DNA of 64,000 nt, taken from assembly GCA_964291675.2 (NCBI GenBank), contig OZ219866.1, forward strand, positions 1,152,001 through 1,216,000. Reading direction: 5' to 3'. Of this stretch, positions 1-64,000 are shown piece by piece. Position numbers and translations under genes: made by a program. The notes under the pieces are model-generated. The model did not search any database. It was not told the DNA's origin and worked only from the letters and a program-made list of their open reading frames with translations. This stretch comes from Alphaproteobacteria bacterium (GTDB lineage Bacteria; Pseudomonadota; Alphaproteobacteria; MPNO01). The stretch's first letter is position 1. Each line of letters opens with the position of its first letter.

Positions 1-1059
1 TTGAGCGCGACCGAAATCGGGCTGACCATCACCGCCGCCGCCTGGGTGCGGATCGCGGCGCCCGCGCTCGCCGCCCATGTCGCCGACCGCAGGGGGCGCC
101 GGCGCTCCGTCCTGATCCTGCTCGCCGCAGCCTCGCTGGCCGCGCATCTCCTGTTCCTCGTCGCCGAGGGGTTCGCGGCGCTGCTCGCCGTCAGCATCCT
201 CGCCGCCATCGCATTCACCCCGATCATCCCGATGGGCGAGAACATGACCCTGCTGGCCAGCCGCGCCCGCCGGTTCGACTACGGAAGGGTGAGGCTGTGG
301 GGCTCGATCGCCTTCATCGCCGGCGCGGTCCTGGGCGGAAGGGCGGTCGGCGGCGCCGGGGAAGACGCGATCCTCTGGCTGGTGCTCGGCACGCTCGCGC
401 TCACCGTGCTGGCGGCGCTGGCGATGCCCGAGACCGGCTCGCCGCCGGCGCGCCGCCGGGTGCCGGTCGCCGCCCTGCTGTCGGACCCGGGCATGGTCGT
501 GTTCCTGGTCACCGCCTCGCTGATCCAGGCGAGCCATGCCGCGGCCTACGGCTTCGCGACGCTGGCGTGGCAGGCCTCCGGCATCGACGACGACGTGATC
601 GGCCTGCTCTGGGCCGAGGGCGTGCTCGCCGAGATCGTCCTGTTCGCGCTCGGCGGCGGGCTTGCCGCCAGGCTCGGCCCCGCCCGGATGCTCGCCATCG
701 CCGCGATCGCCGGGATCGTGCGCTGGGTCGGGCTCGCGGTCGAGCCCGGTCTCGGCTGGCTGGTCGCGCTCCAGGCGCTGCACGCGCTGACCTTCGGGGC
801 GGCGCATCTCGGCGCCATGCTCTACCTCGTCCGCGCCATCCCGCCGGAGCACTCGGCGAGCGCCCAGGCGCTCTATTCCGGGGCGTCGATGGGGCTGGTG
901 ATGGGCGGGGCCACGATCCTCGCCGGCGCGCTCTACGACGATGTCGGCGCGGGCGCGTTCTACGCCATGGCGGCGATGTCGGCGGGCGGGCTGGCCGGCG
1001 CGGCGCTGCTCGCCCGGATCACGCCGAGCGTTGCCCGGAGCGCAGGAAGTCGCGCCTGA
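1..1059 (+). CDS. MFS transporter (HcaT/MFS_1-like), 5' truncated by window edge
   Basis: Multiple hydrophobic helices; ADRRGRRR loop motif; DYGRVRLWGSIAF and QALHALTFGAAH typical of HcaT-like MFS. Confidence 0.85.
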   Translation: MSATEIGLTITAAAWVRIAAPALAAHVADRRGRRRSVLILLAAASLAAHLLFLVAEGFAALLAVSILAAIAFTPIIPMGENMTLLASRARRFDYGRVRLWGSIAFIAGAVLGGRAVGGAGEDAILWLVLGTLALTVLAALAMPETGSPPARRRVPVAALLSDPGMVVFLVTASLIQASHAAAYGFATLAWQASGIDDDVIGLLWAEGVLAEIVLFALGGGLAARLGPARMLAIAAIAGIVRWVGLAVEPGLGWLVALQALHALTFGAAHLGAMLYLVRAIPPEHSASAQALYSGASMGLVMGGATILAGALYDDVGAGAFYAMAAMSAGGLAGAALLARITPSVARSAGSRA

Positions 1060-1402
1060 CCTCGTAATACCCGCCGAGCCAGAGCGGGTAGTAGACGTGG
1101 TCGTCATGGGCGTCGTCGCCCTCCGGATGGACCAGCACCACCAGCCCGTCGCGGTTGTACATCAGCCAGGGCACGAACTCGGCGAACAGCGTCTTGTCGA
1201 ACGCGACCTGGAACATCGGCTCCGGGTGCGGCCCGACCGGGCGGTCGCGGAACCGGCCCATGACGATGTCGAACCCCCATCTCTCCCAGATCCGCCCGCG
1301 CAGCCGGGCCGCGGTCTCGCGCGTCTCGTCGTCATAATAGATATGGGCGTGGTAGCCGGTGACCTTCGTGTGGTCTCCGGGCGGAAAATCGGTGTCTTTC
1401 AC
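1019..1402 (-). CDS. DOPA 4,5-dioxygenase family protein
   Basis: GYHAHIYYD, VGPHP..MFQV, WLMYNR, VLVHP and DH..PLWLG motifs; probable GTG start at 1402. Confidence 0.85.
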   Translation of the reverse strand: MKDTDFPPGDHTKVTGYHAHIYYDDETRETAARLRGRIWERWGFDIVMGRFRDRPVGPHPEPMFQVAFDKTLFAEFVPWLMYNRDGLVVLVHPEGDDAHDDHVYYPLWLGGYYEVRRDFLRSGQRSA

Positions 1403-1421
1403 GATCCTGTCCTCGCCTTCG

Positions 1422-2819
1422 TCAGCCGCGCTCGTCGCGCACGCGCTTGGCCTTGAACTCGGTCTTGGGGAGGGTATCGGGCGGCAGCACCTCGACGCCC
1501 ACGCGGACTTCGCAGCGGCTGCGCACCGCCACGCCGACCGCCCCGGCGACATCCGCCGAAGCATGCTCCACCCTCAACTCCATCACGTCGAGCCCGTCCG
1601 CGTTGGTGCCGAGCACGATCTCGAACTCGTCGCCGATCCCCTCGATGGAGCGCACCGCCTGCTCGACCTGGCTCGGGAAGAATTTTACCCCGCGCAGGTT
1701 GATCAAGTCGTCGGCGCGGCCGGTGAACGATCCCATGGCGCGGACATGGGTGCGCCCGCAGGCGCAGCGCCCGGTGTCGTAGACCGTGTAGTCGCCGACC
1801 AGGAAGCGAAGCTGGGGCGAGCTCTCCGAGTTCAGCGAGGTGCAGACGGTGAGCCCGCGCTCGCCCTCGGCCACAGGAGCATGGCTGTCGGGGTCGACCA
1901 GCTCCCAGATCTGCACGTCCTCCTTGAGGTGGGTGAAGGTGGTCTCGCCCGGCCGCACCGAGGCCTCGCAGGAATAGCCCCCGACATGCGGCGAGACCTC
2001 GGTGCAGCCGTAGAACTCGACCACCCGGCAGCCCCAGAGCTCCTCCAGCCGCTCGCGCGTGCGGTCGATCCCCATCGCCGGCTCGCCGCCGGTGAACAGG
2101 GTGCGGACCGCGCTCGCGCGCGGGTCGAGCCCGAGCCGTTGCATGGTGCGCCCGAGATAGAGCGCGTAGGACGGCGTGCCGGCGATCACCGTCGGCCGGA
2201 AACGGGCGATCACCCGGGCGCGCGCCTCGGCATCCATGCCGCCGCCCGGAATGACTGCAATTCCCATCCGCGCGAACGCATACATCGCCCCCCAGATCCA
2301 CACATGCGGGCCGAAGCCGACCATCGGGAACACGCTGTCGCCGCGCCTGATGCCCATGGAATAGAGCGCCCGGGCGTTGGCCCACTCCCAGTAGGAGCGG
2401 TCGATATGGGTGTAGCGGAAGACCCGCGGCACGCCGGTGCTGCCGGAGGACGAGAACAGCATCCAGCCGCGATCGGCCCATTCCGCCTCGCCGATCGTCG
2501 AATAGGTGCCGTAGGGCGGGTTCCCGGTCGCGTCCTCCATCATCTCCGACTTGTCGACCACCGGCCATTTCCCGAGATCGTCGACCGTCCGGATGTCGGT
2601 CGGCGCGAGACCGAGCCGGTCGAAGCGCCGGCGGTAGAAGGCGCTGTTCTCGTAGAGGAAGGGGGTGAGCGCCTGGAGCTTGTCGTTCTGGATGGCGATG
2701 AGCTCGTCGCGCGAGCAGGTCTCCAGCGCCTCCGACCAGTATCTCTCGCTCGCCGGCGCGTCCGTATCGCGCCGGTGGCGTTCGAGGGTTTCGAGCCAGA
2801 TCCGGCGGGTCCTGTCCAT
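1422..2819 (-). CDS. Phenylacetate-CoA ligase (PaaK)-like AMP-binding enzyme
   Basis: SSSGSTGVP P-loop, YGCTE, CACGRT, GRADDLINLRGVKFFPSQVE. Confidence 0.85.
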   Translation of the reverse strand: MDRTRRIWLETLERHRRDTDAPASERYWSEALETCSRDELIAIQNDKLQALTPFLYENSAFYRRRFDRLGLAPTDIRTVDDLGKWPVVDKSEMMEDATGNPPYGTYSTIGEAEWADRGWMLFSSSGSTGVPRVFRYTHIDRSYWEWANARALYSMGIRRGDSVFPMVGFGPHVWIWGAMYAFARMGIAVIPGGGMDAEARARVIARFRPTVIAGTPSYALYLGRTMQRLGLDPRASAVRTLFTGGEPAMGIDRTRERLEELWGCRVVEFYGCTEVSPHVGGYSCEASVRPGETTFTHLKEDVQIWELVDPDSHAPVAEGERGLTVCTSLNSESSPQLRFLVGDYTVYDTGRCACGRTHVRAMGSFTGRADDLINLRGVKFFPSQVEQAVRSIEGIGDEFEIVLGTNADGLDVMELRVEHASADVAGAVGVAVRSRCEVRVGVEVLPPDTLPKTEFKAKRVRDERG

Positions 2820-3877
2820 TACGCCTTGCGCCGGTTGCCGTCGAGCCAGCTATCGACAAGGCGAACGGTCTCGTCGACGGTGTCGTTGCGCATCCCCTTC
2901 TGGGCGGCGAGCGCCTGCACCAGCCGGTCGGCGCGCTCGATATTGACCGCCCCGCCATCGAGCGCCCGAGCCGCCGAGGACGGCCGGATCAGCCCGTCCG
3001 CGGCGGCGGCGTATTTCTCGAACGGCACCAGATCGCCGACGCCCGCGCCGAGCGCGCGGCACACATCGCAGACCCAGCCGTAGACGCTTCGCGACAGCGC
3101 GAGGTCGTCGTGCACCGCCTCGCGGATCGGCCGCATGCCGTCCTTCTCGACGCAGCGATAGTTGCCGGTCAGCAGCATCGCCCATTTGGCGAGCGGCACG
3201 AAGATCGAGTCGTGCACCTTGAGCTTCACCGGCAGCGCGATCTCGCCCTCGCCGTCGTCGAAGGTAGCGGCCTCGATGTCGGCCTGGAGGCCGCGCAACA
3301 GCGCCGTCGAGTCCTCCGAATCGAACCGCGCCGCCTTGAAATTGGTCGGCAGGGTGACCTGCAGCACGTTGGTCTTCTCGTCCGGCGGCCGGAAGGCCTG
3401 CGGGTCGGGGCTGCACAGCGTGATGCGCGGCGGCTCGAAGCCGTCCCACACCGATGCGTCGGTGTAGCAATCGGCGAGCGCGCCGGCGTCGATGCCCGGA
3501 ATCCGCCTGACATAGGCGAGCGGCGGCATGTTCATGATCGACATCACCGGCTTTTTCGATGTCGCCACCTTGTCGAGCAGCTCGCGGACGCCGGGCGCGC
3601 GGTATTGCGGCTCCTGCATGGCGAGCACGATCAGGTCGTACTCGGCGGGGTCGATTTCGGCCGGCGTCGCCGCCGAGAGCCTGCCCGGGAGCTTGCCCGA
3701 ATGCACCTCGACAAGTCCGTCGCGGCCCTTCGCCGGCATGCGGACAAGCTGCCCCTCGCCGTTGATCAGCGCCGCCTCGTCCGGCAGGCAGACCAGCTTC
3801 GCGTCGTGCCCGGCGAGCAGCAGCTTGATCGCGAGCAGGGAGCCGTAGGACGCTCCCATGATCATCGTGGCGGTCAT
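2819..3877 (-). CDS. Conserved protein with ketopantoate reductase-like Rossmann N-terminus
   Basis: ATG 3877 after GGAGG RBS; IMGASYGSLL nucleotide-binding-like start; 1-bp overlap with next gene. Confidence 0.6.
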   Translation of the reverse strand: MTATMIMGASYGSLLAIKLLLAGHDAKLVCLPDEAALINGEGQLVRMPAKGRDGLVEVHSGKLPGRLSAATPAEIDPAEYDLIVLAMQEPQYRAPGVRELLDKVATSKKPVMSIMNMPPLAYVRRIPGIDAGALADCYTDASVWDGFEPPRITLCSPDPQAFRPPDEKTNVLQVTLPTNFKAARFDSEDSTALLRGLQADIEAATFDDGEGEIALPVKLKVHDSIFVPLAKWAMLLTGNYRCVEKDGMRPIREAVHDDLALSRSVYGWVCDVCRALGAGVGDLVPFEKYAAAADGLIRPSSAARALDGGAVNIERADRLVQALAAQKGMRNDTVDETVRLVDSWLDGNRRKA

Positions 3878-3894
3878 CGGCGCCTCCTCCCGGT

Positions 3895-4886
3895 TCAGTA
3901 TTCCAGCACCGGATCGACGCGGTTCTCCAGCGGCTCGCCGGCGAGGAAGCGGCGCATGTTCTCGAAGAACAGATCGAGCGTGCGCGGGATGTAGAGCTCG
4001 CTGTCGTCCGACGAGCAGTGCGGCGTGACGATCAGGTTGGGGGTCCGCCAGAGCGGCGAGTCGGCGGGCAGCGGCTCGGGGTCGAACACGTCGAGCACGG
4101 CGCTGATCTCGCGCCGCTCCAGCCGCCGGCGCAGCGCCTCGTAGTCGACCACCCGGGCGCGGCCGTAATTGACGATGCCGCCGCCCGGCCGGATCGCCGC
4201 GATCTCCGCCGCGCCGATCAGGTGGCGGGTGTGCGCCGTGGCCGGCGCGGTGGCGATGATGTAGTCGGCGCGCGGGATCAGCTCCGCGAGCGCCTCCGGG
4301 CCGTGCATCTCGTCGACCGCCGGGTGCGGTTGCGCGGTCCGGCGCACGCCGAGCACCCGCATGCCGAAACGCCTGGCCCATTCGGCGACGCTGCCGCCGA
4401 CGCTCCCCACCCCCACCACCAGCAGGGTCTTGCCGGCGATGCCGGTGTTGAAGGTCTGCTGCCAGCGCCCGGCGCGCTGATGGGTGACCATCTCCGGCAC
4501 CCGGTTGTTCAGCATCAGCACCGCCATGATGGCGTATTCGGCCGCCCGCGCGCCGTGCACGCCGCGGTTGTTGGTGAAGGTCACGTGTTCGGGCAGCCAG
4601 TCGAAGGGCGTGAATGCTCGACGCCGGCGCCGGTCGCGTGGATCCAGCGCAGCCTCGGCGCCCGCTCGGCGATGTTGCGGTGGTCGATGTCCCAGCACAC
4701 CAGCGCGTCCGCATCGGCGATCTGGCGGTCGAAATCGGCGTTGTCGTAGCCGATGCTGCAATCGAGCCTGTCGGCGAGGTCGGGAAAGCGGGTGAACGCG
4801 GCCTGGAGCCGGTCCTCGGTCACCTCGAAGACGGCGCCGAGGCTCGAATCGTTCTCGATGTGCAGGCGGGTGCGGGCGGGATGCAT
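3895..4886 (-). pseudogene. D-2-hydroxyacid dehydrogenase with a 1-bp frameshift near 4613 (pseudogene or sequencing error)
   Basis: N-part (..LRWIHATGAGVEH) and C-part (FTPFDWLP..GVGSVG..NYGR..DVFDPEPL..TPH) lie in different frames; span of 992 bp is one short of a codon multiple. Confidence 0.8.
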
Positions 4887-4896
4887 GAAGACGCCT

Positions 4897-6036
4897 CTAC
4901 CGGACGGTGCGTTCGACCCACCACCGGGCGAGCTCAGGCACCAGCGGTTCGAGATGGGAGAACCGGCCGCGCGGGGCGAGCGGCGATCTGAGCCCGCGCT
5001 GCTGCAAGGCGGCGACGGCGTTGTCTTCCGCGAGCGTGGTGTCCCAGCGCTTGTAGTAATAGGCCACCTTCTCCTCGAAATCGGGCCGCGCGACGGTCGT
5101 CTTCGGGAAGCAGGCGCCGTGGATCACCCGCGTCCGGTTGGGGCCCTGCGGCTGGAGCTCCAGATACCAGATCGAATCGAGCGTCATGCCGAGCATGGTC
5201 GAGGGGTTGAGGCAGACGTAGTTGGTGCCCATCGCGGCGCGGCCCTCCAGCCCCTCGATATGCGGCAGCTCGTGCTGCAAATCCTCGATCAGCAGCGAGC
5301 GGGTGTGCGCGTCGTGGTGCTCGCGGATGTCGAGCCAGGCGCCCTCGGTGGGCGCGGCCGAGTGCTCCATCTCCTTGGGGTTGAGCGTCGCGCCGTGGAC
5401 CATCGGCAGGTGGTACTCCTCCATCGCGTTCTCGATATGCACCTTCCAGTTGCAGTCGACCTCGTGTACCCGCTTGCGCACCAGGGCGAGCTCGTCGAGG
5501 CGGTAGGACGCCATCAGCTCCGGAAAGTTGCCGAGATAGTCGGCGAGCGGCGGCGCGTCGTCGTCGAAGTTGACGAAGACGAAGCAGCCGCAAATCTCCA
5601 GCCGCAGCCGGCGCAGCCCGTAGCGGGCGGGATCGAAATCGCGCGCCCGCTCCATCCCGGGCGCGCTGTGCAGCCCGCCGTCGAGGTCGTAGACCCAGCC
5701 GTGATAGGGGCAGGTGAAGGCGCGGCAATTGCCCTCGCCGTCGGCCACCGGGGTGCCGCGGTGGCGGCAGTTGTTGGCGAACGCCCGGATCTCCCCGTCC
5801 CCGCCGCGCACCACGAGTATCGGGACGCCGACATAGTCGACCGCGATGTAGTCGCCGGGCGCCGCCACCTGGTCGACATGGCCGAAGAAGTTCCAGGTCT
5901 GCGAGAACAGGTTCTGGACTTCGAGCCGGTAGTACTCCTCGGAGGTGTAGCACCACGCCGGCAGGGACTCGGCCTCCTCGACCGGCCTGAAGACGCCGTC
6001 GAAGGTGGAACGGTCGATCGTCGGGGTCTCGAACAT
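4897..6036 (-). CDS. Rieske non-heme iron oxygenase alpha subunit (choline monooxygenase-like group)
   Basis: CRHRG..CPYHGW Rieske motif; NWK..EN.MEEYHLPMVH iron-binding motif. Confidence 0.9.
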   Translation of the reverse strand: MFETPTIDRSTFDGVFRPVEEAESLPAWCYTSEEYYRLEVQNLFSQTWNFFGHVDQVAAPGDYIAVDYVGVPILVVRGGDGEIRAFANNCRHRGTPVADGEGNCRAFTCPYHGWVYDLDGGLHSAPGMERARDFDPARYGLRRLRLEICGCFVFVNFDDDAPPLADYLGNFPELMASYRLDELALVRKRVHEVDCNWKVHIENAMEEYHLPMVHGATLNPKEMEHSAAPTEGAWLDIREHHDAHTRSLLIEDLQHELPHIEGLEGRAAMGTNYVCLNPSTMLGMTLDSIWYLELQPQGPNRTRVIHGACFPKTTVARPDFEEKVAYYYKRWDTTLAEDNAVAALQQRGLRSPLAPRGRFSHLEPLVPELARWWVERTVR

Positions 6037-6140
6037 CGACTTCTTTCCTCGATGTGCGGAACTTTCCCGGAAAGGCTAGCCAAATCCCCCTCTCCGGTCC
6101 AATGATGCGCATCGAGAGGCTTCTTCGCGGGAGGGAAGAG

Positions 6141-6896
6141 ATGGCGACCTTCGTCCTGGTGCACGGCGCATGGCATGGCGGCTGGTGCTGGCGCGACGTG
6201 CGCGCGATCCTGCGCGCGCGGGGGCACGAGGTGTTCACCCCGACGCTGACCGGGCTCGGCGAGCGCTCGCATCTGCTGTCCCGCGACATCGGCATGGACA
6301 CCCACGTCGCCGACGTGGCCAACGTGATCGTCTGGGAGGAGCTCGACGGCGTCGTGCTGGTCGGCCACTCCTATGGCGGCAGCGTGATCACCGGGGTCGC
6401 CGACCGCATGAAGGACCGGCTGGCGCATGCGGTCTATCTCGATGCCTTCGTGCCCGAGGACGGCGACAGCTCCGCCTCGATGGCGGTAACCGTCGCCAAC
6501 CGCGACGCGACCGAGGCGGATATCGGCGCCGAGATCAAGCGCCGCCTCGACATGACCGACGAGCGCGGCGGTTCGGCGACGCATTACACCAACATGTTCG
6601 ACATCCCCAAACACCCGCCCGAGCCCTATCGCTGGGTCGAACGGCGCATCACGCGGCATCCGGTGCGCACCCAGATCGAGCCGATCCGGCTCAAGAACGG
6701 CGGCTCGGACGGGCTGCCGCGGACCTATATCCTGTGTGCCGGCTCGGAGGGGCCGGCACCGTTCAGGATCCTCGCCGAGCGGTTCCGGGACGACCCGACC
6801 TGGCGCTGCCGCGAGCTGCCCACCGGCCACGACGCGATGGTGACCATGCCGCGGGAAACCGCGGAGCTGCTGATCGAGGCGGCGGAGGCTTCCTGA
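6141..6896 (+). CDS. Alpha/beta fold hydrolase (esterase)
   Basis: VLVHGAWHGGWCW, GHSYGG nucleophile elbow, C-terminal GHD. Confidence 0.9.
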   Translation: MATFVLVHGAWHGGWCWRDVRAILRARGHEVFTPTLTGLGERSHLLSRDIGMDTHVADVANVIVWEELDGVVLVGHSYGGSVITGVADRMKDRLAHAVYLDAFVPEDGDSSASMAVTVANRDATEADIGAEIKRRLDMTDERGGSATHYTNMFDIPKHPPEPYRWVERRITRHPVRTQIEPIRLKNGGSDGLPRTYILCAGSEGPAPFRILAERFRDDPTWRCRELPTGHDAMVTMPRETAELLIEAAEAS

Positions 6897-7412
6897 ATGG
6901 GGGCCGACGACACCCCGCTCGGCAGCGAGATCGTCGATGCGCTGAAGGCGGCCGGGGTCGGGCATGTGGCGGCGCTGCCCGACATCGTCACCAGCGCCGG
7001 CATATTGTGGCGGCTCGCGGACGATCCCGACATCCGCCTGATCCGGCTCTGCAAGGAGGACGAGGGGGTGTCGATCTGCGCCGCGCTGTCCTATTGCGAC
7101 AAGCGGGCGGCGCTGCTGATGCAGCAGACCGGGCTGATGGATTCGCTGAACGCGATCCGCGCCACTGCGGTCGAGTACGGGCTGCCGGTCTGCATGGTGG
7201 TCGGGCTGCTCGGCAAGGAGCCCGACCGCCCGGCGTCGGACTCGGCGAGCTACGGGGTGCGGATCGTCGAGCCGGTGTTGGACGCGATGGGGATCGACCG
7301 CATCTCCATCGAGACCTCTTCCGATGTCGCCGGGCTCGCGCCCGCGATCGAGAGGGCCTATGCCCAATCCCGCCCGGTGGTCGCGCTGATCGGACGGAGG
7401 ATCGAGCGTTGA
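6897..7412 (+). CDS. ThDP-dependent decarboxylase, PYR/alpha subunit (ComD/phosphonopyruvate decarboxylase-like)
   Basis: LPD..; CKEDEGVSICA with catalytic Glu; LMQQTGL.DSLNA. Confidence 0.8.
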   Translation: MGADDTPLGSEIVDALKAAGVGHVAALPDIVTSAGILWRLADDPDIRLIRLCKEDEGVSICAALSYCDKRAALLMQQTGLMDSLNAIRATAVEYGLPVCMVVGLLGKEPDRPASDSASYGVRIVEPVLDAMGIDRISIETSSDVAGLAPAIERAYAQSRPVVALIGRRIER

Positions 7413-7999
7413 TGCGCCGCGACGAATGCTTCCGCAAGCTCGCCGAGCACCGTGGCGAGGCCATCGTGGTCGCGGCCTATACGTCCGCCTTCGAGTGGGT
7501 GGCGATCGACCCGAGCCCGCTCAACTACGTCAGCGTGGGCGCGATGGGCCAGGCCTCGTCGCACGCGCTCGGCCTCGCCATCGGGCTGCCCGACCGCAGG
7601 ATCGTCGTGCTCGACGGCGACGGCTCGCTCCTGATGAATCTCGGCAGCCTGGTCACCATCGCCGAGGCGGGGCCGGAGAACCTGGTCCATTTCGTGGTCG
7701 AGAACGGCACCTACGAGGCCAATGGCGGCCACCCGATCCCCGGCCGGGGGCGGGTCGACTTCGCCGGCTTCGCGCGCGATGCCGGCTACCGGGAGGTGCA
7801 CCGCTTCGACGGGCTCAACCGGTTCTCGGCGATGCTCCCCGATCTCCTCGCCGCCAAGGGTCCGGTCTTCGGCTGCCTCAAGGTGGAGCCCGGCCCGCCG
7901 CCCCAATACGACTACGACATGCTCCACAGCGCCCGCATGCGCGAAGCCTTCCGGGACGCGATCCGCCCGTTCCGCGGCGGCGGGGCGCGGACGGGGTAG
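7412..7999 (+). CDS. ThDP-dependent decarboxylase, PP/beta subunit (ComE-like)
   Basis: TGATG coupling; GAMGQASS; DGDGSLLMN...ENG ThDP-binding motif. Confidence 0.85.
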   Translation: MRRDECFRKLAEHRGEAIVVAAYTSAFEWVAIDPSPLNYVSVGAMGQASSHALGLAIGLPDRRIVVLDGDGSLLMNLGSLVTIAEAGPENLVHFVVENGTYEANGGHPIPGRGRVDFAGFARDAGYREVHRFDGLNRFSAMLPDLLAAKGPVFGCLKVEPGPPPQYDYDMLHSARMREAFRDAIRPFRGGGARTG

Positions 8000-8001
8000 A
8001 G

Positions 8002-8430
8002 TCAGGCGAGCGGGTTGGTCCACCTGAGACCGGGAAACCGCGCCATGTCCGCATCGGTGGAGTGAAGCTCGGCCTGATGCTCGATCGCCAGGGCCGCGAG
8101 GTGGGCGTCCGTCGTCAGGTTGCCGGCCGAGCCCACCGCCTCGAGAAGAGCGAACAGAATGTCCGCATGGCGGTCTCCCGGGTGAACGATTACCGTCTGC
8201 GGTCTGCCGAGCCAGGCTCGAACGCGCGCGCAGGCGCTACCGACGGCGAGCGGCTGGTCGAGAATCCTCGGGTTCGTGGCGATGCGGATGAACCCCAGGA
8301 TTGCCACCCAGGGAAGACCGACGCTGCCGGCCCCGTTCATCAGGCCTTCCCACCATAGTCGCGCCGCCTCGTGCCGAGGGGACTGCGAATCGTGGGCATG
8401 CAGCAACAGGTTTACGTCGGGAACGATCAC
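8002..8430 (-). CDS. vapC: VapC-family PIN domain toxin
   Basis: PDVNLLLHA, GNLTTDAHLAALAIEH, STDADMARFPGL. Confidence 0.9.
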   Translation of the reverse strand: MIVPDVNLLLHAHDSQSPRHEAARLWWEGLMNGAGSVGLPWVAILGFIRIATNPRILDQPLAVGSACARVRAWLGRPQTVIVHPGDRHADILFALLEAVGSAGNLTTDAHLAALAIEHQAELHSTDADMARFPGLRWTNPLA

Positions 8431-8687
8431 CGACCGTACCGGCCCGCTATCCCGTCGGCCTCCATCTCGTCGAGCAACTGGTTGAGCCGGTCCCTGTCAA
8501 CGCCCGGCTTCAGGCCGAACGCGTGGGGCTCCACCCTGTAGCGAGGCGACCGCGGCGGCTTCCCCCGAACGCCGAGCCCAAGACGCAAGGCGTCGTTGAC
8601 GACCGCCTTCATGCTCCTGTCGCTGCGCCGCATTTCGTGCCGGAGAACCTGCGCGACATCCGGATCGAGCGTCAATGTGGTCCGCAT
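8427..8687 (-). CDS. vapB: VapB-type RHH antitoxin
   Basis: MRTTLTLDPDVA..VVNDALRLGL; 4-bp overlap with vapC. Confidence 0.85.
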   Translation of the reverse strand: MRTTLTLDPDVAQVLRHEMRRSDRSMKAVVNDALRLGLGVRGKPPRSPRYRVEPHAFGLKPGVDRDRLNQLLDEMEADGIAGRYGR

Positions 8688-8694
8688 GGATGGC

Positions 8695-8723
8695 AGCATG
8701 ATGCACTCATCTGCTGATGTCAA
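8695..8723 (-). promoter_or_regulatory. Sigma70-like promoter of vapBC (TTGACA-17-CATGCT), probably leaderless
   Basis: Perfect -35 with 17-nt spacer; -10-like hexamer ends 7 nt before ATG 8687. Confidence 0.6.
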
Positions 8724-8772
8724 GATGCTAGAGTTTCCGCTTCCGGCAAACCGCCCGGACGCCAGCCGCGGC

Positions 8773-9822
8773 TCAGCCCAGCCCGTAGAGCGCCCTGGCG
8801 TTGTCGTCGAGGATCTTGTCGACCACGCGCGGCTCGACCCGCCCGTCCTGCTTCAGGAGACGCAGCGCCTCGATCTCGGTCGCCGTGTCGGCATGGCCGT
8901 AATCGGTGCCGATCACCAGATGGTCCTCGCCGGCATAGCCCAGCACATAGGGCAGGTCGTCGGTCACCTGGCAGGCGACCCAGATGTTGTGGCGCCGCAG
9001 CACGTCTTGGCCGAGCTCCTTGCCCTTCCGCCTGAAGCGGATCGAGAGGTCGTTGATCACATAGGGCACCCACTGGCTCGACACCTCGATGAAGCCCCAG
9101 CGCACGCCGGGGAAGCGGTCCGGGATCGCGTGATAGACCAGGGTGTGGAAGGCGCCGATGGTCGCCAGCTTGAACTTCGAGAACCCGGAATCGTCGAGGA
9201 AGAAGCGGTGCATCGTCGGGCTGTTGGTCGCCGAGTGGATGCAGACCGGCAGGTCGCGCGCCTCGGCCGCCTCGTAGACCGGGAAGAAATAGGGGTCGTT
9301 CAGCGTGCGGTCGCATTCGAGGCCGCGCAGGAAGATGCCGACGGCCCCGTTCTCCTGCGCGAAGTCGAGCTCCTCGTCGAGCCTGTCCATCGCCAAGAGC
9401 GGCGGCGACATCACCCAGCGCAGCCGGTCGGGCGCCTGGCGCCAGATATCGGCGAGCCAGCGATTGTAGCTCCGGCTCAGCGCGAGCTCGACGCCGGCCT
9501 TCATGGTGATCGGCCTGAGGAACAGCGTCGGATACAGCACCTGGATGTCGACCCCGAGCCGGTCCATATGGGCGAGCCTGCCCGGAATGTCGCGCATCTC
9601 GCGCGTATCCACCGTGGTGTCGCTGCCGACATTGTCCTCCTTGGGCAGGATCGAGCCGTCGATCACCCAGTATTCCTCGATCGCCTGGCCTTCGAGCCCG
9701 CGGTCCTGCGCGCCGGAGGCGCGGGTGACGACCATCGGGGTGCAGCCCCGCTCGTCGTCGCGCAGATAGCGCCAGGTGTCCGGCGTCTCCAGGACATGGG
9801 CATCGGCATCGATCGTCGTCAT
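8773..9822 (-). CDS. Amidohydrolase_2 family protein
   Basis: IDADAHVLE metal motif, IH, GTDYGHAD. Confidence 0.85.
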   Translation of the reverse strand: MTTIDADAHVLETPDTWRYLRDDERGCTPMVVTRASGAQDRGLEGQAIEEYWVIDGSILPKEDNVGSDTTVDTREMRDIPGRLAHMDRLGVDIQVLYPTLFLRPITMKAGVELALSRSYNRWLADIWRQAPDRLRWVMSPPLLAMDRLDEELDFAQENGAVGIFLRGLECDRTLNDPYFFPVYEAAEARDLPVCIHSATNSPTMHRFFLDDSGFSKFKLATIGAFHTLVYHAIPDRFPGVRWGFIEVSSQWVPYVINDLSIRFRRKGKELGQDVLRRHNIWVACQVTDDLPYVLGYAGEDHLVIGTDYGHADTATEIEALRLLKQDGRVEPRVVDKILDDNARALYGLG

Positions 9823-9911
9823 CGCCAACCTCGCGCTTGCTCGTCCGGACGCCATCTTGCGTCCTCCGCCGGGGTCTGGCAACGCGCCGGCGCGGACGCC
9901 ACAATCGGCGC

Positions 9912-10784
9912 ATGGAACCGAGCGCCTGTGGCCCCTACCCCTACGAAGCGATCGTCGACCGGCCGCCGCTCGTCTGGCCGGGCGGGGCGCGGATCGCGTT
10001 CTGGGTCATCCCCAACATCGAGGTCTTCGCGCTGAACGAGCGGATGCCGGACGGGCCGGGGCTCATCCCCGACGTGTCGGCCTGGGGCAGGCGGGATTAC
10101 GGCAACCGGGTCGGCGTGTTCCGCATGATGGAGGCGATGGAGCGCCACGGCGTGCGCGGAACGGTCGCGCTCAACAGCGAGGTTTGCGACGCAGCCCCGC
10201 GCGTGGTCGAGGAATGCGTGCGCCTCGGCTGGGAGCTGATGGGCCATTGCGAGAGCAACACGCGCCGGCTCAACGAGGCGGGCTCGGAAGAGGAGGCCGG
10301 GCGCATCGTCCAGCGCACCCTCGCGCGCATCGAGCGCGCCACCGGCCGCCGCCCGACCGGCTGGCTCGGCGCCGGGCGGCAGGAGACCTGGGGGACGCTC
10401 GACCGGCTGGTGGCCGAGGGCTGCCGCTACGTGGCCGACTGGGACTCCGACGACCAGCCGGTGCTGATGGAGGTCGCCGGCAGGCCGCTGGTCTCGATGC
10501 CCTACGGCGCCGGGGTCTCCGACAAGCAGGCCTTCGAGGGGAGCGGCTTCACCGCCGACGATTTCGAGCGCATGATATGCCGCGCCTTCGACGTGCTCTA
10601 TGCCGAGAGCGCGACCTCGGGCCGCGTCGCCTCGGTCTCGCTCCACCCCTATATCGTCGGCGTCCCGCACCGCATCGGCGCGCTGGACAGGGCGCTCGCC
10701 CATATAAGAGGCCACGACGACGTCTGGTTCGCCACCGGCGAGGAGATCGTCGCCCATTTCCTGGCATGGAAGGCGCAAGGCTAG
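9912..10784 (+). CDS. Polysaccharide deacetylase family protein (PuuE-like)
   Basis: WP.GARIAFW..PNIE, DYGNRVG, ELMGH, LHPYIVG.PHR. Confidence 0.85.
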   Translation: MEPSACGPYPYEAIVDRPPLVWPGGARIAFWVIPNIEVFALNERMPDGPGLIPDVSAWGRRDYGNRVGVFRMMEAMERHGVRGTVALNSEVCDAAPRVVEECVRLGWELMGHCESNTRRLNEAGSEEEAGRIVQRTLARIERATGRRPTGWLGAGRQETWGTLDRLVAEGCRYVADWDSDDQPVLMEVAGRPLVSMPYGAGVSDKQAFEGSGFTADDFERMICRAFDVLYAESATSGRVASVSLHPYIVGVPHRIGALDRALAHIRGHDDVWFATGEEIVAHFLAWKAQG

Positions 10785-10800
10785 ACGGGGAGGGCCCGCG

Positions 10801-12507
10801 ATGTTTCCCGAACACGATCTGATCCTGCACGGCGGCAAGGCGATCACGCTCGACGGCGGGTCGCGCCTGGCGCGCGCCGTGGGCGCCTCGGCGGGGCGCA
10901 TTTCGGCGGTTGGCGGCGACGCGGAGGTGCTGGCCGGGCGCGGCCGCCACACGCGGATCGTCGACCTCGGCGGAAGGGTGGTGTGTCCGGGCTTCATCGA
11001 CACCCACGCCCATATGGACCGCGAGGGGCTGAAGGCGCGCGGCGGCTACTCGCTCGCCGGGCGTCACTCGGTGGCGGCGATCGTCGATGCGGTGGCCGGC
11101 GCCTGCGCCCGCACGCCGAAGGGCGAGTGGGTGGTCTGCATGCCCATGGGCACGCCCAAGCTCTCCTATATCAGCCGGCCGGATCAGCTCGAGGAAGGCC
11201 GCTTCCCGACCCGCCACGACCTCGATGCGGTCTCGCCCGACAACCCGGTCTATATCCGCGTGCCCTGGGGCTGGTGGGTGCACCGCCCCTTCGTCGCGGT
11301 CGCCAACTCGGCGGCGCTCAGGCTCTGCGGCATCGACCGCGACACGCCGGCGCCCTACAACGTCGAGATCCTCGCCGACGGCGACGGCGAGCCCAACGGC
11401 GTGTTCCTCGACCGCTCCTACGCCCCGGTGATCGAGTACACGCTGATGCGCAAGGCGCCGAGGATCGCCTTCGAGGACCGCGTGGCGGGCTGCCGGCTGG
11501 GCGCCGTGGCCTACGCCGCCGCCGGCACGACGAGCATCTACGAGGGACACGGGCTGACGCCGGCGATCCTGGAGGCCTATCGCCGGGTGCGGGAGGACGG
11601 CGACCTCGTCGTGCGCGCCCATTTGCCGCTCAGCGTCCCGGGCGCCTCGGTCGACGACCGCAGGCTGGCCGGCATACTCGACGAATGGGCGGGGCGGCTG
11701 GCCGGGCGCGGCAGCGGCGACGACATGCTGCGCTTCGAGGGCGTGTGCGTCGACGTGGCAAACGAGCAGGCCGCGGCGATCATCGGCGAGCACTACCCAT
11801 ACGAGGCCTGGGCCGGGCATTTCTACCACTCGCTGTCGCACGACCGCTTCGTCGAGCTCGGCGTCCACGCCGCGAAGCTCGGCATCAGGCTGAGCTGCCT
11901 GATCTGCTACGACCTCGAACGGGTGCTCAGGGCCTATGAGGCGATCGACGCAAAGGTGTCGATCCGCGACCGGCGCTGGGTGATGATCCACGTGATCGAG
12001 GCGAGCGCCGACCAGATCCGCCGCATGAAGGCGCTCGGCGTGATCGCGACCGTGACGCCCAACTTCATGTACATGGCGTCCGACCGCTTCAACCTGCACG
12101 AGATCGGCGAGCGCGCGATGCCGATCCGCGCGCTGATCGATGCCGGGGTGCCGGTCGCGCTGTCGTCGGACAACGTGCCCTACTCCATGTTGTGGACCAT
12201 GTGGGAGGCGCTCGCCCGCTACGACGCCGATTCCGGGCGCAAGCTCGGCCAAAGCAACCTCACCCGCGAGGAGGCGCTGCGCATGATCTGCCAGACCGGC
12301 GCCGCGGTGACCTGGGAAGAGGACGCGAAGGGCGCGCTGGAGGTGGGCAAGCTGGCCGACATGGTCGTGCTGGACGGCGACCCGCTGAGCTGCGCCGAGG
12401 ACGCGATCAAGCACATTCGCGTCGAGCGCACCTTCCTCGGCGGCCGCGAGGTGTTCGGCCCCGGCATGACCGACCCCGGCCCGGTCGACGGCATGGACCC
12501 GCTCTGA
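10801..12507 (+). CDS. Amidohydrolase_3 (YtcJ-like) metal-dependent hydrolase
   Basis: DLGGRVVCPGFIDTHAH, SSD, GALEVGKLADMVVLD. Confidence 0.85.
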   Translation: MFPEHDLILHGGKAITLDGGSRLARAVGASAGRISAVGGDAEVLAGRGRHTRIVDLGGRVVCPGFIDTHAHMDREGLKARGGYSLAGRHSVAAIVDAVAGACARTPKGEWVVCMPMGTPKLSYISRPDQLEEGRFPTRHDLDAVSPDNPVYIRVPWGWWVHRPFVAVANSAALRLCGIDRDTPAPYNVEILADGDGEPNGVFLDRSYAPVIEYTLMRKAPRIAFEDRVAGCRLGAVAYAAAGTTSIYEGHGLTPAILEAYRRVREDGDLVVRAHLPLSVPGASVDDRRLAGILDEWAGRLAGRGSGDDMLRFEGVCVDVANEQAAAIIGEHYPYEAWAGHFYHSLSHDRFVELGVHAAKLGIRLSCLICYDLERVLRAYEAIDAKVSIRDRRWVMIHVIEASADQIRRMKALGVIATVTPNFMYMASDRFNLHEIGERAMPIRALIDAGVPVALSSDNVPYSMLWTMWEALARYDADSGRKLGQSNLTREEALRMICQTGAAVTWEEDAKGALEVGKLADMVVLDGDPLSCAEDAIKHIRVERTFLGGREVFGPGMTDPGPVDGMDPL

Positions 12508-12657
12508 CCGTGTCCGTCGACGGGGCTCCGCCATGCGGGCCGGGCATGGGCACGGCGCCAATCGGCATTTCCGGTTTGGGCGGCCCCGTGCTAGCCGGTT
12601 CCTCGAGGCGGGCGGCACCGGCTTGAGCGAGCGACAGGACCGCGGACTGTGCGAGGC

Positions 12658-15048
12658 ATGAAGGCGCTCCACGAGTTCGAGTCGCGCTTCGGCGGCTGGG
12701 TCATCGCGCTGCGCTGGCCGATCGTCGCCGTCGCCCTGGTGCTGACCGGGATCGCGGCGGCCGGCACGGCATTTCTCGAATTCTCGGCCGACGACCGCAT
12801 CTACTTCGCCAAGGACAATCCCCAGCTCCTCGCAAGCGAGGCGATGGAGAACACCTACGGCAAGACCAACAACGTGCTCTTCGCCGTCGTGCCGGAGGAC
12901 CGCGACGCCACCTCGGCCGTCGCGCTCGAAGCCATCGCCTGGCTCACCGAACGGTCCTGGCAGATTCCCCATGCCACCCGCGTCGACTCGCTGACCAACT
13001 TCCAGCACTCAACGGCGGACGGCGACGACATCCTGGTCCGCGACCTCCTGGAGGTCGCCGCCGACGGCGATGGCGGCGGGCGGTCCAGGATCCGCGCGAT
13101 CGCCCTGGCCGAACCGCTGCTTGCGGGGCGGCTGATCGCGCGCGACGGCGCGGTCGGCGGCGTCAACGTCACCATCGCCCTGCCCGGCGGGGACGAGATG
13201 CGCGAAAGGGGGCGGGTGGCCGCGTTCTCCTACGGGCTCGCGGACCGGGTTCGCGAGCGCTTTCCCGGCACCGACGTGCGCGTGACCGGCCAGGTGATTT
13301 TCAACCAGGCCTTCATGGAGGTCTCGCTGCGCGACCTCCAGACGCTGGTTCCGGCGAGCTTCGCGGCGATGACGCTGATGCTGGTGCTGCTGACCGGCGG
13401 GCTGGGCGGGACCTTCGCGATCATGCTCGTGGTCGCGCTGTCGGTGATGACCGCGGTGGGTCTCGGCGGATGGGTGGGGCTGCCGATGACGACGCCCTCC
13501 GCCATCGCGCCGGTCGTCGTGCTCACGGTCGCCATCGCCAGCTGCGTGCACATATTCTCGAGCGTCGTCCACCACATGCAGAGCGATGCGTCACGCGCGC
13601 CCGCGGATCGGGGTAGCGGCGAGCGCAAGCGGAACGCGATCGTGGAATCGGTGCGGGTCAATCTTCAACCAGTGTTCCTCGCCTGCCTGACCACCGCGTT
13701 CGGCTTCCTCAGCATGAACTTCTCCGAGGTGCCGCCGCTCCGCCATCTCGGCACCTTCGTCGCGTTCGGGGTCGGCGCGGCCTTCCTGCTCTCGGTGAGC
13801 GTTCTGCCGGCGCTGCTCTCGCTGCTGCCGGTCCGGGTGCGCCAGGCCGGATACCGCCGCGATGCCGCGATGGCCGCGCTCGGGGAGTTCGTCATCCGCC
13901 GGCGCCGCGCATTGCTGTGGGGGTTCGGAGCGGTCGCGGTAGTGCTCGTCGCCTCGATTCCCCGCAACGAGCTGAACGACGTCTTCCTCCACTATTTCGA
14001 CCGGAGCATCGAGTTCCGGCGCGACGCGGATTTCACCGTCGAGCACCTCACCGGCATCTATACGATGGAGTACGCGCTCGCCTCGGGCGAGCGGGGCGGG
14101 ATCGCCGACCCCGCCTACCTCGCCGACCTCGCCGCGTTCGCCGGGTGGTACAGGGAGCAGCCCGAGACGATCCACGTCAACGTCGTCACCGATACCTTCC
14201 GGCGGCTCAACATGAGCCTGCATGGCGACGATCCGGCCGAGTACCGCCTGCCCGCGAGCCGCGAGCTGGCCGCGCAGTACCTGCTGCTCTACGAGCTGTC
14301 ACTTCCCGCCGGGCTCGATCTCAACAACCAGATCGACGTCGACAAGTCGGCGACCCGCATGACGGTGGCGACGAGGACGCTGTCGTCGAACGAGGTGATC
14401 GCGCTCGACCGGCGCGCGCTGCGATGGCTGGCCGACCGCGCGCCCCACATCGCCCGCGCCGAGAGCGCCGGCGGCACGTTGATGTTCGCCTATCTCGGTC
14501 GGCGCAACATCATCGCGATGCTGCTCGGCACCACCGTCGCCCTGATCGGGATTTCCCTCGTGCTCGTGCTCGCCCTGCGGTCGTTGCGGCTCGGCCTCGC
14601 GAGCCTGGTCCCCAACCTGGTTCCCGGCGCGATGGGGTTCGGCATCTGGGGTTGGGCGGTCGGAGAGGTCGGGGTCTCGCTGTCGATGGTGACGGCCATG
14701 ACGCTCGGCATCGTGGTCGACGACACGGTGCACTTCCTGAGCAAGTACCAGCGCGCCCGGCGCGAGCTCGGTTGCGCGCCCCCCGACGCGGTGCGCGTCG
14801 CGTTTCGCACCGTGGGCCGCGCGCTGCTCACGACGTCTGTCGTGCTGGTCGCCGGATTCGTGGTGGTGAGCCTCTCCAGCTTCGAGCTCAACTCCGGCAT
14901 GGGCAGGCTCACCGCGATGGTCATCGCGCTCGCGCTCGTGGCCGATCTCTTTCTCCTGCCGCCGCTGCTCATGCGGATCGACCGGTCACGGGGCGCGGCG
15001 GGCGACCCGGGCGATTCGGCGAGCCGGACCGTCGGTTCGCATCGCTGA
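12658..15048 (+). CDS. MMPL/RND-family exporter
   Basis: Two repeated TM halves; GIVVDDTVHFL; LTTAFGFLS. Confidence 0.85.
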   Translation: MKALHEFESRFGGWVIALRWPIVAVALVLTGIAAAGTAFLEFSADDRIYFAKDNPQLLASEAMENTYGKTNNVLFAVVPEDRDATSAVALEAIAWLTERSWQIPHATRVDSLTNFQHSTADGDDILVRDLLEVAADGDGGGRSRIRAIALAEPLLAGRLIARDGAVGGVNVTIALPGGDEMRERGRVAAFSYGLADRVRERFPGTDVRVTGQVIFNQAFMEVSLRDLQTLVPASFAAMTLMLVLLTGGLGGTFAIMLVVALSVMTAVGLGGWVGLPMTTPSAIAPVVVLTVAIASCVHIFSSVVHHMQSDASRAPADRGSGERKRNAIVESVRVNLQPVFLACLTTAFGFLSMNFSEVPPLRHLGTFVAFGVGAAFLLSVSVLPALLSLLPVRVRQAGYRRDAAMAALGEFVIRRRRALLWGFGAVAVVLVASIPRNELNDVFLHYFDRSIEFRRDADFTVEHLTGIYTMEYALASGERGGIADPAYLADLAAFAGWYREQPETIHVNVVTDTFRRLNMSLHGDDPAEYRLPASRELAAQYLLLYELSLPAGLDLNNQIDVDKSATRMTVATRTLSSNEVIALDRRALRWLADRAPHIARAESAGGTLMFAYLGRRNIIAMLLGTTVALIGISLVLVLALRSLRLGLASLVPNLVPGAMGFGIWGWAVGEVGVSLSMVTAMTLGIVVDDTVHFLSKYQRARRELGCAPPDAVRVAFRTVGRALLTTSVVLVAGFVVVSLSSFELNSGMGRLTAMVIALALVADLFLLPPLLMRIDRSRGAAGDPGDSASRTVGSHR

Positions 15049-15095
15049 CAAATAAAAATATACTTAAAGCTGATATTAATATTCCTTGGTTTTTG
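15049..15095. promoter_or_regulatory. AT-rich tract upstream of STAS gene (likely promoter/regulatory)
   Basis: Near-pure A/T run in a high-GC background. Confidence 0.4.
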
Positions 15096-15193
15096 GCGCC
15101 CGAGGATGCACCATCCCCCGGTGGGAAAGAACCAGACGAGAACCGGCGACCGGGTCGCGCATCGGGTTAACCGGGCCACGGGACGTCGAGACG

Positions 15194-15532
15194 ATGGAAG
15201 TCACGGTCGAACGAAATGACGACGTCCTGTCGCTTGGCGTAAAGGGGCGCATCGACTACACCACCGCCCCCGCCTTCGACGAGGCGGTCGAACGCGCGAT
15301 GACGGAAACCGACCGCGCCCTGATCCTGGACTTCGAGGAGGTCGCCTTCATCGGCAGCGCGGGTCTCCGCGTCATTCTGCTCAAGGGGAAGGCGCTGCGG
15401 GATCGGGGTGTCGAACTGGCGCTTTGCGCGCTCTCCGATCCGGTTCGCGGGGTCTTCCAGGTTACCGGCTTCGACCAGCTGTTTCCGATTCACGCGACCG
15501 CGGCGGACGCACGCGCATCGCTCGGCGCCTGA
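15194..15532 (+). CDS. STAS domain anti-sigma factor antagonist
   Basis: GRID..A; LILDFEEVAFIGSAGLR with phospho-acceptor Ser; VFQVTGFD. Confidence 0.9.
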   Translation: MEVTVERNDDVLSLGVKGRIDYTTAPAFDEAVERAMTETDRALILDFEEVAFIGSAGLRVILLKGKALRDRGVELALCALSDPVRGVFQVTGFDQLFPIHATAADARASLGA

Positions 15533-15672
15533 GTCGCCGGGAAGGACCCGCCGTCGGCTATCGGGCGCGACGGTGAAGCCGATCGACCGGCAGGACAGCC
15601 CGGTGGAAGACGTCTGGCGAAGCTTCGAGCGGAGCCGGGGGAGCCCCGCTTCCTGACGGGACGCCCGGCCCG

Positions 15673-16242
15673 CTACCCCGCCCCCGGCGCCGTCCCGCCG
15701 ATCCCCAGCCGCTCCGCGAAGCGGGCGCGCCAGCGCTCGACCGGTTCCGTCGTCGGGTCGGATTCGAGCATCCGCCAGGTGCGCTCGGCGATCTCCGCGT
15801 CGCTCATCGAGAGGTCGAGGTCGCCGGAATAATAGGGCTGGTCGACATGCCAGGGGGTGTCGACGAAGACCTCGGTGCGGTTGCCCTCCGGGTCGTCGCA
15901 ATAGACCGACCATGCGACGCCGTGGTTGACGGTGAGCAGGTTGGCGACCCCGGGCCAGTCCTCGAGCGCCCGGTGGATCTCCCGCAGCCGGTCGAGGTCG
16001 CCCACCTCGAAAGACACGTGGTTGTGGTGGACGCCGTCCCGCGCCGTCCGCCCCTGGTACAGCACGAGCTGATGGTGGTCGCGCGGGTCGGCGCCGAGAA
16101 AGGCGATCTCGCCCCGCCCCTCCAGCGTGCCCCGGTCGGTGACCTCGAGCCCGTAGACGGCGGTGAAGAAGTCCACCATCCGGTCGAGGTCGAAGACGTG
16201 GAACCCGGCATGGCTGAGACGGATCGCCGGTCTTGCGCTCAT
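15673..16242 (-). CDS. VOC/glyoxalase (extradiol dioxygenase-like) family protein
   Basis: LSHAG, HHQLVL, NHVSF, HG.AWSVY..DPEGNRTEV. Confidence 0.85.
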   Translation of the reverse strand: MSARPAIRLSHAGFHVFDLDRMVDFFTAVYGLEVTDRGTLEGRGEIAFLGADPRDHHQLVLYQGRTARDGVHHNHVSFEVGDLDRLREIHRALEDWPGVANLLTVNHGVAWSVYCDDPEGNRTEVFVDTPWHVDQPYYSGDLDLSMSDAEIAERTWRMLESDPTTEPVERWRARFAERLGIGGTAPGAG

Positions 16243-16385
16243 CGGAACCTCCTGTCGTGGCTCGGGCGGATTATCGCGCATCGGGGATGCATCCTCCCAT
16301 GGCCGTTTTGCGGGAGCCCGCCGCGGGGTTGCGCGTCGCCATGTACCGGGCGCGACGCGGCGGTCAACGAACCCGCGCGCCCCGG

Positions 16386-17342
16386 TCAGGACGCGACCAG
16401 GGCGTCGCCGACCATCTCCCGCGCCTCCTCGACGAGCGCCAGCCCCGCGTCGGTCGCGTTCTCGGCCAGGATGTCGATCCATAGCTGACCCTGATAGACC
16501 GCGCGGTGGACGAGGCCGATGCGCCGCGACGGCTCGGGATCGGAGAACCTGAGCAAGCGCAGCTCGGGCGCGGCGGTGCTCTCGCACAGCGCGGCGGTCT
16601 CCGGGATCAGCGTGAGCCCCGCGCCGTTCGCCACCAGCTTCGCCAGGGTCGTCAGCGACCCCGCGCCGCGGCGGACTTCCTGGATGCGCCACATCGAGCA
16701 GGCTCCGAGAACCTGGTCCGCCAGGCAATGGCCCTCCCCGAGCGTCAGCAACGGGCCGATATCGGCTCGCGCCAGATCCGCCGGGTGCGGGTCGCCGTCC
16801 AGCGCGCGCACCGCGGAGAGCCGCCTGGCGCGGCCGGCGAGCAGGAACCGGTCCTCGAACAGCTCCCGTTCCGGCAGCTCCAGCAGTCCGAGCGGCAGCG
16901 AGACGATCGCCGCGTCGAGCCGCCCGGCCAGCAGATGGGTGATCAGATTCTGGCCGGGCCCCTCGGTAACGTTGAGCTCGACGCGCGGCGCGGAGCGTTC
17001 CAGCCGGGCCAGCAGACCCGGCAGCAGATAGGGCGCGAGAGTGGACAGGATACCGACCGAAAACCGCAAGGGGCCCTCTTCGAAGCGCTTGCCCATGGTC
17101 TCCAGCAGCAGCGTTTCGTCGAGGATCCGCAGGGTCTGTTCATGGGCTTCGCGGCCCAGCCGGGTGAGCTGGATGCCGCGGCTCTCGCGCTCCACCACGG
17201 GCCCGCCGAGCGTGGCTTCGAGCTCCCGGATCTGCAGCGACAGGGCGGGCTGCGACACGTGAACGCTCTCGGCCGCGCGGCTGAACGAGCCATGCTCGAT
17301 CAAAGCCCGAAAGTAGCGCAGTTGACGTAAGGTAACCGGCAT
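16386..17342 (-). CDS. oxyR: OxyR-like LysR regulator
   Basis: LysR HTH (TLRQLRYF..HVSQPALS.QI); GHCLADQVLGAC keeps the C-x8-C pair equivalent to E. coli OxyR C199/C208. Confidence 0.75.
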   Translation of the reverse strand: MPVTLRQLRYFRALIEHGSFSRAAESVHVSQPALSLQIRELEATLGGPVVERESRGIQLTRLGREAHEQTLRILDETLLLETMGKRFEEGPLRFSVGILSTLAPYLLPGLLARLERSAPRVELNVTEGPGQNLITHLLAGRLDAAIVSLPLGLLELPERELFEDRFLLAGRARRLSAVRALDGDPHPADLARADIGPLLTLGEGHCLADQVLGACSMWRIQEVRRGAGSLTTLAKLVANGAGLTLIPETAALCESTAAPELRLLRFSDPEPSRRIGLVHRAVYQGQLWIDILAENATDAGLALVEEAREMVGDALVAS

Positions 17343-17444
17343 AGCTCCTCTCCTGTGGCGCCTTCGCGCCGCCTTGCTTTCCCGTTCCGGTCCCGGGAGC
17401 CCCCGGACGGGGCTCCCGGTCGCGGATGCGCCTATCAAGGCACC

Positions 17445-17520
17445 TCATGGATATACGCCGGACGATAAATAAAAAATAATACCGATTTCTTGGAAACTTT
17501 ATAAGAAAATATAATGCACC
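17445..17520. promoter_or_regulatory. AT-rich divergent promoter region between oxyR-like gene and aldolase operon
   Basis: Strongly A/T-rich, includes TATAAT near 17510. Confidence 0.5.
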
Positions 17521-17617
17521 AGCCATTGCGCCCGACGCCGCGGCTCGCGCCGCCCGGTGCGGCGTGGTAAGACCGGCGCCAGGCATCGATCCGCGGCAAG
17601 GCAGAGGGGGTTCCGGC

Positions 17618-18334
17618 ATGAGCGATGTGCTTCAGGCGATGCGCGACGTGGTGGTCGCCAACCGCATCCTGGCCCGCGAGGGGGTGGTCGATGCCTACGG
17701 CCATGTCAGCGTGCGCCATCCCGACAACCCGGGACGCTATCTGATGTCGTGCTCGCGCTCGCCGGAGCTGGTCACCCTCGACGACATCATGGAGTTCACC
17801 CTGGACGGCGAGCCGGTGGACGACTCGGGCCGGGTGCCCTACGCCGAGCGCTTCATCCACGGCGCGATCTTCGAGAACCGGCCCGACGTCAATTCCGTGG
17901 TCCACAACCACTCGCACGCGGTCATCCCCTTCGGGGTGACCGGGGTCAAGCTCAGGCCGATCATCCATGTCGGCTCGGCGATCGGCGCCGACATCCCGGT
18001 CTGGGACATTCGCGACCGGTTCGGCGACACCAACCTGCTGGTGGTCGACATGGAACAGGGGCGCGACCTCGCCGACTGTCTCGGCGACAACCGGGTGGCG
18101 CTGATGCGTGGCCATGGCTGCGCGGTGGCGGGCGGCTCGCACCAGCAATCGGTGATGACGTCGGTCTACCTCCAGGTCGCGGCCGAGCTGCAGGCCGCGG
18201 CGATGCGGATGGGCGAGGTGACCTATCTGTCGGATGCCGAGATCGAGCACTGCTCGGCCACCTTCACCAGCGAGATATCGGTCAACCGGGCGTGGCAGTA
18301 TCTCCGCCACCGCGCCGGCGTGACCGATTTCTAG
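17618..18334 (+). CDS. Class II aldolase/adducin family protein
   Basis: DAYGHVS, ERFIHG, VVHNHS, LMRGHG Zn ligands. Confidence 0.9.
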   Translation: MSDVLQAMRDVVVANRILAREGVVDAYGHVSVRHPDNPGRYLMSCSRSPELVTLDDIMEFTLDGEPVDDSGRVPYAERFIHGAIFENRPDVNSVVHNHSHAVIPFGVTGVKLRPIIHVGSAIGADIPVWDIRDRFGDTNLLVVDMEQGRDLADCLGDNRVALMRGHGCAVAGGSHQQSVMTSVYLQVAAELQAAAMRMGEVTYLSDAEIEHCSATFTSEISVNRAWQYLRHRAGVTDF

Positions 18335-18343
18335 GAGGCCTCG

Positions 18344-18862
18344 ATGGCCGGGCCGAGCCGCGAGATCGCCGCCGCGATCGCCGAGCAGGCGGCGCAGTCG
18401 GGGATCGAGCTGGTCGCCAGCCTGCCGGACGGCTGGATCGCCGCGCTGATCGAGGCATTCGAGGCCGACCCGCGGTTCGACCACATCCCGGTCAACCGCG
18501 AGGAATCGGCGATCGGGCTGTGCTCGGGCGCGTTCTTCGGCGGCAAGGGCTCGCTCGCCCTGATGGGCGCGTCCGGGCTGATGACCTGCATCTACGCGAT
18601 CACCAAGATCAACTACACCTACATGGTGCCGATGACGATCTTCATAACCATGCGGGGGCGGCTCGGCGACCGCGCCAAGTTCCACGTCTCGAACGGGCTC
18701 TATCTGGAGCCCGTCATGCGCTCGATCGACCTGCCCTACACGGTGATCGAGCGGCCGGACCAGCTCGGCGAGATCCGCCGCGCCGAGGCCCATTCGCGGA
18801 CCATCTCGCGCCCCGTGGTGGTGGGCTTCACCCGCGACCTGCTGTACGGGGAGAGCGGCTGA
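18344..18862 (+). CDS. ThDP-dependent decarboxylase PYR/alpha subunit (ComD-like)
   Basis: SLPDGWI, VNREESAIGLCSGA. Confidence 0.8.
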   Translation: MAGPSREIAAAIAEQAAQSGIELVASLPDGWIAALIEAFEADPRFDHIPVNREESAIGLCSGAFFGGKGSLALMGASGLMTCIYAITKINYTYMVPMTIFITMRGRLGDRAKFHVSNGLYLEPVMRSIDLPYTVIERPDQLGEIRRAEAHSRTISRPVVVGFTRDLLYGESG

Positions 18863-19464
18863 TGGCGATGCAGATGGAGGCCTGTTTCGCCCATCTGGTC
18901 GAGCGCTGGACCGACGAAGTCGTGGTCACCTCGGCCGGCAACGCCTCCGAGATGTGGTGGAAGCTCACCGGCGAAACGGAGAAGGTGTTTTACCTCGAAG
19001 CCTCGATGAGCCTCGCCTCGCTGTTCGCCGCCGGCATCGCCTACGGCATCCCGCGGGCCAATGTGTGGGCGTTCTCGGGCGACGGGGCGTTCCTGATGAA
19101 CCCCGGCATGCTGACGGTGGAGCGCCGGCTGGGGCTGCCCAACCTGACGCATTTCCTTCTCGACAACGGGGTCTACGGCGCGACCTTCGAGATCGGCATG
19201 TCGGATGCGGGCGAGACCGACTACGCCGCGCTGGCGCGCGCCTGCGGGCTTCAGAACGTGTTCCGTTTCGGAACGCTCGGCGAGCTGAGCGACGGCATGG
19301 ACGAGGTCGAGCGGGTCAACGGCGAGGCCTTCGTGGTGCTCGACGTCGAGCCGCACGGCTCCGCCCTGCCGGACCCGCCGATGGACGGCCCGGAATGCAA
19401 GTTCCGCTTCGGCCGCCATCTCGAGCGCACCTACGGCGTGAGGATCTTCGACGCCCGGGTCTGA
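18862..19464 (+). CDS. ThDP-dependent decarboxylase PP/beta subunit
   Basis: TGATG coupling; SGDGAFLMNPG...LDNG motif. Confidence 0.8.
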   Translation: MAMQMEACFAHLVERWTDEVVVTSAGNASEMWWKLTGETEKVFYLEASMSLASLFAAGIAYGIPRANVWAFSGDGAFLMNPGMLTVERRLGLPNLTHFLLDNGVYGATFEIGMSDAGETDYAALARACGLQNVFRFGTLGELSDGMDEVERVNGEAFVVLDVEPHGSALPDPPMDGPECKFRFGRHLERTYGVRIFDARV

Positions 19465-19473
19465 GGCGGACGC

Positions 19474-20592
19474 ATGAAGATCGCCCGTATCGAGGCCATC
19501 CCGCTCGCAATCCCGCACGACCATGGCGGGCCGCCGCCCTCCTGGGGCGGGCAGGAATGGGACGGGCTCACCATCCTGCTGGTGCGCATCGACACCGAGG
19601 ACGGGGCGACCGGCTGGGGCGAGGCGTTCAGCTACAATTGCATGCCGGCCGTCAAGGCGGTCGTCGAGGCGACGGTGGCGCCGATACTCATCGGGCGCGA
19701 CGCGAGCGACATCGCGGCGATCAACCGCGACCTCCAGCAGGCGCTGCATCTCTTCGGGCGCTACGGCATCACCCTGTTCGGCATCTCGGCGGTCGACATC
19801 GCGCTCTGGGACCTCGCCGGCAAGCGGGCGGGGCTGCCGCTCGGCCGGCTGCTCGGCGGGCCCGCCGAACCGCCTTTGGTGCCGGGCTATGCCAGCCTGT
19901 TCAGGTACCGCGACCGGGAGCTGGTCGCGGAGACCGCGCGCGCGGCGCTCGCCGAAGGCTATCCTGCGATCAAGCTGCACGAGACCGAAGAGCCCGAGAT
20001 CGCCGCGGCGCGGGCGGCGATGGGGGGCGGCGTGCCGCTCTCGGTCGACGTGAACTGCCCCTGGACGCCAGGCGAGGCGCGGGCGATGGCCGCCCGGCTC
20101 AAGCCCTACCACCTGCACTGGCTGGAGGAGCCGATCTTCCCGCCCGAGGATTTTTCCGCCCTCGCCCGGCTCCAGCGCGAATCCGGGATCGACCTCGCCT
20201 GCGGCGAGAACGCGTCGACGTCCTTCGAGTTCCAGAGCCTGCTGGAAGCGGGGGCGGCGCGCTACGTCCAGCCGAGCGTTACCAAGCTCGGCGGGGCGAC
20301 CGAGTTCCTCAAGGTGCTGGCGCTCGCCGAGGCCCACGGCGCGGCCGTCATGCCGCACTCCCCCTATTTCGGGCCGGGCTGGCTCGCCACCCTCCAACTC
20401 GTCGGCGCCATGCCGCTCACCGGCCGCCCCGGCGGTGCCTGGATCGAGCGCTTCTACACGAAGCTGGAGGCGACGCTCTACCCGGGCCTGGTCTCGCCGG
20501 TCGAGGGCGGCAAGTTCCGCATCCCCACCGGCCCCGGCCTCGGCGCCGAGCCCGACCCGGACGCGATCCGCGACTACCGGGTGGCGGGGTAG
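19474..20592 (+). CDS. Mandelate racemase/muconate lactonizing enzyme family protein
   Basis: GWGE, DIALWDL.GK, KLH, DVN, WLEEP, GEN, GPGLG. Confidence 0.9.
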   Translation: MKIARIEAIPLAIPHDHGGPPPSWGGQEWDGLTILLVRIDTEDGATGWGEAFSYNCMPAVKAVVEATVAPILIGRDASDIAAINRDLQQALHLFGRYGITLFGISAVDIALWDLAGKRAGLPLGRLLGGPAEPPLVPGYASLFRYRDRELVAETARAALAEGYPAIKLHETEEPEIAAARAAMGGGVPLSVDVNCPWTPGEARAMAARLKPYHLHWLEEPIFPPEDFSALARLQRESGIDLACGENASTSFEFQSLLEAGAARYVQPSVTKLGGATEFLKVLALAEAHGAAVMPHSPYFGPGWLATLQLVGAMPLTGRPGGAWIERFYTKLEATLYPGLVSPVEGGKFRIPTGPGLGAEPDPDAIRDYRVAG

Positions 20593-20630
20593 GGCAGGGC
20601 CGTCCGGGACGGAACCGATGCGGCGTGGCG

Positions 20631-20728
20631 CCCCTCGATACGGCGCTCCCGCGCCTACTCGGGATGAGGCTTTTTTCCTCACCTTCCTCATCCTGAGTCG
20701 CCGCACAGCCGCGTATCGGAGGACGCAC
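20631..20728. repeat. Palindromic intergenic repeat, family A copy 1
   Basis: CCTCGATAC..CTACTCGGGATGAGG / CCTCATCCTGAGT..GTATCGGAGGACGC; homologous to 29478 and 32754. Confidence 0.8.
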
Positions 20729-20895
20729 CTCCGCCGCTTCGGCCCTTCCAAGCAAGATGGACAGGCTCCCGGGAAGCAGTGCCGGAGGCCCTTCACCTGC
20801 GACGATGCGACGCATTGCGGGTCCGGCCCGAACCGGTCAACGCTGCGCATCGTCACGACCCGAACCGGCGGCTGTTTCGGGTCTCGGAGTGTCGG

Positions 20896-21453
20896 ATGGC
20901 CGAGAGCAACGGCGAGGCGAAGACCGACAGCGCCGTGGACGTTCGGTCCCATTCAACCCGTGCGGCCCGCCGCGATCGCGCCGGCTGGATCGTGTTCGGC
21001 GCGGTGTCGGTCCTTTGGCTGCCCGCCACCTTCGCTCTGCTCGGTAACGAATGGTATGGCGGTCCGCGGGTCGATCCCGCCGGTCAACTCAAGGTCGTGG
21101 CACTCTTCACCCTCGCGGGCCTCCCGCTGGCTCTTGCTTGCGGTTTGATTTGCTGGGCAGGCTCTCCCGGCGGCGCGTGGGCGCTGCTGGCCACTCTTGG
21201 GACCTTTGTCTTCATCTGGAGTGTGGGCGTACTCGTCGCCTTCAGCAAAGACGGTCATGCGCCATTGGGGCGCACCGCGTTGGCCGTTGGCTTGGGTACG
21301 GCGGCCATCAGCCTGCCGATCTGGCTCGGATACGCCATTTGGCGCGTCGCTCGGTATTGGGAGCGCCGGGCGGCGGATGCCGGTTCCGGCAAGCATAGCG
21401 GGCTCGGATGGGAGCCGCGGAACCGGTCGGGCGATCCCGGTGAAGGCGCCTAG
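20896..21453 (+). CDS. Hypothetical membrane protein (about 4 TM)
   Basis: Open frame with hydrophobic segments; more A/T at third positions than neighbours. Confidence 0.55.
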   Translation: MAESNGEAKTDSAVDVRSHSTRAARRDRAGWIVFGAVSVLWLPATFALLGNEWYGGPRVDPAGQLKVVALFTLAGLPLALACGLICWAGSPGGAWALLATLGTFVFIWSVGVLVAFSKDGHAPLGRTALAVGLGTAAISLPIWLGYAIWRVARYWERRAADAGSGKHSGLGWEPRNRSGDPGEGA

Positions 21454-21481
21454 CCGCGATCTCTCAACAGGTTATCCCCAA

Positions 21482-21513
21482 CGTCATGGCCGGACTCGTT
21501 CCGGCCATCCACG
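21482..21513. repeat. REP-like palindrome, family B
   Basis: CGTCATGGCCGGACTCGTTCCGGCCATCCACG hairpin. Confidence 0.75.
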
Positions 21514-21624
21514 CGGTTGCCCGGCGGCGGGCGGGCTCCGACGACAGAGCTATCTGAAACAAGTCTGGAAATGGCGGGGGAAGGGACGCCGCATCGCTCG
21601 GCAGAGAACTTCGGAACCGGGACC

Positions 21625-22143
21625 CTAAACCGGAAATACCAGGCAGTTGTTGATCACCACCGAGTCGTAGACGCAGCGGCGCTCGGCGAGCAGGAGGCGG
21701 CCGTCGACGCGCTCGAAGAGGTCGTAGTACTTGCCGACCTGCTGGATGCGGCTCGGCTCCTCGACCAGAGTCTCCAGCAGCAGGTAGTTGGCCTCGGCGC
21801 GGATGGTCTGCCCCGACACCTCGTGCACCCGGACGTTGTTGATCTGCAAGTTCAGGTAGCGCGGGGCGTACATCTCGGTGTTGCGCAGCGCGAACGCGCG
21901 GTCCTTGAGCATGCCCTTGCCCTCGCAATAGACGAGGCCCAAGGGCAGGCCCGACTCATGGTTGTCGCGCGCGACGATGCAGTAGAACGCGTCGTCGGTG
22001 AAGAACTCGCACCACTGCTCGACCTCGCCGCGCTCCAGCGCGTCGGCGTAGTCGAAGTGGAACTCCTCGATCTCCAGCCTGAGGTCGCGGAACGCGGTGC
22101 GGTCGGCCCGCGCCGCGCGCACCCCCGCCGCGGTCTCGCTCAC
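21625..22143 (-). CDS. Aromatic ring-hydroxylating oxygenase beta subunit (NagH/AndAd-like)
   Basis: W.EFFTDDA.Y, REN-like RDN..GLPL, MLKDR, ANY, GKY.D; GTGA overlap with alpha subunit. Confidence 0.9.
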   Translation of the reverse strand: MSETAAGVRAARADRTAFRDLRLEIEEFHFDYADALERGEVEQWCEFFTDDAFYCIVARDNHESGLPLGLVYCEGKGMLKDRAFALRNTEMYAPRYLNLQINNVRVHEVSGQTIRAEANYLLLETLVEEPSRIQQVGKYYDLFERVDGRLLLAERRCVYDSVVINNCLVFPV

Positions 22144-23411
22144 AGCGCCATCGCCTCGCGGTAGTAGCGGTACATGGCGCGGATCGCGCGCTCGGTGATG
22201 ATGGTGTCCGTCTCCTCCGCGTCGTCGCCCAACAGCGCGAGCCCGACCCGAGGCATCGAGCGCCTGAGCCCGTCCTGGACGAATTTGAGCGCCTCGTTGT
22301 CCTCGATCCCCAGGAACCCGCCGGGGCCGAAGATGTTGTTCTGGCGCAGCCGGTGCCGCGTCATCGCCTCGTCGTCCGTCGCGCGGCCGAACACCGCCCA
22401 GATCATCATCAGCTCGTTCGGCCCGCGCGGCACGATGAGCCGGGTGTTCAAGATGTTGGTCTGGCGCAGCGCCGTCATATTGGGCCAGATCGTCATCGCC
22501 GCGCCGGACCACGAGGAGTCGAACTCGCGGACGAAGTCGAGCACGCTCTCGTCGTTGAGCCTGAGCCCTTCGCGATAGGCCTGGATCTGCGCCTGGTCCT
22601 CCTCGCTCACGTCGGGGCGGCCCTGCGGGCGGCGCGAGAGCAGCGCGCTGTGGCGCCCGACGGGATCGACCAGGATGTCGGACTCGTTGCTGGTCACGAA
22701 CAGCCCGAAGGTCGTGAGGTAGGTGTGCAGCAGCGTCGCGTGGTAGGGGTCCTTGAGGTTCTCCTGGTACAGCTTCCAGTTGCCCGGCAGGATGTTGCGG
22801 TGGAGCCCGAGCAGCACCTGCTCGGTGCCGTCGAAGATGATGTCGAACTGTTCGCGGATCTCGGGGCCGAGATAGTCCTCGACCGGCTCCATGTCCTCGC
22901 AGGCGGTGGCGAAGATCACGCCGCGATAGGCCGACGCCTTGAACTTCCTGAGCCCGTGCTCGGCCATGTCGAAGCCGGGCGGCATGCCCCCCTTGCCCTT
23001 CACCCCGCGGCGGAACGGCACCGCCACCAGATCGCCCGCGAGGTCGTAGGTCCAGTTGTGGTAGGGGCAGACGAAGCGCTCGGTATTGCCGCGGTATTCG
23101 CGGCAGTACTCGGCGCCGCGATGGGCGCAGCGGTTCTCGAACACGTGGACTCCGCGGTCGGCGTCGCGGGTGACCACCACCGGCACCTCGCCGACATAGG
23201 AGCGGATGTAGTCGCCCGGCTTCGGCACCTCGCATTCGAGGCCGACGAAGTTCCAGTGCCGGCCGAAGAAGATGCGCTCCTGCTCGCGGGCATAGATCCA
23301 CGCGTCGGTATAGACCCAGTCCGGCACCTGCGTTTCGTCATTCGGCCAGGCCAGCTCGGCCGGCGCCGTGGCGCCGTTGCCGTTGGCCGGAAAACGGTTC
23401 GTTCCGTCCAT
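22140..23411 (-). CDS. Aromatic ring-hydroxylating oxygenase alpha subunit (salicylate 5-hydroxylase NagG/AndAc-like)
   Basis: NRCAHRG, CPYHNWTY, NWKLYQENLKDPYHATLLH, FGPGG..EDNE. Confidence 0.9.
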   Translation of the reverse strand: MDGTNRFPANGNGATAPAELAWPNDETQVPDWVYTDAWIYAREQERIFFGRHWNFVGLECEVPKPGDYIRSYVGEVPVVVTRDADRGVHVFENRCAHRGAEYCREYRGNTERFVCPYHNWTYDLAGDLVAVPFRRGVKGKGGMPPGFDMAEHGLRKFKASAYRGVIFATACEDMEPVEDYLGPEIREQFDIIFDGTEQVLLGLHRNILPGNWKLYQENLKDPYHATLLHTYLTTFGLFVTSNESDILVDPVGRHSALLSRRPQGRPDVSEEDQAQIQAYREGLRLNDESVLDFVREFDSSWSGAAMTIWPNMTALRQTNILNTRLIVPRGPNELMMIWAVFGRATDDEAMTRHRLRQNNIFGPGGFLGIEDNEALKFVQDGLRRSMPRVGLALLGDDAEETDTIITERAIRAMYRYYREAMAL

Positions 23412-23537
23412 GCCCCGTCTCCTGCTTGCGGGTTGGAGTATCCGCCGGATGGGGCGCGCTCGCAAGCCGCGGGCGAAAGGGTGTCCCTGCCCGGATCGAA
23501 GCGACGGAACGCCGTGTCGGCGGGTTCGCTCCGCCGG

Positions 23538-23672
23538 TCAGTTCTTCCTGGGCGGTGGTGGCGGAGGGGGCGGAGGTTTGGCGGCGCCCGGCGGCTTGGG
23601 CGATACGCCTTTCTCCAATGGTACGGAACCCGGACCTCGTCTTGAAGGCGGGGGCGTGGGCTCCTTGGCCAT
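23538..23672 (-). CDS. 44-aa proline-rich basic peptide (not in ORF track)
   Basis: AAGGAG RBS 6 nt before ATG; MAKEPTPPPSRRGPGSVPLEKGVSPKPPGAAKPPPPPPPPPRKN; Pro run uses all four codons. Confidence 0.65.
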   Translation of the reverse strand: MAKEPTPPPSRRGPGSVPLEKGVSPKPPGAAKPPPPPPPPPRKN

Positions 23673-23714
23673 GACTTGCTCCTTGTGCTGCCCGTTGGAT
23701 TCCGGTTCTTCGGT

Positions 23715-24311
23715 CTAACTATGGCGTACTTCCAGAAACTCGACCATTTCAACTTCCCCGGCGGGAATGAGAATGCTGGCGACTCCTTCGATGGGCTCCC
23801 GTCTGTCGTCATACAACCATTCACCCTCCGCGATGCGGAAATGTCCGTCGGCGGGATGGCTGGGCCACTCTTCCGGCCAGCCGAGAAGGCGCCGCTGCCC
23901 GTCCAGGTGCAAGACGACATAGGAGTCTCGGTGCCGGGAGAATGCCGAGTACCATTCGGACGGGTAAGAAGTCTCCTTGGTGATGCCGGCTCGGCGTAGA
24001 AACTTGTGCAAGGAGTCCGTGTTGGAGAAATAGGAGGCGAGCAGTCCCAGCACGACTGCGACAACGATGGAAAGTGCGGCCTCCCACGTCCCGGCCGCCG
24101 CGAGCTTCTCTTGCGCGCTAGACAGGGCCAGCAGGCAGTATTTCGTTATTGTCTGCCCGACCACAGTGAATATCAGCGCCACAACGACACGATCGAATGT
24201 GCCGGGCCTAGGATGGGATGTCAGAGAATAGAAGACGGCAGCGGCAACGAATCCCGGTAGGAGAAAGGTCAGGACGCCGACGAATTCACCGGATGCCCAG
24301 TCGATATCCAT
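23715..24311 (-). CDS. DUF6338-like membrane protein
   Basis: LLPGF..VFYSLT, FDRVVVALIF, SEW..AF, YVVLHL.G.RRL.GWP.EWPS; lower GC; family recalled, not searched. Confidence 0.7.
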   Translation of the reverse strand: MDIDWASGEFVGVLTFLLPGFVAAAVFYSLTSHPRPGTFDRVVVALIFTVVGQTITKYCLLALSSAQEKLAAAGTWEAALSIVVAVVLGLLASYFSNTDSLHKFLRRAGITKETSYPSEWYSAFSRHRDSYVVLHLDGQRRLLGWPEEWPSHPADGHFRIAEGEWLYDDRREPIEGVASILIPAGEVEMVEFLEVRHS

Positions 24312-24431
24312 CGCCCACAGCCCCACGCAGATTCACGATTTGTTCCAACCCCAGGATACCGACCCGTTGGATTGCGTCAAGCCCTTCCGTTTCTCGAATT
24401 TCCCGCCGGCCCTCGGCCGCGCGAGGTCCGG

Positions 24432-25256
24432 CTACGCGTCCCGGTTCGCCTCCTGCACCACCGCGCGGTCGTTGTAGCCGGCGAGGCTCCGCTCCATGGC
24501 GGCGACGCAAACCGGGTCGAGGTCGAAGCGCGGCTCGGGGTCCGGGTCCCAGTGGCCGTAGCGGTCCTCGCCGCGCACCAGCAGCGCCGAGCGGCGGCCG
24601 ATCGCCGAGCGCACCCGGGTCGGGATGTAGATGAAGGAGATCCCCATCCGGCGCCACGCGCTCCGGTTCGGCTCCGAGCCGTGGATCAGCCGCTCGTGGT
24701 GGATCGAGAACTGCCCCGCCCTGAGCACCAGGTCGACCGCGCCCGCATCGTCAATCCCCTCCAGCGTCTGGCCGCGCGACAGCAGATTGTCCGCGGCGTA
24801 GGTCTCGACATGGACCAGCTCCGCGCCGCGATGGCTGCCCGGGATCACCCGCACGCAGCCGCTCTCGGGCGTGGAATCGCTGAAGGCGAACCACACCGTC
24901 GCCTCCTCGTGCGGGTCGAGCCCGTAATAGGCCGAATCCTGGTGCCACGAGACATAGGACGGATCGCCCGCCCCCTTGAACCAGAAGGTCGACAGGTAGA
25001 CCAGCAGATCGGGGCCGAGCAAATCCTCCACCGCGTCGAGGATCGCCGGGTGGCGCGCCAGCCCGACCAGCCAGGGGAAGACGAGGTGGCCCTTGACGCG
25101 GAGCTCCTTCGTCGCGTCGACCCCGCTCGCGCGTTCGTAGTCCTCGATCCGGCGGCCGAGCGCCCGCGCCTCGTCCGCCCCCATCGCCTCGACCGGGCAG
25201 ACATAGCCGTCGCGTTCGAAGGCGGCGACCTGCGCCGCGCTCAGGATCTTGCCCAT
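24432..25256 (-). CDS. Phytanoyl-CoA dioxygenase (PhyH) family Fe(II)/2OG dioxygenase
   Basis: WHQD facial-triad motif, GQFSIHHERLIHGS.PN, R.G. Confidence 0.9.
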   Translation of the reverse strand: MGKILSAAQVAAFERDGYVCPVEAMGADEARALGRRIEDYERASGVDATKELRVKGHLVFPWLVGLARHPAILDAVEDLLGPDLLVYLSTFWFKGAGDPSYVSWHQDSAYYGLDPHEEATVWFAFSDSTPESGCVRVIPGSHRGAELVHVETYAADNLLSRGQTLEGIDDAGAVDLVLRAGQFSIHHERLIHGSEPNRSAWRRMGISFIYIPTRVRSAIGRRSALLVRGEDRYGHWDPDPEPRFDLDPVCVAAMERSLAGYNDRAVVQEANRDA

Positions 25257-25266
25257 GGCGTCCTCC

Positions 25267-26127
25267 TCACACCCCCATCAGGCCGCGGACCGCGCGGGTC
25301 AGGCGTCCCTCCGGGTTCTGGTAGTCGAACACGATGTCGAAATGGTTGGTCTCCGCCATGTCGACATAATCGGCCGAGAACCCCTTCGCGCGCCATGCCG
25401 CGGCGTAGTCGTCGGTCTGGCGCTTGAACTCCGAGGTCTCGTTGCCGCCATAGGAGACGACCAGCGGGCAGCCCGCCTCCGGCAGATGGTGGATCGGGCT
25501 GTTACGCCGCGCCGCCGCCTCGTCGAGCCGGGCCCATTCGTTGACCTCCGAGAGCCGGATCGGCTCCAGGTCGAAGATGCCGGAGATCGCGCACGCCCCC
25601 TTGACGATGTCTTCCGGCACGCCGAGCTCCGCGTGCCAGCCGCCCGAGATCATCGCCCCGGTGAGATGCCCGCCGGCCGAGCTACCGGTGACGAAGATGC
25701 GCTCCGGATCGCCGCCGAACGAGCCCGCCTCGGCCCGGGTCCAGGCGAGTGCGCGGCGGCATTGCGCGACGATGACATCGAGGCTCGCTTCCGGCGCCAG
25801 GCTGTAATTGACCGTCACCACGGCGGCGCCGAGGCCCGCGAAGCACTCCGCCATGAAGGCGCTCTCCTTCTGGCTCAGCATGCGCCAGTAGCCGCCATGG
25901 ATGTAGAACAGCACCGGCGCGCCGCCGCGGGCGGGGAAGATGTCGACCACCTCGTCGGCGGTCTCGCCGTAGCGCACGTCCTCGCGGCAGTCGAGGGCCT
26001 CGCGCGCCCGCGCGCTGTCGGCGGCGTAGCGCGCGACCGCCGCCTCGAACACCTCGACCGGCACGGTGCCCCGCGCCCGGTATTCCGCATCCAGCGTCTC
26101 CTGGTCGAAGCCGCGATAGACCGCCAT
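25267..26127 (-). CDS. Alpha/beta hydrolase (arylformamidase-like)
   Basis: IHGGYW, GSSAGGHL, ISGIFDL, NHF. Confidence 0.85.
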   Translation of the reverse strand: MAVYRGFDQETLDAEYRARGTVPVEVFEAAVARYAADSARAREALDCREDVRYGETADEVVDIFPARGGAPVLFYIHGGYWRMLSQKESAFMAECFAGLGAAVVTVNYSLAPEASLDVIVAQCRRALAWTRAEAGSFGGDPERIFVTGSSAGGHLTGAMISGGWHAELGVPEDIVKGACAISGIFDLEPIRLSEVNEWARLDEAAARRNSPIHHLPEAGCPLVVSYGGNETSEFKRQTDDYAAAWRAKGFSADYVDMAETNHFDIVFDYQNPEGRLTRAVRGLMGV

Positions 26128-26143
26128 TGCCGTTCTCCTCTGT

Positions 26144-26899
26144 CTATCCGTGCCGGGCGGGGGCCGGGTCGCGCGGGATTCCGAGCCAATCCGCCAGCCG
26201 GTCCATCGTCCCGTCGAGCCGCCCGCGCGCGACGATCGCGCCATGGGTGTACCAGGCGAGCGCGATCATCAACACGGCGGCGAAGAACACGTCGCTCAGG
26301 AAATGCGCGCCCATCGCCATGCGCAGCGCCCCCACCGCCGAGCCGAAGCCCATCGCCGCCCAGAATACCCGCCGGCGCAGGCCGAGCGGCACCAGAAACG
26401 CAAGCGCCACGTAGGCGAAGCCGTAGGCCGCCTCGCCGGAGACGAAGGAGCAGTTGCGCTCGCACTGGTCGGCGACGACCAGCGGCGGGCTAAAAGCCTT
26501 GTCGCCGCCGAACTCGGCGATCTCGCGCGGCCGCGCCCGGTCCCAGTGGTCCTTGAGCACGTTGTTGACGATCAGCCCCGGCCCGAGGAGCGAGAACACG
26601 ACGAGGAAGCAGATCGACCGCCGGGTGAGCCCGAACAGGTAGCGGCCCCAGAGATGGCGGCAGACCACCGAGAGCGCGAGCCCGGCGAAGACGACATAGC
26701 CGATCCGGATGAACCCCCGGCGCAGGGTCTGGAGGTCGGGGTCGCGCGCCGCCGGGAACCCGGCACCGGGGTCGTGGAACAGCCCGGCGAAGAACAGGTC
26801 GATCTCGGGAAACCGGTAGAGGATCGCGCCGGCGATCGCCGAGACCGCGCAGAACGCGAGCAGGCTTCGCCGTCCGTCCATCGGGCTCCGTTCGTCCAT
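26144..26899 (-). CDS. PAP2 family phosphatase (lipid A 4'-phosphatase LpxF-like)
   Basis: K..WDRARP, C..NCSFVSGE, RM..GAHFLSD. Confidence 0.75.
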   Translation of the reverse strand: MDERSPMDGRRSLLAFCAVSAIAGAILYRFPEIDLFFAGLFHDPGAGFPAARDPDLQTLRRGFIRIGYVVFAGLALSVVCRHLWGRYLFGLTRRSICFLVVFSLLGPGLIVNNVLKDHWDRARPREIAEFGGDKAFSPPLVVADQCERNCSFVSGEAAYGFAYVALAFLVPLGLRRRVFWAAMGFGSAVGALRMAMGAHFLSDVFFAAVLMIALAWYTHGAIVARGRLDGTMDRLADWLGIPRDPAPARHG

Positions 26900-27002
26900 C
26901 GCGGCCTGCCGGGTGGCGTCGTGGCGCAGGGTATCGCCCGCCGGCGGCGATTGCATCAACCCCCTGCCCTCCTATGATGGGCCGCCGTTCGAGGAGGGTT
27001 GC

Positions 27003-27592
27003 GTGTCCACAGGGCGTTCGCTTGCCGCCGCGTTGTCGCTGATCGCCGGACTAGCAGCCATTCCCTCCGGGGCGGCGCGCGCCGACAAGGCGACCATGGG
27101 GCTGATCTCCGCCGGCACCGCCTTCCTCGCCTACAGCGCGGCGTTCAACCGGACGGAGGGCGAAGAGCCCGATTCGCTGTCCGTCGGCACCGGCGTGTCG
27201 GACCCGATCGACCGGGAACACACCGCGGGCATGTTCCAGGTCGAGTACCGGCCCGCGCTGTGGGGTCTGCGCACCGGGCCGGTGGCCGGGCTCGCGGCCA
27301 CGCTCGACGGCCGCTTCATCGGCTATGCCGGGCTGCGCCACGACATCCTGTTCGCCGGGCGCTTCCTGGTGTCCTTCAACCTTGCCGCGGCCGCCTACCG
27401 CATCGAGGGCGACACCGACGAGGTCCGCGGGCTGCCCCAGTTCCGCACCGGTTTCGACATCCAGTACAAGCTGCCCGGCGGGTCCAAGGTCGGGGTCGCG
27501 CTGCAGCACTACTCGAACGCCGAGGTGTTCGAGAAGAGCAACCCGGGCACCGAGACCCTCGCCTTCACCTTCACCATGCCGCTCAGCCTGTT

Positions 27593-27596
<4 letters not shown>
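27003..27596 (+). CDS. Lipid A 3-O-deacylase PagL/acyloxyacyl hydrolase family outer-membrane protein
   Basis: Signal peptide; QHYSNA and NPGTE catalytic motifs; C-terminal Phe; GAGGAG RBS. Confidence 0.8.
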
Positions 27597-28408
<812 letters not shown>

Positions 28409-28495
28409 GGGTCTCGGTCGCTCCTCTGGCGGCTCTGGACGGTCGGGCGAAGCTACCCTAGAAGATCCGCCAGCGACACGGGAACGGGGACGGGA

Positions 28496-29473
28496 ATGGC
28501 GCTCAGACTCAGCTTCGCCTGCGGCAACTACGACCGCATGGACGCGCTCAAATCGGGCGAGGTCGCGCCCGAGGGCATCGACCTCGACTTCATCGGCATC
28601 GACGCGCCGCGCGAGATCTTCGACCGCATGATGGGGGAGAGCGCCTTCGACGTCTCGGAGCTGTCGTCCTCGGAGTTCGTCTCGATGACCGCCTCGGGCG
28701 ACCGCCGCTTCGTCGCACTCCCGGTCTTCCCCTCCAAGGCCTACCGCCACGGCTTCTTCTGCATCAACCGCAGGGCCGGGATCGCGGCTCCCAAGGACCT
28801 GGCGGGCAAGCGCATCGGCGTGCCGCTCTACACACAGACCGCCGCGGTCTGGTGCCGCGGCCATCTGGCCGAGGATTACGGCGTCGACCTGTCCGGCGTC
28901 GAGTGGGTCGAGGGCGCGGTCGAGAAGGGCGGCACCCACGGCACGCCGTCGGCGCCGCCGCTGTTGAAGCCGGCGCGCATCGTGCGGAACGAGACCGGGC
29001 GCTCGCTCAGCGAATTGCTGGCGGAAGGCGGGATCGACGCGCTGCTCGGCTCCCGGCTGCCGGACTCGCTGCGCACCCATCCGGACGTGGTCCGCCTGTT
29101 CCCCGACTTCCGCGAGGTCGAGAAGGCGCTCTACCGCACGCGGCGCATCCACCCGATCATGCACTTGGTGGCGATCAGGCGGGAGCTGCACGAGGCCGAC
29201 CCGTGGATCGCCCAATCCCTCTACGACGCCTTCGAGGCGTCCAGGGCGCTGGCGCTCGAACGCATGCGCAACTCGGCCGCCCAGCGCTACATGCTGCCCT
29301 TCCTGGTCTCCGACCTCGAGGAGATCGACGAGGTGTTCGGCGGCGACCCCTGGCGCTACGGCGTCGAGCCCAACCGCCCGACGCTGGAGGCGCTCGTGCG
29401 CTACCTGAAGGACCAGCACTTCATCGCCGAGGCGATGCCGGTCGACAGCCTGTTCGTTCCCGTGGAGGGGTGA
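28496..29473 (+). CDS. 4,5-dihydroxyphthalate decarboxylase-like / periplasmic-binding-fold protein
   Basis: ACG.YDR, FDVSELS, LPVFPS..RH, Y.QTAAVW.RG, HPIMH. Confidence 0.8.
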
Positions 29474-29477
29474 AGGG

Positions 29478-29587
29478 CCCTTCGATACGCGGCTTCGCCG
29501 CTACTCAGGATGAGGGTTGGGGAGCTTCCCGCAGGACTACCCCTCATCCTGAGTAGCCCCCCGCAGGGGGGCGTATCGAAGGACGCA
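29478..29587. repeat. Palindromic intergenic repeat, family A copy 2
   Basis: CCCTTCGATACGC..CTACTCAGGATGAGGG / CCCTCATCCTGAGTAG..GCGTATCGAAGGACGC. Confidence 0.85.
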
Positions 29588-29674
29588 GCGGGGTCCGCAA
29601 CGCTTCAACCCGAACCCCGCATGCTCTAGTTTGCCGACCACGACCATGCCTGTTCGAGCCGGGGAGGGGCCGCC

Positions 29675-30880
<1,206 letters not shown>

Positions 30881-30916
30881 GGGCGGGTCCGGGCGGGGCG
30901 CGGTCTCTCCACTCCG

Positions 30917-30935
30917 CCCCGGATCAGGTCCGGGG
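30917..30935. repeat. Short palindrome CCCCGGATCAGGTCCGGGG (family B core)
   Basis: Near-identical to 31747-31765 and 32769-32787. Confidence 0.7.
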
Positions 30936-30962
30936 CTCCGCGCCGCGCGCCCCGGTCGACGG

Positions 30963-31397
30963 TCAGGCGGCCTCTTCCACGGTGACCACCAGGCGCTTCC
31001 TGAAGCGGGCCAGGGCTTCCTCCAGCCTGCCGATCTTGGTGGCGTGGCGGGGATCGAGCATGCGGCGAACCTCGCTCTCCTGAATGCCCATGGCCGCCGC
31101 GAAGGCGCTGTTGGACAGCCGTCGTTCGCGCAGTGCCTCGTAGAGCGCCGCCTTGGCGGCCAGCACCGCGCCGGGCACCGCCGCAGGCCGGCCCCTGGCC
31201 GGGCTCGGCGTCGGGATATCCTCGCGCCGCGCGATGCGGCCCGCGAGCGCTTCTTCCAGGCAGTCCCCGGCTTCCGCGACCGCCTCGGCGAACGTGTCGC
31301 CGTCCGTGAACGCCTCCTCGAAGTCCGGGAAGGTGACCGAATAGCCGCCTTCGCGTTCCTTGTGAAGGTCGATGGGATAGCTGTACCGGGTTGCCAT
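30963..31397 (-). CDS. hicB: HicB family antitoxin
   Basis: YSVTFPDF.EA.TDG.T..EA...A.DCL; IPTPS; C-terminal HTH (EVRRMLDPRH.TK). Confidence 0.9.
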   Translation of the reverse strand: MATRYSYPIDLHKEREGGYSVTFPDFEEAFTDGDTFAEAVAEAGDCLEEALAGRIARREDIPTPSPARGRPAAVPGAVLAAKAALYEALRERRLSNSAFAAAMGIQESEVRRMLDPRHATKIGRLEEALARFRKRLVVTVEEAA

Positions 31398-31409
31398 GGT
31401 CGAAACTCC

Positions 31410-31622
31410 CTAAAGATCGTTCGGGTCGATGCCGAGCTGCCTGCACATGCCGAAAAGCGTGCCCGTCTTGAGCGGCTTGCTGCGGTCCTTCACCACGGTA
31501 TGGCGGTCGCCGTAGTACAGGGTGCCGTGACTCCCTTTGCCCCTTGCCCGGTCGAACCTGACCGCGATCCCATTCCTGCGCGCCGGCTTTCTCACCCTCG
31601 CTATGAATTCACGCCCGTTCAC
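31410..31622 (-). CDS. hicA: HicA family toxin
   Basis: 70 aa basic protein with GKGSH motif and ..GTL..MCRQLGI; GTG start; directly upstream of hicB. Confidence 0.85.
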   Translation of the reverse strand: MNGREFIARVRKPARRNGIAVRFDRARGKGSHGTLYYGDRHTVVKDRSKPLKTGTLFGMCRQLGIDPNDL

Positions 31623-31633
31623 GGGTCGATAAG

Positions 31634-31651
31634 TCGCACAAAAATGCGCGA
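31634..31651. promoter_or_regulatory. Imperfect palindrome TCGCAC-N6-GCGCGA, candidate HicB operator
   Basis: Just upstream of hicA start; 5/6 arm match. Confidence 0.35.
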
Positions 31652-31733
31652 ATGGACAATCGTTGTCTCGAACAATTTTGCGCGAGCCGGTGACGAAGAG
31701 GCGCGGGGAGAACCCCCTCCCTGCTACCCCCCT

Positions 31734-31810
31734 CGTCATGCCCGGCCCCCGGATCAAGTCCGGGGGTGATCCGGGGGCCGGCCATGACGGGAGCGGGGCC
31801 GGCCATGACG
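31734..31810. repeat. Composite REP-like palindrome (family B)
   Basis: CGTCATGCCCGG..CCCCGGATCAAGTCCGGGG..CCGGCCATGACG, with the last arm duplicated. Confidence 0.75.
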
Positions 31811-31926
31811 GTGAGGGCGAGGGAAGGAACGCTTCCGGCCCGGCCGGGCGGTCACGCCAACCGGGGCTTTCGCCCCGGCCGGTTCGGCGGCACAATGGGC
31901 GCGCCAACCGTGCCGGGAGGGGCGCC

Positions 31927-32751
31927 ATGCCCAAGGTGCTGACAGAGGCCGAGGTCTCGCAGTTCTGGAACGAGGGGTACTGCTTTCCCTTCGATTGCCT
32001 GACGACCGGGGAAGCGGCACAGGCGCGGGCGAAGCTGGAAGCCTTCGAGGGCGAGATCGACGGCCACATCGACCGGCATCTCCGGGTCAAGGTCCATCTC
32101 GGCTTCATGTGGCTGTGGGAGCTCGCGCATCACCCGAAGATCCTCGACGCGGTGGAAGACCTGATCGGCCCCGACATTCTGCTCTACCTGTCGACGCTGT
32201 GGTTCAAGGACGCGGGCGACGGCAAGCGGGTCTCCTGGCACCAGGATTCGGCCTATTACGGGCTGGAGCCGCATGACGTGGTCACGCTGTGGCTCGGCTT
32301 CACCGATTCCAACGCGGAGAACGGCTGCGTGCAGGTCATCCCGGGCACCCACAAGGAGCCCGACTACGTCCATGTCGAGACCTATGCGGAGAACAACCTG
32401 CTGGCGCGCGGCCAGACCATCGAGGAGATCGACGACTCGAGGGCGGTGAAGCTGGAGCTCAAGGCCGGGCAGTTCTCGCTGCACCACGAGCGGCTGGTGC
32501 ACGGCTCGGCGCCGAATCGGTCGGACGACCGCCGGCTCGGCATGTCGTTCACCTATCTGCCGACCTATGTGCGCTGCAACCTGCCCAACCGCACGGCGGT
32601 GCTGTGCCGCGGCGTCGACGAGTACAATCACTGGCAGCGCGACCCCGAGCCGCAATGCGACCGCGACCCGGTGTGCTGGGAGGCGATCCGCTTCTGGATC
32701 GAGGGCTACGCCGACCCCGACATCACCCAGGAAGCGCTGATCACCCGTTGA
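31927..32751 (+). CDS. PhyH family Fe(II)/2OG dioxygenase
   Basis: SWHQDSAYYGLEP, GQFSLHHERLVHGSAPN; paralog of 24432 and 55269. Confidence 0.9.
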   Translation: MPKVLTEAEVSQFWNEGYCFPFDCLTTGEAAQARAKLEAFEGEIDGHIDRHLRVKVHLGFMWLWELAHHPKILDAVEDLIGPDILLYLSTLWFKDAGDGKRVSWHQDSAYYGLEPHDVVTLWLGFTDSNAENGCVQVIPGTHKEPDYVHVETYAENNLLARGQTIEEIDDSRAVKLELKAGQFSLHHERLVHGSAPNRSDDRRLGMSFTYLPTYVRCNLPNRTAVLCRGVDEYNHWQRDPEPQCDRDPVCWEAIRFWIEGYADPDITQEALITR

Positions 32752-32753
32752 GG

Positions 32754-32872
32754 GCGTCCTTCGATACGCCCCGGATCGGGTCCGGGGCTACTCGGGATGA
32801 GCATACGCGGTGGGCGGCCCAATACCCTCTCCTCTTTCCGGGTAGGCCCGAAGCGCCGTATCGAGGGATGCC
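32754..32872. repeat. Palindromic intergenic repeat, family A copy 3 (with family B core inside)
   Basis: GCGTCCTTCGATACG[CCCCGGATCGGGTCCGGGG]CTACTCGGGATGAG ... GTATCGAGGGATGC. Confidence 0.75.
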
Positions 32873-32956
32873 CGGCCCGCTCTATCATTGCAAGGCGACG
32901 AGCGACCTCATCGCGCAGCGGCGCTGTGCCGCCCGCCCCATGGCGGGCCGACCATA

Positions 32957-34210
32957 GTGGCGCGGGCCTCCTGGCTCGGCGGTATCGGGACCGCGCTCGG
33001 GCATCGCGACTACCGGGTCTACTCGATCGGCGCCTCTGGGCCGTTTCTCGGCACCTGGATCTACCGCACCGCGCTCGGCTGGCTCGCCTGGGAGCTGACG
33101 CGCTCGCCGGCCTGGCTCGGCATCGTGGTGTTCTGCGAGGTGGTGCCGATCATCGCGCTGGTGCCGCTGACCGGGGCGGCGACCGACCGGCTCGGCGCCT
33201 ACCGGATTTTCAGGACGGCGCAAGCCTCCGGCGCTTGCGTCATGGCGGCGCTCGCGCTCGCCACGGCGCTGGGCGCGATCTCCATCGAGCTGTTGCTGGC
33301 GCTGACCGTGCTGAACGGCGTCAACATGGCCTTCATGCAACCCTCCTATTTCGCCCTGGTCGCCAACCTGGTGCCGCGCGAGGCGCTGTCGTCGGCGGTC
33401 GCCCTGCAATCCTCGATGGTCCAGACCGCGCGCTTCGTCGGCCCGGCGATCGCCGGCGCGCTGCTGCTCTGGCAGGGCGCGGCGGCGGCGTTCGCGGTCA
33501 ACGCGGTCTCCTATGTCGGCATGGTGGCGGCGCTGCTCGCGATCTCGTATCGCGATCCGGCGCGGATGGCGGGTCCCGCCGGCGGGCTGCTCGGCGACGT
33601 GGCCCAGGGGCTCCGCTACATCGCCGGCCACGCGACCATCCGCACGCTTCTGTTGATGACGGTCGCGTTCTCGGTGCTGCTGCGCCCGGTGGTCGAGCTG
33701 CTGCCGGCCTTCGCAGCCGAGGTGTTCGGGCGCGGCGCGGACGGGCTGGCGACCCTGCTGTCCGCGGCGGGAGCGGGCGCCATCGTCGGCTCGCTGGTGC
33801 TCGCCCGGCGCGGCAGGACGCAGGGTCTGACGCGGCTCCTCGGGGCTTCCGGCGCGCTCTGCGGCATCGTCGTCGCCGGGTTCGCCGCGACCGATGCGTT
33901 CTGGCTCGGCATCGCCCTGATGGCCACCTACGGGCTGCTCTCCAACGCCAACTCGATCTGCAGCCAGATCCTGATCCAGAACTGCGTCGACCCGGCGATG
34001 CGGGCCCGCGTGATGAGCCTGGTCGGGCTCACCTTCCGCGCCGTGCCGGCGGCGAGCGCGGCGCTGTTCGGGGCGCTCGCGGCAGTGTTCTCCCTCGGCC
34101 CGCCGATCGCGGTGGCGGCCTTGCTCGGCACCCTCGTCGGGTTGTGGACGCTGAACCTGATCCGCAGCGCGCGCCTCGACGAGCGCGCCGAGGGGCCGCC
34201 CGCGGGTTAG
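32957..34210 (+). CDS. MFS transporter (MFS_3/DUF894-like)
   Basis: 12-TM pattern; WLAWELT.S..WLG; ARFVGPAIAG; MRARVMSL. Confidence 0.85.
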   Translation: MARASWLGGIGTALGHRDYRVYSIGASGPFLGTWIYRTALGWLAWELTRSPAWLGIVVFCEVVPIIALVPLTGAATDRLGAYRIFRTAQASGACVMAALALATALGAISIELLLALTVLNGVNMAFMQPSYFALVANLVPREALSSAVALQSSMVQTARFVGPAIAGALLLWQGAAAAFAVNAVSYVGMVAALLAISYRDPARMAGPAGGLLGDVAQGLRYIAGHATIRTLLLMTVAFSVLLRPVVELLPAFAAEVFGRGADGLATLLSAAGAGAIVGSLVLARRGRTQGLTRLLGASGALCGIVVAGFAATDAFWLGIALMATYGLLSNANSICSQILIQNCVDPAMRARVMSLVGLTFRAVPAASAALFGALAAVFSLGPPIAVAALLGTLVGLWTLNLIRSARLDERAEGPPAG

Positions 34211-34320
34211 GGCGGAGGCGGTCCCATTCGGCGCGGCGGCGCGGCGGTTGTCGGACTGGCAGCCATAGGTTACAGCGGTGCGCGATCGTGCCCATCGAGA
34301 GCGCCGCGCCGGAGGCAGGT

Positions 34321-34608
34321 ATGACCGAAACATTCACCAGGTGGGATGTCACCGAGCATCTTCGCACCCGGGAAGATGCGCGCCTTTACTTGCAGGCCTG
34401 CGCGGAGGAGGATCCGGGCGACGGCAGCCTGATCCGCGCGGCGCTCAACGACATCGCTCGCGCCGGCAACATGAGCAGGCTGGCCCGCGACGCCGGGATG
34501 AGCCGCGAAGGGCTCTACAAGGCCCTGTCGGAGGACGGCAATCCCAGCTTCGCCACGGTGATGCGGATCGCCAGGGCGCTCGGGATGCGGCTGCGGATTA
34601 CCGTCTAG
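34321..34608 (+). CDS. Addiction module antidote protein (HTH), orphan
   Basis: WD..EHL.T.ED...YL, AAL.DIARA..MS.LARDAG.SREGLYKALS..GNPSF. Confidence 0.9.
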   Translation: MTETFTRWDVTEHLRTREDARLYLQACAEEDPGDGSLIRAALNDIARAGNMSRLARDAGMSREGLYKALSEDGNPSFATVMRIARALGMRLRITV

Positions 34609-35404
34609 CGGGCGGCGTCCGCCCGGGCTCCGAGATCAGCAGGTAGCCGCGGTTCTCGACGGTGTCGAAGGTGCGCATCGCGGCGACCAGGTCGGCCGAG
34701 GCCACCCACACCCAGGGCGCCCGGTTGGGGTTCACGTCCATGATCAGGAAGGAATCGCTCGCCGCGTCATAGGCGCCGAGCGGAGAGATGTGCCCGCCGC
34801 CGGGCTGGCCGAGCGCCTTGCGCGCATAGTTGACCAGCACGTAGTCGTCGCGCGCGGCGAGGTTGCGGGCAAGCTCGCGGGCGACCGCCCCGGCATCGGC
34901 GGCCTTGTCCACCACGCGGACGGTTACCGCGAGCCCGTGGGCGCGCAGCACCCGGGCGAGCTGGCGCAGCTGCAGGCCGAAATCGCGCACGGGCTTGCCG
35001 CCGATCTCGATCGGCTTGCCGAGCACCTCGATCTTCGACTTGGTGCGTTCGGTCAGCACGTTGTTCGGCGTGTACTTGCCGAAGAACGGGTTGAAGCCCT
35101 GGGGCAGAAAGGCGCGCTCGTCCTCGGCGATGGATTGCCGGTCCTCGGGCAGGCCCTGCTTCCGGCCCAGCCTGAGCGCGTTCAGCACGATGGCCGACGA
35201 GACCGGGCCGCAGAAGATCTTGTTGTCCTGGCTCACGAAGTGGTTGCTGAGCGGGAAGAAGTCGGTCTTGTGGGCGGAACGCGCGAGGCGCCGGAGGCTC
35301 TCCCCGGACTGCCATTCGACCAGCTCGGGCGCGGCACCCGAAGGGCTTCCCGCCGCCACGGCGGCGGGCAGCGCGAGGAGCAGCAGCAGCGCGGATCGTT
35401 TCAT
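34598..35404 (-). CDS. Phytochelatin synthase family protein with signal peptide
   Basis: Q....FCG..S..IVLNAL (Cys), GGGHISPLGAYD (His), MDV (Asp) triad. Confidence 0.85.
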   Translation of the reverse strand: MKRSALLLLLALPAAVAAGSPSGAAPELVEWQSGESLRRLARSAHKTDFFPLSNHFVSQDNKIFCGPVSSAIVLNALRLGRKQGLPEDRQSIAEDERAFLPQGFNPFFGKYTPNNVLTERTKSKIEVLGKPIEIGGKPVRDFGLQLRQLARVLRAHGLAVTVRVVDKAADAGAVARELARNLAARDDYVLVNYARKALGQPGGGHISPLGAYDAASDSFLIMDVNPNRAPWVWVASADLVAAMRTFDTVENRGYLLISEPGRTPPARR

Positions 35405-36441
35405 CGTTGCCTCCCGGCTCCCGCCTCGGCCTCGATGCGCTGCGCGAGCATGCGGCGGAAGGCGAGCCCGGGCCCGTCCACGCTGATGTCGATCGAGAAC
35501 GCCCCCGGGCGGCGGTCGATATTCGCCTGCTGGGCGGCGAGGATCGAGACGTCCTCGCCAAAGACGCGGCGGAAATCGACCCGGAAGCGCGCGTCCATCG
35601 CCGCGTCGTCGAGGGCGAAGCTCCGCGCATGCGCGTAGAAATAATGCGTGGTGGTCGCGGTCTCGGGCGTCATGGCGTTGAGGTTGAAGAACTCGACCCT
35701 CCGTTCCGTCGGGGCGTCGGCGCCGCCGGCGCCCGCCGGCGCGCAGCCGGCATGCACCGTGTTGTAGGCGGGGAGCGTGGACACCGCGACCTGCCAGCGG
35801 TCGACATTGCCGTCGAACCCGCCCATCTCGCCATAGAGCGGCGGCGCCGGCGAGTCGGCCACCAGCCGCGACATGGTGACGAAGTCCTCGCCGCGCCCGG
35901 TCTCGATCGGGAAGTCGGCGACGTTGTCGGTGCCGATCGAGCCCGCATGCACATAGGCGACATGCGAGAGATCGAGCAGGTTGTCGTTGAGCAGCAGGTA
36001 GTTCGCCTCGACATGGAAGGGCTCGCCGCCTTTGACCGGGCGCCAGTCGGGATGGTCCATCCACCACCAGTCGGGGATCAGCGCGGGGTCGGCGGCCTCG
36101 GCATCGCCCATCCAGATCCACACCCAGCCATGGCGCTCGGCGAGCGGGAAGGCACGGACGCCCGCGCCGGGCGGGACGGTCGACTGGCCGGGCACCGCAA
36201 CGCAGCGCCCGTTCGCATCGAAGCGGAGCCCGTGATAGCCGCACTGGAGGGTCTCGCCCACCAGGCGTCCCATCGAGAGCGGCAGCGCGCGGTGGCAGCA
36301 GCGGTCCTCGAGCGCGGCCGCCCGGCCGTCCGGGGTGCGGAACAGGACCACCGGCCGGCCCAGGATCGTGCGGGCGAGCGGGGTCCCGGCGACCTCGTCG
36401 TCCCAGGCGGCGGCGTACCAGCAATTCTTCAGATACGTCAT
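35401..36441 (-). CDS. Rieske oxygenase, vanillate O-demethylase VanA-like
   Basis: LKNCWY, DRCCHR.LPLS.G, CGYHG, DNLLDLSH..YVH. Confidence 0.9.
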   Translation of the reverse strand: MTYLKNCWYAAAWDDEVAGTPLARTILGRPVVLFRTPDGRAAALEDRCCHRALPLSMGRLVGETLQCGYHGLRFDANGRCVAVPGQSTVPPGAGVRAFPLAERHGWVWIWMGDAEAADPALIPDWWWMDHPDWRPVKGGEPFHVEANYLLLNDNLLDLSHVAYVHAGSIGTDNVADFPIETGRGEDFVTMSRLVADSPAPPLYGEMGGFDGNVDRWQVAVSTLPAYNTVHAGCAPAGAGGADAPTERRVEFFNLNAMTPETATTTHYFYAHARSFALDDAAMDARFRVDFRRVFGEDVSILAAQQANIDRRPGAFSIDISVDGPGLAFRRMLAQRIEAEAGAGRQR

Positions 36442-37391
36442 GCAGCCTCCGCCAGCCTGGGGAACAGGCGCCTCGCGTTGCCGTGTTCCATCATCGCGCG
36501 GCCCGCCGCGTCGAACCCCTCGTAGCCGTCGGTCCCGGCGGTCTCCGAATCCGCGACCTCGTCTGGAATATAGGGATAGTCGGTGCCGAACAGAATGCGG
36601 TCCGGCCCGGCGAGGGCTTGCAGCGCGGCGAGCGCCGCCGCATCGCCCGACAGCGCGGTGTCGTAGTAGAGCCGGCCGAGATAGGCGCGCGCGCCGTCGG
36701 GGTAGTTCTCGCGGAAGCGGGTGAGCGTGTCGAAGATCTCGATCCGGTGGGCGAGCGCCGGCAGCGCGCCGCCGGCATGCGACAGGATGAACCGGATCCC
36801 GGGCATCTCCGCCAGCACCCCGTTGAACAGCAGGCTCGCCGCCGCCCGCGCGGTTTCGCAGGGGTAGTCGACGATCGGCCTCGGCACGATATAGTCGCTC
36901 TCGGCGCTCTCGGCCGGGTAGGTCGGGTGGATGAGCACCACGGCGGCGCGCCGGTCGAGCTCGCGGTAGATCTCGCGGAAATCGGCATGGCCCGCCGGGC
37001 GGTCGTCGTTCCGCGTCAGGTGCATGAACCCGTCGAGGCCCACGGTCTCGGCGTATTCGATCTCGGCCAGGCAGTCGTCGACGTCGGGGAAGGGGAGCGC
37101 GGCGAAGGCGCCGAAACGGCCCGCGTGGCCGGCGATCAGCCCGGCGAGATAGTCGTTGCAGCGCCGCGCGAGGTCCCGGCAGGCCGCCCGGTCGCCGTAG
37201 TAGAGGCCGGGCGCCGAGAACGACAGGACCGCGGTGGCGATCCCCTGCCGGTCCATCAGCGCGAGCGAGGTCTCCGGCGACCAGTCGGGGAACGGCCGGT
37301 AGGCGGTCGAGGGATAGCCGCCCGCGGTCTGCGCCTCGCGGAAGAACCGCGGCAGCACGTGGTGGTGAACGTCGATGCGGTCCTGTCTCAT
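36438..37391 (-). CDS. Amidohydrolase_2 family decarboxylase-like protein
   Basis: IDVHHH, IHP, SHAGG.LP, LYYDTA, FGTDYPY. Confidence 0.85.
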   Translation of the reverse strand: MRQDRIDVHHHVLPRFFREAQTAGGYPSTAYRPFPDWSPETSLALMDRQGIATAVLSFSAPGLYYGDRAACRDLARRCNDYLAGLIAGHAGRFGAFAALPFPDVDDCLAEIEYAETVGLDGFMHLTRNDDRPAGHADFREIYRELDRRAAVVLIHPTYPAESAESDYIVPRPIVDYPCETARAAASLLFNGVLAEMPGIRFILSHAGGALPALAHRIEIFDTLTRFRENYPDGARAYLGRLYYDTALSGDAAALAALQALAGPDRILFGTDYPYIPDEVADSETAGTDGYEGFDAAGRAMMEHGNARRLFPRLAEAA

Positions 37392-38488
37392 GCGCGGTCC
37401 CAGGTGGGTTGGGCGGGAGAGGGCACTATAGCGCGGCTGGGCGGCACGGGTCGGGCGAGGCGCCGGGGCGGCGGGTTGAACGCCGGATTCTCCGGTGCTG
37501 CGGCCGGGCCCCAGGCGGAGATGTCCGGATCGGCGACCGGCGCGCCGCGCCCGCGCAGGCGGTCTCGTACATAGCCGGCAAGCCCGCCGGGGACGGCCAT
37601 CGCCCACAGCAGCCGGGCGCGCGCATGGCGGAGGTCGCGAAGCTGGCGCCGGGGCGAGCGTCCGATGTGCAGGCCCAGTCTCGTGATCTTGCGCGCGGCG
37701 TTCAGGAATGCCATCGGCTTGTTCCGGCAATAGTCGAAATCGTCGTTGAGCCTGGCGAGCGCCTGCAGATAGTTCCCGCGCGGCCACTTGACGGCGTCCG
37801 GCCATGCGTCGGACAGGCGCGCCTCACCGTCGTTCCTGAAATAGCGCCGGATCGGACGATCGACGATTATCGACTGGTACCGCCGGGACGTCCGGTTGTG
37901 CGTGACGCTTTCCGGGCAGTGTTCCGAATTCGTCAACTCGACGAATCTCTGTTTCCTGCAAACTGGCGTTTTCATCACGCCGATCATCTCGCCGGAGAAA
38001 TTCGGCCCGTAATACGCTTCCCGGAAGGATTGTCGCAGCGCTTCCCCCGGCATCGCGCTTTCATGCGCCAGGCGTCCAAGCAGTGTTCCGGTCTCGTCCA
38101 CACAGCGGAACACCAGCTGGTACGCGTCCGGATTGGCGTCGATCCGGGTGTGCTCGCGCCAATACGCTACGGTCTCCAGGGCATCGTCGAGCAGCGCATC
38201 GTCGCTGTCCAGGATCAACGTGTAGTCCCCCGAAAGGAATTCGGTTCCGGAATTCACGGCCGCGTTTCTTCCCCGGTTCCCGTCGTAGCGGTACCAGGAG
38301 ATCGGGAAGCCGGCCTCGGCCTGCCAGCGGGCGAGAAGGGAGGGCGTGTCGTCGGTCGAGCCGTCATCCACCACGACCCATTCGAAATCGCCTGTCTTCT
38401 GCCGCCTCAGGCTGTCATAGGCGCGGTGCAGCACGTGCGCGCGGTTATAGGTCGGCGTCAGGATCGAGAACGCTGGCCGCGCGGGCAT
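37388..38488 (-). CDS. Glycosyltransferase family 2
   Basis: TPTYNR, VVDDGSTD, LDSDD. Confidence 0.85.
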   Translation of the reverse strand: MPARPAFSILTPTYNRAHVLHRAYDSLRRQKTGDFEWVVVDDGSTDDTPSLLARWQAEAGFPISWYRYDGNRGRNAAVNSGTEFLSGDYTLILDSDDALLDDALETVAYWREHTRIDANPDAYQLVFRCVDETGTLLGRLAHESAMPGEALRQSFREAYYGPNFSGEMIGVMKTPVCRKQRFVELTNSEHCPESVTHNRTSRRYQSIIVDRPIRRYFRNDGEARLSDAWPDAVKWPRGNYLQALARLNDDFDYCRNKPMAFLNAARKITRLGLHIGRSPRRQLRDLRHARARLLWAMAVPGGLAGYVRDRLRGRGAPVADPDISAWGPAAAPENPAFNPPPRRLARPVPPSRAIVPSPAQPTWDRA

Positions 38489-38717
38489 CAACGGGCCCTC
38501 CTGCCGTCGCGGGGGAGGTGCGCGGCAACGACTTTGCGAAGTTCGTTCGCCATCCTTTCCGGCGCGGAGCCGGCGGTTCGGGCACACCAGACGGTGTCGG
38601 TCGCGGATCGGGTCGGTGCCCGCGGCATGACCCTCGCGAGCGTGCGAGGTCCGCCCGCCGGGCCAGCCCGGTCCGGGCGCAGGACGATATCCGGAACGCG
38701 AAACGGCTGTGCGGGCA

Positions 38718-39578
38718 TCAACGCTCGTCTTCGTCGCGAAAAAACCCTCCCAGCGCGAATTCGGCTTCGGGCGGGTTCAGGGGTTCTCCCGCGGAACCGG
38801 GAACAAAGGTCAGTTCTCCGACCCTTATTTCGCGCTCGGTGGCGTACAGGTCCACCCGGACGAACGGGAACGGGGCCGAAAGACGCCGCGCCACGCGGAG
38901 CATATCATCGAGCAGCGCGGGTCTCGGATCGTCGGCGTCCCTGCCCGGATAGAGCAGCGTGGCGGGGATGCGGGCCCACGATATGTCGTACAGGTTTCGC
39001 GTGTGTCCCGCGAAACGGTCCGAATCCACCTGGATAAGTTTTGGGACGCCTCGGACGCAAAAGATCTTGTAGTCGTCGGGGACCGTCCTTCCATCCTCCG
39101 AGAAGAACGCCTCGACGATGATCTTGGGAACCAGGTGGCGATAGTTGTGTTCCTGGGAGAGACGGTAGTAGCGGATCCCGAACCATTGCCGCAGTTCGCC
39201 GCGATCGGGGAAATCGGACGGATCCATGCAGATCGCCGCCTGACCGCTGGAATGGGTGGGCTTGATGACGCATGGAAACCGGTCGGGAACGTAGGTCTCC
39301 AAGTCTTCCGGGTGCCGCAGGATGCGATAGGTCTCGATCGCGTATCCGCTTCCCAGGACCGATGAAATGTACTGCTTCGCATACTCCTTGTCGGTGACGA
39401 ACTGGATCAGCGGGTCGTAACCCAGCCCGCTCGTCTTCAGTGCGAAGAGATGGTCGTTGAAGCGGACGGGGCGGCGCCGCGGGAACCGGCCGAGCCGCTT
39501 GCGAAATCGGTACAGCGCGAACAGCCGGTCCCCCCAGAGGGTCGTCGGCAAAATTTGTCGCAACAATGTCTCGCTCAT
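38718..39578 (-). CDS. TupA-like ATP-grasp fold amidoligase
   Basis: DK..AK.YI, VIKPTHSSG, DYKIFC..G, RVDLY, GELTF.P. Confidence 0.85.
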   Translation of the reverse strand: MSETLLRQILPTTLWGDRLFALYRFRKRLGRFPRRRPVRFNDHLFALKTSGLGYDPLIQFVTDKEYAKQYISSVLGSGYAIETYRILRHPEDLETYVPDRFPCVIKPTHSSGQAAICMDPSDFPDRGELRQWFGIRYYRLSQEHNYRHLVPKIIVEAFFSEDGRTVPDDYKIFCVRGVPKLIQVDSDRFAGHTRNLYDISWARIPATLLYPGRDADDPRPALLDDMLRVARRLSAPFPFVRVDLYATEREIRVGELTFVPGSAGEPLNPPEAEFALGGFFRDEDER

Positions 39579-39584
39579 GGCCGA

Positions 39585-40883
39585 TCAGGCGCTCCGGTCC
39601 GCGGTGTCCCGGCGGACCAGCGTTTCGAACAGGGCGTCATAGGCCGCTACCGCCCGTTCCACCGAGAAGTCGTCGGCGCGGCGCCGGAGCGCCTCCGCCG
39701 GGACGGCATTGCCTTTCAGCATCTCGACGATCGCCCGTGCGAGCGCCGGCGCGTCGCCCACCGGGGTCAGGGGCCCCCAGCGGCCGGCTTCGAGGATCTC
39801 GCCCGGCCCGAACGGCGCATCGGTGGCCACCACCGGGGTTCCGCAGGCCATCGCCTCGATCAGGACGTTGGGCAGACCTTCGTAGCGCGAGGACAGGACG
39901 AACAGCGCGGCGCGCCGCATGTAGCGAAACGGGTTCTCGTCGAAGCCGAGGAGTGCGATGTCGGTCTCCGCCCCGAGCGGTCCGGCCGACGACTGGAGCT
40001 CTTCGCGATTCGCTTCGGACAGACGGCCCAGGATGGCGAGGCGCGCAGGCGTCTCGCGGCGCACGAGAGCGAAGGCCCGGACCAGGGTCGCCAGGTCCTT
40101 TTGCCCGCCGCCCCGGAACACCGAGAGCAGCACGGGCGGTTCTCCGTCGTCGAACCAGGGATGGTCCACGGCCCTCTCGGCCAGGCGCCGGATTTCCCCG
40201 AGCGGCTTGGGGTTGTAGATCGTGTGCACGCGACCGGCGTCGAGACCAAGCGCTTCGATAGCATCGGCGGCAACCCCCCGCGACACCGCCACCACCGCAT
40301 CCGCCTCGGGCGTAAGCGCGCGGGCGAAGGACTTTTGCCGCTCGCCGTAACCCTTGCCGACATTGTTGCGCAGCGAGACCGCCACCGGCACGTTCCGGCC
40401 GTTCAACGCCGCCCCGAGGACCGCGCCGTCGTTGGCAAGATGGAGCGCGGACAGCAGTAGGTCGGGCTCCGCCTCGCGGATGTAGCGGGCCACGCCCAAG
40501 GCTGCGCGCAGGCGGGAGACCCGGTTCGCGGCGCGCGGGAACCGCCGGCGCAGGCGATGCCACCCCGCGAGGGCTTTCAGCGGGCCGGTGCGGAGCGGCC
40601 GCAGCGCGACCCCGCGCGCGCGGATATAGCGCGCGAGCTCCGGGTCGGGCGTGCGGGCGAGATGGTGGTAGACGGCGATTCCGTCGGGGATCGCCGCGCG
40701 GTAAGGCCCGCTGAGGCGCAGCAGAACGAGGTCGACGCGATACCGGCGCTCGACCAGCGCCCCCGCCAGCGTCAGCATGGCCCGTTCCGCACCCCCGCCT
40801 CCCAGATCCGGCAGGACGATGCCGATATGCCGGGGCGAGATCTCGTGTCGTCGGCCGGTTGCTGTCGAAGGCGGCTGGGTCAA
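39585..40883 (-). CDS. Glycosyltransferase family 4
   Basis: GGGAER, IYNP, QKD..TL, SSRYEGLPNVLIEAMACG.PVV; start codon uncertain (TTG). Confidence 0.9.
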   Translation of the reverse strand: MTQPPSTATGRRHEISPRHIGIVLPDLGGGGAERAMLTLAGALVERRYRVDLVLLRLSGPYRAAIPDGIAVYHHLARTPDPELARYIRARGVALRPLRTGPLKALAGWHRLRRRFPRAANRVSRLRAALGVARYIREAEPDLLLSALHLANDGAVLGAALNGRNVPVAVSLRNNVGKGYGERQKSFARALTPEADAVVAVSRGVAADAIEALGLDAGRVHTIYNPKPLGEIRRLAERAVDHPWFDDGEPPVLLSVFRGGGQKDLATLVRAFALVRRETPARLAILGRLSEANREELQSSAGPLGAETDIALLGFDENPFRYMRRAALFVLSSRYEGLPNVLIEAMACGTPVVATDAPFGPGEILEAGRWGPLTPVGDAPALARAIVEMLKGNAVPAEALRRRADDFSVERAVAAYDALFETLVRRDTADRSA

Positions 40884-41557
40884 TGCCAATCGAGATCGAT
40901 GCGCGGCCGCTCTATGCGGCTGGCCCGAATGCGAAGCGCTCTCGCGCGCGGCTCCTGCTCGCGAATCCAGGCTTCGTGAGTTTCCGCGAAAATGTAGTCA
41001 ATGCGATCCAGCATGTCCGTCCTGTCGAATAGCGCTTCCAGGATGTCGAGCTCGGCGCCTTCTATATCGACCTTCAATATCCCGATGTCTTCATTCAGCT
41101 CTTCCAGGTATCTCACAAAATCAATTTGCCGAACCGGTTCAGCCCCCTCTTCGACGACATCCGGCTTGGTCGCGATCACCGAGCTGGATTGCGACTTGAG
41201 AAGGGGATTTTGCATGTATTCGGCATGTCGGTAGAGCAGAACATTACCATCGCTTGTGCCGGCGGCGGCCTTCTCGATCCTCACATTGTCGTATCGGGCC
41301 ACTGCGCTCCGGAGAGCCGCGTACGCGGTCGAATCGGGCTCGAAAGCGATGACCTGTCTCGCCCTGCGCGCCATCTTCGTCGTGTACTTGCCGATGTTGG
41401 CGCCCAAGTCGATCGACGTCTTGCCCGTGGTTGCCCTTATCGCTTTGTCGAAGCGCATGTCCAACTGTCGGGCGAGATACTTTCGCTGGGATCGCCGCCC
41501 CCGTTCTCCTGGCAGGCGACGCAACATACGGTGCTTTATCAGACTCATCATTAGCAT
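40880..41557 (-). CDS. FkbM family methyltransferase
   Basis: IDLGANIG, AFEP, LKVDIEGAE; lower GC. Confidence 0.9.
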   Translation of the reverse strand: MLMMSLIKHRMLRRLPGERGRRSQRKYLARQLDMRFDKAIRATTGKTSIDLGANIGKYTTKMARRARQVIAFEPDSTAYAALRSAVARYDNVRIEKAAAGTSDGNVLLYRHAEYMQNPLLKSQSSSVIATKPDVVEEGAEPVRQIDFVRYLEELNEDIGILKVDIEGAELDILEALFDRTDMLDRIDYIFAETHEAWIREQEPRARALRIRASRIERPRIDLDWH

Positions 41558-41687
41558 TTCTCACGGATCCCCACAAAGCGGAACACTTGGAAAGGTCGTG
41601 ATCGTGTCTTGCCACGCGGTCTCAAGGCTAAGGGAGTTGCGTGAACAGTCGAAGACACGTCTACGTGATGTGGTCAACTCCCACGTC

Positions 41688-43625
41688 CTAGAGATTCGCC
41701 TCGCACCATGCCGCCAGCGCGACCCGGCGGAAGGCGATGCGCCGCGATCCCGCTCCTTCGAGGCGCTGCCGGCCGGTGCCCGGCGCGTCCGGGTCGATCA
41801 CGCCGTGGCGCAGCGCCGTGCTCCGCGACATCAGGTCCTCCGCCCACTCCCTGAGCGGTCCCCTGAGCCAGGAACGGACGGGCGCGCCGAACCCGTGCTT
41901 GGGCCTCTCGAACAGGGGTGGCGGGACGTGGCGGGCCAGGACCCGGCGCAATACGCGCTTGGTCTCCGCCGCATCCGTCTTCATGGCCGGCGGCAGGCGG
42001 AACGCGAATTCGACGACCCGGTGGTCCAGCACCGGCACCCTGACCTCCAGCGACTCGGCCATGCTGGCGCGGTCCACCTTGGTCAGGATGTCGTCCGGCA
42101 GGTAGCCCGACGCGTCGATGAATTGCTGGCGCTCCGACGGCGTGAGCGATTCGCATCGATCCATCCAGCCCTCGACAAGATCCACCGCGATCCTCGGTCC
42201 GGCGATCCTGCGGCCGGACAGGCCGACCCGACCGTGCGCCAGGGCGTGATGGAGCTTGCCGGGGTTGTGCATCCCGCGGGCGAGCATCTTGATGTCTCCG
42301 GCCGATAGCGGCCCCCGCGCCGACCCGTTCATTGCCGGAAGCCGGCCCAGCGCCGCCCTCAGGGAGCTGGGCAAAATCGGCACGACGCGGTGGAACAGCG
42401 CCCTGACGACCGGGTTGAAGCCCAGCGCCGGGTGGTCGAACACGCGTTCCGCCGACAGGTGACGGCCATAGCCGCCGAACAGCTCGTCCCCGCCGTCGCC
42501 CGACAGCGCGACGGTCACGTCCTGCCGCGCGAGGCGGGACAGGAGCCGGGTCGGCAGCAGCGACGGATCGGCGAACGGCTCGTCGTGATGGCCCATGATC
42601 GCCGGCCCGTGCTCGCCGATCTCGTCGGGCGTGACATAGTGTTCGCGGTGGTCGGTCCCGAGATGACGGGCGACGGCGCGGGCGTAGGGGGCCTCGTCGA
42701 AGGAGCCCTCGGAAAAGCCGATGGTGAAGGTCCTCACCGGCCCGGGGGACTGGCGCTGCATCAGCGCGACCACAGTGGACGAATCGATGCCGCCCGACAG
42801 GAGCGCGCCGAGCGGGACGTCGGAGACCATGCGCCGCTTCACCGCGTCCGACAGCAGGCGTTCGAGCTCCTCGGCCGCTTCCTCCACGCTCCCCGGGAAG
42901 CGGTCGGCGGCGCCCTGCCGCGCCGCATCGGCGAGCGTCCAGTAGGGCGCGATCTCGACCCGGTCGGGCGCATCGGCCTCCACCCGGAGGACGGTCCCCG
43001 GTTCGAGCTTGCTCACGCCGCGCCAGATGCTGTAGGGCGCCGGGATGTAGTCGAGCGCGAGAAACGCATCGATTGCGTCCCGGTCGATCGCGGCCTCGAA
43101 CCGGGGATGGGAGCGCAGCCCGGTCAGCTCCGAGGCGAAAGAGAACCGCTCGGGGCTCGCGCGGTAGTAGAGCGGCTTGATGCCGATGCGGTCGCGCACC
43201 AGCCAGAGCCGCCGGCCCGCGCGGTCCCACACCGCGAAGGCGAACATGCCGGTCAGCCGCCTGGCGGCGGTCTCCACCCCCCAGGCGGCGCAGGCTTCGA
43301 GCAGCGCCTCGGTGTCGGAGCGGCCGCGGAACCGGACGCCCCGCGCCGCCAGCTCCGCCCGCAGCTCGGCCGCGTTGTAGATCTCGCCGTTATAGGCGAT
43401 CGCGAGGCGCCCGCAGGCGGACACCATCGGCTGCGTGCCGGCCGGGGAGAGGTCGACGATCGACAGCCTGCGGTGCCCGAGGCCGACCCCCGCGGCGGCA
43501 TCCGTCCAGACGCCGTCGGCGTCGGGTCCGCGATGCGCCAGGGGGGCGGCCATCCCCCGCGCGGTCTCTTCCAGCGCCCGGGCGGATCGCACGCCGCGCT
43601 CGACGACTCCCGCGATACCGCACAC
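41688..43625 (-). CDS. asnB: Asparagine synthase (glutamine-hydrolysing)-like amidotransferase
   Basis: N-terminal CGIAG, HRGPD, NGEIYN, LSGGIDSS, SGDGGDELFGGY, KVDRASM. Confidence 0.9.
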   Translation of the reverse strand: MCGIAGVVERGVRSARALEETARGMAAPLAHRGPDADGVWTDAAAGVGLGHRRLSIVDLSPAGTQPMVSACGRLAIAYNGEIYNAAELRAELAARGVRFRGRSDTEALLEACAAWGVETAARRLTGMFAFAVWDRAGRRLWLVRDRIGIKPLYYRASPERFSFASELTGLRSHPRFEAAIDRDAIDAFLALDYIPAPYSIWRGVSKLEPGTVLRVEADAPDRVEIAPYWTLADAARQGAADRFPGSVEEAAEELERLLSDAVKRRMVSDVPLGALLSGGIDSSTVVALMQRQSPGPVRTFTIGFSEGSFDEAPYARAVARHLGTDHREHYVTPDEIGEHGPAIMGHHDEPFADPSLLPTRLLSRLARQDVTVALSGDGGDELFGGYGRHLSAERVFDHPALGFNPVVRALFHRVVPILPSSLRAALGRLPAMNGSARGPLSAGDIKMLARGMHNPGKLHHALAHGRVGLSGRRIAGPRIAVDLVEGWMDRCESLTPSERQQFIDASGYLPDDILTKVDRASMAESLEVRVPVLDHRVVEFAFRLPPAMKTDAAETKRVLRRVLARHVPPPLFERPKHGFGAPVRSWLRGPLREWAEDLMSRSTALRHGVIDPDAPGTGRQRLEGAGSRRIAFRRVALAAWCEANL

Positions 43626-43689
43626 CCAACGCGCACCATGGTCGACCGAGCCTCAATCATAGATTGCATGTCGGCAAGACGCAACGCCG

Positions 43690-45006
43690 CTACCCCGCCA
43701 TCAGCCGCGGCAGCCAGGTGACCGCGGCGGGGACGGCCATCAGGAAGGCGAGGATGCCGATCTCCAGCACGACGAACGGCGCGACGGCGGCGTAGATCTG
43801 GCCCATCGTGGTGTCGGGCGGGGCGACGCCGCGCATGACGAAGAGCAGCATGCCGAAGGGCGGGGTGGTCTGGCCGATCTCCAGCGCCAGCAGCATCAGC
43901 ACGCCGAACCAGATCAGGTCGATGCGGATCAGCTCGGCCAGCGGGATGAAGAAGGGCAGGGTGATCAGCATGATGCTCACCGGGTCCATGAAGCAGCCCA
44001 TCAGCAGCATCAGCGCCATCATCGCGATCAGCAGGGAGAGCGGCGTCGGGTCGATCTGCTGGATCAGCGAGAGCAGCCCGGCGGTAGCGCCGGAGAACGA
44101 CAGGATCTGCGAGAAGGTGAGCGAGGCGGCGATGATGAAATAGATCATCACCGCGAGCTTCCCGGTCTCGACCATCGCGGTCCACAGGCCCTTCCAGCTC
44201 AGCGAGCGGTAGCACGCGGCGGCCAGCACGGCCCCGATCGCGCCGAGCGAGGCCGACTCGGTGGGGGTGGCGACGCCGAACAGGATGCTGCCCACGACGA
44301 CGGCGAACAGGCTGAGCAGCGGGACCACGTAGATCAGCACCGGGCGCACGCGCTGCCACAGCCCGACATCGGGCATCTCGTAGCGCGGCGCCAGCGACGG
44401 GTTGAGCCGGCAGCGGATCATCACATAGGAGAAGTGGACCGCCGCCATGATCAGCCCGGGGATGGCGCCGGCGATCAGGATGGCGGCGATCGAGATCCCC
44501 GACAGGCTGCCGAGCAGCACCGCCAGGCTCGATGGCGGGATCAGCATGGCGATCCCGCCGGTCCCCAGGATCGGACCCATCGCCATCGAGTTGTGGTAGC
44601 CGCGCCGGCGCATCTCGGGCATCAGCGTGGTGCCGAGCAGGGCGGTGTTCGCCATGCTCGAGCCGGACAGCGTCGAGAACACCGTTCCGCCCGCCACCGC
44701 CACCAGCGACAGTCGCCCCGGAACCCGTGCGATCAACTGGTCGACCGCGTCGATCGCGCGGATCGCGACCCCGGTATGGAACAGGATCTCGCCCATCAGG
44801 ATGAACATCGCGACCGGGGCGAGCGCGAAGCGCACCAGCCCGTCGACCACGTTGCGCTCGAGCTGGATCAGCCCCGCCCCGCCGCCGAGGAACAGCATCG
44901 CGCCGATGATGTTGGCGCTGAAAAAGGCGATCGCCACGGGCACGCCGAGGAACATCGGCACCAGCACCATGCCGAGCAGCAGGACCAGCGCCCAGTACCA
45001 CTCCAT
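43690..45006 (-). CDS. dctM: TRAP transporter large permease
   Basis: SGSS.A, LIPPS, TPTE, TPPFG. Confidence 0.9.
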   Translation of the reverse strand: MEWYWALVLLLGMVLVPMFLGVPVAIAFFSANIIGAMLFLGGGAGLIQLERNVVDGLVRFALAPVAMFILMGEILFHTGVAIRAIDAVDQLIARVPGRLSLVAVAGGTVFSTLSGSSMANTALLGTTLMPEMRRRGYHNSMAMGPILGTGGIAMLIPPSSLAVLLGSLSGISIAAILIAGAIPGLIMAAVHFSYVMIRCRLNPSLAPRYEMPDVGLWQRVRPVLIYVVPLLSLFAVVVGSILFGVATPTESASLGAIGAVLAAACYRSLSWKGLWTAMVETGKLAVMIYFIIAASLTFSQILSFSGATAGLLSLIQQIDPTPLSLLIAMMALMLLMGCFMDPVSIMLITLPFFIPLAELIRIDLIWFGVLMLLALEIGQTTPPFGMLLFVMRGVAPPDTTMGQIYAAVAPFVVLEIGILAFLMAVPAAVTWLPRLMAG

Positions 45007-45009
45007 CGC

Positions 45010-45534
45010 TCAGAACGCCTCCGGCCGCTCGCCGTGCGGCGCCCCGGCGCCGGCGTCGGGGCCGAGCGAGCGGACCAGCTGGCGCACCGCCTCGACGAGG
45101 AACAGCGCCATCCCGCCCGGCACCACCGCCATCGGGATCCACTCCTTGATGTCGAAGGACTTGTAGAGCGTCGAGTCCTCGACCCAGGCGAGATGGGTGG
45201 TGACCGCGCCGAAATAGACGATGACCGCCGCCGCGGCGACGATCACCAGGTTGATGCCGATCCTGAACCGCCAGTAGAGCCGCGGCGGCAGGGCGCCGAG
45301 CACGAGGTCGACGGTGACATGGCGCCCGATGCTGAGGATGTAGGCCGCGCCCACCATGGTGAGGGTGAGCAGCCCATACTCGACCGCCTCCAGCATCCAG
45401 TAGAAGCCGGACAGGCCGAGATTGCGCGCCGCCACCTCGGCCGCGACGCCGACCGCCAGCAGGGCCACGATCACCCCCGGCAGCACCCCGGTGAAGGCGA
45501 GCAGCCGGTCAAACAGACCGCCGGTTTTCCACAT
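45010..45534 (-). CDS. dctQ: TRAP transporter small permease
   Basis: 4 TM; HV.VD motif; position between dctP and dctM. Confidence 0.85.
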   Translation of the reverse strand: MWKTGGLFDRLLAFTGVLPGVIVALLAVGVAAEVAARNLGLSGFYWMLEAVEYGLLTLTMVGAAYILSIGRHVTVDLVLGALPPRLYWRFRIGINLVIVAAAAVIVYFGAVTTHLAWVEDSTLYKSFDIKEWIPMAVVPGGMALFLVEAVRQLVRSLGPDAGAGAPHGERPEAF

Positions 45535-45601
45535 CCGACCGCCCCAGCGCCATGGGCGGCGGGGCGCGCGGGCGCATGCCCGCGCCCCGCCCCGCGCCGC
45601 G

Positions 45602-46579
45602 CTACTTGCCGATCAGGGCGCGCAGCTTCTTGCCGACCACGGGATCGCGCTTCTCCACCACGTCCCATTGCGCGGTGTAGGCGAGATCGAGGAATTTCTG
45701 CGAGTCGGCATCCGACAGCTTGAGCAGCTTCATGCCCTTCTCGCTGACCAGCCGGTCGCCGATCGCCCGGTCCTTGCGGCCGAGATCGGCGGAGAGCTCG
45801 GTCTCGAGATAGAGGCCCGTCCTGGTCAGCACGTCCTGCTGCCTGGCGTCGAGCTTCTTCCATTTGCCGATATTGACGCCGACCACGATGATCGGATGGT
45901 AGAAGCCGGGCACCAGCTTGTACTTCGAGACCTCGAACCAGCCCTGCGACATCACCTCGCTGTCGAGGTTGGCATAGGCTTCGACCGCGCCGCGCTCCAT
46001 GGCGGTGAAGATCTCGCGCCTCGGCATGTTGAGGGTCCGCGCACCGAGCGCGTCGAAGAACGCCTTGTAGGTGTTCGACGTGCGCATCTTGAGGCCCTTG
46101 AAGTCGGCCAGCGACTTGATCTCGGTGTTGGTGTAGATGTGGAACACGATGTCGCCGCCATACATCGACAACAGGTGCATGTTGGCCTGCTTGGCGAACA
46201 GCTCCCTGAAGATGTCCCAGGCGCCGTTCTCGCGCATCTCGGGCGCCGACTTGGTGGTCGGGGTGAACCCGGTCGCGAGCTTGACCAGGTTCGCCATATA
46301 GGCGGGCGGCGTGCCCGCGAGGTCGAGCAGCCCGGTCTTGACCGCGTTGCCGAGCTGGCGCGACGGGATCGCCTCCGGCCCCACGACCTGGCCGATCTGG
46401 ATCGCCCCCTTGCCGTCGGCGTTGACCTTGGCGACGAACGAGTCGAAGGCCTGCCGGGTGAGCGACTGCTTGTTGCTGATGAAATAGCCGGCCTTGAGGC
46501 TGACTTCGGCGGCGGCGACGCCGGTGGCGACGCATAGCGCGCCGGCGGCCATCGCCGCGGCGGCGAGCGATACTCTCAT
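45602..46579 (-). CDS. dctP: TRAP transporter substrate-binding protein
   Basis: Signal peptide; DFKGLKMR; EIFTAMERG. Confidence 0.9.
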   Translation of the reverse strand: MRVSLAAAAMAAGALCVATGVAAAEVSLKAGYFISNKQSLTRQAFDSFVAKVNADGKGAIQIGQVVGPEAIPSRQLGNAVKTGLLDLAGTPPAYMANLVKLATGFTPTTKSAPEMRENGAWDIFRELFAKQANMHLLSMYGGDIVFHIYTNTEIKSLADFKGLKMRTSNTYKAFFDALGARTLNMPRREIFTAMERGAVEAYANLDSEVMSQGWFEVSKYKLVPGFYHPIIVVGVNIGKWKKLDARQQDVLTRTGLYLETELSADLGRKDRAIGDRLVSEKGMKLLKLSDADSQKFLDLAYTAQWDVVEKRDPVVGKKLRALIGK

Positions 46580-46757
46580 CGGCTTCCTCCCTCGGGATAT
46601 TCGACTGCCACCGCGAGACGGTGCCCGACGCCGGACTCGGTGTCAATCGAACCCGCCCGCCCTCGCCTTCGCATTTGGCGTGGCACCGCTCGGGCTCTCA
46701 TGTCAATATGCCGCGCTTCTTGCGCCCACCAAGTCTTCGAACGGGGAGAATTGCCGT

Positions 46758-47411
46758 ATGCTCAGATTTTCAGAAGAAATTATGCTTCTATTGTTGAGCG
46801 ACAACGGTGGGAAGTTTGTCGACGTGCCGGCGGCTTCGCTCGATTGCGCCCTCGCCGGCGCGGTCCTGATGGATCTGGCCCTGGAAAACCGGATCGACAC
46901 CGATCCGCAGCGCCTGTTCGTGGTCGATCCGACGCCGCTCGGCGACGATCTGCTCGATCCGACGCTCGCGCGCATCGTTGCGTCCGGCGAGACCCACGAC
47001 ACCGCCCAATGGATCAGGGCGACCACCGACCAGGCCGACGCGATCCACGACCGTTCCCTCGACCGGCTGGTCGAGCGCGGCATCTTGCGGCGCGAGGACG
47101 ACCGCTTCATGTGGGTGTTCAAGTCGCGCCGCTACCCGGTGATCGACGACCAGACCATCCGCGAGGTCAAGCTCCGCCTCATGGGCGTCCTGTTCAGCGA
47201 CGACATCCCCGACGCGCGCGACATATTGCTTATCTCCCTTTCCGACGTTTGCGGCATTTTCGCAAGCCTGCTATCCAGCTCCGAGCTGGATGCGGCCGCC
47301 GAGCGTATCGGCCAGGTCCGCAAGCTGGATCTGCTGGGCCGCGAGGTCACCAGCGCGGTACGGGAGATCGAGGCCTCCCTCGCCATGGCGGTGGCGATGC
47401 CGATGCATTGA
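46758..47411 (+). CDS. GPP34/GOLPH3-like family protein
   Basis: EEIMLLLL.D..G, LAGAVLMDLAL..RI, L.ERGIL..E..F.WVF..RRYP. Confidence 0.8.
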   Translation: MLRFSEEIMLLLLSDNGGKFVDVPAASLDCALAGAVLMDLALENRIDTDPQRLFVVDPTPLGDDLLDPTLARIVASGETHDTAQWIRATTDQADAIHDRSLDRLVERGILRREDDRFMWVFKSRRYPVIDDQTIREVKLRLMGVLFSDDIPDARDILLISLSDVCGIFASLLSSSELDAAAERIGQVRKLDLLGREVTSAVREIEASLAMAVAMPMH

Positions 47412-47545
47412 GGCGCAACGGCGCGGCCGCGCGCGGACCGGCCGCGCCGTCCGACCGAACCCGATGCCATCGCCCGGGAACGGGCCCGGCACCGTAGCGA
47501 AAAAAAGGTGGTATACACACCGCACGCAGCTTGGAGACGAAGACC

Positions 47546-47884
47546 ATGGATGTGACGACGGAACGTCAGGAGGGCGTCTTGACCGCCCAGGTGGGCGGGC
47601 GTATCGACGGCTCGAACGTCGCCCAGTTCGAGGAGGCGATCCGGACGGCGATCGACGAGACCGACCGCGCCGTGCTGATCGACTGCGAGAATCTCGGCTA
47701 TATCAGCAGTGCCGGGCTTCGCGCCGTGCTGATGACCGCCAAGACCCTGTCGAGCCGGAACGCCAAGTTCGCGCTGTGCTCCATGTCCGATCCGATCCGC
47801 GAAGTCTTCCAGATCAGCGGTTTCGACAAGATCGTCGCGATCCACGCCTCGCGCGCGGAAGCGCTCGCCTCCTTCGACTCCTGA
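47546..47884 (+). CDS. STAS domain anti-sigma factor antagonist
   Basis: GRIDG, YISSAGLR, EVFQISGFD; paralog of 15194. Confidence 0.9.
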   Translation: MDVTTERQEGVLTAQVGGRIDGSNVAQFEEAIRTAIDETDRAVLIDCENLGYISSAGLRAVLMTAKTLSSRNAKFALCSMSDPIREVFQISGFDKIVAIHASRAEALASFDS

Positions 47885-47901
47885 GAACGCGGCCCCGCCG
47901 C

Positions 47902-48888
47902 TTACCCGGCAGACCCGGGCCGCGTCGACGTGGAGGCCCGGATGAACCGGGCGGCGGTGCCGACATACCAGGGCAGCCGGCCGCCCCTGCCGTGAAACCC
48001 GACATGGCCGCCGCCCCGGGTGACGACGATTTCCAGCGGCGGCCGCGCGGCGAGGACGGGCGGCGGCACCCAGGGATCGTCGTCCGCGTGCAGCACCAGC
48101 GTCGGCACGCGGAGCGCGCCGATCGTGCGGCCCGGCGAGCAGCGCGCGTAGTACGCCGCCGCATCGCGGAACCCCGCTTCGCCCGCGGTGAACGCATCGT
48201 CGAACTCGCGGATGTGGCGCGCGCCGAGCAGGGCGCTCCGCACGTCGGGCGGCGCGTGGCGCCACACCGGCTCCGATTCCTCGCGCAGGCGCGCCAGCAG
48301 CCATCTCTCGTATAGACGGTTGCGCGGCCGGGCGATGCGGTCCGCGGTCGCCGCGAGGTCGACCGGTGCCGAGACCGCGACCACCGCCCTGACCGCCGGC
48401 GGCAGGCCGGGCGAAGCGGCGAGGCGGAGCGCGAGCGCGCCGCCGAGCGAATACCCGAGGATGGCGATGCCGCGTTCGCGGATGCCGGCGTCGAGCCCGG
48501 CGACCGCGCGGCAGGCATCGGCGAGGTCGCCCACCCTGTCCATGTGGTAGTGGCCGCGCGCGAGCGACCGGCCGGGCGCCGAGCCCCTGAGGTTGAGCCG
48601 CACCACCGCGGCGCCGGCGGCGAGAAACGCGCCCGCCGCTTGCAGAACGTGCCGGCTCCCCTCGCAGCCGGTCAGCCCGGGCACCAGCACGACCGCCGGC
48701 GCCGGCTCGCGCGCCGCGTGGTAGCGGGCGACCAGCCGGTCGCCGCTGCCGTCGCCGAGCGCGATCTCGAAACGCTCGCCCGAGCCCGGCGGGATCCCGG
48801 CCAGCCGGAAGGGCAGCACGTTGCGCACCGTCTGGAGGTCGGCGCCGAGCCAGGGCCAGCGCCGGCGGAAGGGGGGATCGGACGTCAT
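47902..48888 (-). CDS. YheT-family alpha/beta hydrolase
   Basis: LQT, GLTG..S, NLRG, GYSLGG, DDP, GGHVGF. Confidence 0.85.
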   Translation of the reverse strand: MTSDPPFRRRWPWLGADLQTVRNVLPFRLAGIPPGSGERFEIALGDGSGDRLVARYHAAREPAPAVVLVPGLTGCEGSRHVLQAAGAFLAAGAAVVRLNLRGSAPGRSLARGHYHMDRVGDLADACRAVAGLDAGIRERGIAILGYSLGGALALRLAASPGLPPAVRAVVAVSAPVDLAATADRIARPRNRLYERWLLARLREESEPVWRHAPPDVRSALLGARHIREFDDAFTAGEAGFRDAAAYYARCSPGRTIGALRVPTLVLHADDDPWVPPPVLAARPPLEIVVTRGGGHVGFHGRGGRLPWYVGTAARFIRASTSTRPGSAG

Positions 48889-49070
48889 CGCCCGTCAGAA
48901 ACGCAGCCGGCGCGACTTCGCGCAAGCCCGGCGCGGCCGCGCGTCCGTGGATACGCCCGCCTGTCCTGCCGGACCCGTTCCGGGCCGGCGGCGATGTCCC
49001 GCCTCCGCCGCGCCACGCCCGGGTCCGGACGATATGACGGCGGTCGGGCCGGATGCGCTATAACCCGGGC

Positions 49071-49763
49071 ATGTGCGGCCGCTTCACCCAGCGCTTTTCC
49101 TGGCGCGAGCTCCACGAGCTCCTGGACCTCGCCGGCCCGGCCGCCAATCTCCGGCCGCGCTACAACGTGGCGCCCGGCCAGGCCGTCGCGGCGGTACGCG
49201 AGGACGGCGGCGCGCGCCGTCTCGCGATGCTGCGCTGGGGCCTGATCCCGGCATGGGCCAGGGACGCCAGGATCGCCTACAGGCTGATCAACGCCCGGTC
49301 GGAGACGGCGGGCGAGAAGCCGTCCTTCCGCGCCGCGATGCGCGCGCGCCGCTGCCTGATACCGGCCGACGGCTTCTACGAATGGACGCGGCGCGGCAAG
49401 ATCCGCCAGCCTTGGCTGATCGCGAGGGAGGACGGCACCCCGTTCGTCTTCGCCGGGCTGTGGGAGCGCTGGACGGTGCCGCGCGGCGCCGGTCTCACGG
49501 GCTCGCTCGCGGAGCTCCGGCCGGGCGAGGAGGTCGAGACCTGCACGATCCTGACCGCCGCCGCGAACCGGGCGCTGGCCCCGCTCCACCCCCGCATGCC
49601 GGCGATCCTGGCGCCGGACTCCTTCGATCCGTGGCTGCGCGGCGAGGCGGTGCCGCTCGGCCCCTGCCCGTCCGACGGCATCGTCTTCCACCCGGTGAGC
49701 ACGCTGGTCAACAAGCCCGCCAACGACGACCCGCGCTGCATCGAGCCGGTCGCGCTGCCCTGA
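49071..49763 (+). CDS. SOS response-associated peptidase (SRAP/YedK)
   Basis: Starts MCGRF; YNVAP, WGLIP, INAR.E, GFYEW, H.RMP. Confidence 0.9.
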   Translation: MCGRFTQRFSWRELHELLDLAGPAANLRPRYNVAPGQAVAAVREDGGARRLAMLRWGLIPAWARDARIAYRLINARSETAGEKPSFRAAMRARRCLIPADGFYEWTRRGKIRQPWLIAREDGTPFVFAGLWERWTVPRGAGLTGSLAELRPGEEVETCTILTAAANRALAPLHPRMPAILAPDSFDPWLRGEAVPLGPCPSDGIVFHPVSTLVNKPANDDPRCIEPVALP

Positions 49764-49784
49764 GTCCCGGCGCGGCGGGGCGGG

Positions 49785-50246
49785 TCAGGGCCGGTATTTC
49801 TCCGGCGGCTGGGGGTTGTTCGCCGGGTCGGTGTCGTGCCGGGCGATGCGCCTGACCGCCGGGCCGCCGGCGAGCGGCTTGAGCGCCGCCTCCAGCGCGT
49901 CGGCCCGCTCGCGGTCGTAGACCTCCTCGCCGGCGACGCGGAGCGAGAACGAGCGCAAATATCTCGCCTTCTTGGCGGGGTTCTCGACGGTCGCCCTGGT
50001 CCAGGCATAGAGCGGGTACGAGGCGATCCCGAGCCGCTCCGCCTCGGCGCAATAGCCGGCGAAGGCATCGTACTGGCAGACCAGGCTCGCCTCGTGGCGC
50101 GCGAGTATCGCCCGGACCGGTTCGAGGTCTGGGTCGGCGTCCCCGCGGCGCGCCGCCTCGGCGGCTCCGTCCGCCAGCTCGACGCGGATCTGGTACAGCC
50201 ATTGCCGCGCGCCCCCGGCGCCGGCCTCGCGGCCCGGCTCGACCAC
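49785..50246 (-). CDS. Hypothetical protein
   Basis: Coherent GC3-biased frame (YQIRV..CQYDAFAGY..YPLY.WT..DTDPANNPQPP). Confidence 0.65.
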   Translation of the reverse strand: MVEPGREAGAGGARQWLYQIRVELADGAAEAARRGDADPDLEPVRAILARHEASLVCQYDAFAGYCAEAERLGIASYPLYAWTRATVENPAKKARYLRSFSLRVAGEEVYDRERADALEAALKPLAGGPAVRRIARHDTDPANNPQPPEKYRP

Positions 50247-50365
50247 TCGACGGTCCTCCCCGCGTTGCCGATCCCGGCCGCCGCCGTCCGGCGATGGCGG
50301 CGACCGCGTGCGTCATGTTACATCATCGCCCGCCCGCCGCACCCCGCCCGGAAGGAATGCCGCCG

Positions 50366-51253
50366 ATGACCCGCATCGACATCCAGTTCTCCCTGTTCTC
50401 CGCCTTCTATTCGCCGCTGATCGCGACCATGGCCGGCGGCTTCCTGGCCGAGGAGGGGCTGGAGCCCGCCTGGTCGGTTGCCGAGCCCGGGGTGTCCGCC
50501 ATCGCGGCGCTGAAGGACGGCTCGGCGCATGTCGTGCAGTCGGCGCCGAGCCAGGCCTTCGGGCCGCTGTCCCGGGGCGAGGACCCGGGCGCGGTCCATT
50601 TCGCCCAGATCAACGAGACCGACGGGTTCTTCCTGACCGGGCGCGAGCCGGACCCGGCGTTCGACTGGCGCAATCTCGAAGGCGCCGAGGTGGTGCTGTT
50701 CGGCGGCGGCCAGCCGCTCGCCATGTTCAAATACGCCTGCCACAGGGCGGGCATCGACTACGCGCGCATCGAGGCGGTCCACCCCGGCAACGCCGCCGAG
50801 ATCGACCGCGCCTTCCGCGACGGCCACGGCGCCTATGTCCAGCAGCAGGGCCCGTTCCCGCAGCAGCTCGAAGCCGACGGGGTGGGCCATGTCGTGGCCG
50901 AAGTCGGCCGGCAGGTCGGCGCCTGCGCCTTTTCCAGCCTGTGCGCCCGCCCGGACTGGCTGGAGACCGACATGGCGCGGGCCTTCACCCGCGCCTATCG
51001 CCGGGCCCGCGCCTGGCTCAACGAGACGCCGGCGGCCGGGATCGCCCGCGCGGAAAAGCCCTATTTCCCGGAGATCGACCCGGCGGTGCTGGAGCGCTGC
51101 GTCGCGACCTACCAGCGCCTCGGCTGCTGGACGCCGCATATCGAGATCACCCCGGCGGCGTTCGAGGCGACGCTGGACATCTTCGCCCATAACGGCCTGA
51201 TCGACACCCGCTTCCCCTACGACCGGGTCTGCGCCGCACCGCCCCGGGGGTAG
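50366..51253 (+). CDS. ABC transporter substrate-binding protein (NMT1/THI5-like)
   Basis: AFYSPL..GF..EGL, FAQIN..DGF; no permease genes adjacent. Confidence 0.75.
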   Translation: MTRIDIQFSLFSAFYSPLIATMAGGFLAEEGLEPAWSVAEPGVSAIAALKDGSAHVVQSAPSQAFGPLSRGEDPGAVHFAQINETDGFFLTGREPDPAFDWRNLEGAEVVLFGGGQPLAMFKYACHRAGIDYARIEAVHPGNAAEIDRAFRDGHGAYVQQQGPFPQQLEADGVGHVVAEVGRQVGACAFSSLCARPDWLETDMARAFTRAYRRARAWLNETPAAGIARAEKPYFPEIDPAVLERCVATYQRLGCWTPHIEITPAAFEATLDIFAHNGLIDTRFPYDRVCAAPPRG

Positions 51254-51308
51254 CGCCCCGGCTCCGAAGCGGCGGGCCTGCGACGCCGTGTCACGTTACC
51301 CGCCGCGC

Positions 51309-51517
51309 CCGGACTTGTTCCACTGCCGTCCGGTTTGGAATCTCGGGCTGGGCTTCGCGCCGATGGGTGACAACGGGGGTTATGGATGGCCGGTGCGGGC
51401 GTGCGGCGTTCCGTGTGCCGATCCGGGCGATGCGCCGGGACCCCGCCCGTACCAGGGCGTTGCGCCCCGTCCAACTCGCTCGAACCGGGCAGCAGTGGAA
51501 CGCGTCCGGCCATGACG
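51309..51517. mobile_element. MITE-like non-coding element with 28-bp imperfect terminal inverted repeats merged with family B REP arms
   Basis: 51309-51336 vs reverse complement of 51482-51509 match at 23/28. Confidence 0.55.
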
Positions 51518-51748
51518 GGGGCGGGGGCACCGGGCGCAAGCACACGAACAATTGAAACGGAACGCCGGACCCTCCGTCCCCGCCGCGGCCTGGCGATCTT
51601 GAAGCGGCGGCGGAACCGCCGATATCGGAGCGGTTCGTTCGTTCACCGCATGCGTACAGTGCCGCGATTCCCGGGTCCCAGAGTTCGACGCCCGTCCAGC
51701 GCAGCGCCGCCGCCCGTTCCCGGGGCCGTCTCCGCCCGCCCGGGCGGG

Positions 51749-52438
51749 TCAGGGGGGGCCGAGGGCGCGGATCAGCTCGGCGGTTCCGGGGTTGGCGAAT
51801 CTGCGCTGCACCACGATGGCCCGCGCGGTCGCTCCCGGGCCGTAATAGGCCCGGTTGCGGTCCCTGTCCTCGACGGTCACCGAACCTTCGAAGGAGGCGC
51901 CGAAGAAGGCGCCCCGCGACAGCGCGTAGGAGTAGATGTCGGCGCGCAGGTTGAGCGCCGTGGCGCCTTCGTAGCCGACCCCGAACGGGCCGGCGGCGAT
52001 GGACGCATCCGCGCCCAGCTTGAGCTTGGCCTGGAGCATGGCTTCCAGCGTCCGGTGCGACATGATCAGGAAGACCACCTCGGAGTCCTGGAACCCGAAC
52101 TGGAGCCCGATGCTGCCGGTGCCGATGTCGTAGAAGGCGGGGTTGCTCCACCGCCCCTGGCGGTCGCGCGCCAGCAGGACGCCGCTGCCGCCCTCGCCGC
52201 CGATCAGGAAGCTCGCCTTGATCAGGCTGGGGACGATCAGCACCGCCTGCGCCCGGCGGAGCAGCCCGGCGAACGGCCTGGTCTCGGGATTGCGGCGCAT
52301 CTTCTCGACGGTATAGCGCGCGTTGTCGACCAGCGCCTGCGGGGAGGACGCGGCCTCCGCCGGGACCGCCGCCATCGTCATCAGCGCCGCCGTCAGACCC
52401 GCCGCGGCGGCGTTTCTCGACCTCAACCCTGCAAGCAT
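51749..52438 (-). CDS. Lipid-binding SYLF/YSC84 domain protein, exported
   Basis: Signal peptide; IGGEGGSGV, GS.GLQ.G, GADASIAAGP.G, SY..S.G.F.G.S.EG. Confidence 0.85.
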   Translation of the reverse strand: MLAGLRSRNAAAAGLTAALMTMAAVPAEAASSPQALVDNARYTVEKMRRNPETRPFAGLLRRAQAVLIVPSLIKASFLIGGEGGSGVLLARDRQGRWSNPAFYDIGTGSIGLQFGFQDSEVVFLIMSHRTLEAMLQAKLKLGADASIAAGPFGVGYEGATALNLRADIYSYALSRGAFFGASFEGSVTVEDRDRNRAYYGPGATARAIVVQRRFANPGTAELIRALGPP

Positions 52439-52692
52439 CGCGAACTCCCGCTGAACGGCACTCGACGGGGCCGGTCCGACCCTGGGGCTAACATGGTCGG
52501 TCCCGCCCGGTTGGCAAGAATCGCGGCCGGACGGCGGGGTTTCCGGCACCCGTCGCGACCCTGATTATAAGAAAAACTCATCACTATGTTCATAAATCGG
52601 GATGAGACTTAATGATCCGGGGCCCTTAGACTTACCACCTCCCGTTGTAGGAGGGAATTTGCTATCAACCGTACGCGTAAGGGAGAGTTCCG

Positions 52693-53313
52693 ATGAGAGA
52701 CGGCAACAAGATGGAGAGAACGGCGGCGCGCGGCGAAACAGGCGGGCAGCGCGCCCCGGCGCCGTCGCCGGCGTTCGATCGCGACCGGACGCTGCTGATC
52801 GTCGACGACGACGCCCCGTTCCGCACCCGGCTCGCCCGGATCATGGAATCGCGCGGCTTCGACTGCGAAGCCGCCGCGTCGGTGGCCGAGGGGGTGATGG
52901 CCGCCAGCCGCCGTCCGCCGTCCTACGCCCTGCTCGATCTCCGGCTGGAGGACGGCAGCGGGCTCGAGGTGGTGAAGGCGATCCACGCCAAGCGCACCGA
53001 CACCAAGATCGTCATGCTGACCGGCTACGGCAACATCGCCACGGCGGTCGCGGCGGTCAAGGCGGGCGCGGTCGACTACCTCGCCAAGCCGGCGACCGCC
53101 GATGCCATCGAGGCCGCCCTGCTGGCCCAGGGCGACCTGCCGCCGCCGCCCCAGCACCCGATGTCGGCCGACCGGGTGCGCTGGGAGCATATCCAGCGGG
53201 TCTACGAACAATGCGACCGCAACGTGTCCGAGACCGCGCGGCGCCTCAACATGCACCGCCGCACCCTGCAGCGCATCCTCGCCAAGCGGGCGCCGCTGGA
53301 AAGGGCGCTGTGA
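52693..53313 (+). CDS. regA: RegA/ActR/PrrA family response regulator
   Basis: LTGYGNIATAVAAVK.GA.DYL.KP; PMSADRVRWEHIQRVYE.C.RNVSETARRLNMHRRTLQRILAKR. Confidence 0.95.
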   Translation: MRDGNKMERTAARGETGGQRAPAPSPAFDRDRTLLIVDDDAPFRTRLARIMESRGFDCEAAASVAEGVMAASRRPPSYALLDLRLEDGSGLEVVKAIHAKRTDTKIVMLTGYGNIATAVAAVKAGAVDYLAKPATADAIEAALLAQGDLPPPPQHPMSADRVRWEHIQRVYEQCDRNVSETARRLNMHRRTLQRILAKRAPLERAL

Positions 53314-53337
53314 ACGCCGGCCGCGCAAGGCGGCGGG

Positions 53338-53796
53338 TCAGGCGCCGGGATCGATCCGGCGCTGCAGCCGCGCCGCCGCGGCGAGCGCGAAACGCACCGT
53401 CTGGCGCCGCTTGCGCGAGCCGTTGACCGGCACCTTCGCCGCCGCCCGGCGCACCGCGCCGCCATAGGCGTCGGCGACGATCACGCCGCAATCGCCGGGC
53501 AGCAGCCGGTCGGGGAAGCGCTCGGAGACGGCGAAGTAGAAACGCTCGCAGAACGGCGGGTATTCGCGCCACTTGCGGTCGCTGCGGAAGTCCTCGACCG
53601 ACGACTTGACCTCGACGATGACGAACTCGCCCGAATCGTTGAGGCCGATCAGGTCCACCCTGCGGCCGTTGGTCAGGCGGAACTCGTACAGCACCGCATA
53701 GCCGAGATCGGCGAGCAGCCGTGCCGCGCCGCGCCGCAGCCGGGCTTCGGCGCCTTCCCTCCCCGGGACGGTCGGTGCGGGTGCGGTGTCGGGCAT
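53338..53796 (-). CDS. mmcB: MmcB (DUF1052) DNA repair endonuclease
   Basis: GRR.DL, IVEVKSS.EDFR.DRKW.EY..C.RFYFAV. Confidence 0.9.
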   Translation of the reverse strand: MPDTAPAPTVPGREGAEARLRRGAARLLADLGYAVLYEFRLTNGRRVDLIGLNDSGEFVIVEVKSSVEDFRSDRKWREYPPFCERFYFAVSERFPDRLLPGDCGVIVADAYGGAVRRAAAKVPVNGSRKRRQTVRFALAAAARLQRRIDPGA

Positions 53797-53929
53797 CGGT
53801 CCCGTCGCCACCGGAACAAAGCGTGATCATAGCGCCTGCGCAAGCCGCGTGAACGACTTTCTCGCGCGTGCTTTGACGCCGCCTCGCGGGGCCCTATCAT
53901 CGCGCCTCGGCAGCGCTGGCGGCAGGGCC

Positions 53930-55264
53930 ATGGCGAAACGGAGAATGCTGCGCCTCGGCGCCTTCATGCGCCCGGTGACCATCCATACCGGGTCGTGGCG
54001 CTACCCGGGCGCCTGGCCGGACGCGAATTTCAACTTCGCCCGCATCGAGCGCTTCGCCCGCACCCTCGAACGCGGCCGGTTCGACGCCTTCTTCATGGCC
54101 GACCACCTGGCCGTGCTGAACATGCCGATGGAGGCGCTGAAGCGGAGCGCCACCGTCACCTCGTTCGAGCCGATGACGCTGCTGCCGGCGCTGGCCATGG
54201 TCACCAAGCGCCTGGGTTTGATCGCCACCGGCTCGACCACCTATGACGAGCCCTACCACGTCGCCCGGCGCTTCGCCTCGCTCGACCATATCAGCGGCGG
54301 GCGGGCCGGCTGGAACGTGGTCACCACGTCGAACCCCGACGCCTCGCGCAATTTCGGCCGCGACGAGCATCTCGAACACGCGCTGCGCTACCGCCGCGCG
54401 CGCGAGTTCTTCGACGTGGTGACGGGGCTGTGGGACAGCTGGGAGGACGACGCCTTCCTGCGCGACCAGGAGAGCGGCATCTTCTTCGACCCGGAGAAGC
54501 TCCACGTGCTCGGCCACAGGGGCGAGCATTTCGACGTGCGCGGGCCGCTCAACATCGCCCGGCCGGTGCAGGGCTGGCCGGTGATCGTCCAGGCCGGCGC
54601 GTCGGATGCCGGGCGCCAGCTCGCCGCCGAGACCGCCGAGGCGGTGTTCGCCGCCGCCGCCGATCTCGAGGCCGGCCGCGAATTCTACGCCGACGTCAAG
54701 GGCAGGATGGAGAAGGCCGGGCGCGACCCCGACCGGATGAAGATCCTGCCGGGCTGCATGGTGGTGGTCGGCGACTCGCTGGACGAGGCGCGGGAGAAGC
54801 GCGCGCTGCTCGACAGCAAGGTGCATTTCGACAGCGCCGTCGCCGCGCTGTCGATCTCGCTCGGCCACGACGCCTCCAAATTCGATCCCGACGGCCCGCT
54901 GCCGGAGATCCCGGAGAGCAACGCGTCCAAGTCGGGGCGCGACCGCGCGATCGCGCTGGCACGGCGCGAGAAGCTGACGGTGCGCCAGCTCGCCCAGCGC
55001 CTCGGCGGCTATTCCGGGCTCTGCATGCTCGGCACGCCCGGGCAGATCGCCGACGAGATGGAGGAGTGGCTGGAGACCCGGGGCAGCGACGGGTTCAACC
55101 TGATGTTCCCCTATCTGCCCGAAGGGCTCGACGACTTCGTCGACCGCGTGGTGCCGGTGCTGCAGCGCCGCGGGCTGTTTCGCCGCGACTACGAAGGCGC
55201 TACGCTGCGCGACAATCTGGGGCTGCGGCGGCCGGAGAGCCGCTACGCCCGCGCACGGGGCTGA
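53930..55264 (+). CDS. LLM class flavin-dependent monooxygenase (NtaA/SnaA/DszA family)
   Basis: FMAD, EP.TL, ARRFASLDHISGGRAGWNVVT, LWDSWEDDA, QAGAS. Confidence 0.9.
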   Translation: MAKRRMLRLGAFMRPVTIHTGSWRYPGAWPDANFNFARIERFARTLERGRFDAFFMADHLAVLNMPMEALKRSATVTSFEPMTLLPALAMVTKRLGLIATGSTTYDEPYHVARRFASLDHISGGRAGWNVVTTSNPDASRNFGRDEHLEHALRYRRAREFFDVVTGLWDSWEDDAFLRDQESGIFFDPEKLHVLGHRGEHFDVRGPLNIARPVQGWPVIVQAGASDAGRQLAAETAEAVFAAAADLEAGREFYADVKGRMEKAGRDPDRMKILPGCMVVVGDSLDEAREKRALLDSKVHFDSAVAALSISLGHDASKFDPDGPLPEIPESNASKSGRDRAIALARREKLTVRQLAQRLGGYSGLCMLGTPGQIADEMEEWLETRGSDGFNLMFPYLPEGLDDFVDRVVPVLQRRGLFRRDYEGATLRDNLGLRRPESRYARARG

Positions 55265-55268
55265 TCCG

Positions 55269-56084
55269 ATGGCCAAGCTGCTCAGCGATGCCGAGCTCGC
55301 GCAGTGGCGGCGCTGCGGCGCGGTGTGGCCGCTCGACCTGCTGACGGCGGACGAGGCGGCGGCGCTCCGCGCGCGCTACGAGGCGCTCGATGCGGCCACC
55401 GAGGGCGGCGCGCAGTCGCGCTACCGGATCAAGGCGCATCTGCCCTTCCCCTGGCTCTGGCGGGTGATCCGCCTGCCCCGCCTGGCCGATGCGATCGAGG
55501 ACCTGCTGGGCCCCGACCTGGTCTGCTGGGGCTCGTCCTTCTTCGCCAAGCCGGCGCACGATCCGGGCTTCATCTCCTGGCACCAGGACTCGACCTATTA
55601 CGGGCTGGAGCCGCCCGAATCGGTGACCGCGTGGATCGCCTTCAGCGACGCGACCAGCGAGGCGGGCTGCATGAAGATCGTCGCCGGCTCCCATCTCGGC
55701 CCGGAGATCCTGCCGCATGACGAGATCCCCGACCCCGACAACATGCTGGTGCGCGGCCAGACCGTGCGGGGCGTCGACGAGACGCTCGCGGTCGAGATGC
55801 CGCTCGCGGCGGGGCAAATGTCGATCCACCACAACAAGACCATCCATTCGTCGGAGCCCAACCGGGCGGGCTGGCCGCGCATCGGCTTCGCGGTCCATTT
55901 CGCCGCCACCCATGTCCGCCAGATGCAGTTCGACGGCGCCACCGCGATCCTGCTCCGGGGTGCCGACCGCGAAGGCAACTGGCTGCCCGACCCCGAGCCC
56001 GCGGCGGATTTCGACCCGGCCTGCCTGGCCGCCCTCGACGTGTCCTGGACGCGCTACCGGACGGCGATGCGGGCGCAGCGCTAG
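55269..56084 (+). CDS. PhyH family Fe(II)/2OG dioxygenase
   Basis: SWHQDSTYYGLEP, GQMSIHH..IHSSEPN. Confidence 0.9.
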   Translation: MAKLLSDAELAQWRRCGAVWPLDLLTADEAAALRARYEALDAATEGGAQSRYRIKAHLPFPWLWRVIRLPRLADAIEDLLGPDLVCWGSSFFAKPAHDPGFISWHQDSTYYGLEPPESVTAWIAFSDATSEAGCMKIVAGSHLGPEILPHDEIPDPDNMLVRGQTVRGVDETLAVEMPLAAGQMSIHHNKTIHSSEPNRAGWPRIGFAVHFAATHVRQMQFDGATAILLRGADREGNWLPDPEPAADFDPACLAALDVSWTRYRTAMRAQR

Positions 56085-56103
56085 CCCCGCCGGGCAGGCC
56101 TAA

Positions 56104-56119
56104 TGTTTCACGTGAAACA
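56104..56119. other. parS: parS centromere site (perfect palindrome TGTTTCACGTGAAACA)
   Basis: Exact match to the canonical chromosomal ParB binding site. Confidence 0.9.
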
Positions 56120-56140
56120 ATGGTCAGCATTGTTGACCTA

Positions 56141-56156
56141 TGTTTCACGTCAAACA
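56141..56156. other. parS: parS site, one mismatch (TGTTTCACGTCAAACA)
   Basis: 15/16 match, 37 bp from the first site. Confidence 0.8.
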
Positions 56157-56281
56157 CTGCCCGAAACGGGCAAATTCGCGCCCCCCGGGGACGCCGCGAC
56201 CTCGCGCCGCGGCGGCGCCGCGGCGGGGTTTGCCGCCCGCCCCGGCGGCTTGCCGGAGACTCTTGGGAGACCGGTTCGGGT

Positions 56282-57139
56282 TCAGCCCCGAAGGTGGCGG
56301 TCGAAGAACCGGGCCAGCGGGTCGAAGGAGGTCGGCGAGGAGCGCGTCGCCTGGTCGATATAGACCACCTCGATCTCGCCCCCGGCGGCGCGGTAGCCGG
56401 CGGCGAAGCGCTCGGGCTCGTTGAGCGCGGCGCCGCCGTCGAGGTCGAGATAGTCGTGCACCTCGTCGGGCCGGCCCTGCACCCAGAGCGCGGGCGGCGT
56501 CTCGACCGCCTCGCCGCGCTCCAGCGCCAGCAGCGGGTTGCCCTCTTCCATCGCCGCCTCGGTGACCCAGTATGTGTCGTGGCATTCGCGGATCCCGGCC
56601 ACCCAGGCGGGCGGCTCGGCGCGCGCCTCGACGCGCGCGGCGTGGCGGTAGCGCGACAGCGGGTTGATCACCGGCCACGACATGCCGACGCAGCGCACGC
56701 GCGCGTCGACATCGGCGGCGCCGTCGAGCGGGATGGCGGCATAGCGCGGATCGTGCGGGCGCATCGCCGCCAGCATGGCGAGATGGCCGCCGCTCGACTG
56801 GCCGCTGAGGCCGATGCGCCCGGCATCGGCGCCGAACTCCCCGGCATGGGCCTTGAACCAGCGGATCGCGTAGTTGATGTCGGCGAGCGAGCTCGGATAG
56901 CCGTCCCCGGCATGGCGGAAATCGATCGCCGCGGCGACGATCCCGGAATCGGCCAGCGCCTCGTCGCGCTCCCGGCAGGTGGTCAGGTCGCCCCGGTTCC
57001 AGGCGCCGCCGTGGAGGTCGATCACCGCCGGGAACGGGCCCTCGCCGTCGGGCGCGAACACCCGCATCGTGAGCGGCGTGCCGCCGTGATGCAGATACGC
57101 GATGTCGGTGGTCGCGATGGTGCGCACGTCGCTCGCCAT
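56282..57139 (-). CDS. Alpha/beta hydrolase (HSL-like)
   Basis: LHGGAW, GQSSGGHLA. Confidence 0.85.
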   Translation of the reverse strand: MASDVRTIATTDIAYLHHGGTPLTMRVFAPDGEGPFPAVIDLHGGAWNRGDLTTCRERDEALADSGIVAAAIDFRHAGDGYPSSLADINYAIRWFKAHAGEFGADAGRIGLSGQSSGGHLAMLAAMRPHDPRYAAIPLDGAADVDARVRCVGMSWPVINPLSRYRHAARVEARAEPPAWVAGIRECHDTYWVTEAAMEEGNPLLALERGEAVETPPALWVQGRPDEVHDYLDLDGGAALNEPERFAAGYRAAGGEIEVVYIDQATRSSPTSFDPLARFFDRHLRG

Positions 57140-57308
57140 GTCCGGTCTCCCGCGTCGCCGTTCGGACGATGGTACGCGGGTTGGCGCCGCTTGCGAAAGC
57201 CTGGCGGTTTCGCCGCATCGCGATTCGCTCTACCCTGCCCCGACGCATGGATCGAGCGGCGGGCAGCACCGCAACCGGGTCGATCGAGGCGTGCTTGAGG
57301 GACTCGCG

Positions 57309-57923
57309 ATGGATCGTGTCTTCATTTACTGGGACAACTCGAACCTTTTCATCAGCGCCCGTGACGTCGCGGTCGAGCGCGAAGGCGCCACGGCCCGTCA
57401 TCGTGTGCGCGTCCAATTCCGGCATCTCCTGGAATTGGCGCGCGCAGGCCGCGATATCGAGCACGCGATCGCCGTGGGATCCGTCCCGCCGGAGCTTCGA
57501 CACGTCTGGAATCGGCTGGAGAACGAGGGCGTGACCGTTCAGCTCCTGGAACGGGGTGCGTTGGAGGGCCGGGAACAGGGCGTGGACCAGACGCTGCAGA
57601 CCGCAATGTTGCGCGATGCGTTCGACTACAACGGAGATCCCGGCATCGCGGTATTGCTGACCGGAGACGGGAGCGGCTTCATCGACGGCGTCGGCTTCCA
57701 CGCCGACCTCGAACGCATGCACAGCCGGGGATGGCGGATCGAGGTGTTGTCGTGGCGGCACAGCTGCAATCGCCGAATGCGGGAATGGGCCGAACAAAAC
57801 GGCAAGTTCGTGGCACTCGACGACTTCTGCGACAGCATAACCTTTCTGGAGCGCTCGATGCCGGGCGATCCTATCGCCCAACCGCGCCACGCGGTTCCCG
57901 TCGATCTGGACAGACGCGCGTGA
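57309..57923 (+). CDS. NYN (LabA/PIN-like) domain protein
   Basis: VFIYWDNSN, EQGVD, LLTGDG.GF acidic motifs. Confidence 0.8.
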   Translation: MDRVFIYWDNSNLFISARDVAVEREGATARHRVRVQFRHLLELARAGRDIEHAIAVGSVPPELRHVWNRLENEGVTVQLLERGALEGREQGVDQTLQTAMLRDAFDYNGDPGIAVLLTGDGSGFIDGVGFHADLERMHSRGWRIEVLSWRHSCNRRMREWAEQNGKFVALDDFCDSITFLERSMPGDPIAQPRHAVPVDLDRRA

Positions 57924-57984
57924 CCGATCTTGACGCGGTGTGCCCAGGCCAGTCGTTGGCATGAGAAGTTGGAAGGGGATGGAC

Positions 57985-58440
57985 ATGAGCCTGATCGAAG
58001 CCGGCGCGGCGGCGCCCGCCTTCTCGATGGTCAACCAGGACGGCGAGCGGGTCGGCCTCGACGACTTCGCCGGAAGCTACGTGCTGCTCTGGTGGTACCC
58101 GAAGGCCTCGACCCCGGGGTGAACCGCCGAGGGCCAGGGGTTCCGTGATCGAATCCAGGATTTTGAGGACCGGAACACCGTCATCCTCGGCGTGAGCTTC
58201 GACCCGACCGAGGCCAACCGGCGGTTCCGCGAGAAGCAGGGCTTTCCCTACGACCTCCTGAGCGACCTCGACAAGACGGCGAGCATCGCCTATGGCGTGG
58301 CGACGGCGGACGACCAGCGCACCCCGCGCCGCTCGGTGCTGATCGCGCCCGACGGCACCGTCGCCGCCGCCTACGCCACGGTCAAGCCGGCCGAGCATCC
58401 CGACCGGGTGCTCGCCGACCTCGATTCGCTCGGCGGGTGA
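57985..58440 (+). CDS. bcp: BCP/PrxQ peroxiredoxin with in-frame UGA (selenocysteine) at codon 46
   Basis: YPKASTPG-[TGA 58120-58122]-TAEGQGFRD aligns with BCP YPKxxTPGCTxEAxxFRD; frame continues through LGVSFD, FPYDLLSD, R.SVLI.PDG. Confidence 0.85.
58134..58159 (+). promoter_or_regulatory. Candidate bacterial SECIS hairpin
   Basis: GGGTTC/GAATCC stem, 7-nt loop CGTGATC starting 21 nt after UGA, extendable by CC/GG. Confidence 0.5.
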
Positions 58441-58757
58441 CGGGGTGCGTCCTTCGATCGGGGCTTGTGCGCTAGCCAATCCCGCTGGAAAGAACGCGGA
58501 TACGATAGGGCAGCACAACAAAATCTGCGCGTGGGGGACTTCCGACGGGGAAGACCCGGATCACGGTGAGAAGGTCACAGAGTCTGCCCGTCGATCCGGT
58601 ACACGCTCCAGACCCGGCCAGACACATAGCCGCCCCCTGCGAGGACCGGCCGCAACCTCCGGCTCGGCGGGGCGCACAACAAAGAAATTATAGCCGCTTG
58701 GAGATCGCGGACCGGCCGGACCGCGGTCGCAGCGGTCCGAGCGTCTCGTCCCCGCCG

Positions 58758-60101
58758 CTACTCCGCGGCCTCGGCCGGCGTCTTCGGGCTGTTGGCGGCG
58801 ATGGTCTGCATGTTGTTGCGCCGGGTGACGAATTTTTCCGGGCCCTCGTAGACGCCGTCCGGGATGTCGAAATAGCCGGAATCGAACTGCGCCTCGTCGG
58901 TCAGCCGCATGGCGATCGAGTCGAACGGGCACACGTCCATGCAGAGCTCGCAGCCGATGCAGGTCTCGGGATGGACCTCGACCTTGCCCGCCGGGCTCTG
59001 CGACAGCGCCTCGTAGAAGCACATCTGGATGCAGATCGTGCAGCTCGGGTTCTGGCAGGTGTCCTCGTTGACCACCGCGTGCACGCGGTCGCGGGCGAAC
59101 TGCTCGGCATAGTCCTTCGCCGCCCGGCGCGAGGCGATCCCCCGCATCGACTCGACGTCCGGGTAGCCGTGCTCGTCCATGAAGCGCTCGACCCCGTTGA
59201 TGATGTTGGGCAGCCACTTCATGCCCTTGATCATCAGCACCGAGCCGATCTCCACCACATTCGCGCCGGTCATCAGGAACTCGACCGCGTCGCGGTGGTC
59301 GAAGATGCCGTTGGTGCCGGCGATCGGGATGCCGACCTGGGTGTAGATGTTGTGCACCCATCTGAGCGTCAGCGGCTTGACCCAGGTGCCGCCGATGCCC
59401 GCCGTGCCGGCGAGCCGGGGCTCCGCCGCCTCGATGTCGACCGCGAACCCGGTATGGCGGTTGGTCGCGGTGACCGCCGCCGCGCCCGCCTTCTGCACCG
59501 CGCGGGCGATCTCGACCGGGCGCGACTGGTCCGGGGTGAGCTTGACCACGACCGGGATGTCGACCGCCTCGACCACCTGGCGGGTGACCTCGAAGGCGAT
59601 GTCCTCTTCCTGGCTGATCATGCTGCCGCCGTGGACGCCCGGCATCAGGGCGGGGTGCGGGCAGCCGAAATTGAGCTCGACCATGGGCAGCCCGCAATCC
59701 TCGATGGTGCGGCAGATGTCCTTCCAGCCGTCGACCTCCTTGGCGCCGGCCGAGCCGATCAGATGCGCCCCGCGCTCGGCGGCATAGGCGCCGACCTCCT
59801 TGAGATAGGGGATCCAGTCCTTGTAGTAGGTGCTGGAATAGCCCGACCGGCTGTAGAACACGAAGTCGCGCGGCACCTTGCCCTTGATGATGTCGCCGCG
59901 GTCGTTGAGGATCGCGTATTTCGAGTTCTGCGTGAGCCGCGCCATGTCCTCCATGTCGGTCAGCGTCTTGACGATGGCCCCCGCCGCCCCGTAGTCGAAG
60001 CACTGCTTCATCAGGTCGGGGCTGTTGGTGGTCTCCAGCGAGGCGACCACCACCGGGTTCTTGAACGGGATGCCGCAAAACTCGACTGCCATGTCTGCCA
60101 T
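58758..60101 (-). CDS. Dihydropyrimidine dehydrogenase PreA-like flavoprotein with C-terminal 4Fe-4S domain
   Basis: FKNP...AS, KT, ELNFGCPH, VKLTP, GGI-like NGI; CxxCxxCxxxCP ferredoxin motifs. Confidence 0.75.
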   Translation of the reverse strand: MADMAVEFCGIPFKNPVVVASLETTNSPDLMKQCFDYGAAGAIVKTLTDMEDMARLTQNSKYAILNDRGDIIKGKVPRDFVFYSRSGYSSTYYKDWIPYLKEVGAYAAERGAHLIGSAGAKEVDGWKDICRTIEDCGLPMVELNFGCPHPALMPGVHGGSMISQEEDIAFEVTRQVVEAVDIPVVVKLTPDQSRPVEIARAVQKAGAAAVTATNRHTGFAVDIEAAEPRLAGTAGIGGTWVKPLTLRWVHNIYTQVGIPIAGTNGIFDHRDAVEFLMTGANVVEIGSVLMIKGMKWLPNIINGVERFMDEHGYPDVESMRGIASRRAAKDYAEQFARDRVHAVVNEDTCQNPSCTICIQMCFYEALSQSPAGKVEVHPETCIGCELCMDVCPFDSIAMRLTDEAQFDSGYFDIPDGVYEGPEKFVTRRNNMQTIAANSPKTPAEAAE

Positions 60102-60164
60102 CGGATATCTCCGCGCTTCGGGGGCGTTAAGCTCAGTATACTGACAATTCTCCGCCGCCGTAAC

Positions 60165-60476
60165 CTATTCCTCGGGCTCGGTGGTGAACATCAGCGGGTG
60201 GCCGTGCTCGCGCCCGAGATCGGTCGCCTCCGTCGCCTTGGTCTCGGCGATGTCGCGGGTATAGACCGCGACCACGCATGACCCCTTGGTGTGCGCCGTC
60301 GCCATCACCCGGTAGGCCTCGTCGTCGTTCATCTTGAACACCGCCCTGAGCACCAGGATCACGAACTCGCGCGGCGTGTAGTCGTCGTTGAGCAGGATGA
60401 CCTTGTGCAGCCGGGGCCGCTCGGTCTTGCTCTCGGTCTTCGTCTTGGTGCGCTGATCGGTGTCGACGTCCCGCAT
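60165..60476 (-). CDS. clpS: N-end rule adaptor ClpS (ClpS2 type)
   Basis: LLNDDYTPREFV, AH..G, DIAETK, PLMFTTEPEE; no clpA adjacent. Confidence 0.9.
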   Translation of the reverse strand: MRDVDTDQRTKTKTESKTERPRLHKVILLNDDYTPREFVILVLRAVFKMNDDEAYRVMATAHTKGSCVVAVYTRDIAETKATEATDLGREHGHPLMFTTEPEE

Positions 60477-60648
60477 GCGCCAGGCCCCGCAACCGCCTGC
60501 GCTCTAGCCTCGCACGGTTCCGCGCCCCGGTCCAGCGCGCGCGGCCCGGCGCAGCCGAACGGAGCTGCGCCCTTTTCTTTTCCCCCCGGCCGGTAGATCA
60601 TGCGCGGGAACCGGCGGCCGGACGGGCAGGGGGCGCGGGAAGCGGGCG

Positions 60649-60852
60649 ATGAAGGTGCGGGTCGATCCGGATCGCTGCGAGGGGCACAATCGCTGCCACG
60701 CGCTGGCGCCCGAGCTGTTCGAGCTGGACGATCTGGGCAATGCGACGGCAACCGGCGGCGGCGCCGTGCCGCCGGGGCTGGAAGGCAAGGCCCGGCTCGC
60801 CGCGGCCAACTGCCCGGAATACGCCATAGACACCGTGGAGGACGCGGGATGA
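60649..60852 (+). CDS. Ferredoxin (3Fe-4S type, P450 partner)
   Basis: C.GH.RC..AP..F ... CPE.AI. Confidence 0.9.
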   Translation: MKVRVDPDRCEGHNRCHALAPELFELDDLGNATATGGGAVPPGLEGKARLAAANCPEYAIDTVEDAG

Positions 60853-62126
60853 GCGGCGGCAAGCCCGGCTCGGGGGCCGCGCCGGGACCCCACCCCGGTT
60901 CCGCAAAGGGCGGTTGCCCTGCGGCCGAACGGCGGCCGGTCGAGGACTGGCGCACCGACTGGGATCATCTGGATGCGCGCTGGCGCGACGATCCCTTCCC
61001 GATCTGGGACGCGCTGCGCCACGGCCCGATCGCGCGGACCGAGCGCTTCGAGGGCGCCTGGCTGCCGACCCGCTACGAAGACGTGCGGGCGATCGCCCAC
61101 GATACCGAGAATTTTACCTCGCGCCGCGTCGTCCTGCGCGACCGCAAGTTCGACGACCCGCCGCTGCCGGCGCCGCCGCTCACCTCCGACCCGCCGGAGC
61201 ACAAGGCGCACAAGCAGGTGCTGCTGCCCTTCTTCACGCCGCGGGAGGTCGGCAAGCTGGAGCCGCTGGCGCGGCGGATCTGCAACGCCCTGATCGACGG
61301 GTTCGTCGCCGACGGGGGCTGCGACGCCGCCCAGCAATACGCCCGCCACATCCCGGTGCGGATCATCGCCTACATGCTCGGCGTGCCGGTGCGGGACAGC
61401 CATCTGTTCATCCGCTGGATCCACGAGATCCTGGAGGTCGGCGCCTCCGACGACGAGCGCAACAGGACCGCGACCAAGGCGATGCGGGATTATTTCCGCC
61501 ATCACATCGCGCTCAGGAGAGAGGGCCGGACCGAGGCCGATCCGGACGGGCCCGAGCCCGACCTGATCCGGGCGATGATGGACGGCTCGCTCAACGGCGT
61601 GAGGTTCGAGGAGAAGCACGTGCTCGGCACGCTGAACCTGCTGATGGTCGCCGGGATCGACACCACCTGGAGCGCCATCGGCGCCTCGATCCTGCATCTC
61701 GGCCGGCACCCGGACGACCGGCGGCGCCTGATCGCGGAGCCCGGGCTGATGCCGACGGCGATCGAGGAGCTGCTGCGCGCCTACTCGCCGGTCACCATGG
61801 CGCGCGAGGTGAAGCGGGATGTCGAGCTCGGCGGCTGTCCGATGAAGCAGGGCGAGATGGTGCTGCTCTCCTTCCCGGCGGCCAACCGCGACCCCGCGAT
61901 GTTCCCGGACGCCGACCGGGTCGTGCTCGACCGCCAGGAGAACCGCCACGGCGCCTTCGGGATCGGCATCCACCGCTGCGTCGGCTCCAATCTGGCGCGC
62001 ATGGAGATGCGCATCGCCATCGAGGAATGGCTGAGGCGCATCCCGGACTACCGCGTCGACGGCGAGATCCGCTGGTCCGAAGGCACCGTGCGCGGCCCGA
62101 GAACACTGAAGGTGACGTTCGGGTAG
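60849..62126 (+). CDS. Cytochrome P450
   Basis: DPPEH, AGIDTT, EELLR, FGIGIHRCVG; ATGA overlap with ferredoxin. Confidence 0.95.
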   Translation: MSGGKPGSGAAPGPHPGSAKGGCPAAERRPVEDWRTDWDHLDARWRDDPFPIWDALRHGPIARTERFEGAWLPTRYEDVRAIAHDTENFTSRRVVLRDRKFDDPPLPAPPLTSDPPEHKAHKQVLLPFFTPREVGKLEPLARRICNALIDGFVADGGCDAAQQYARHIPVRIIAYMLGVPVRDSHLFIRWIHEILEVGASDDERNRTATKAMRDYFRHHIALRREGRTEADPDGPEPDLIRAMMDGSLNGVRFEEKHVLGTLNLLMVAGIDTTWSAIGASILHLGRHPDDRRRLIAEPGLMPTAIEELLRAYSPVTMAREVKRDVELGGCPMKQGEMVLLSFPAANRDPAMFPDADRVVLDRQENRHGAFGIGIHRCVGSNLARMEMRIAIEEWLRRIPDYRVDGEIRWSEGTVRGPRTLKVTFG

Positions 62127-62211
62127 GACGGGCGCGCGGGTGGCGTCCTCGCCTTCGGCTCCGTCGCGACCGGGATGCACGGCCGTCCCCTAGACTCTAT
62201 GCTGGTCCTGA

Positions 62212-63477
62212 CTACTGGACTCCGGTGTGCACGGAATAGAGCTCCTCGCCGGCGTTCGGCGATCCGCCAGATGGTCGGGGTCGAGGTCTCGGTCCACGTC
62301 CTGCACCCGGATGAGGATCGTGATGGCCTGCAAGCGCCATGTACTCGGCTGTCACCGGCCGAGGAGCTGTGGGCGGAGGCACGAATTCGGAGCGGGCAAT
62401 TGCAAGCGTGGGATCGCCACGAATTTTCTCTCCGTAGAGCTGCGCTGCGATTGATCGGCCAAGAATCTCCGCCAGGAGAGGAGGAGTGGCATTGCCAGCT
62501 TGCCGAACTTGCTCGCGGTAAGTCCCATCAAGCTTCCAGGAGCTCGGAAAGGTCTGCAGCCGGAGAATCTCCTCTGGCGCAAGGGGGCGGCTGTCCCAGT
62601 GAAAGGGCCCTGTGGCCGGGCCGGGGTTTGCCGGCACCGTCCAAGCAGGCTCGGCCTTCGCTAGCTTGAGGAGGAATGACCAGAATCGGCGTCGGTACCC
62701 GAAGAGCGACGGCCCCTCGCCTCGCTCGGTGAAGAACTGATAGTTCTGGCCTTCGGGTACTGAAGGCAGCAGGCCGGCGAATCGCCCGCTTGGAGCTGGT
62801 GGCTTTGCGGGACGCACATCGTGAAGCGCGTCCCAAGCCCGCACCGGATGATCTCGATGTGTCGCAGCAGGCCACGTTGGAATGGCTCCGTTGCGAAACG
62901 CGACGACGATGGCGCGTCTGCGCCGCTGCGGAACTCCGAAATCGGCGGCGTTGAGTATTCTGTAGGCCAGCTTGTAGCGTGTGCCGCTCCGGCAATTGAC
63001 GGCTGCGAGGCGCTCTTCCAGGATCGACAACGCTGAGCGATTGCCCTTCACGAATCCAGGCACGTTCTCGATCAAGATCGCATGGGGAAGTAGTCGCTCT
63101 ATTAGAGTCAGCAAGCTGTCGAGGGTCTGAGACCGATGATCGCCGAGCCCACGAGCACCAGTGCGGGACCACTGAGCCGCATTCGAGAAGGGCTGGCAGG
63201 GCGGTCCGGCGGCCAGCAGGGTGAGCTCCCCCTTGGCGATTCCAAGGTCGCGTGGGAGCAGATTGATCGCGACCTCGTTGATGTCGTAAGGATTCAGACA
63301 CTGTAGCTTGGGGCGGTTGAGCGCTAGGGAGCGTCGCGCCGCTGCATCGTTCTCTATTCCTCCAACGATGACGAACCCTGCGTGCTCCAAGCCAAGGTCG
63401 AGCCCACCGATGCCGGAGAACGCTGACAGACAGACGAGCTGTCCGTTAGGAGCGCCCTCATCCACGTGGCCAGTCAC
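62212..63477 (-). CDS. DNA (cytosine-5)-methyltransferase
   Basis: FSGIGG motif I, GPPCQPFS, ENV.G, FGVPQ.R.R, RLQTFP, GNA.PP; probable GTG start at 63477. Confidence 0.9.
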   Translation of the reverse strand: MTGHVDEGAPNGQLVCLSAFSGIGGLDLGLEHAGFVIVGGIENDAAARRSLALNRPKLQCLNPYDINEVAINLLPRDLGIAKGELTLLAAGPPCQPFSNAAQWSRTGARGLGDHRSQTLDSLLTLIERLLPHAILIENVPGFVKGNRSALSILEERLAAVNCRSGTRYKLAYRILNAADFGVPQRRRRAIVVAFRNGAIPTWPAATHRDHPVRAWDALHDVRPAKPPAPSGRFAGLLPSVPEGQNYQFFTERGEGPSLFGYRRRFWSFLLKLAKAEPAWTVPANPGPATGPFHWDSRPLAPEEILRLQTFPSSWKLDGTYREQVRQAGNATPPLLAEILGRSIAAQLYGEKIRGDPTLAIARSEFVPPPTAPRPVTAEYMALAGHHDPHPGAGRGPRPRPRPSGGSPNAGEELYSVHTGVQ

Positions 63478-63569
63478 CGTCCGCTCCCGCCCAGCTTCTC
63501 GCACAATTCGACTATTCTACTGATGCTAAGGGTCACGACCAGCGAACAGCCACCCCCGATCAAGCTGCC

Positions 63570-64000
63570 ATGAACAACCGAAGGCCTACGGAGTCCGCAA
63601 CCAGGGATGGCTGCCGGATCGGAGAGATTGAATGCCGGCTGAGGACGGCCTACGGCCAGCCTCGCCACTTCAATCCAACAGATCCTCTCGATGATCTGAT
63701 CTTCCTTATCCTGTCCAGAATGACGCAGGAGACCAAGTACGTAAGAACCTATTCCCGCCTCCGTAGCTCTCTCTCGACATGGTGCGCGGTACGTGACGCC
63801 TCACCCGACGAGCTGGAGGCGCTCATCCACGAGGCCGGCCTCGCTCGGACCAAGGCCGCACAGATTCAAGAAATGCTTCGTGAAATCGAGGCGAGGGAGG
63901 TCGACCTAAGCCTGAATCGGCTTCGCAAAATGGAGAGCGGCGAGATCGAGGCATACCTGACCAGCCTGCCAGGAGTCGCACGAAAGACTGCCCTGTGCGT
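63570..64000 (+). CDS. HhH-GPD (endonuclease III-like) DNA glycosylase, 3' truncated by window edge (not in ORF track)
   Basis: Manual translation: DPLDDLIFLILS..W.AVRDA...ELEALI..AGL..TKA..IQ..YLTSLPGVARKTALC. Confidence 0.85.
   Translation, partial: MNNRRPTESATRDGCRIGEIECRLRTAYGQPRHFNPTDPLDDLIFLILSRMTQETKYVRTYSRLRSSLSTWCAVRDASPDELEALIHEAGLARTKAAQIQEMLREIEAREVDLSLNRLRKMESGEIEAYLTSLPGVARKTALC

What the first reader, a model, noticed from the sequence alone, without database searches (positions are those of the whole stretch)
57985..58440. Hidden selenoprotein: peroxiredoxin with UGA at the peroxidatic cysteine
Seen: the ORF track splits this into a 60-aa and an 82-aa ORF, but they are one frame interrupted by a single TGA (58120-58122) in YPKASTPG*TAEG. 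The 151-aa product has no Cys at all, and a hairpin (GGGTTC-CGTGATC-GAATCC) lies 21 nt downstream. Known: BCP/PrxQ enzymes use PxxxTxxC with that Cys as the catalytic residue, and Sec-containing Prx families have been described. Inference: this is a '1-Sec' peroxiredoxin with no resolving Cys, so the genome should encode SelA/SelB/SelC/SelD.
Basis: partly seen in the sequence, partly recalled or inferred. Interest (0 to 1): 0.75.

Follow-up and report, generated by a model that had tools for sequence, protein, structure and literature searches.

The report
Selenocysteine peroxiredoxin of a known family
A bacterial antioxidant enzyme gene that looks broken by a stop codon is almost certainly intact and reads that codon as the rare amino acid selenocysteine, which is real but ordinary, because the same subfamily was catalogued from seawater DNA in 2005.

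Summary
Window 57985-58440 (+) is one 151-codon BCP/PrxQ frame with a single TGA (58120-58122) at the peroxidatic position of PxxxTxx[C/U], and no Cys.

A GTDB scan that left this codon free (TGN) returned 119 loci: 111 TGA, 8 TGY, 0 TGG. In 104 of the 111 the frame stays open for 100-116 codons after the TGA. The hairpin at 58138-58156 fits the bacterial SECIS consensus and is held at synonymous sites: five inner pairs are intact in 108 of 111 TGA loci against 2 of 8 Cys loci. dN/dS after the TGA is 0.29-0.36. Nonsense mutation, sequencing error and UGA=Trp are rejected.

Not shown: selA/B/C/D. None lies in the window or 1.29 Mb of flanks, and the genome was unavailable. The window's own hairpin is outcompeted in longer folds.

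Not novel: three members of this subfamily, with the same SECIS letters, are listed as Sec peroxiredoxins in the 2005 Sargasso Sea supplement. How a Cys-free Sec-PrxQ is recycled remains open.

The parts
57971..57978 (+). Shine-Dalgarno-like purine run, 6 nt before ATG 57985 (a second in-frame ATG at 57979 abuts it)
   Evidence: Sequence; closest relative L056 starts at the equivalent Met
57985..58440 (+). Selenocysteine-containing BCP/PrxQ-type peroxiredoxin CDS, 151 aa, no Cys; terminal stop TGA 58438-58440
   Evidence: Pfam AhpC-TSA E=9.7e-31; top PDB sequence hits all BCP; AlphaFold pLDDT 97.3; Foldseek top hits BCP/PrxQ, TM about 0.9
58099..58122 (+). Peroxiredoxin active-site motif P39-x3-T43-x2-U46
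   Evidence: P39, G45, position 46 and T47 invariant, T43 in at least 90% of 105 aligned sequences; position 46 aligns with the peroxidatic Cys of Xanthomonas BCP and lies in the first turn of helix 44-55
58120..58122 (+). In-frame UGA, inferred Sec codon (U46)
   Evidence: TGA in 111 of 119 GTDB loci, TGY in 8, TGG in 0
58135..58137 (+). Gln51: the helix-alpha2 resolving-Cys position (peroxidatic +5), not Cys here
   Evidence: Cys at +5 in only 8 of 103 full-length TGA relatives
58138..58156 (+). Bacterial SECIS: 6-bp stem 58138-58143/58151-58156, 7-nt loop 58144-58150 with G (58145) then U (58146), 21 nt from UGA to loop
   Evidence: 99.1% of cells paired over 106 distinct sequences vs 4-66% for slid registers; it uses CGT and CGA, which are 4 and 1 of 259 Arg codons in 11 window genes; consensus model from PMC13188914
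58228..58230 (+). Arg82: the helix-alpha3 resolving-Cys position of Xanthomonas PrxQ, not Cys here
   Evidence: Pairwise alignments to 5iph/5iox
58327..58329 (+). Arg115, the conserved catalytic Arg of peroxiredoxins
   Evidence: Invariant in 105 of 105 aligned sequences

Best explanation
This is an intact gene for a selenocysteine form of the BCP/PrxQ peroxiredoxin, in an uncultured alphaproteobacterium. The hairpin 15-34 nt after the UGA is a bacterial SECIS; SelB-GTP-Sec-tRNA(Sec) binds its G-U loop and inserts Sec at codon 46 (codon and hairpin conservation shown; decoding inferred from the established pathway). In the folded enzyme the U46 selenolate, held by P39, T43 and R115, attacks H2O2 or organic hydroperoxides and becomes selenenic acid (residues and fold shown; chemistry inferred from Prx enzymology). 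With no second Cys, it must be resolved from outside, as 1-Cys Prxs are: a small thiol or a Trx/Grx cysteine forms a Se-S bond and is then reduced (inferred; partner unknown, and the gene has no conserved neighbours).
For: Codon-unbiased scan: 111 TGA, 7 TGC, 1 TGT, 0 TGG of 119 loci; every locus with 70 or more identities to the query has TGA. After the TGA, 104 of 111 frames run 100-116 codons, 6 run off the fetched DNA and 1 (L014) is frameshifted. The terminal stop varies (TGA 54, TAG 28, TAA 21 of 103) while the internal one never does. SECIS at silent sites in the 111 TGA loci: Gly +6 is only GGG/GGA (111 of 111; 31% elsewhere in the same genes), Phe is TTC 111 of 111, loop Arg is CGT 100 of 111 (11% elsewhere), and the stem Arg ends in A in 106 of 111 (15% elsewhere). 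Five inner pairs are intact in 108 of 111 vs 2 of 8 Cys loci, Fisher p=6e-7, not corrected for relatedness. Of the 11 TGA loci lacking the loop U, 8 carry a shifted 7-8 bp hairpin with a G-U loop, 2 can form either hairpin and 1 has a G-G loop. dN/dS after the TGA is 0.29 vs L056 and 0.36 vs L054, and the six SECIS codons are identical in both. The window sits inside a 76-row clade in which all 75 DNA-checked rows have TGA (quick tree, SH-aLRT 88). The same subfamily is listed as Sec-Prx in the PMC1088965 supplement.
Against: No selA, selB, selD or tRNA-Sec in the window or in 1.285 Mb of relatives' flanks, and the one nearby FdhF homologue that aligns at the Sec site (L036) has TGC. In the window's own mRNA the hairpin's pairing probability falls from 0.35 (40 nt) to 0.0 (60 nt or more) because of a competing fold, whereas the relatives' median is 0.9. 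The core hairpin alone is only -4.6 kcal/mol. There are no two-sided compensatory changes in the 6-bp core, so the shuffle control is uninformative (500 of 500). No second selenoprotein candidate was found in the window. No selenium incorporation data exist here.
Confidence: 0.92

Rival explanations
1. The family is a true selenoprotein family, but this copy is a recently silenced remnant in a genome that has lost the Sec machinery, or its SECIS is masked by the competing fold so that little full-length protein is made.
For: Machinery not seen in the window; the hairpin is outcompeted at equilibrium in the window's mRNA but not in most relatives; an NYN gene has inserted just upstream, where L056 has the promoter region.
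Against: No frameshift or second stop; catalytic residues intact; SECIS identical to L056 and L054 although the rest of the downstream frame has dS 0.48-0.58; the gene keeps codons that are rare in this genome only inside the hairpin.
Confidence: 0.04
2. UGA is read through by another SECIS/SelB-dependent route that inserts Cys (a UCA-anticodon tRNA charged with Cys; recalled from work on some Deltaproteobacteria, from no call), giving an ordinary 1-Cys PrxQ.
For: Would also conserve UGA plus hairpin; PMC8124441 passages note that anticodon variants of tRNA-Sec exist in nature.
Against: The trait spans about 12 phylum-level labels, far wider than the few lineages recalled for such tRNAs; a plain TGC codon would do the same job at no cost.
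Confidence: 0.02
3. The organism uses a reassigned code (UGA=Trp, table 4, or Gly, table 25), so the protein is a catalytically dead Prx-like protein. The 39 database homologues that show W here would then be real.
For: 39 of 87 protein hits have W at this column.
Against: 0 of 119 genomic loci have TGG. All W-forms come from contigs of at most 2375 bp, consistent with gene callers choosing table 4 (inference). TGA ends this gene and 3 of 11 other window genes checked, with 53 TGG codons in those 11. A reassigned code needs no SECIS.
Confidence: 0.005
4. A nonsense mutation or sequencing error in a Cys codon (pseudogene).
For: TGC to TGA is one base change; 1 of 111 relatives (L014) is frameshifted.
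Against: 111 genomes of 33-75% GC share the TGA, including the two closest relatives; dN/dS is about 0.3 downstream.
Confidence: 0.005

Closest known systems
Sec-containing peroxiredoxin, COG1225 (Bcp), TxxU motif, of the Sargasso Sea and GOS selenoproteomes (PMC1088965, 43 sequences; PMC2398784, 253 sequences)
   Same: Three supplement entries (AACY01271188, AACY01451564, AACY01763591) have the same WWYPKA.TPG-U-T.EG.GFRDRIQ signature, and their DNA carries the same 19-nt hairpin. Reviews list Prx/COG1225/TxxU as an established selenoprotein family.
   Different: Those are partial reads without taxonomy; here the gene is whole, in an alphaproteobacterial genome, and the subfamily is shown in at least 111 GTDB species genomes. 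The passages read do not discuss the missing resolving Cys or the SECIS register shift.
BCP/PrxQ subfamily (Xanthomonas PrxQ 5iiz/3gkk, Sulfolobus Bcp1 3drn; NCBIfam PRK09437)
   Same: Best sequence and fold hits; best NCBIfam model at 107.8 bits; same motif and Arg.
   Different: Sec replaces the peroxidatic Cys; no resolving Cys in alpha2 or alpha3 (about one third of PrxQ also lack one, PMC4749874); below the PRK09437 cut-off of 140; 32-34% identity to the solved structures.
PrxU of Eubacterium acidaminophilum (Sohling 2001, seen only as a reference listing; NCBIfam NF040737)
   Same: The experimentally verified Sec peroxiredoxin cited by both reviews; TxxU motif.
   Different: Score 36.5 against a cut-off of 270, model length 233: a different, longer Prx subfamily, so its biochemistry does not transfer directly.
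E. coli fdhF SECIS / SelB recoding
   Same: Hairpin inside the coding region just 3' of UGA, with G then U early in the loop (fdhF fetched and folded).
   Different: No sequence similarity; fdhF has a bulged upper stem and a 4-nt loop, while this one is a plain 6-bp stem with a 7-nt loop.

Membership tests
Peroxiredoxin | Pxxx(T/S)xx(C/U) motif | tested here: met
   P39, T43, U46; definition from PMC4749874 and PMC13188914 passages
Peroxiredoxin | Conserved distal Arg | tested here: met
   R115 invariant in 105 of 105
Peroxiredoxin | Thioredoxin/Prx fold with the peroxidatic residue at the start of helix alpha2 | tested here: met
   pLDDT 97.3, helix 44-55; Foldseek TM 0.86-0.92 to BCP/PrxQ
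Peroxiredoxin | Peroxidase activity | not testable with these tools
   Needs an assay
BCP/PrxQ subfamily | Closest to BCP/PrxQ among Prx subfamilies | tested here: met
   Top 11 PDB sequence hits are BCP-type; BCP 107.8 bits vs AhpC 25.9 and Tpx 38.6
BCP/PrxQ subfamily | Reaches the curated cut-off of the NCBIfam BCP equivalog PRK09437 (the E. coli-type 2-Cys orthologue group) | tested here: not met
   107.8 against 140: filed in the wider PrxQ/COG1225 subfamily, not in that equivalog
Bacterial Sec-Prx (COG1225, TxxU) | In-frame UGA aligned with the catalytic Cys of homologues and conserved across genomes | tested here: met
   111 of 119 TGA, 8 TGY
Bacterial Sec-Prx (COG1225, TxxU) | bSECIS: 3-9 nt loop, 4-16 bp stem, G in the first two loop positions, 16-37 nt from UGA | tested here: met
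   7-nt loop, 6 bp, G at loop position 2 followed by U, 21 nt; model
Bacterial Sec-Prx (COG1225, TxxU) | bSECIS free energy at or below -7.5 kcal/mol and the hairpin is the preferred local fold | tested here: inconclusive
   -7.9 to -8.1 with the outer pairs, -4.6 for the core alone; outcompeted in windows of 60 nt or more in this gene but not in most relatives. bSECISearch itself was not run
Bacterial Sec-Prx (COG1225, TxxU) | selA, selB, selC, selD in the genome | not testable with these tools
   Only the window and 1.285 Mb of relatives' flanks were searchable; no hit
Bacterial Sec-Prx (COG1225, TxxU) | Selenium incorporated at residue 46 | not testable with these tools
   Needs 75Se or MS
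PrxU (NF040737) | Curated HMM cut-off 270 | tested here: not met
   36.5 bits
Prx-SUH (NF045827) / SelL-related (NF040769) | Curated HMM cut-offs 298 / 120 | tested here: not met
   21.1 and 19 bits
UGA-reassigned code (table 4/25) | UGA is sense genome-wide | tested here: not met
   TGA ends this gene and 3 of 11 other window genes

The most novel reading that the evidence does not exclude
This widespread Sec-PrxQ clade (at least 111 genomes, about 12 phylum labels) has dispensed with a resolving residue because Sec is recycled by a route not yet described for peroxiredoxins: an intersubunit diselenide, a selenenylamide resting state, or direct reduction by a small thiol or sulfide. That would make it a minimal Cys-free natural selenoperoxidase. 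Its GFRDRI helix segment would be fixed partly by SECIS constraint, with a register-shifted SECIS having evolved in the UxxxxC/UxxxxR lineages. 34 of 103 full-length members have no Cys at all and only 8 keep the +5 Cys. No biochemical study of a Sec-PrxQ turned up in four library searches (open-access library only).
Probability: 0.15. Interest if true: 0.55.

Novelty: new member of a known kind. Interest (0 to 1): 0.25.

Why it matters
It corrects an annotation blind spot more than it opens new biology. Of 87 database homologues, 39 are recorded with Trp in place of the catalytic residue, 16 as C-terminal fragments and 1 as an N-terminal stub. No NCBIfam 20.0 model reached its cut-off. So a common antioxidant enzyme of marine and soil bacteria is routinely shown as dead or split. 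The gene also marks these uncultured lineages as probable selenium users beyond formate dehydrogenase. A 151-aa, Cys-free Sec-PrxQ with a compact SECIS would be a clean model for asking how Sec changes peroxiredoxin recycling and resistance to overoxidation.

Tried and rejected
Folding energy as proof of the SECIS: not significant (z = -0.11 to 0.19 for windows up to 61 nt), and the significant longer folds (z = -2.2 to -3.1) are a different structure.

Covariation: none on both sides in the 6-bp core because coding fixes one partner. An 8-bp extension had 0 of 500 shuffles reaching its pairing or score, but its outer two pairs fail in 68 and 92 of 106 sequences, so it was not adopted.

Sec machinery: ARAGORN and Rfam gave nothing in the window; tblastn with E. 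coli SelA, SelB and SelD gave no hit at E 1e-4 in the window or 119 loci, and ARAGORN found no tRNA-SeC there.

Conserved neighbours or a redox partner: clustering 3227 ORFs from the long loci showed none; the largest non-Prx cluster was in 16 loci.

Other hidden selenoproteins in window or flanks: the first scan was swamped by off-frame shadows and its output was cut; the filtered scan gave none.

Promoter scan: no sigma-70 match.

The careful tree did not finish, so the quick tree was used; 10 of 120 rows were left out as truncated or frameshifted.

Supplements of papers other than PMC1088965 were not opened and may list more of this subfamily.

Full report
1. The observation. Window 57985-58440 (+) translates to 151 residues with one internal TGA at 58120-58122 in the motif YPKASTPG*TAEG and no Cys. 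The ORF track splits it into in-frame 60-aa and 82-aa pieces. A purine run at 57971-57978 lies 6 nt before ATG 57985. The named hairpin is at 58138-58156: its stem starts 15 nt and its loop 21 nt after the UGA. On energy alone it is unremarkable (z = 0.19 for 58130-58165), and longer windows fold differently.

2. What the protein is. With TGA read as U it matches Pfam AhpC-TSA (E 9.7e-31). The best solved relatives are BCP/PrxQ proteins, and residue 46 aligns with their peroxidatic Cys. In NCBIfam the best model is the BCP equivalog at 107.8 bits, below its cut-off of 140; the PrxU and Prx-SUH selenoprotein models score only 36.5 and 21.1. AlphaFold on a 105-sequence alignment gives pLDDT 97.3 with residue 46 in the first turn of helix 44-55, and Foldseek's top hits are BCP/PrxQ at TM about 0.9. 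P39, G45, residue 46, T47 and R115 are invariant. The two PrxQ resolving positions hold Gln51 and Arg82.

3. The codon across genomes. Of 87 protein homologues, 39 have W at this column, 31 have C, 16 are C-terminal fragments and 1 is an N-terminal stub; the W-forms all come from contigs of at most 2375 bp. To see the DNA I scanned GTDB with a subfamily motif that left the codon's third base free. Result: TGA 111, TGC 7, TGT 1, TGG 0. The W-forms are therefore most likely table-4 gene calls (inference). After the TGA, 104 of 111 frames run 100-116 codons, 6 leave the fetched DNA and 1 is frameshifted. The hosts span 33-75% GC and about 12 phylum-level labels, some perhaps mis-binned. The closest, L056 (122 of 151 identical, an alphaproteobacterial MAG syntenic at 78-88% nucleotide identity) and L054, both have TGA. 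dN/dS after the TGA is 0.29 and 0.36. In a quick tree of 135 rows (10 truncated or frameshifted loci left out; the careful search did not finish) the window lies in a 76-row clade whose 75 DNA-checked rows are all TGA, the exception being protein P0003 with Cys. Cys and Sec forms are interleaved in the sister group. TGA is an ordinary stop in this genome: it ends this gene and 3 of 11 others checked.

4. The SECIS. The consensus in PMC13188914 (passages read) asks for a 3-9 nt loop, a 4-16 bp stem, G in the first two loop positions usually followed by G or U, 16-37 nt from UGA, and -7.5 kcal/mol or lower. The hairpin has a 7-nt loop, 6 bp, G-U at loop positions 2-3 and 21 nt; its energy is -7.9 to -8.1 with outer pairs and -4.6 for the core. 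The search pattern left all silent positions free, yet in the 111 TGA loci the stem Gly is only GGG/GGA (31% elsewhere in the same genes), Phe is always TTC, the loop Arg is CGT in 100 (11% elsewhere) and the stem Arg ends in A in 106 (15% elsewhere). This holds in the 37 loci with GC of 65% or more. In 11 window genes CGT and CGA are 4 and 1 of 259 Arg codons, and the hairpin uses both. Five inner pairs are intact in 108 of 111 TGA loci and 2 of 8 Cys loci (sequences are related, so the Fisher p of 6e-7 overstates independence). Pairing is 99.1% in register against 4-66% when slid, though the structure was derived from these sequences and there are no two-sided changes. Of the 11 TGA loci without the loop U, 8 have a shifted 7-8 bp hairpin with a G-U-U loop 17 nt from UGA, 2 can form either hairpin, and 1 has a G-G loop. 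Against this: in the window's own mRNA a competing fold drives the hairpin's pairing probability to 0.0 in windows of 60 nt or more, while the relatives' median is 0.9. Co-translational folding and SelB binding could overcome that (inference).

5. What was not found. There is no tRNA or Rfam hit in the window and no SelA, SelB, SelD or tRNA-Sec in the window or 1.285 Mb of flanks; an FdhF homologue beside L036 has TGC. These are small slices of each genome, so the machinery is untested, not absent. PMC8124441 (passages read) reports selABC clusters in Rhodospirillales and other Alphaproteobacteria. The gene has no conserved neighbours, and no second selenoprotein candidate was found in the window.

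6. Mechanism. Shown: codon, hairpin, catalytic residues, fold and absence of Cys. Inferred from established pathways: SelB-mediated Sec insertion; selenolate attack on peroxide; resolution of the selenenic acid by an outside thiol, as for 1-Cys Prxs. PMC4749874 (passages read) notes that about one third of PrxQ lack a resolving Cys and that a small thiol or another protein's Cys then does the job. Among 103 full-length TGA relatives, 34 have no Cys, 8 have Cys at +5 and 4 have one at +33 to +39, so lacking a resolving residue is the rule in this clade. PMC7231847 (passages read) computes a lower first barrier for Sec than for Cys in a Prx active site and says Prxs only exceptionally use selenium.

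7. Comparison with what is known. Sec-Prx of COG1225 with TxxU is an established family: 43 sequences in the Sargasso Sea (PMC1088965, passages), 253 in GOS (PMC2398784, passages), 12 in 2006 genomes (PMC1794560, passages), and it is tabulated in two reviews (PMC9312934 and PMC13188914, passages). A search of the PMC1088965 supplement found three entries of this very subfamily with the same hairpin letters. The experimental reference cited by the reviews, PrxU (Sohling 2001, seen only as a citation), belongs to a different Prx subfamily by HMM score. Four searches of the open-access library showed no biochemical study of a Sec-PrxQ; subscription journals were not covered.

8. Verdict. Real, well supported and already known in kind: a new member of a predicted selenoprotein subfamily published in 2005. 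Confidence in Sec decoding is 0.92 and interest 0.25. The residual value lies in annotation repair and in the untested question of how a Cys-free Sec-PrxQ is recycled (probability of a new route 0.15, interest if true 0.55).

Noticed in passing
window 57309-57923 (+): NYN-domain gene (Pfam E 4.9e-10) between the esterase and the Prx. It is absent from the syntenic relative L056, where the esterase region joins the Prx directly, and is 82.7% identical in DNA to L036:15344-15951 of a gammaproteobacterium that has its own Sec-Prx 5 kb away. Looks like a recent horizontal insertion.
   Followed up: partly
L023, L026, L031, L035, L038, L069, L078, L106 (+10 to +28 after UGA): Register-shifted SECIS (7-8 bp stem, G-U-U loop, 17 nt from UGA) in mostly acidobacterial members with Cys or Arg at +5; L030 and L052 can form both hairpins, like intermediates.
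   Followed up: partly
L007:4893-4940 and L010: L007 has TGC but keeps a 5-pair stem and the G-U loop, a probable remnant SECIS; Cys-coded L010 is sister to TGA-coded L038/L078, so Sec and Cys forms have switched recently.
   Followed up: partly
L011:9112-9561 and 9718-10167 (-): Two tandem TGA-containing Prx copies; the second has a diverged motif (Tyr in place of Pro two residues before the stop, Ser after it). L025 has a tandem Cys pair.
   Followed up: no
L014:9725-10170 (-): The only TGA relative with a frameshift, near residue 110: assembly error or decaying copy.
   Followed up: no
L027 vs L047; L006: A 'Phycisphaerae' copy is nearly identical to an alphaproteobacterial one, and a 'Verrucomicrobiales' copy nests among Alphaproteobacteria: mis-binning or transfer.
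   Followed up: no
window 58758-60101 (-): PreA-like dihydropyrimidine dehydrogenase subunit with a C-terminal 4Fe-4S domain (217 bits, below the cut-off of 335), convergent with the Prx and with no PreT partner seen beside it.
   Followed up: no
window 24432-32758 and 51762-57236 vs L056: Both blocks lie within 20 kb around the Prx in L056 but about 19 kb or more apart in the window, so a rearrangement or insertion separates them; several PhyH-like dioxygenase paralogues cross-match.
   Followed up: no
window 62212-63504 (-): C-5 cytosine DNA methyltransferase near the window end, possibly part of a restriction-modification island.
   Followed up: no
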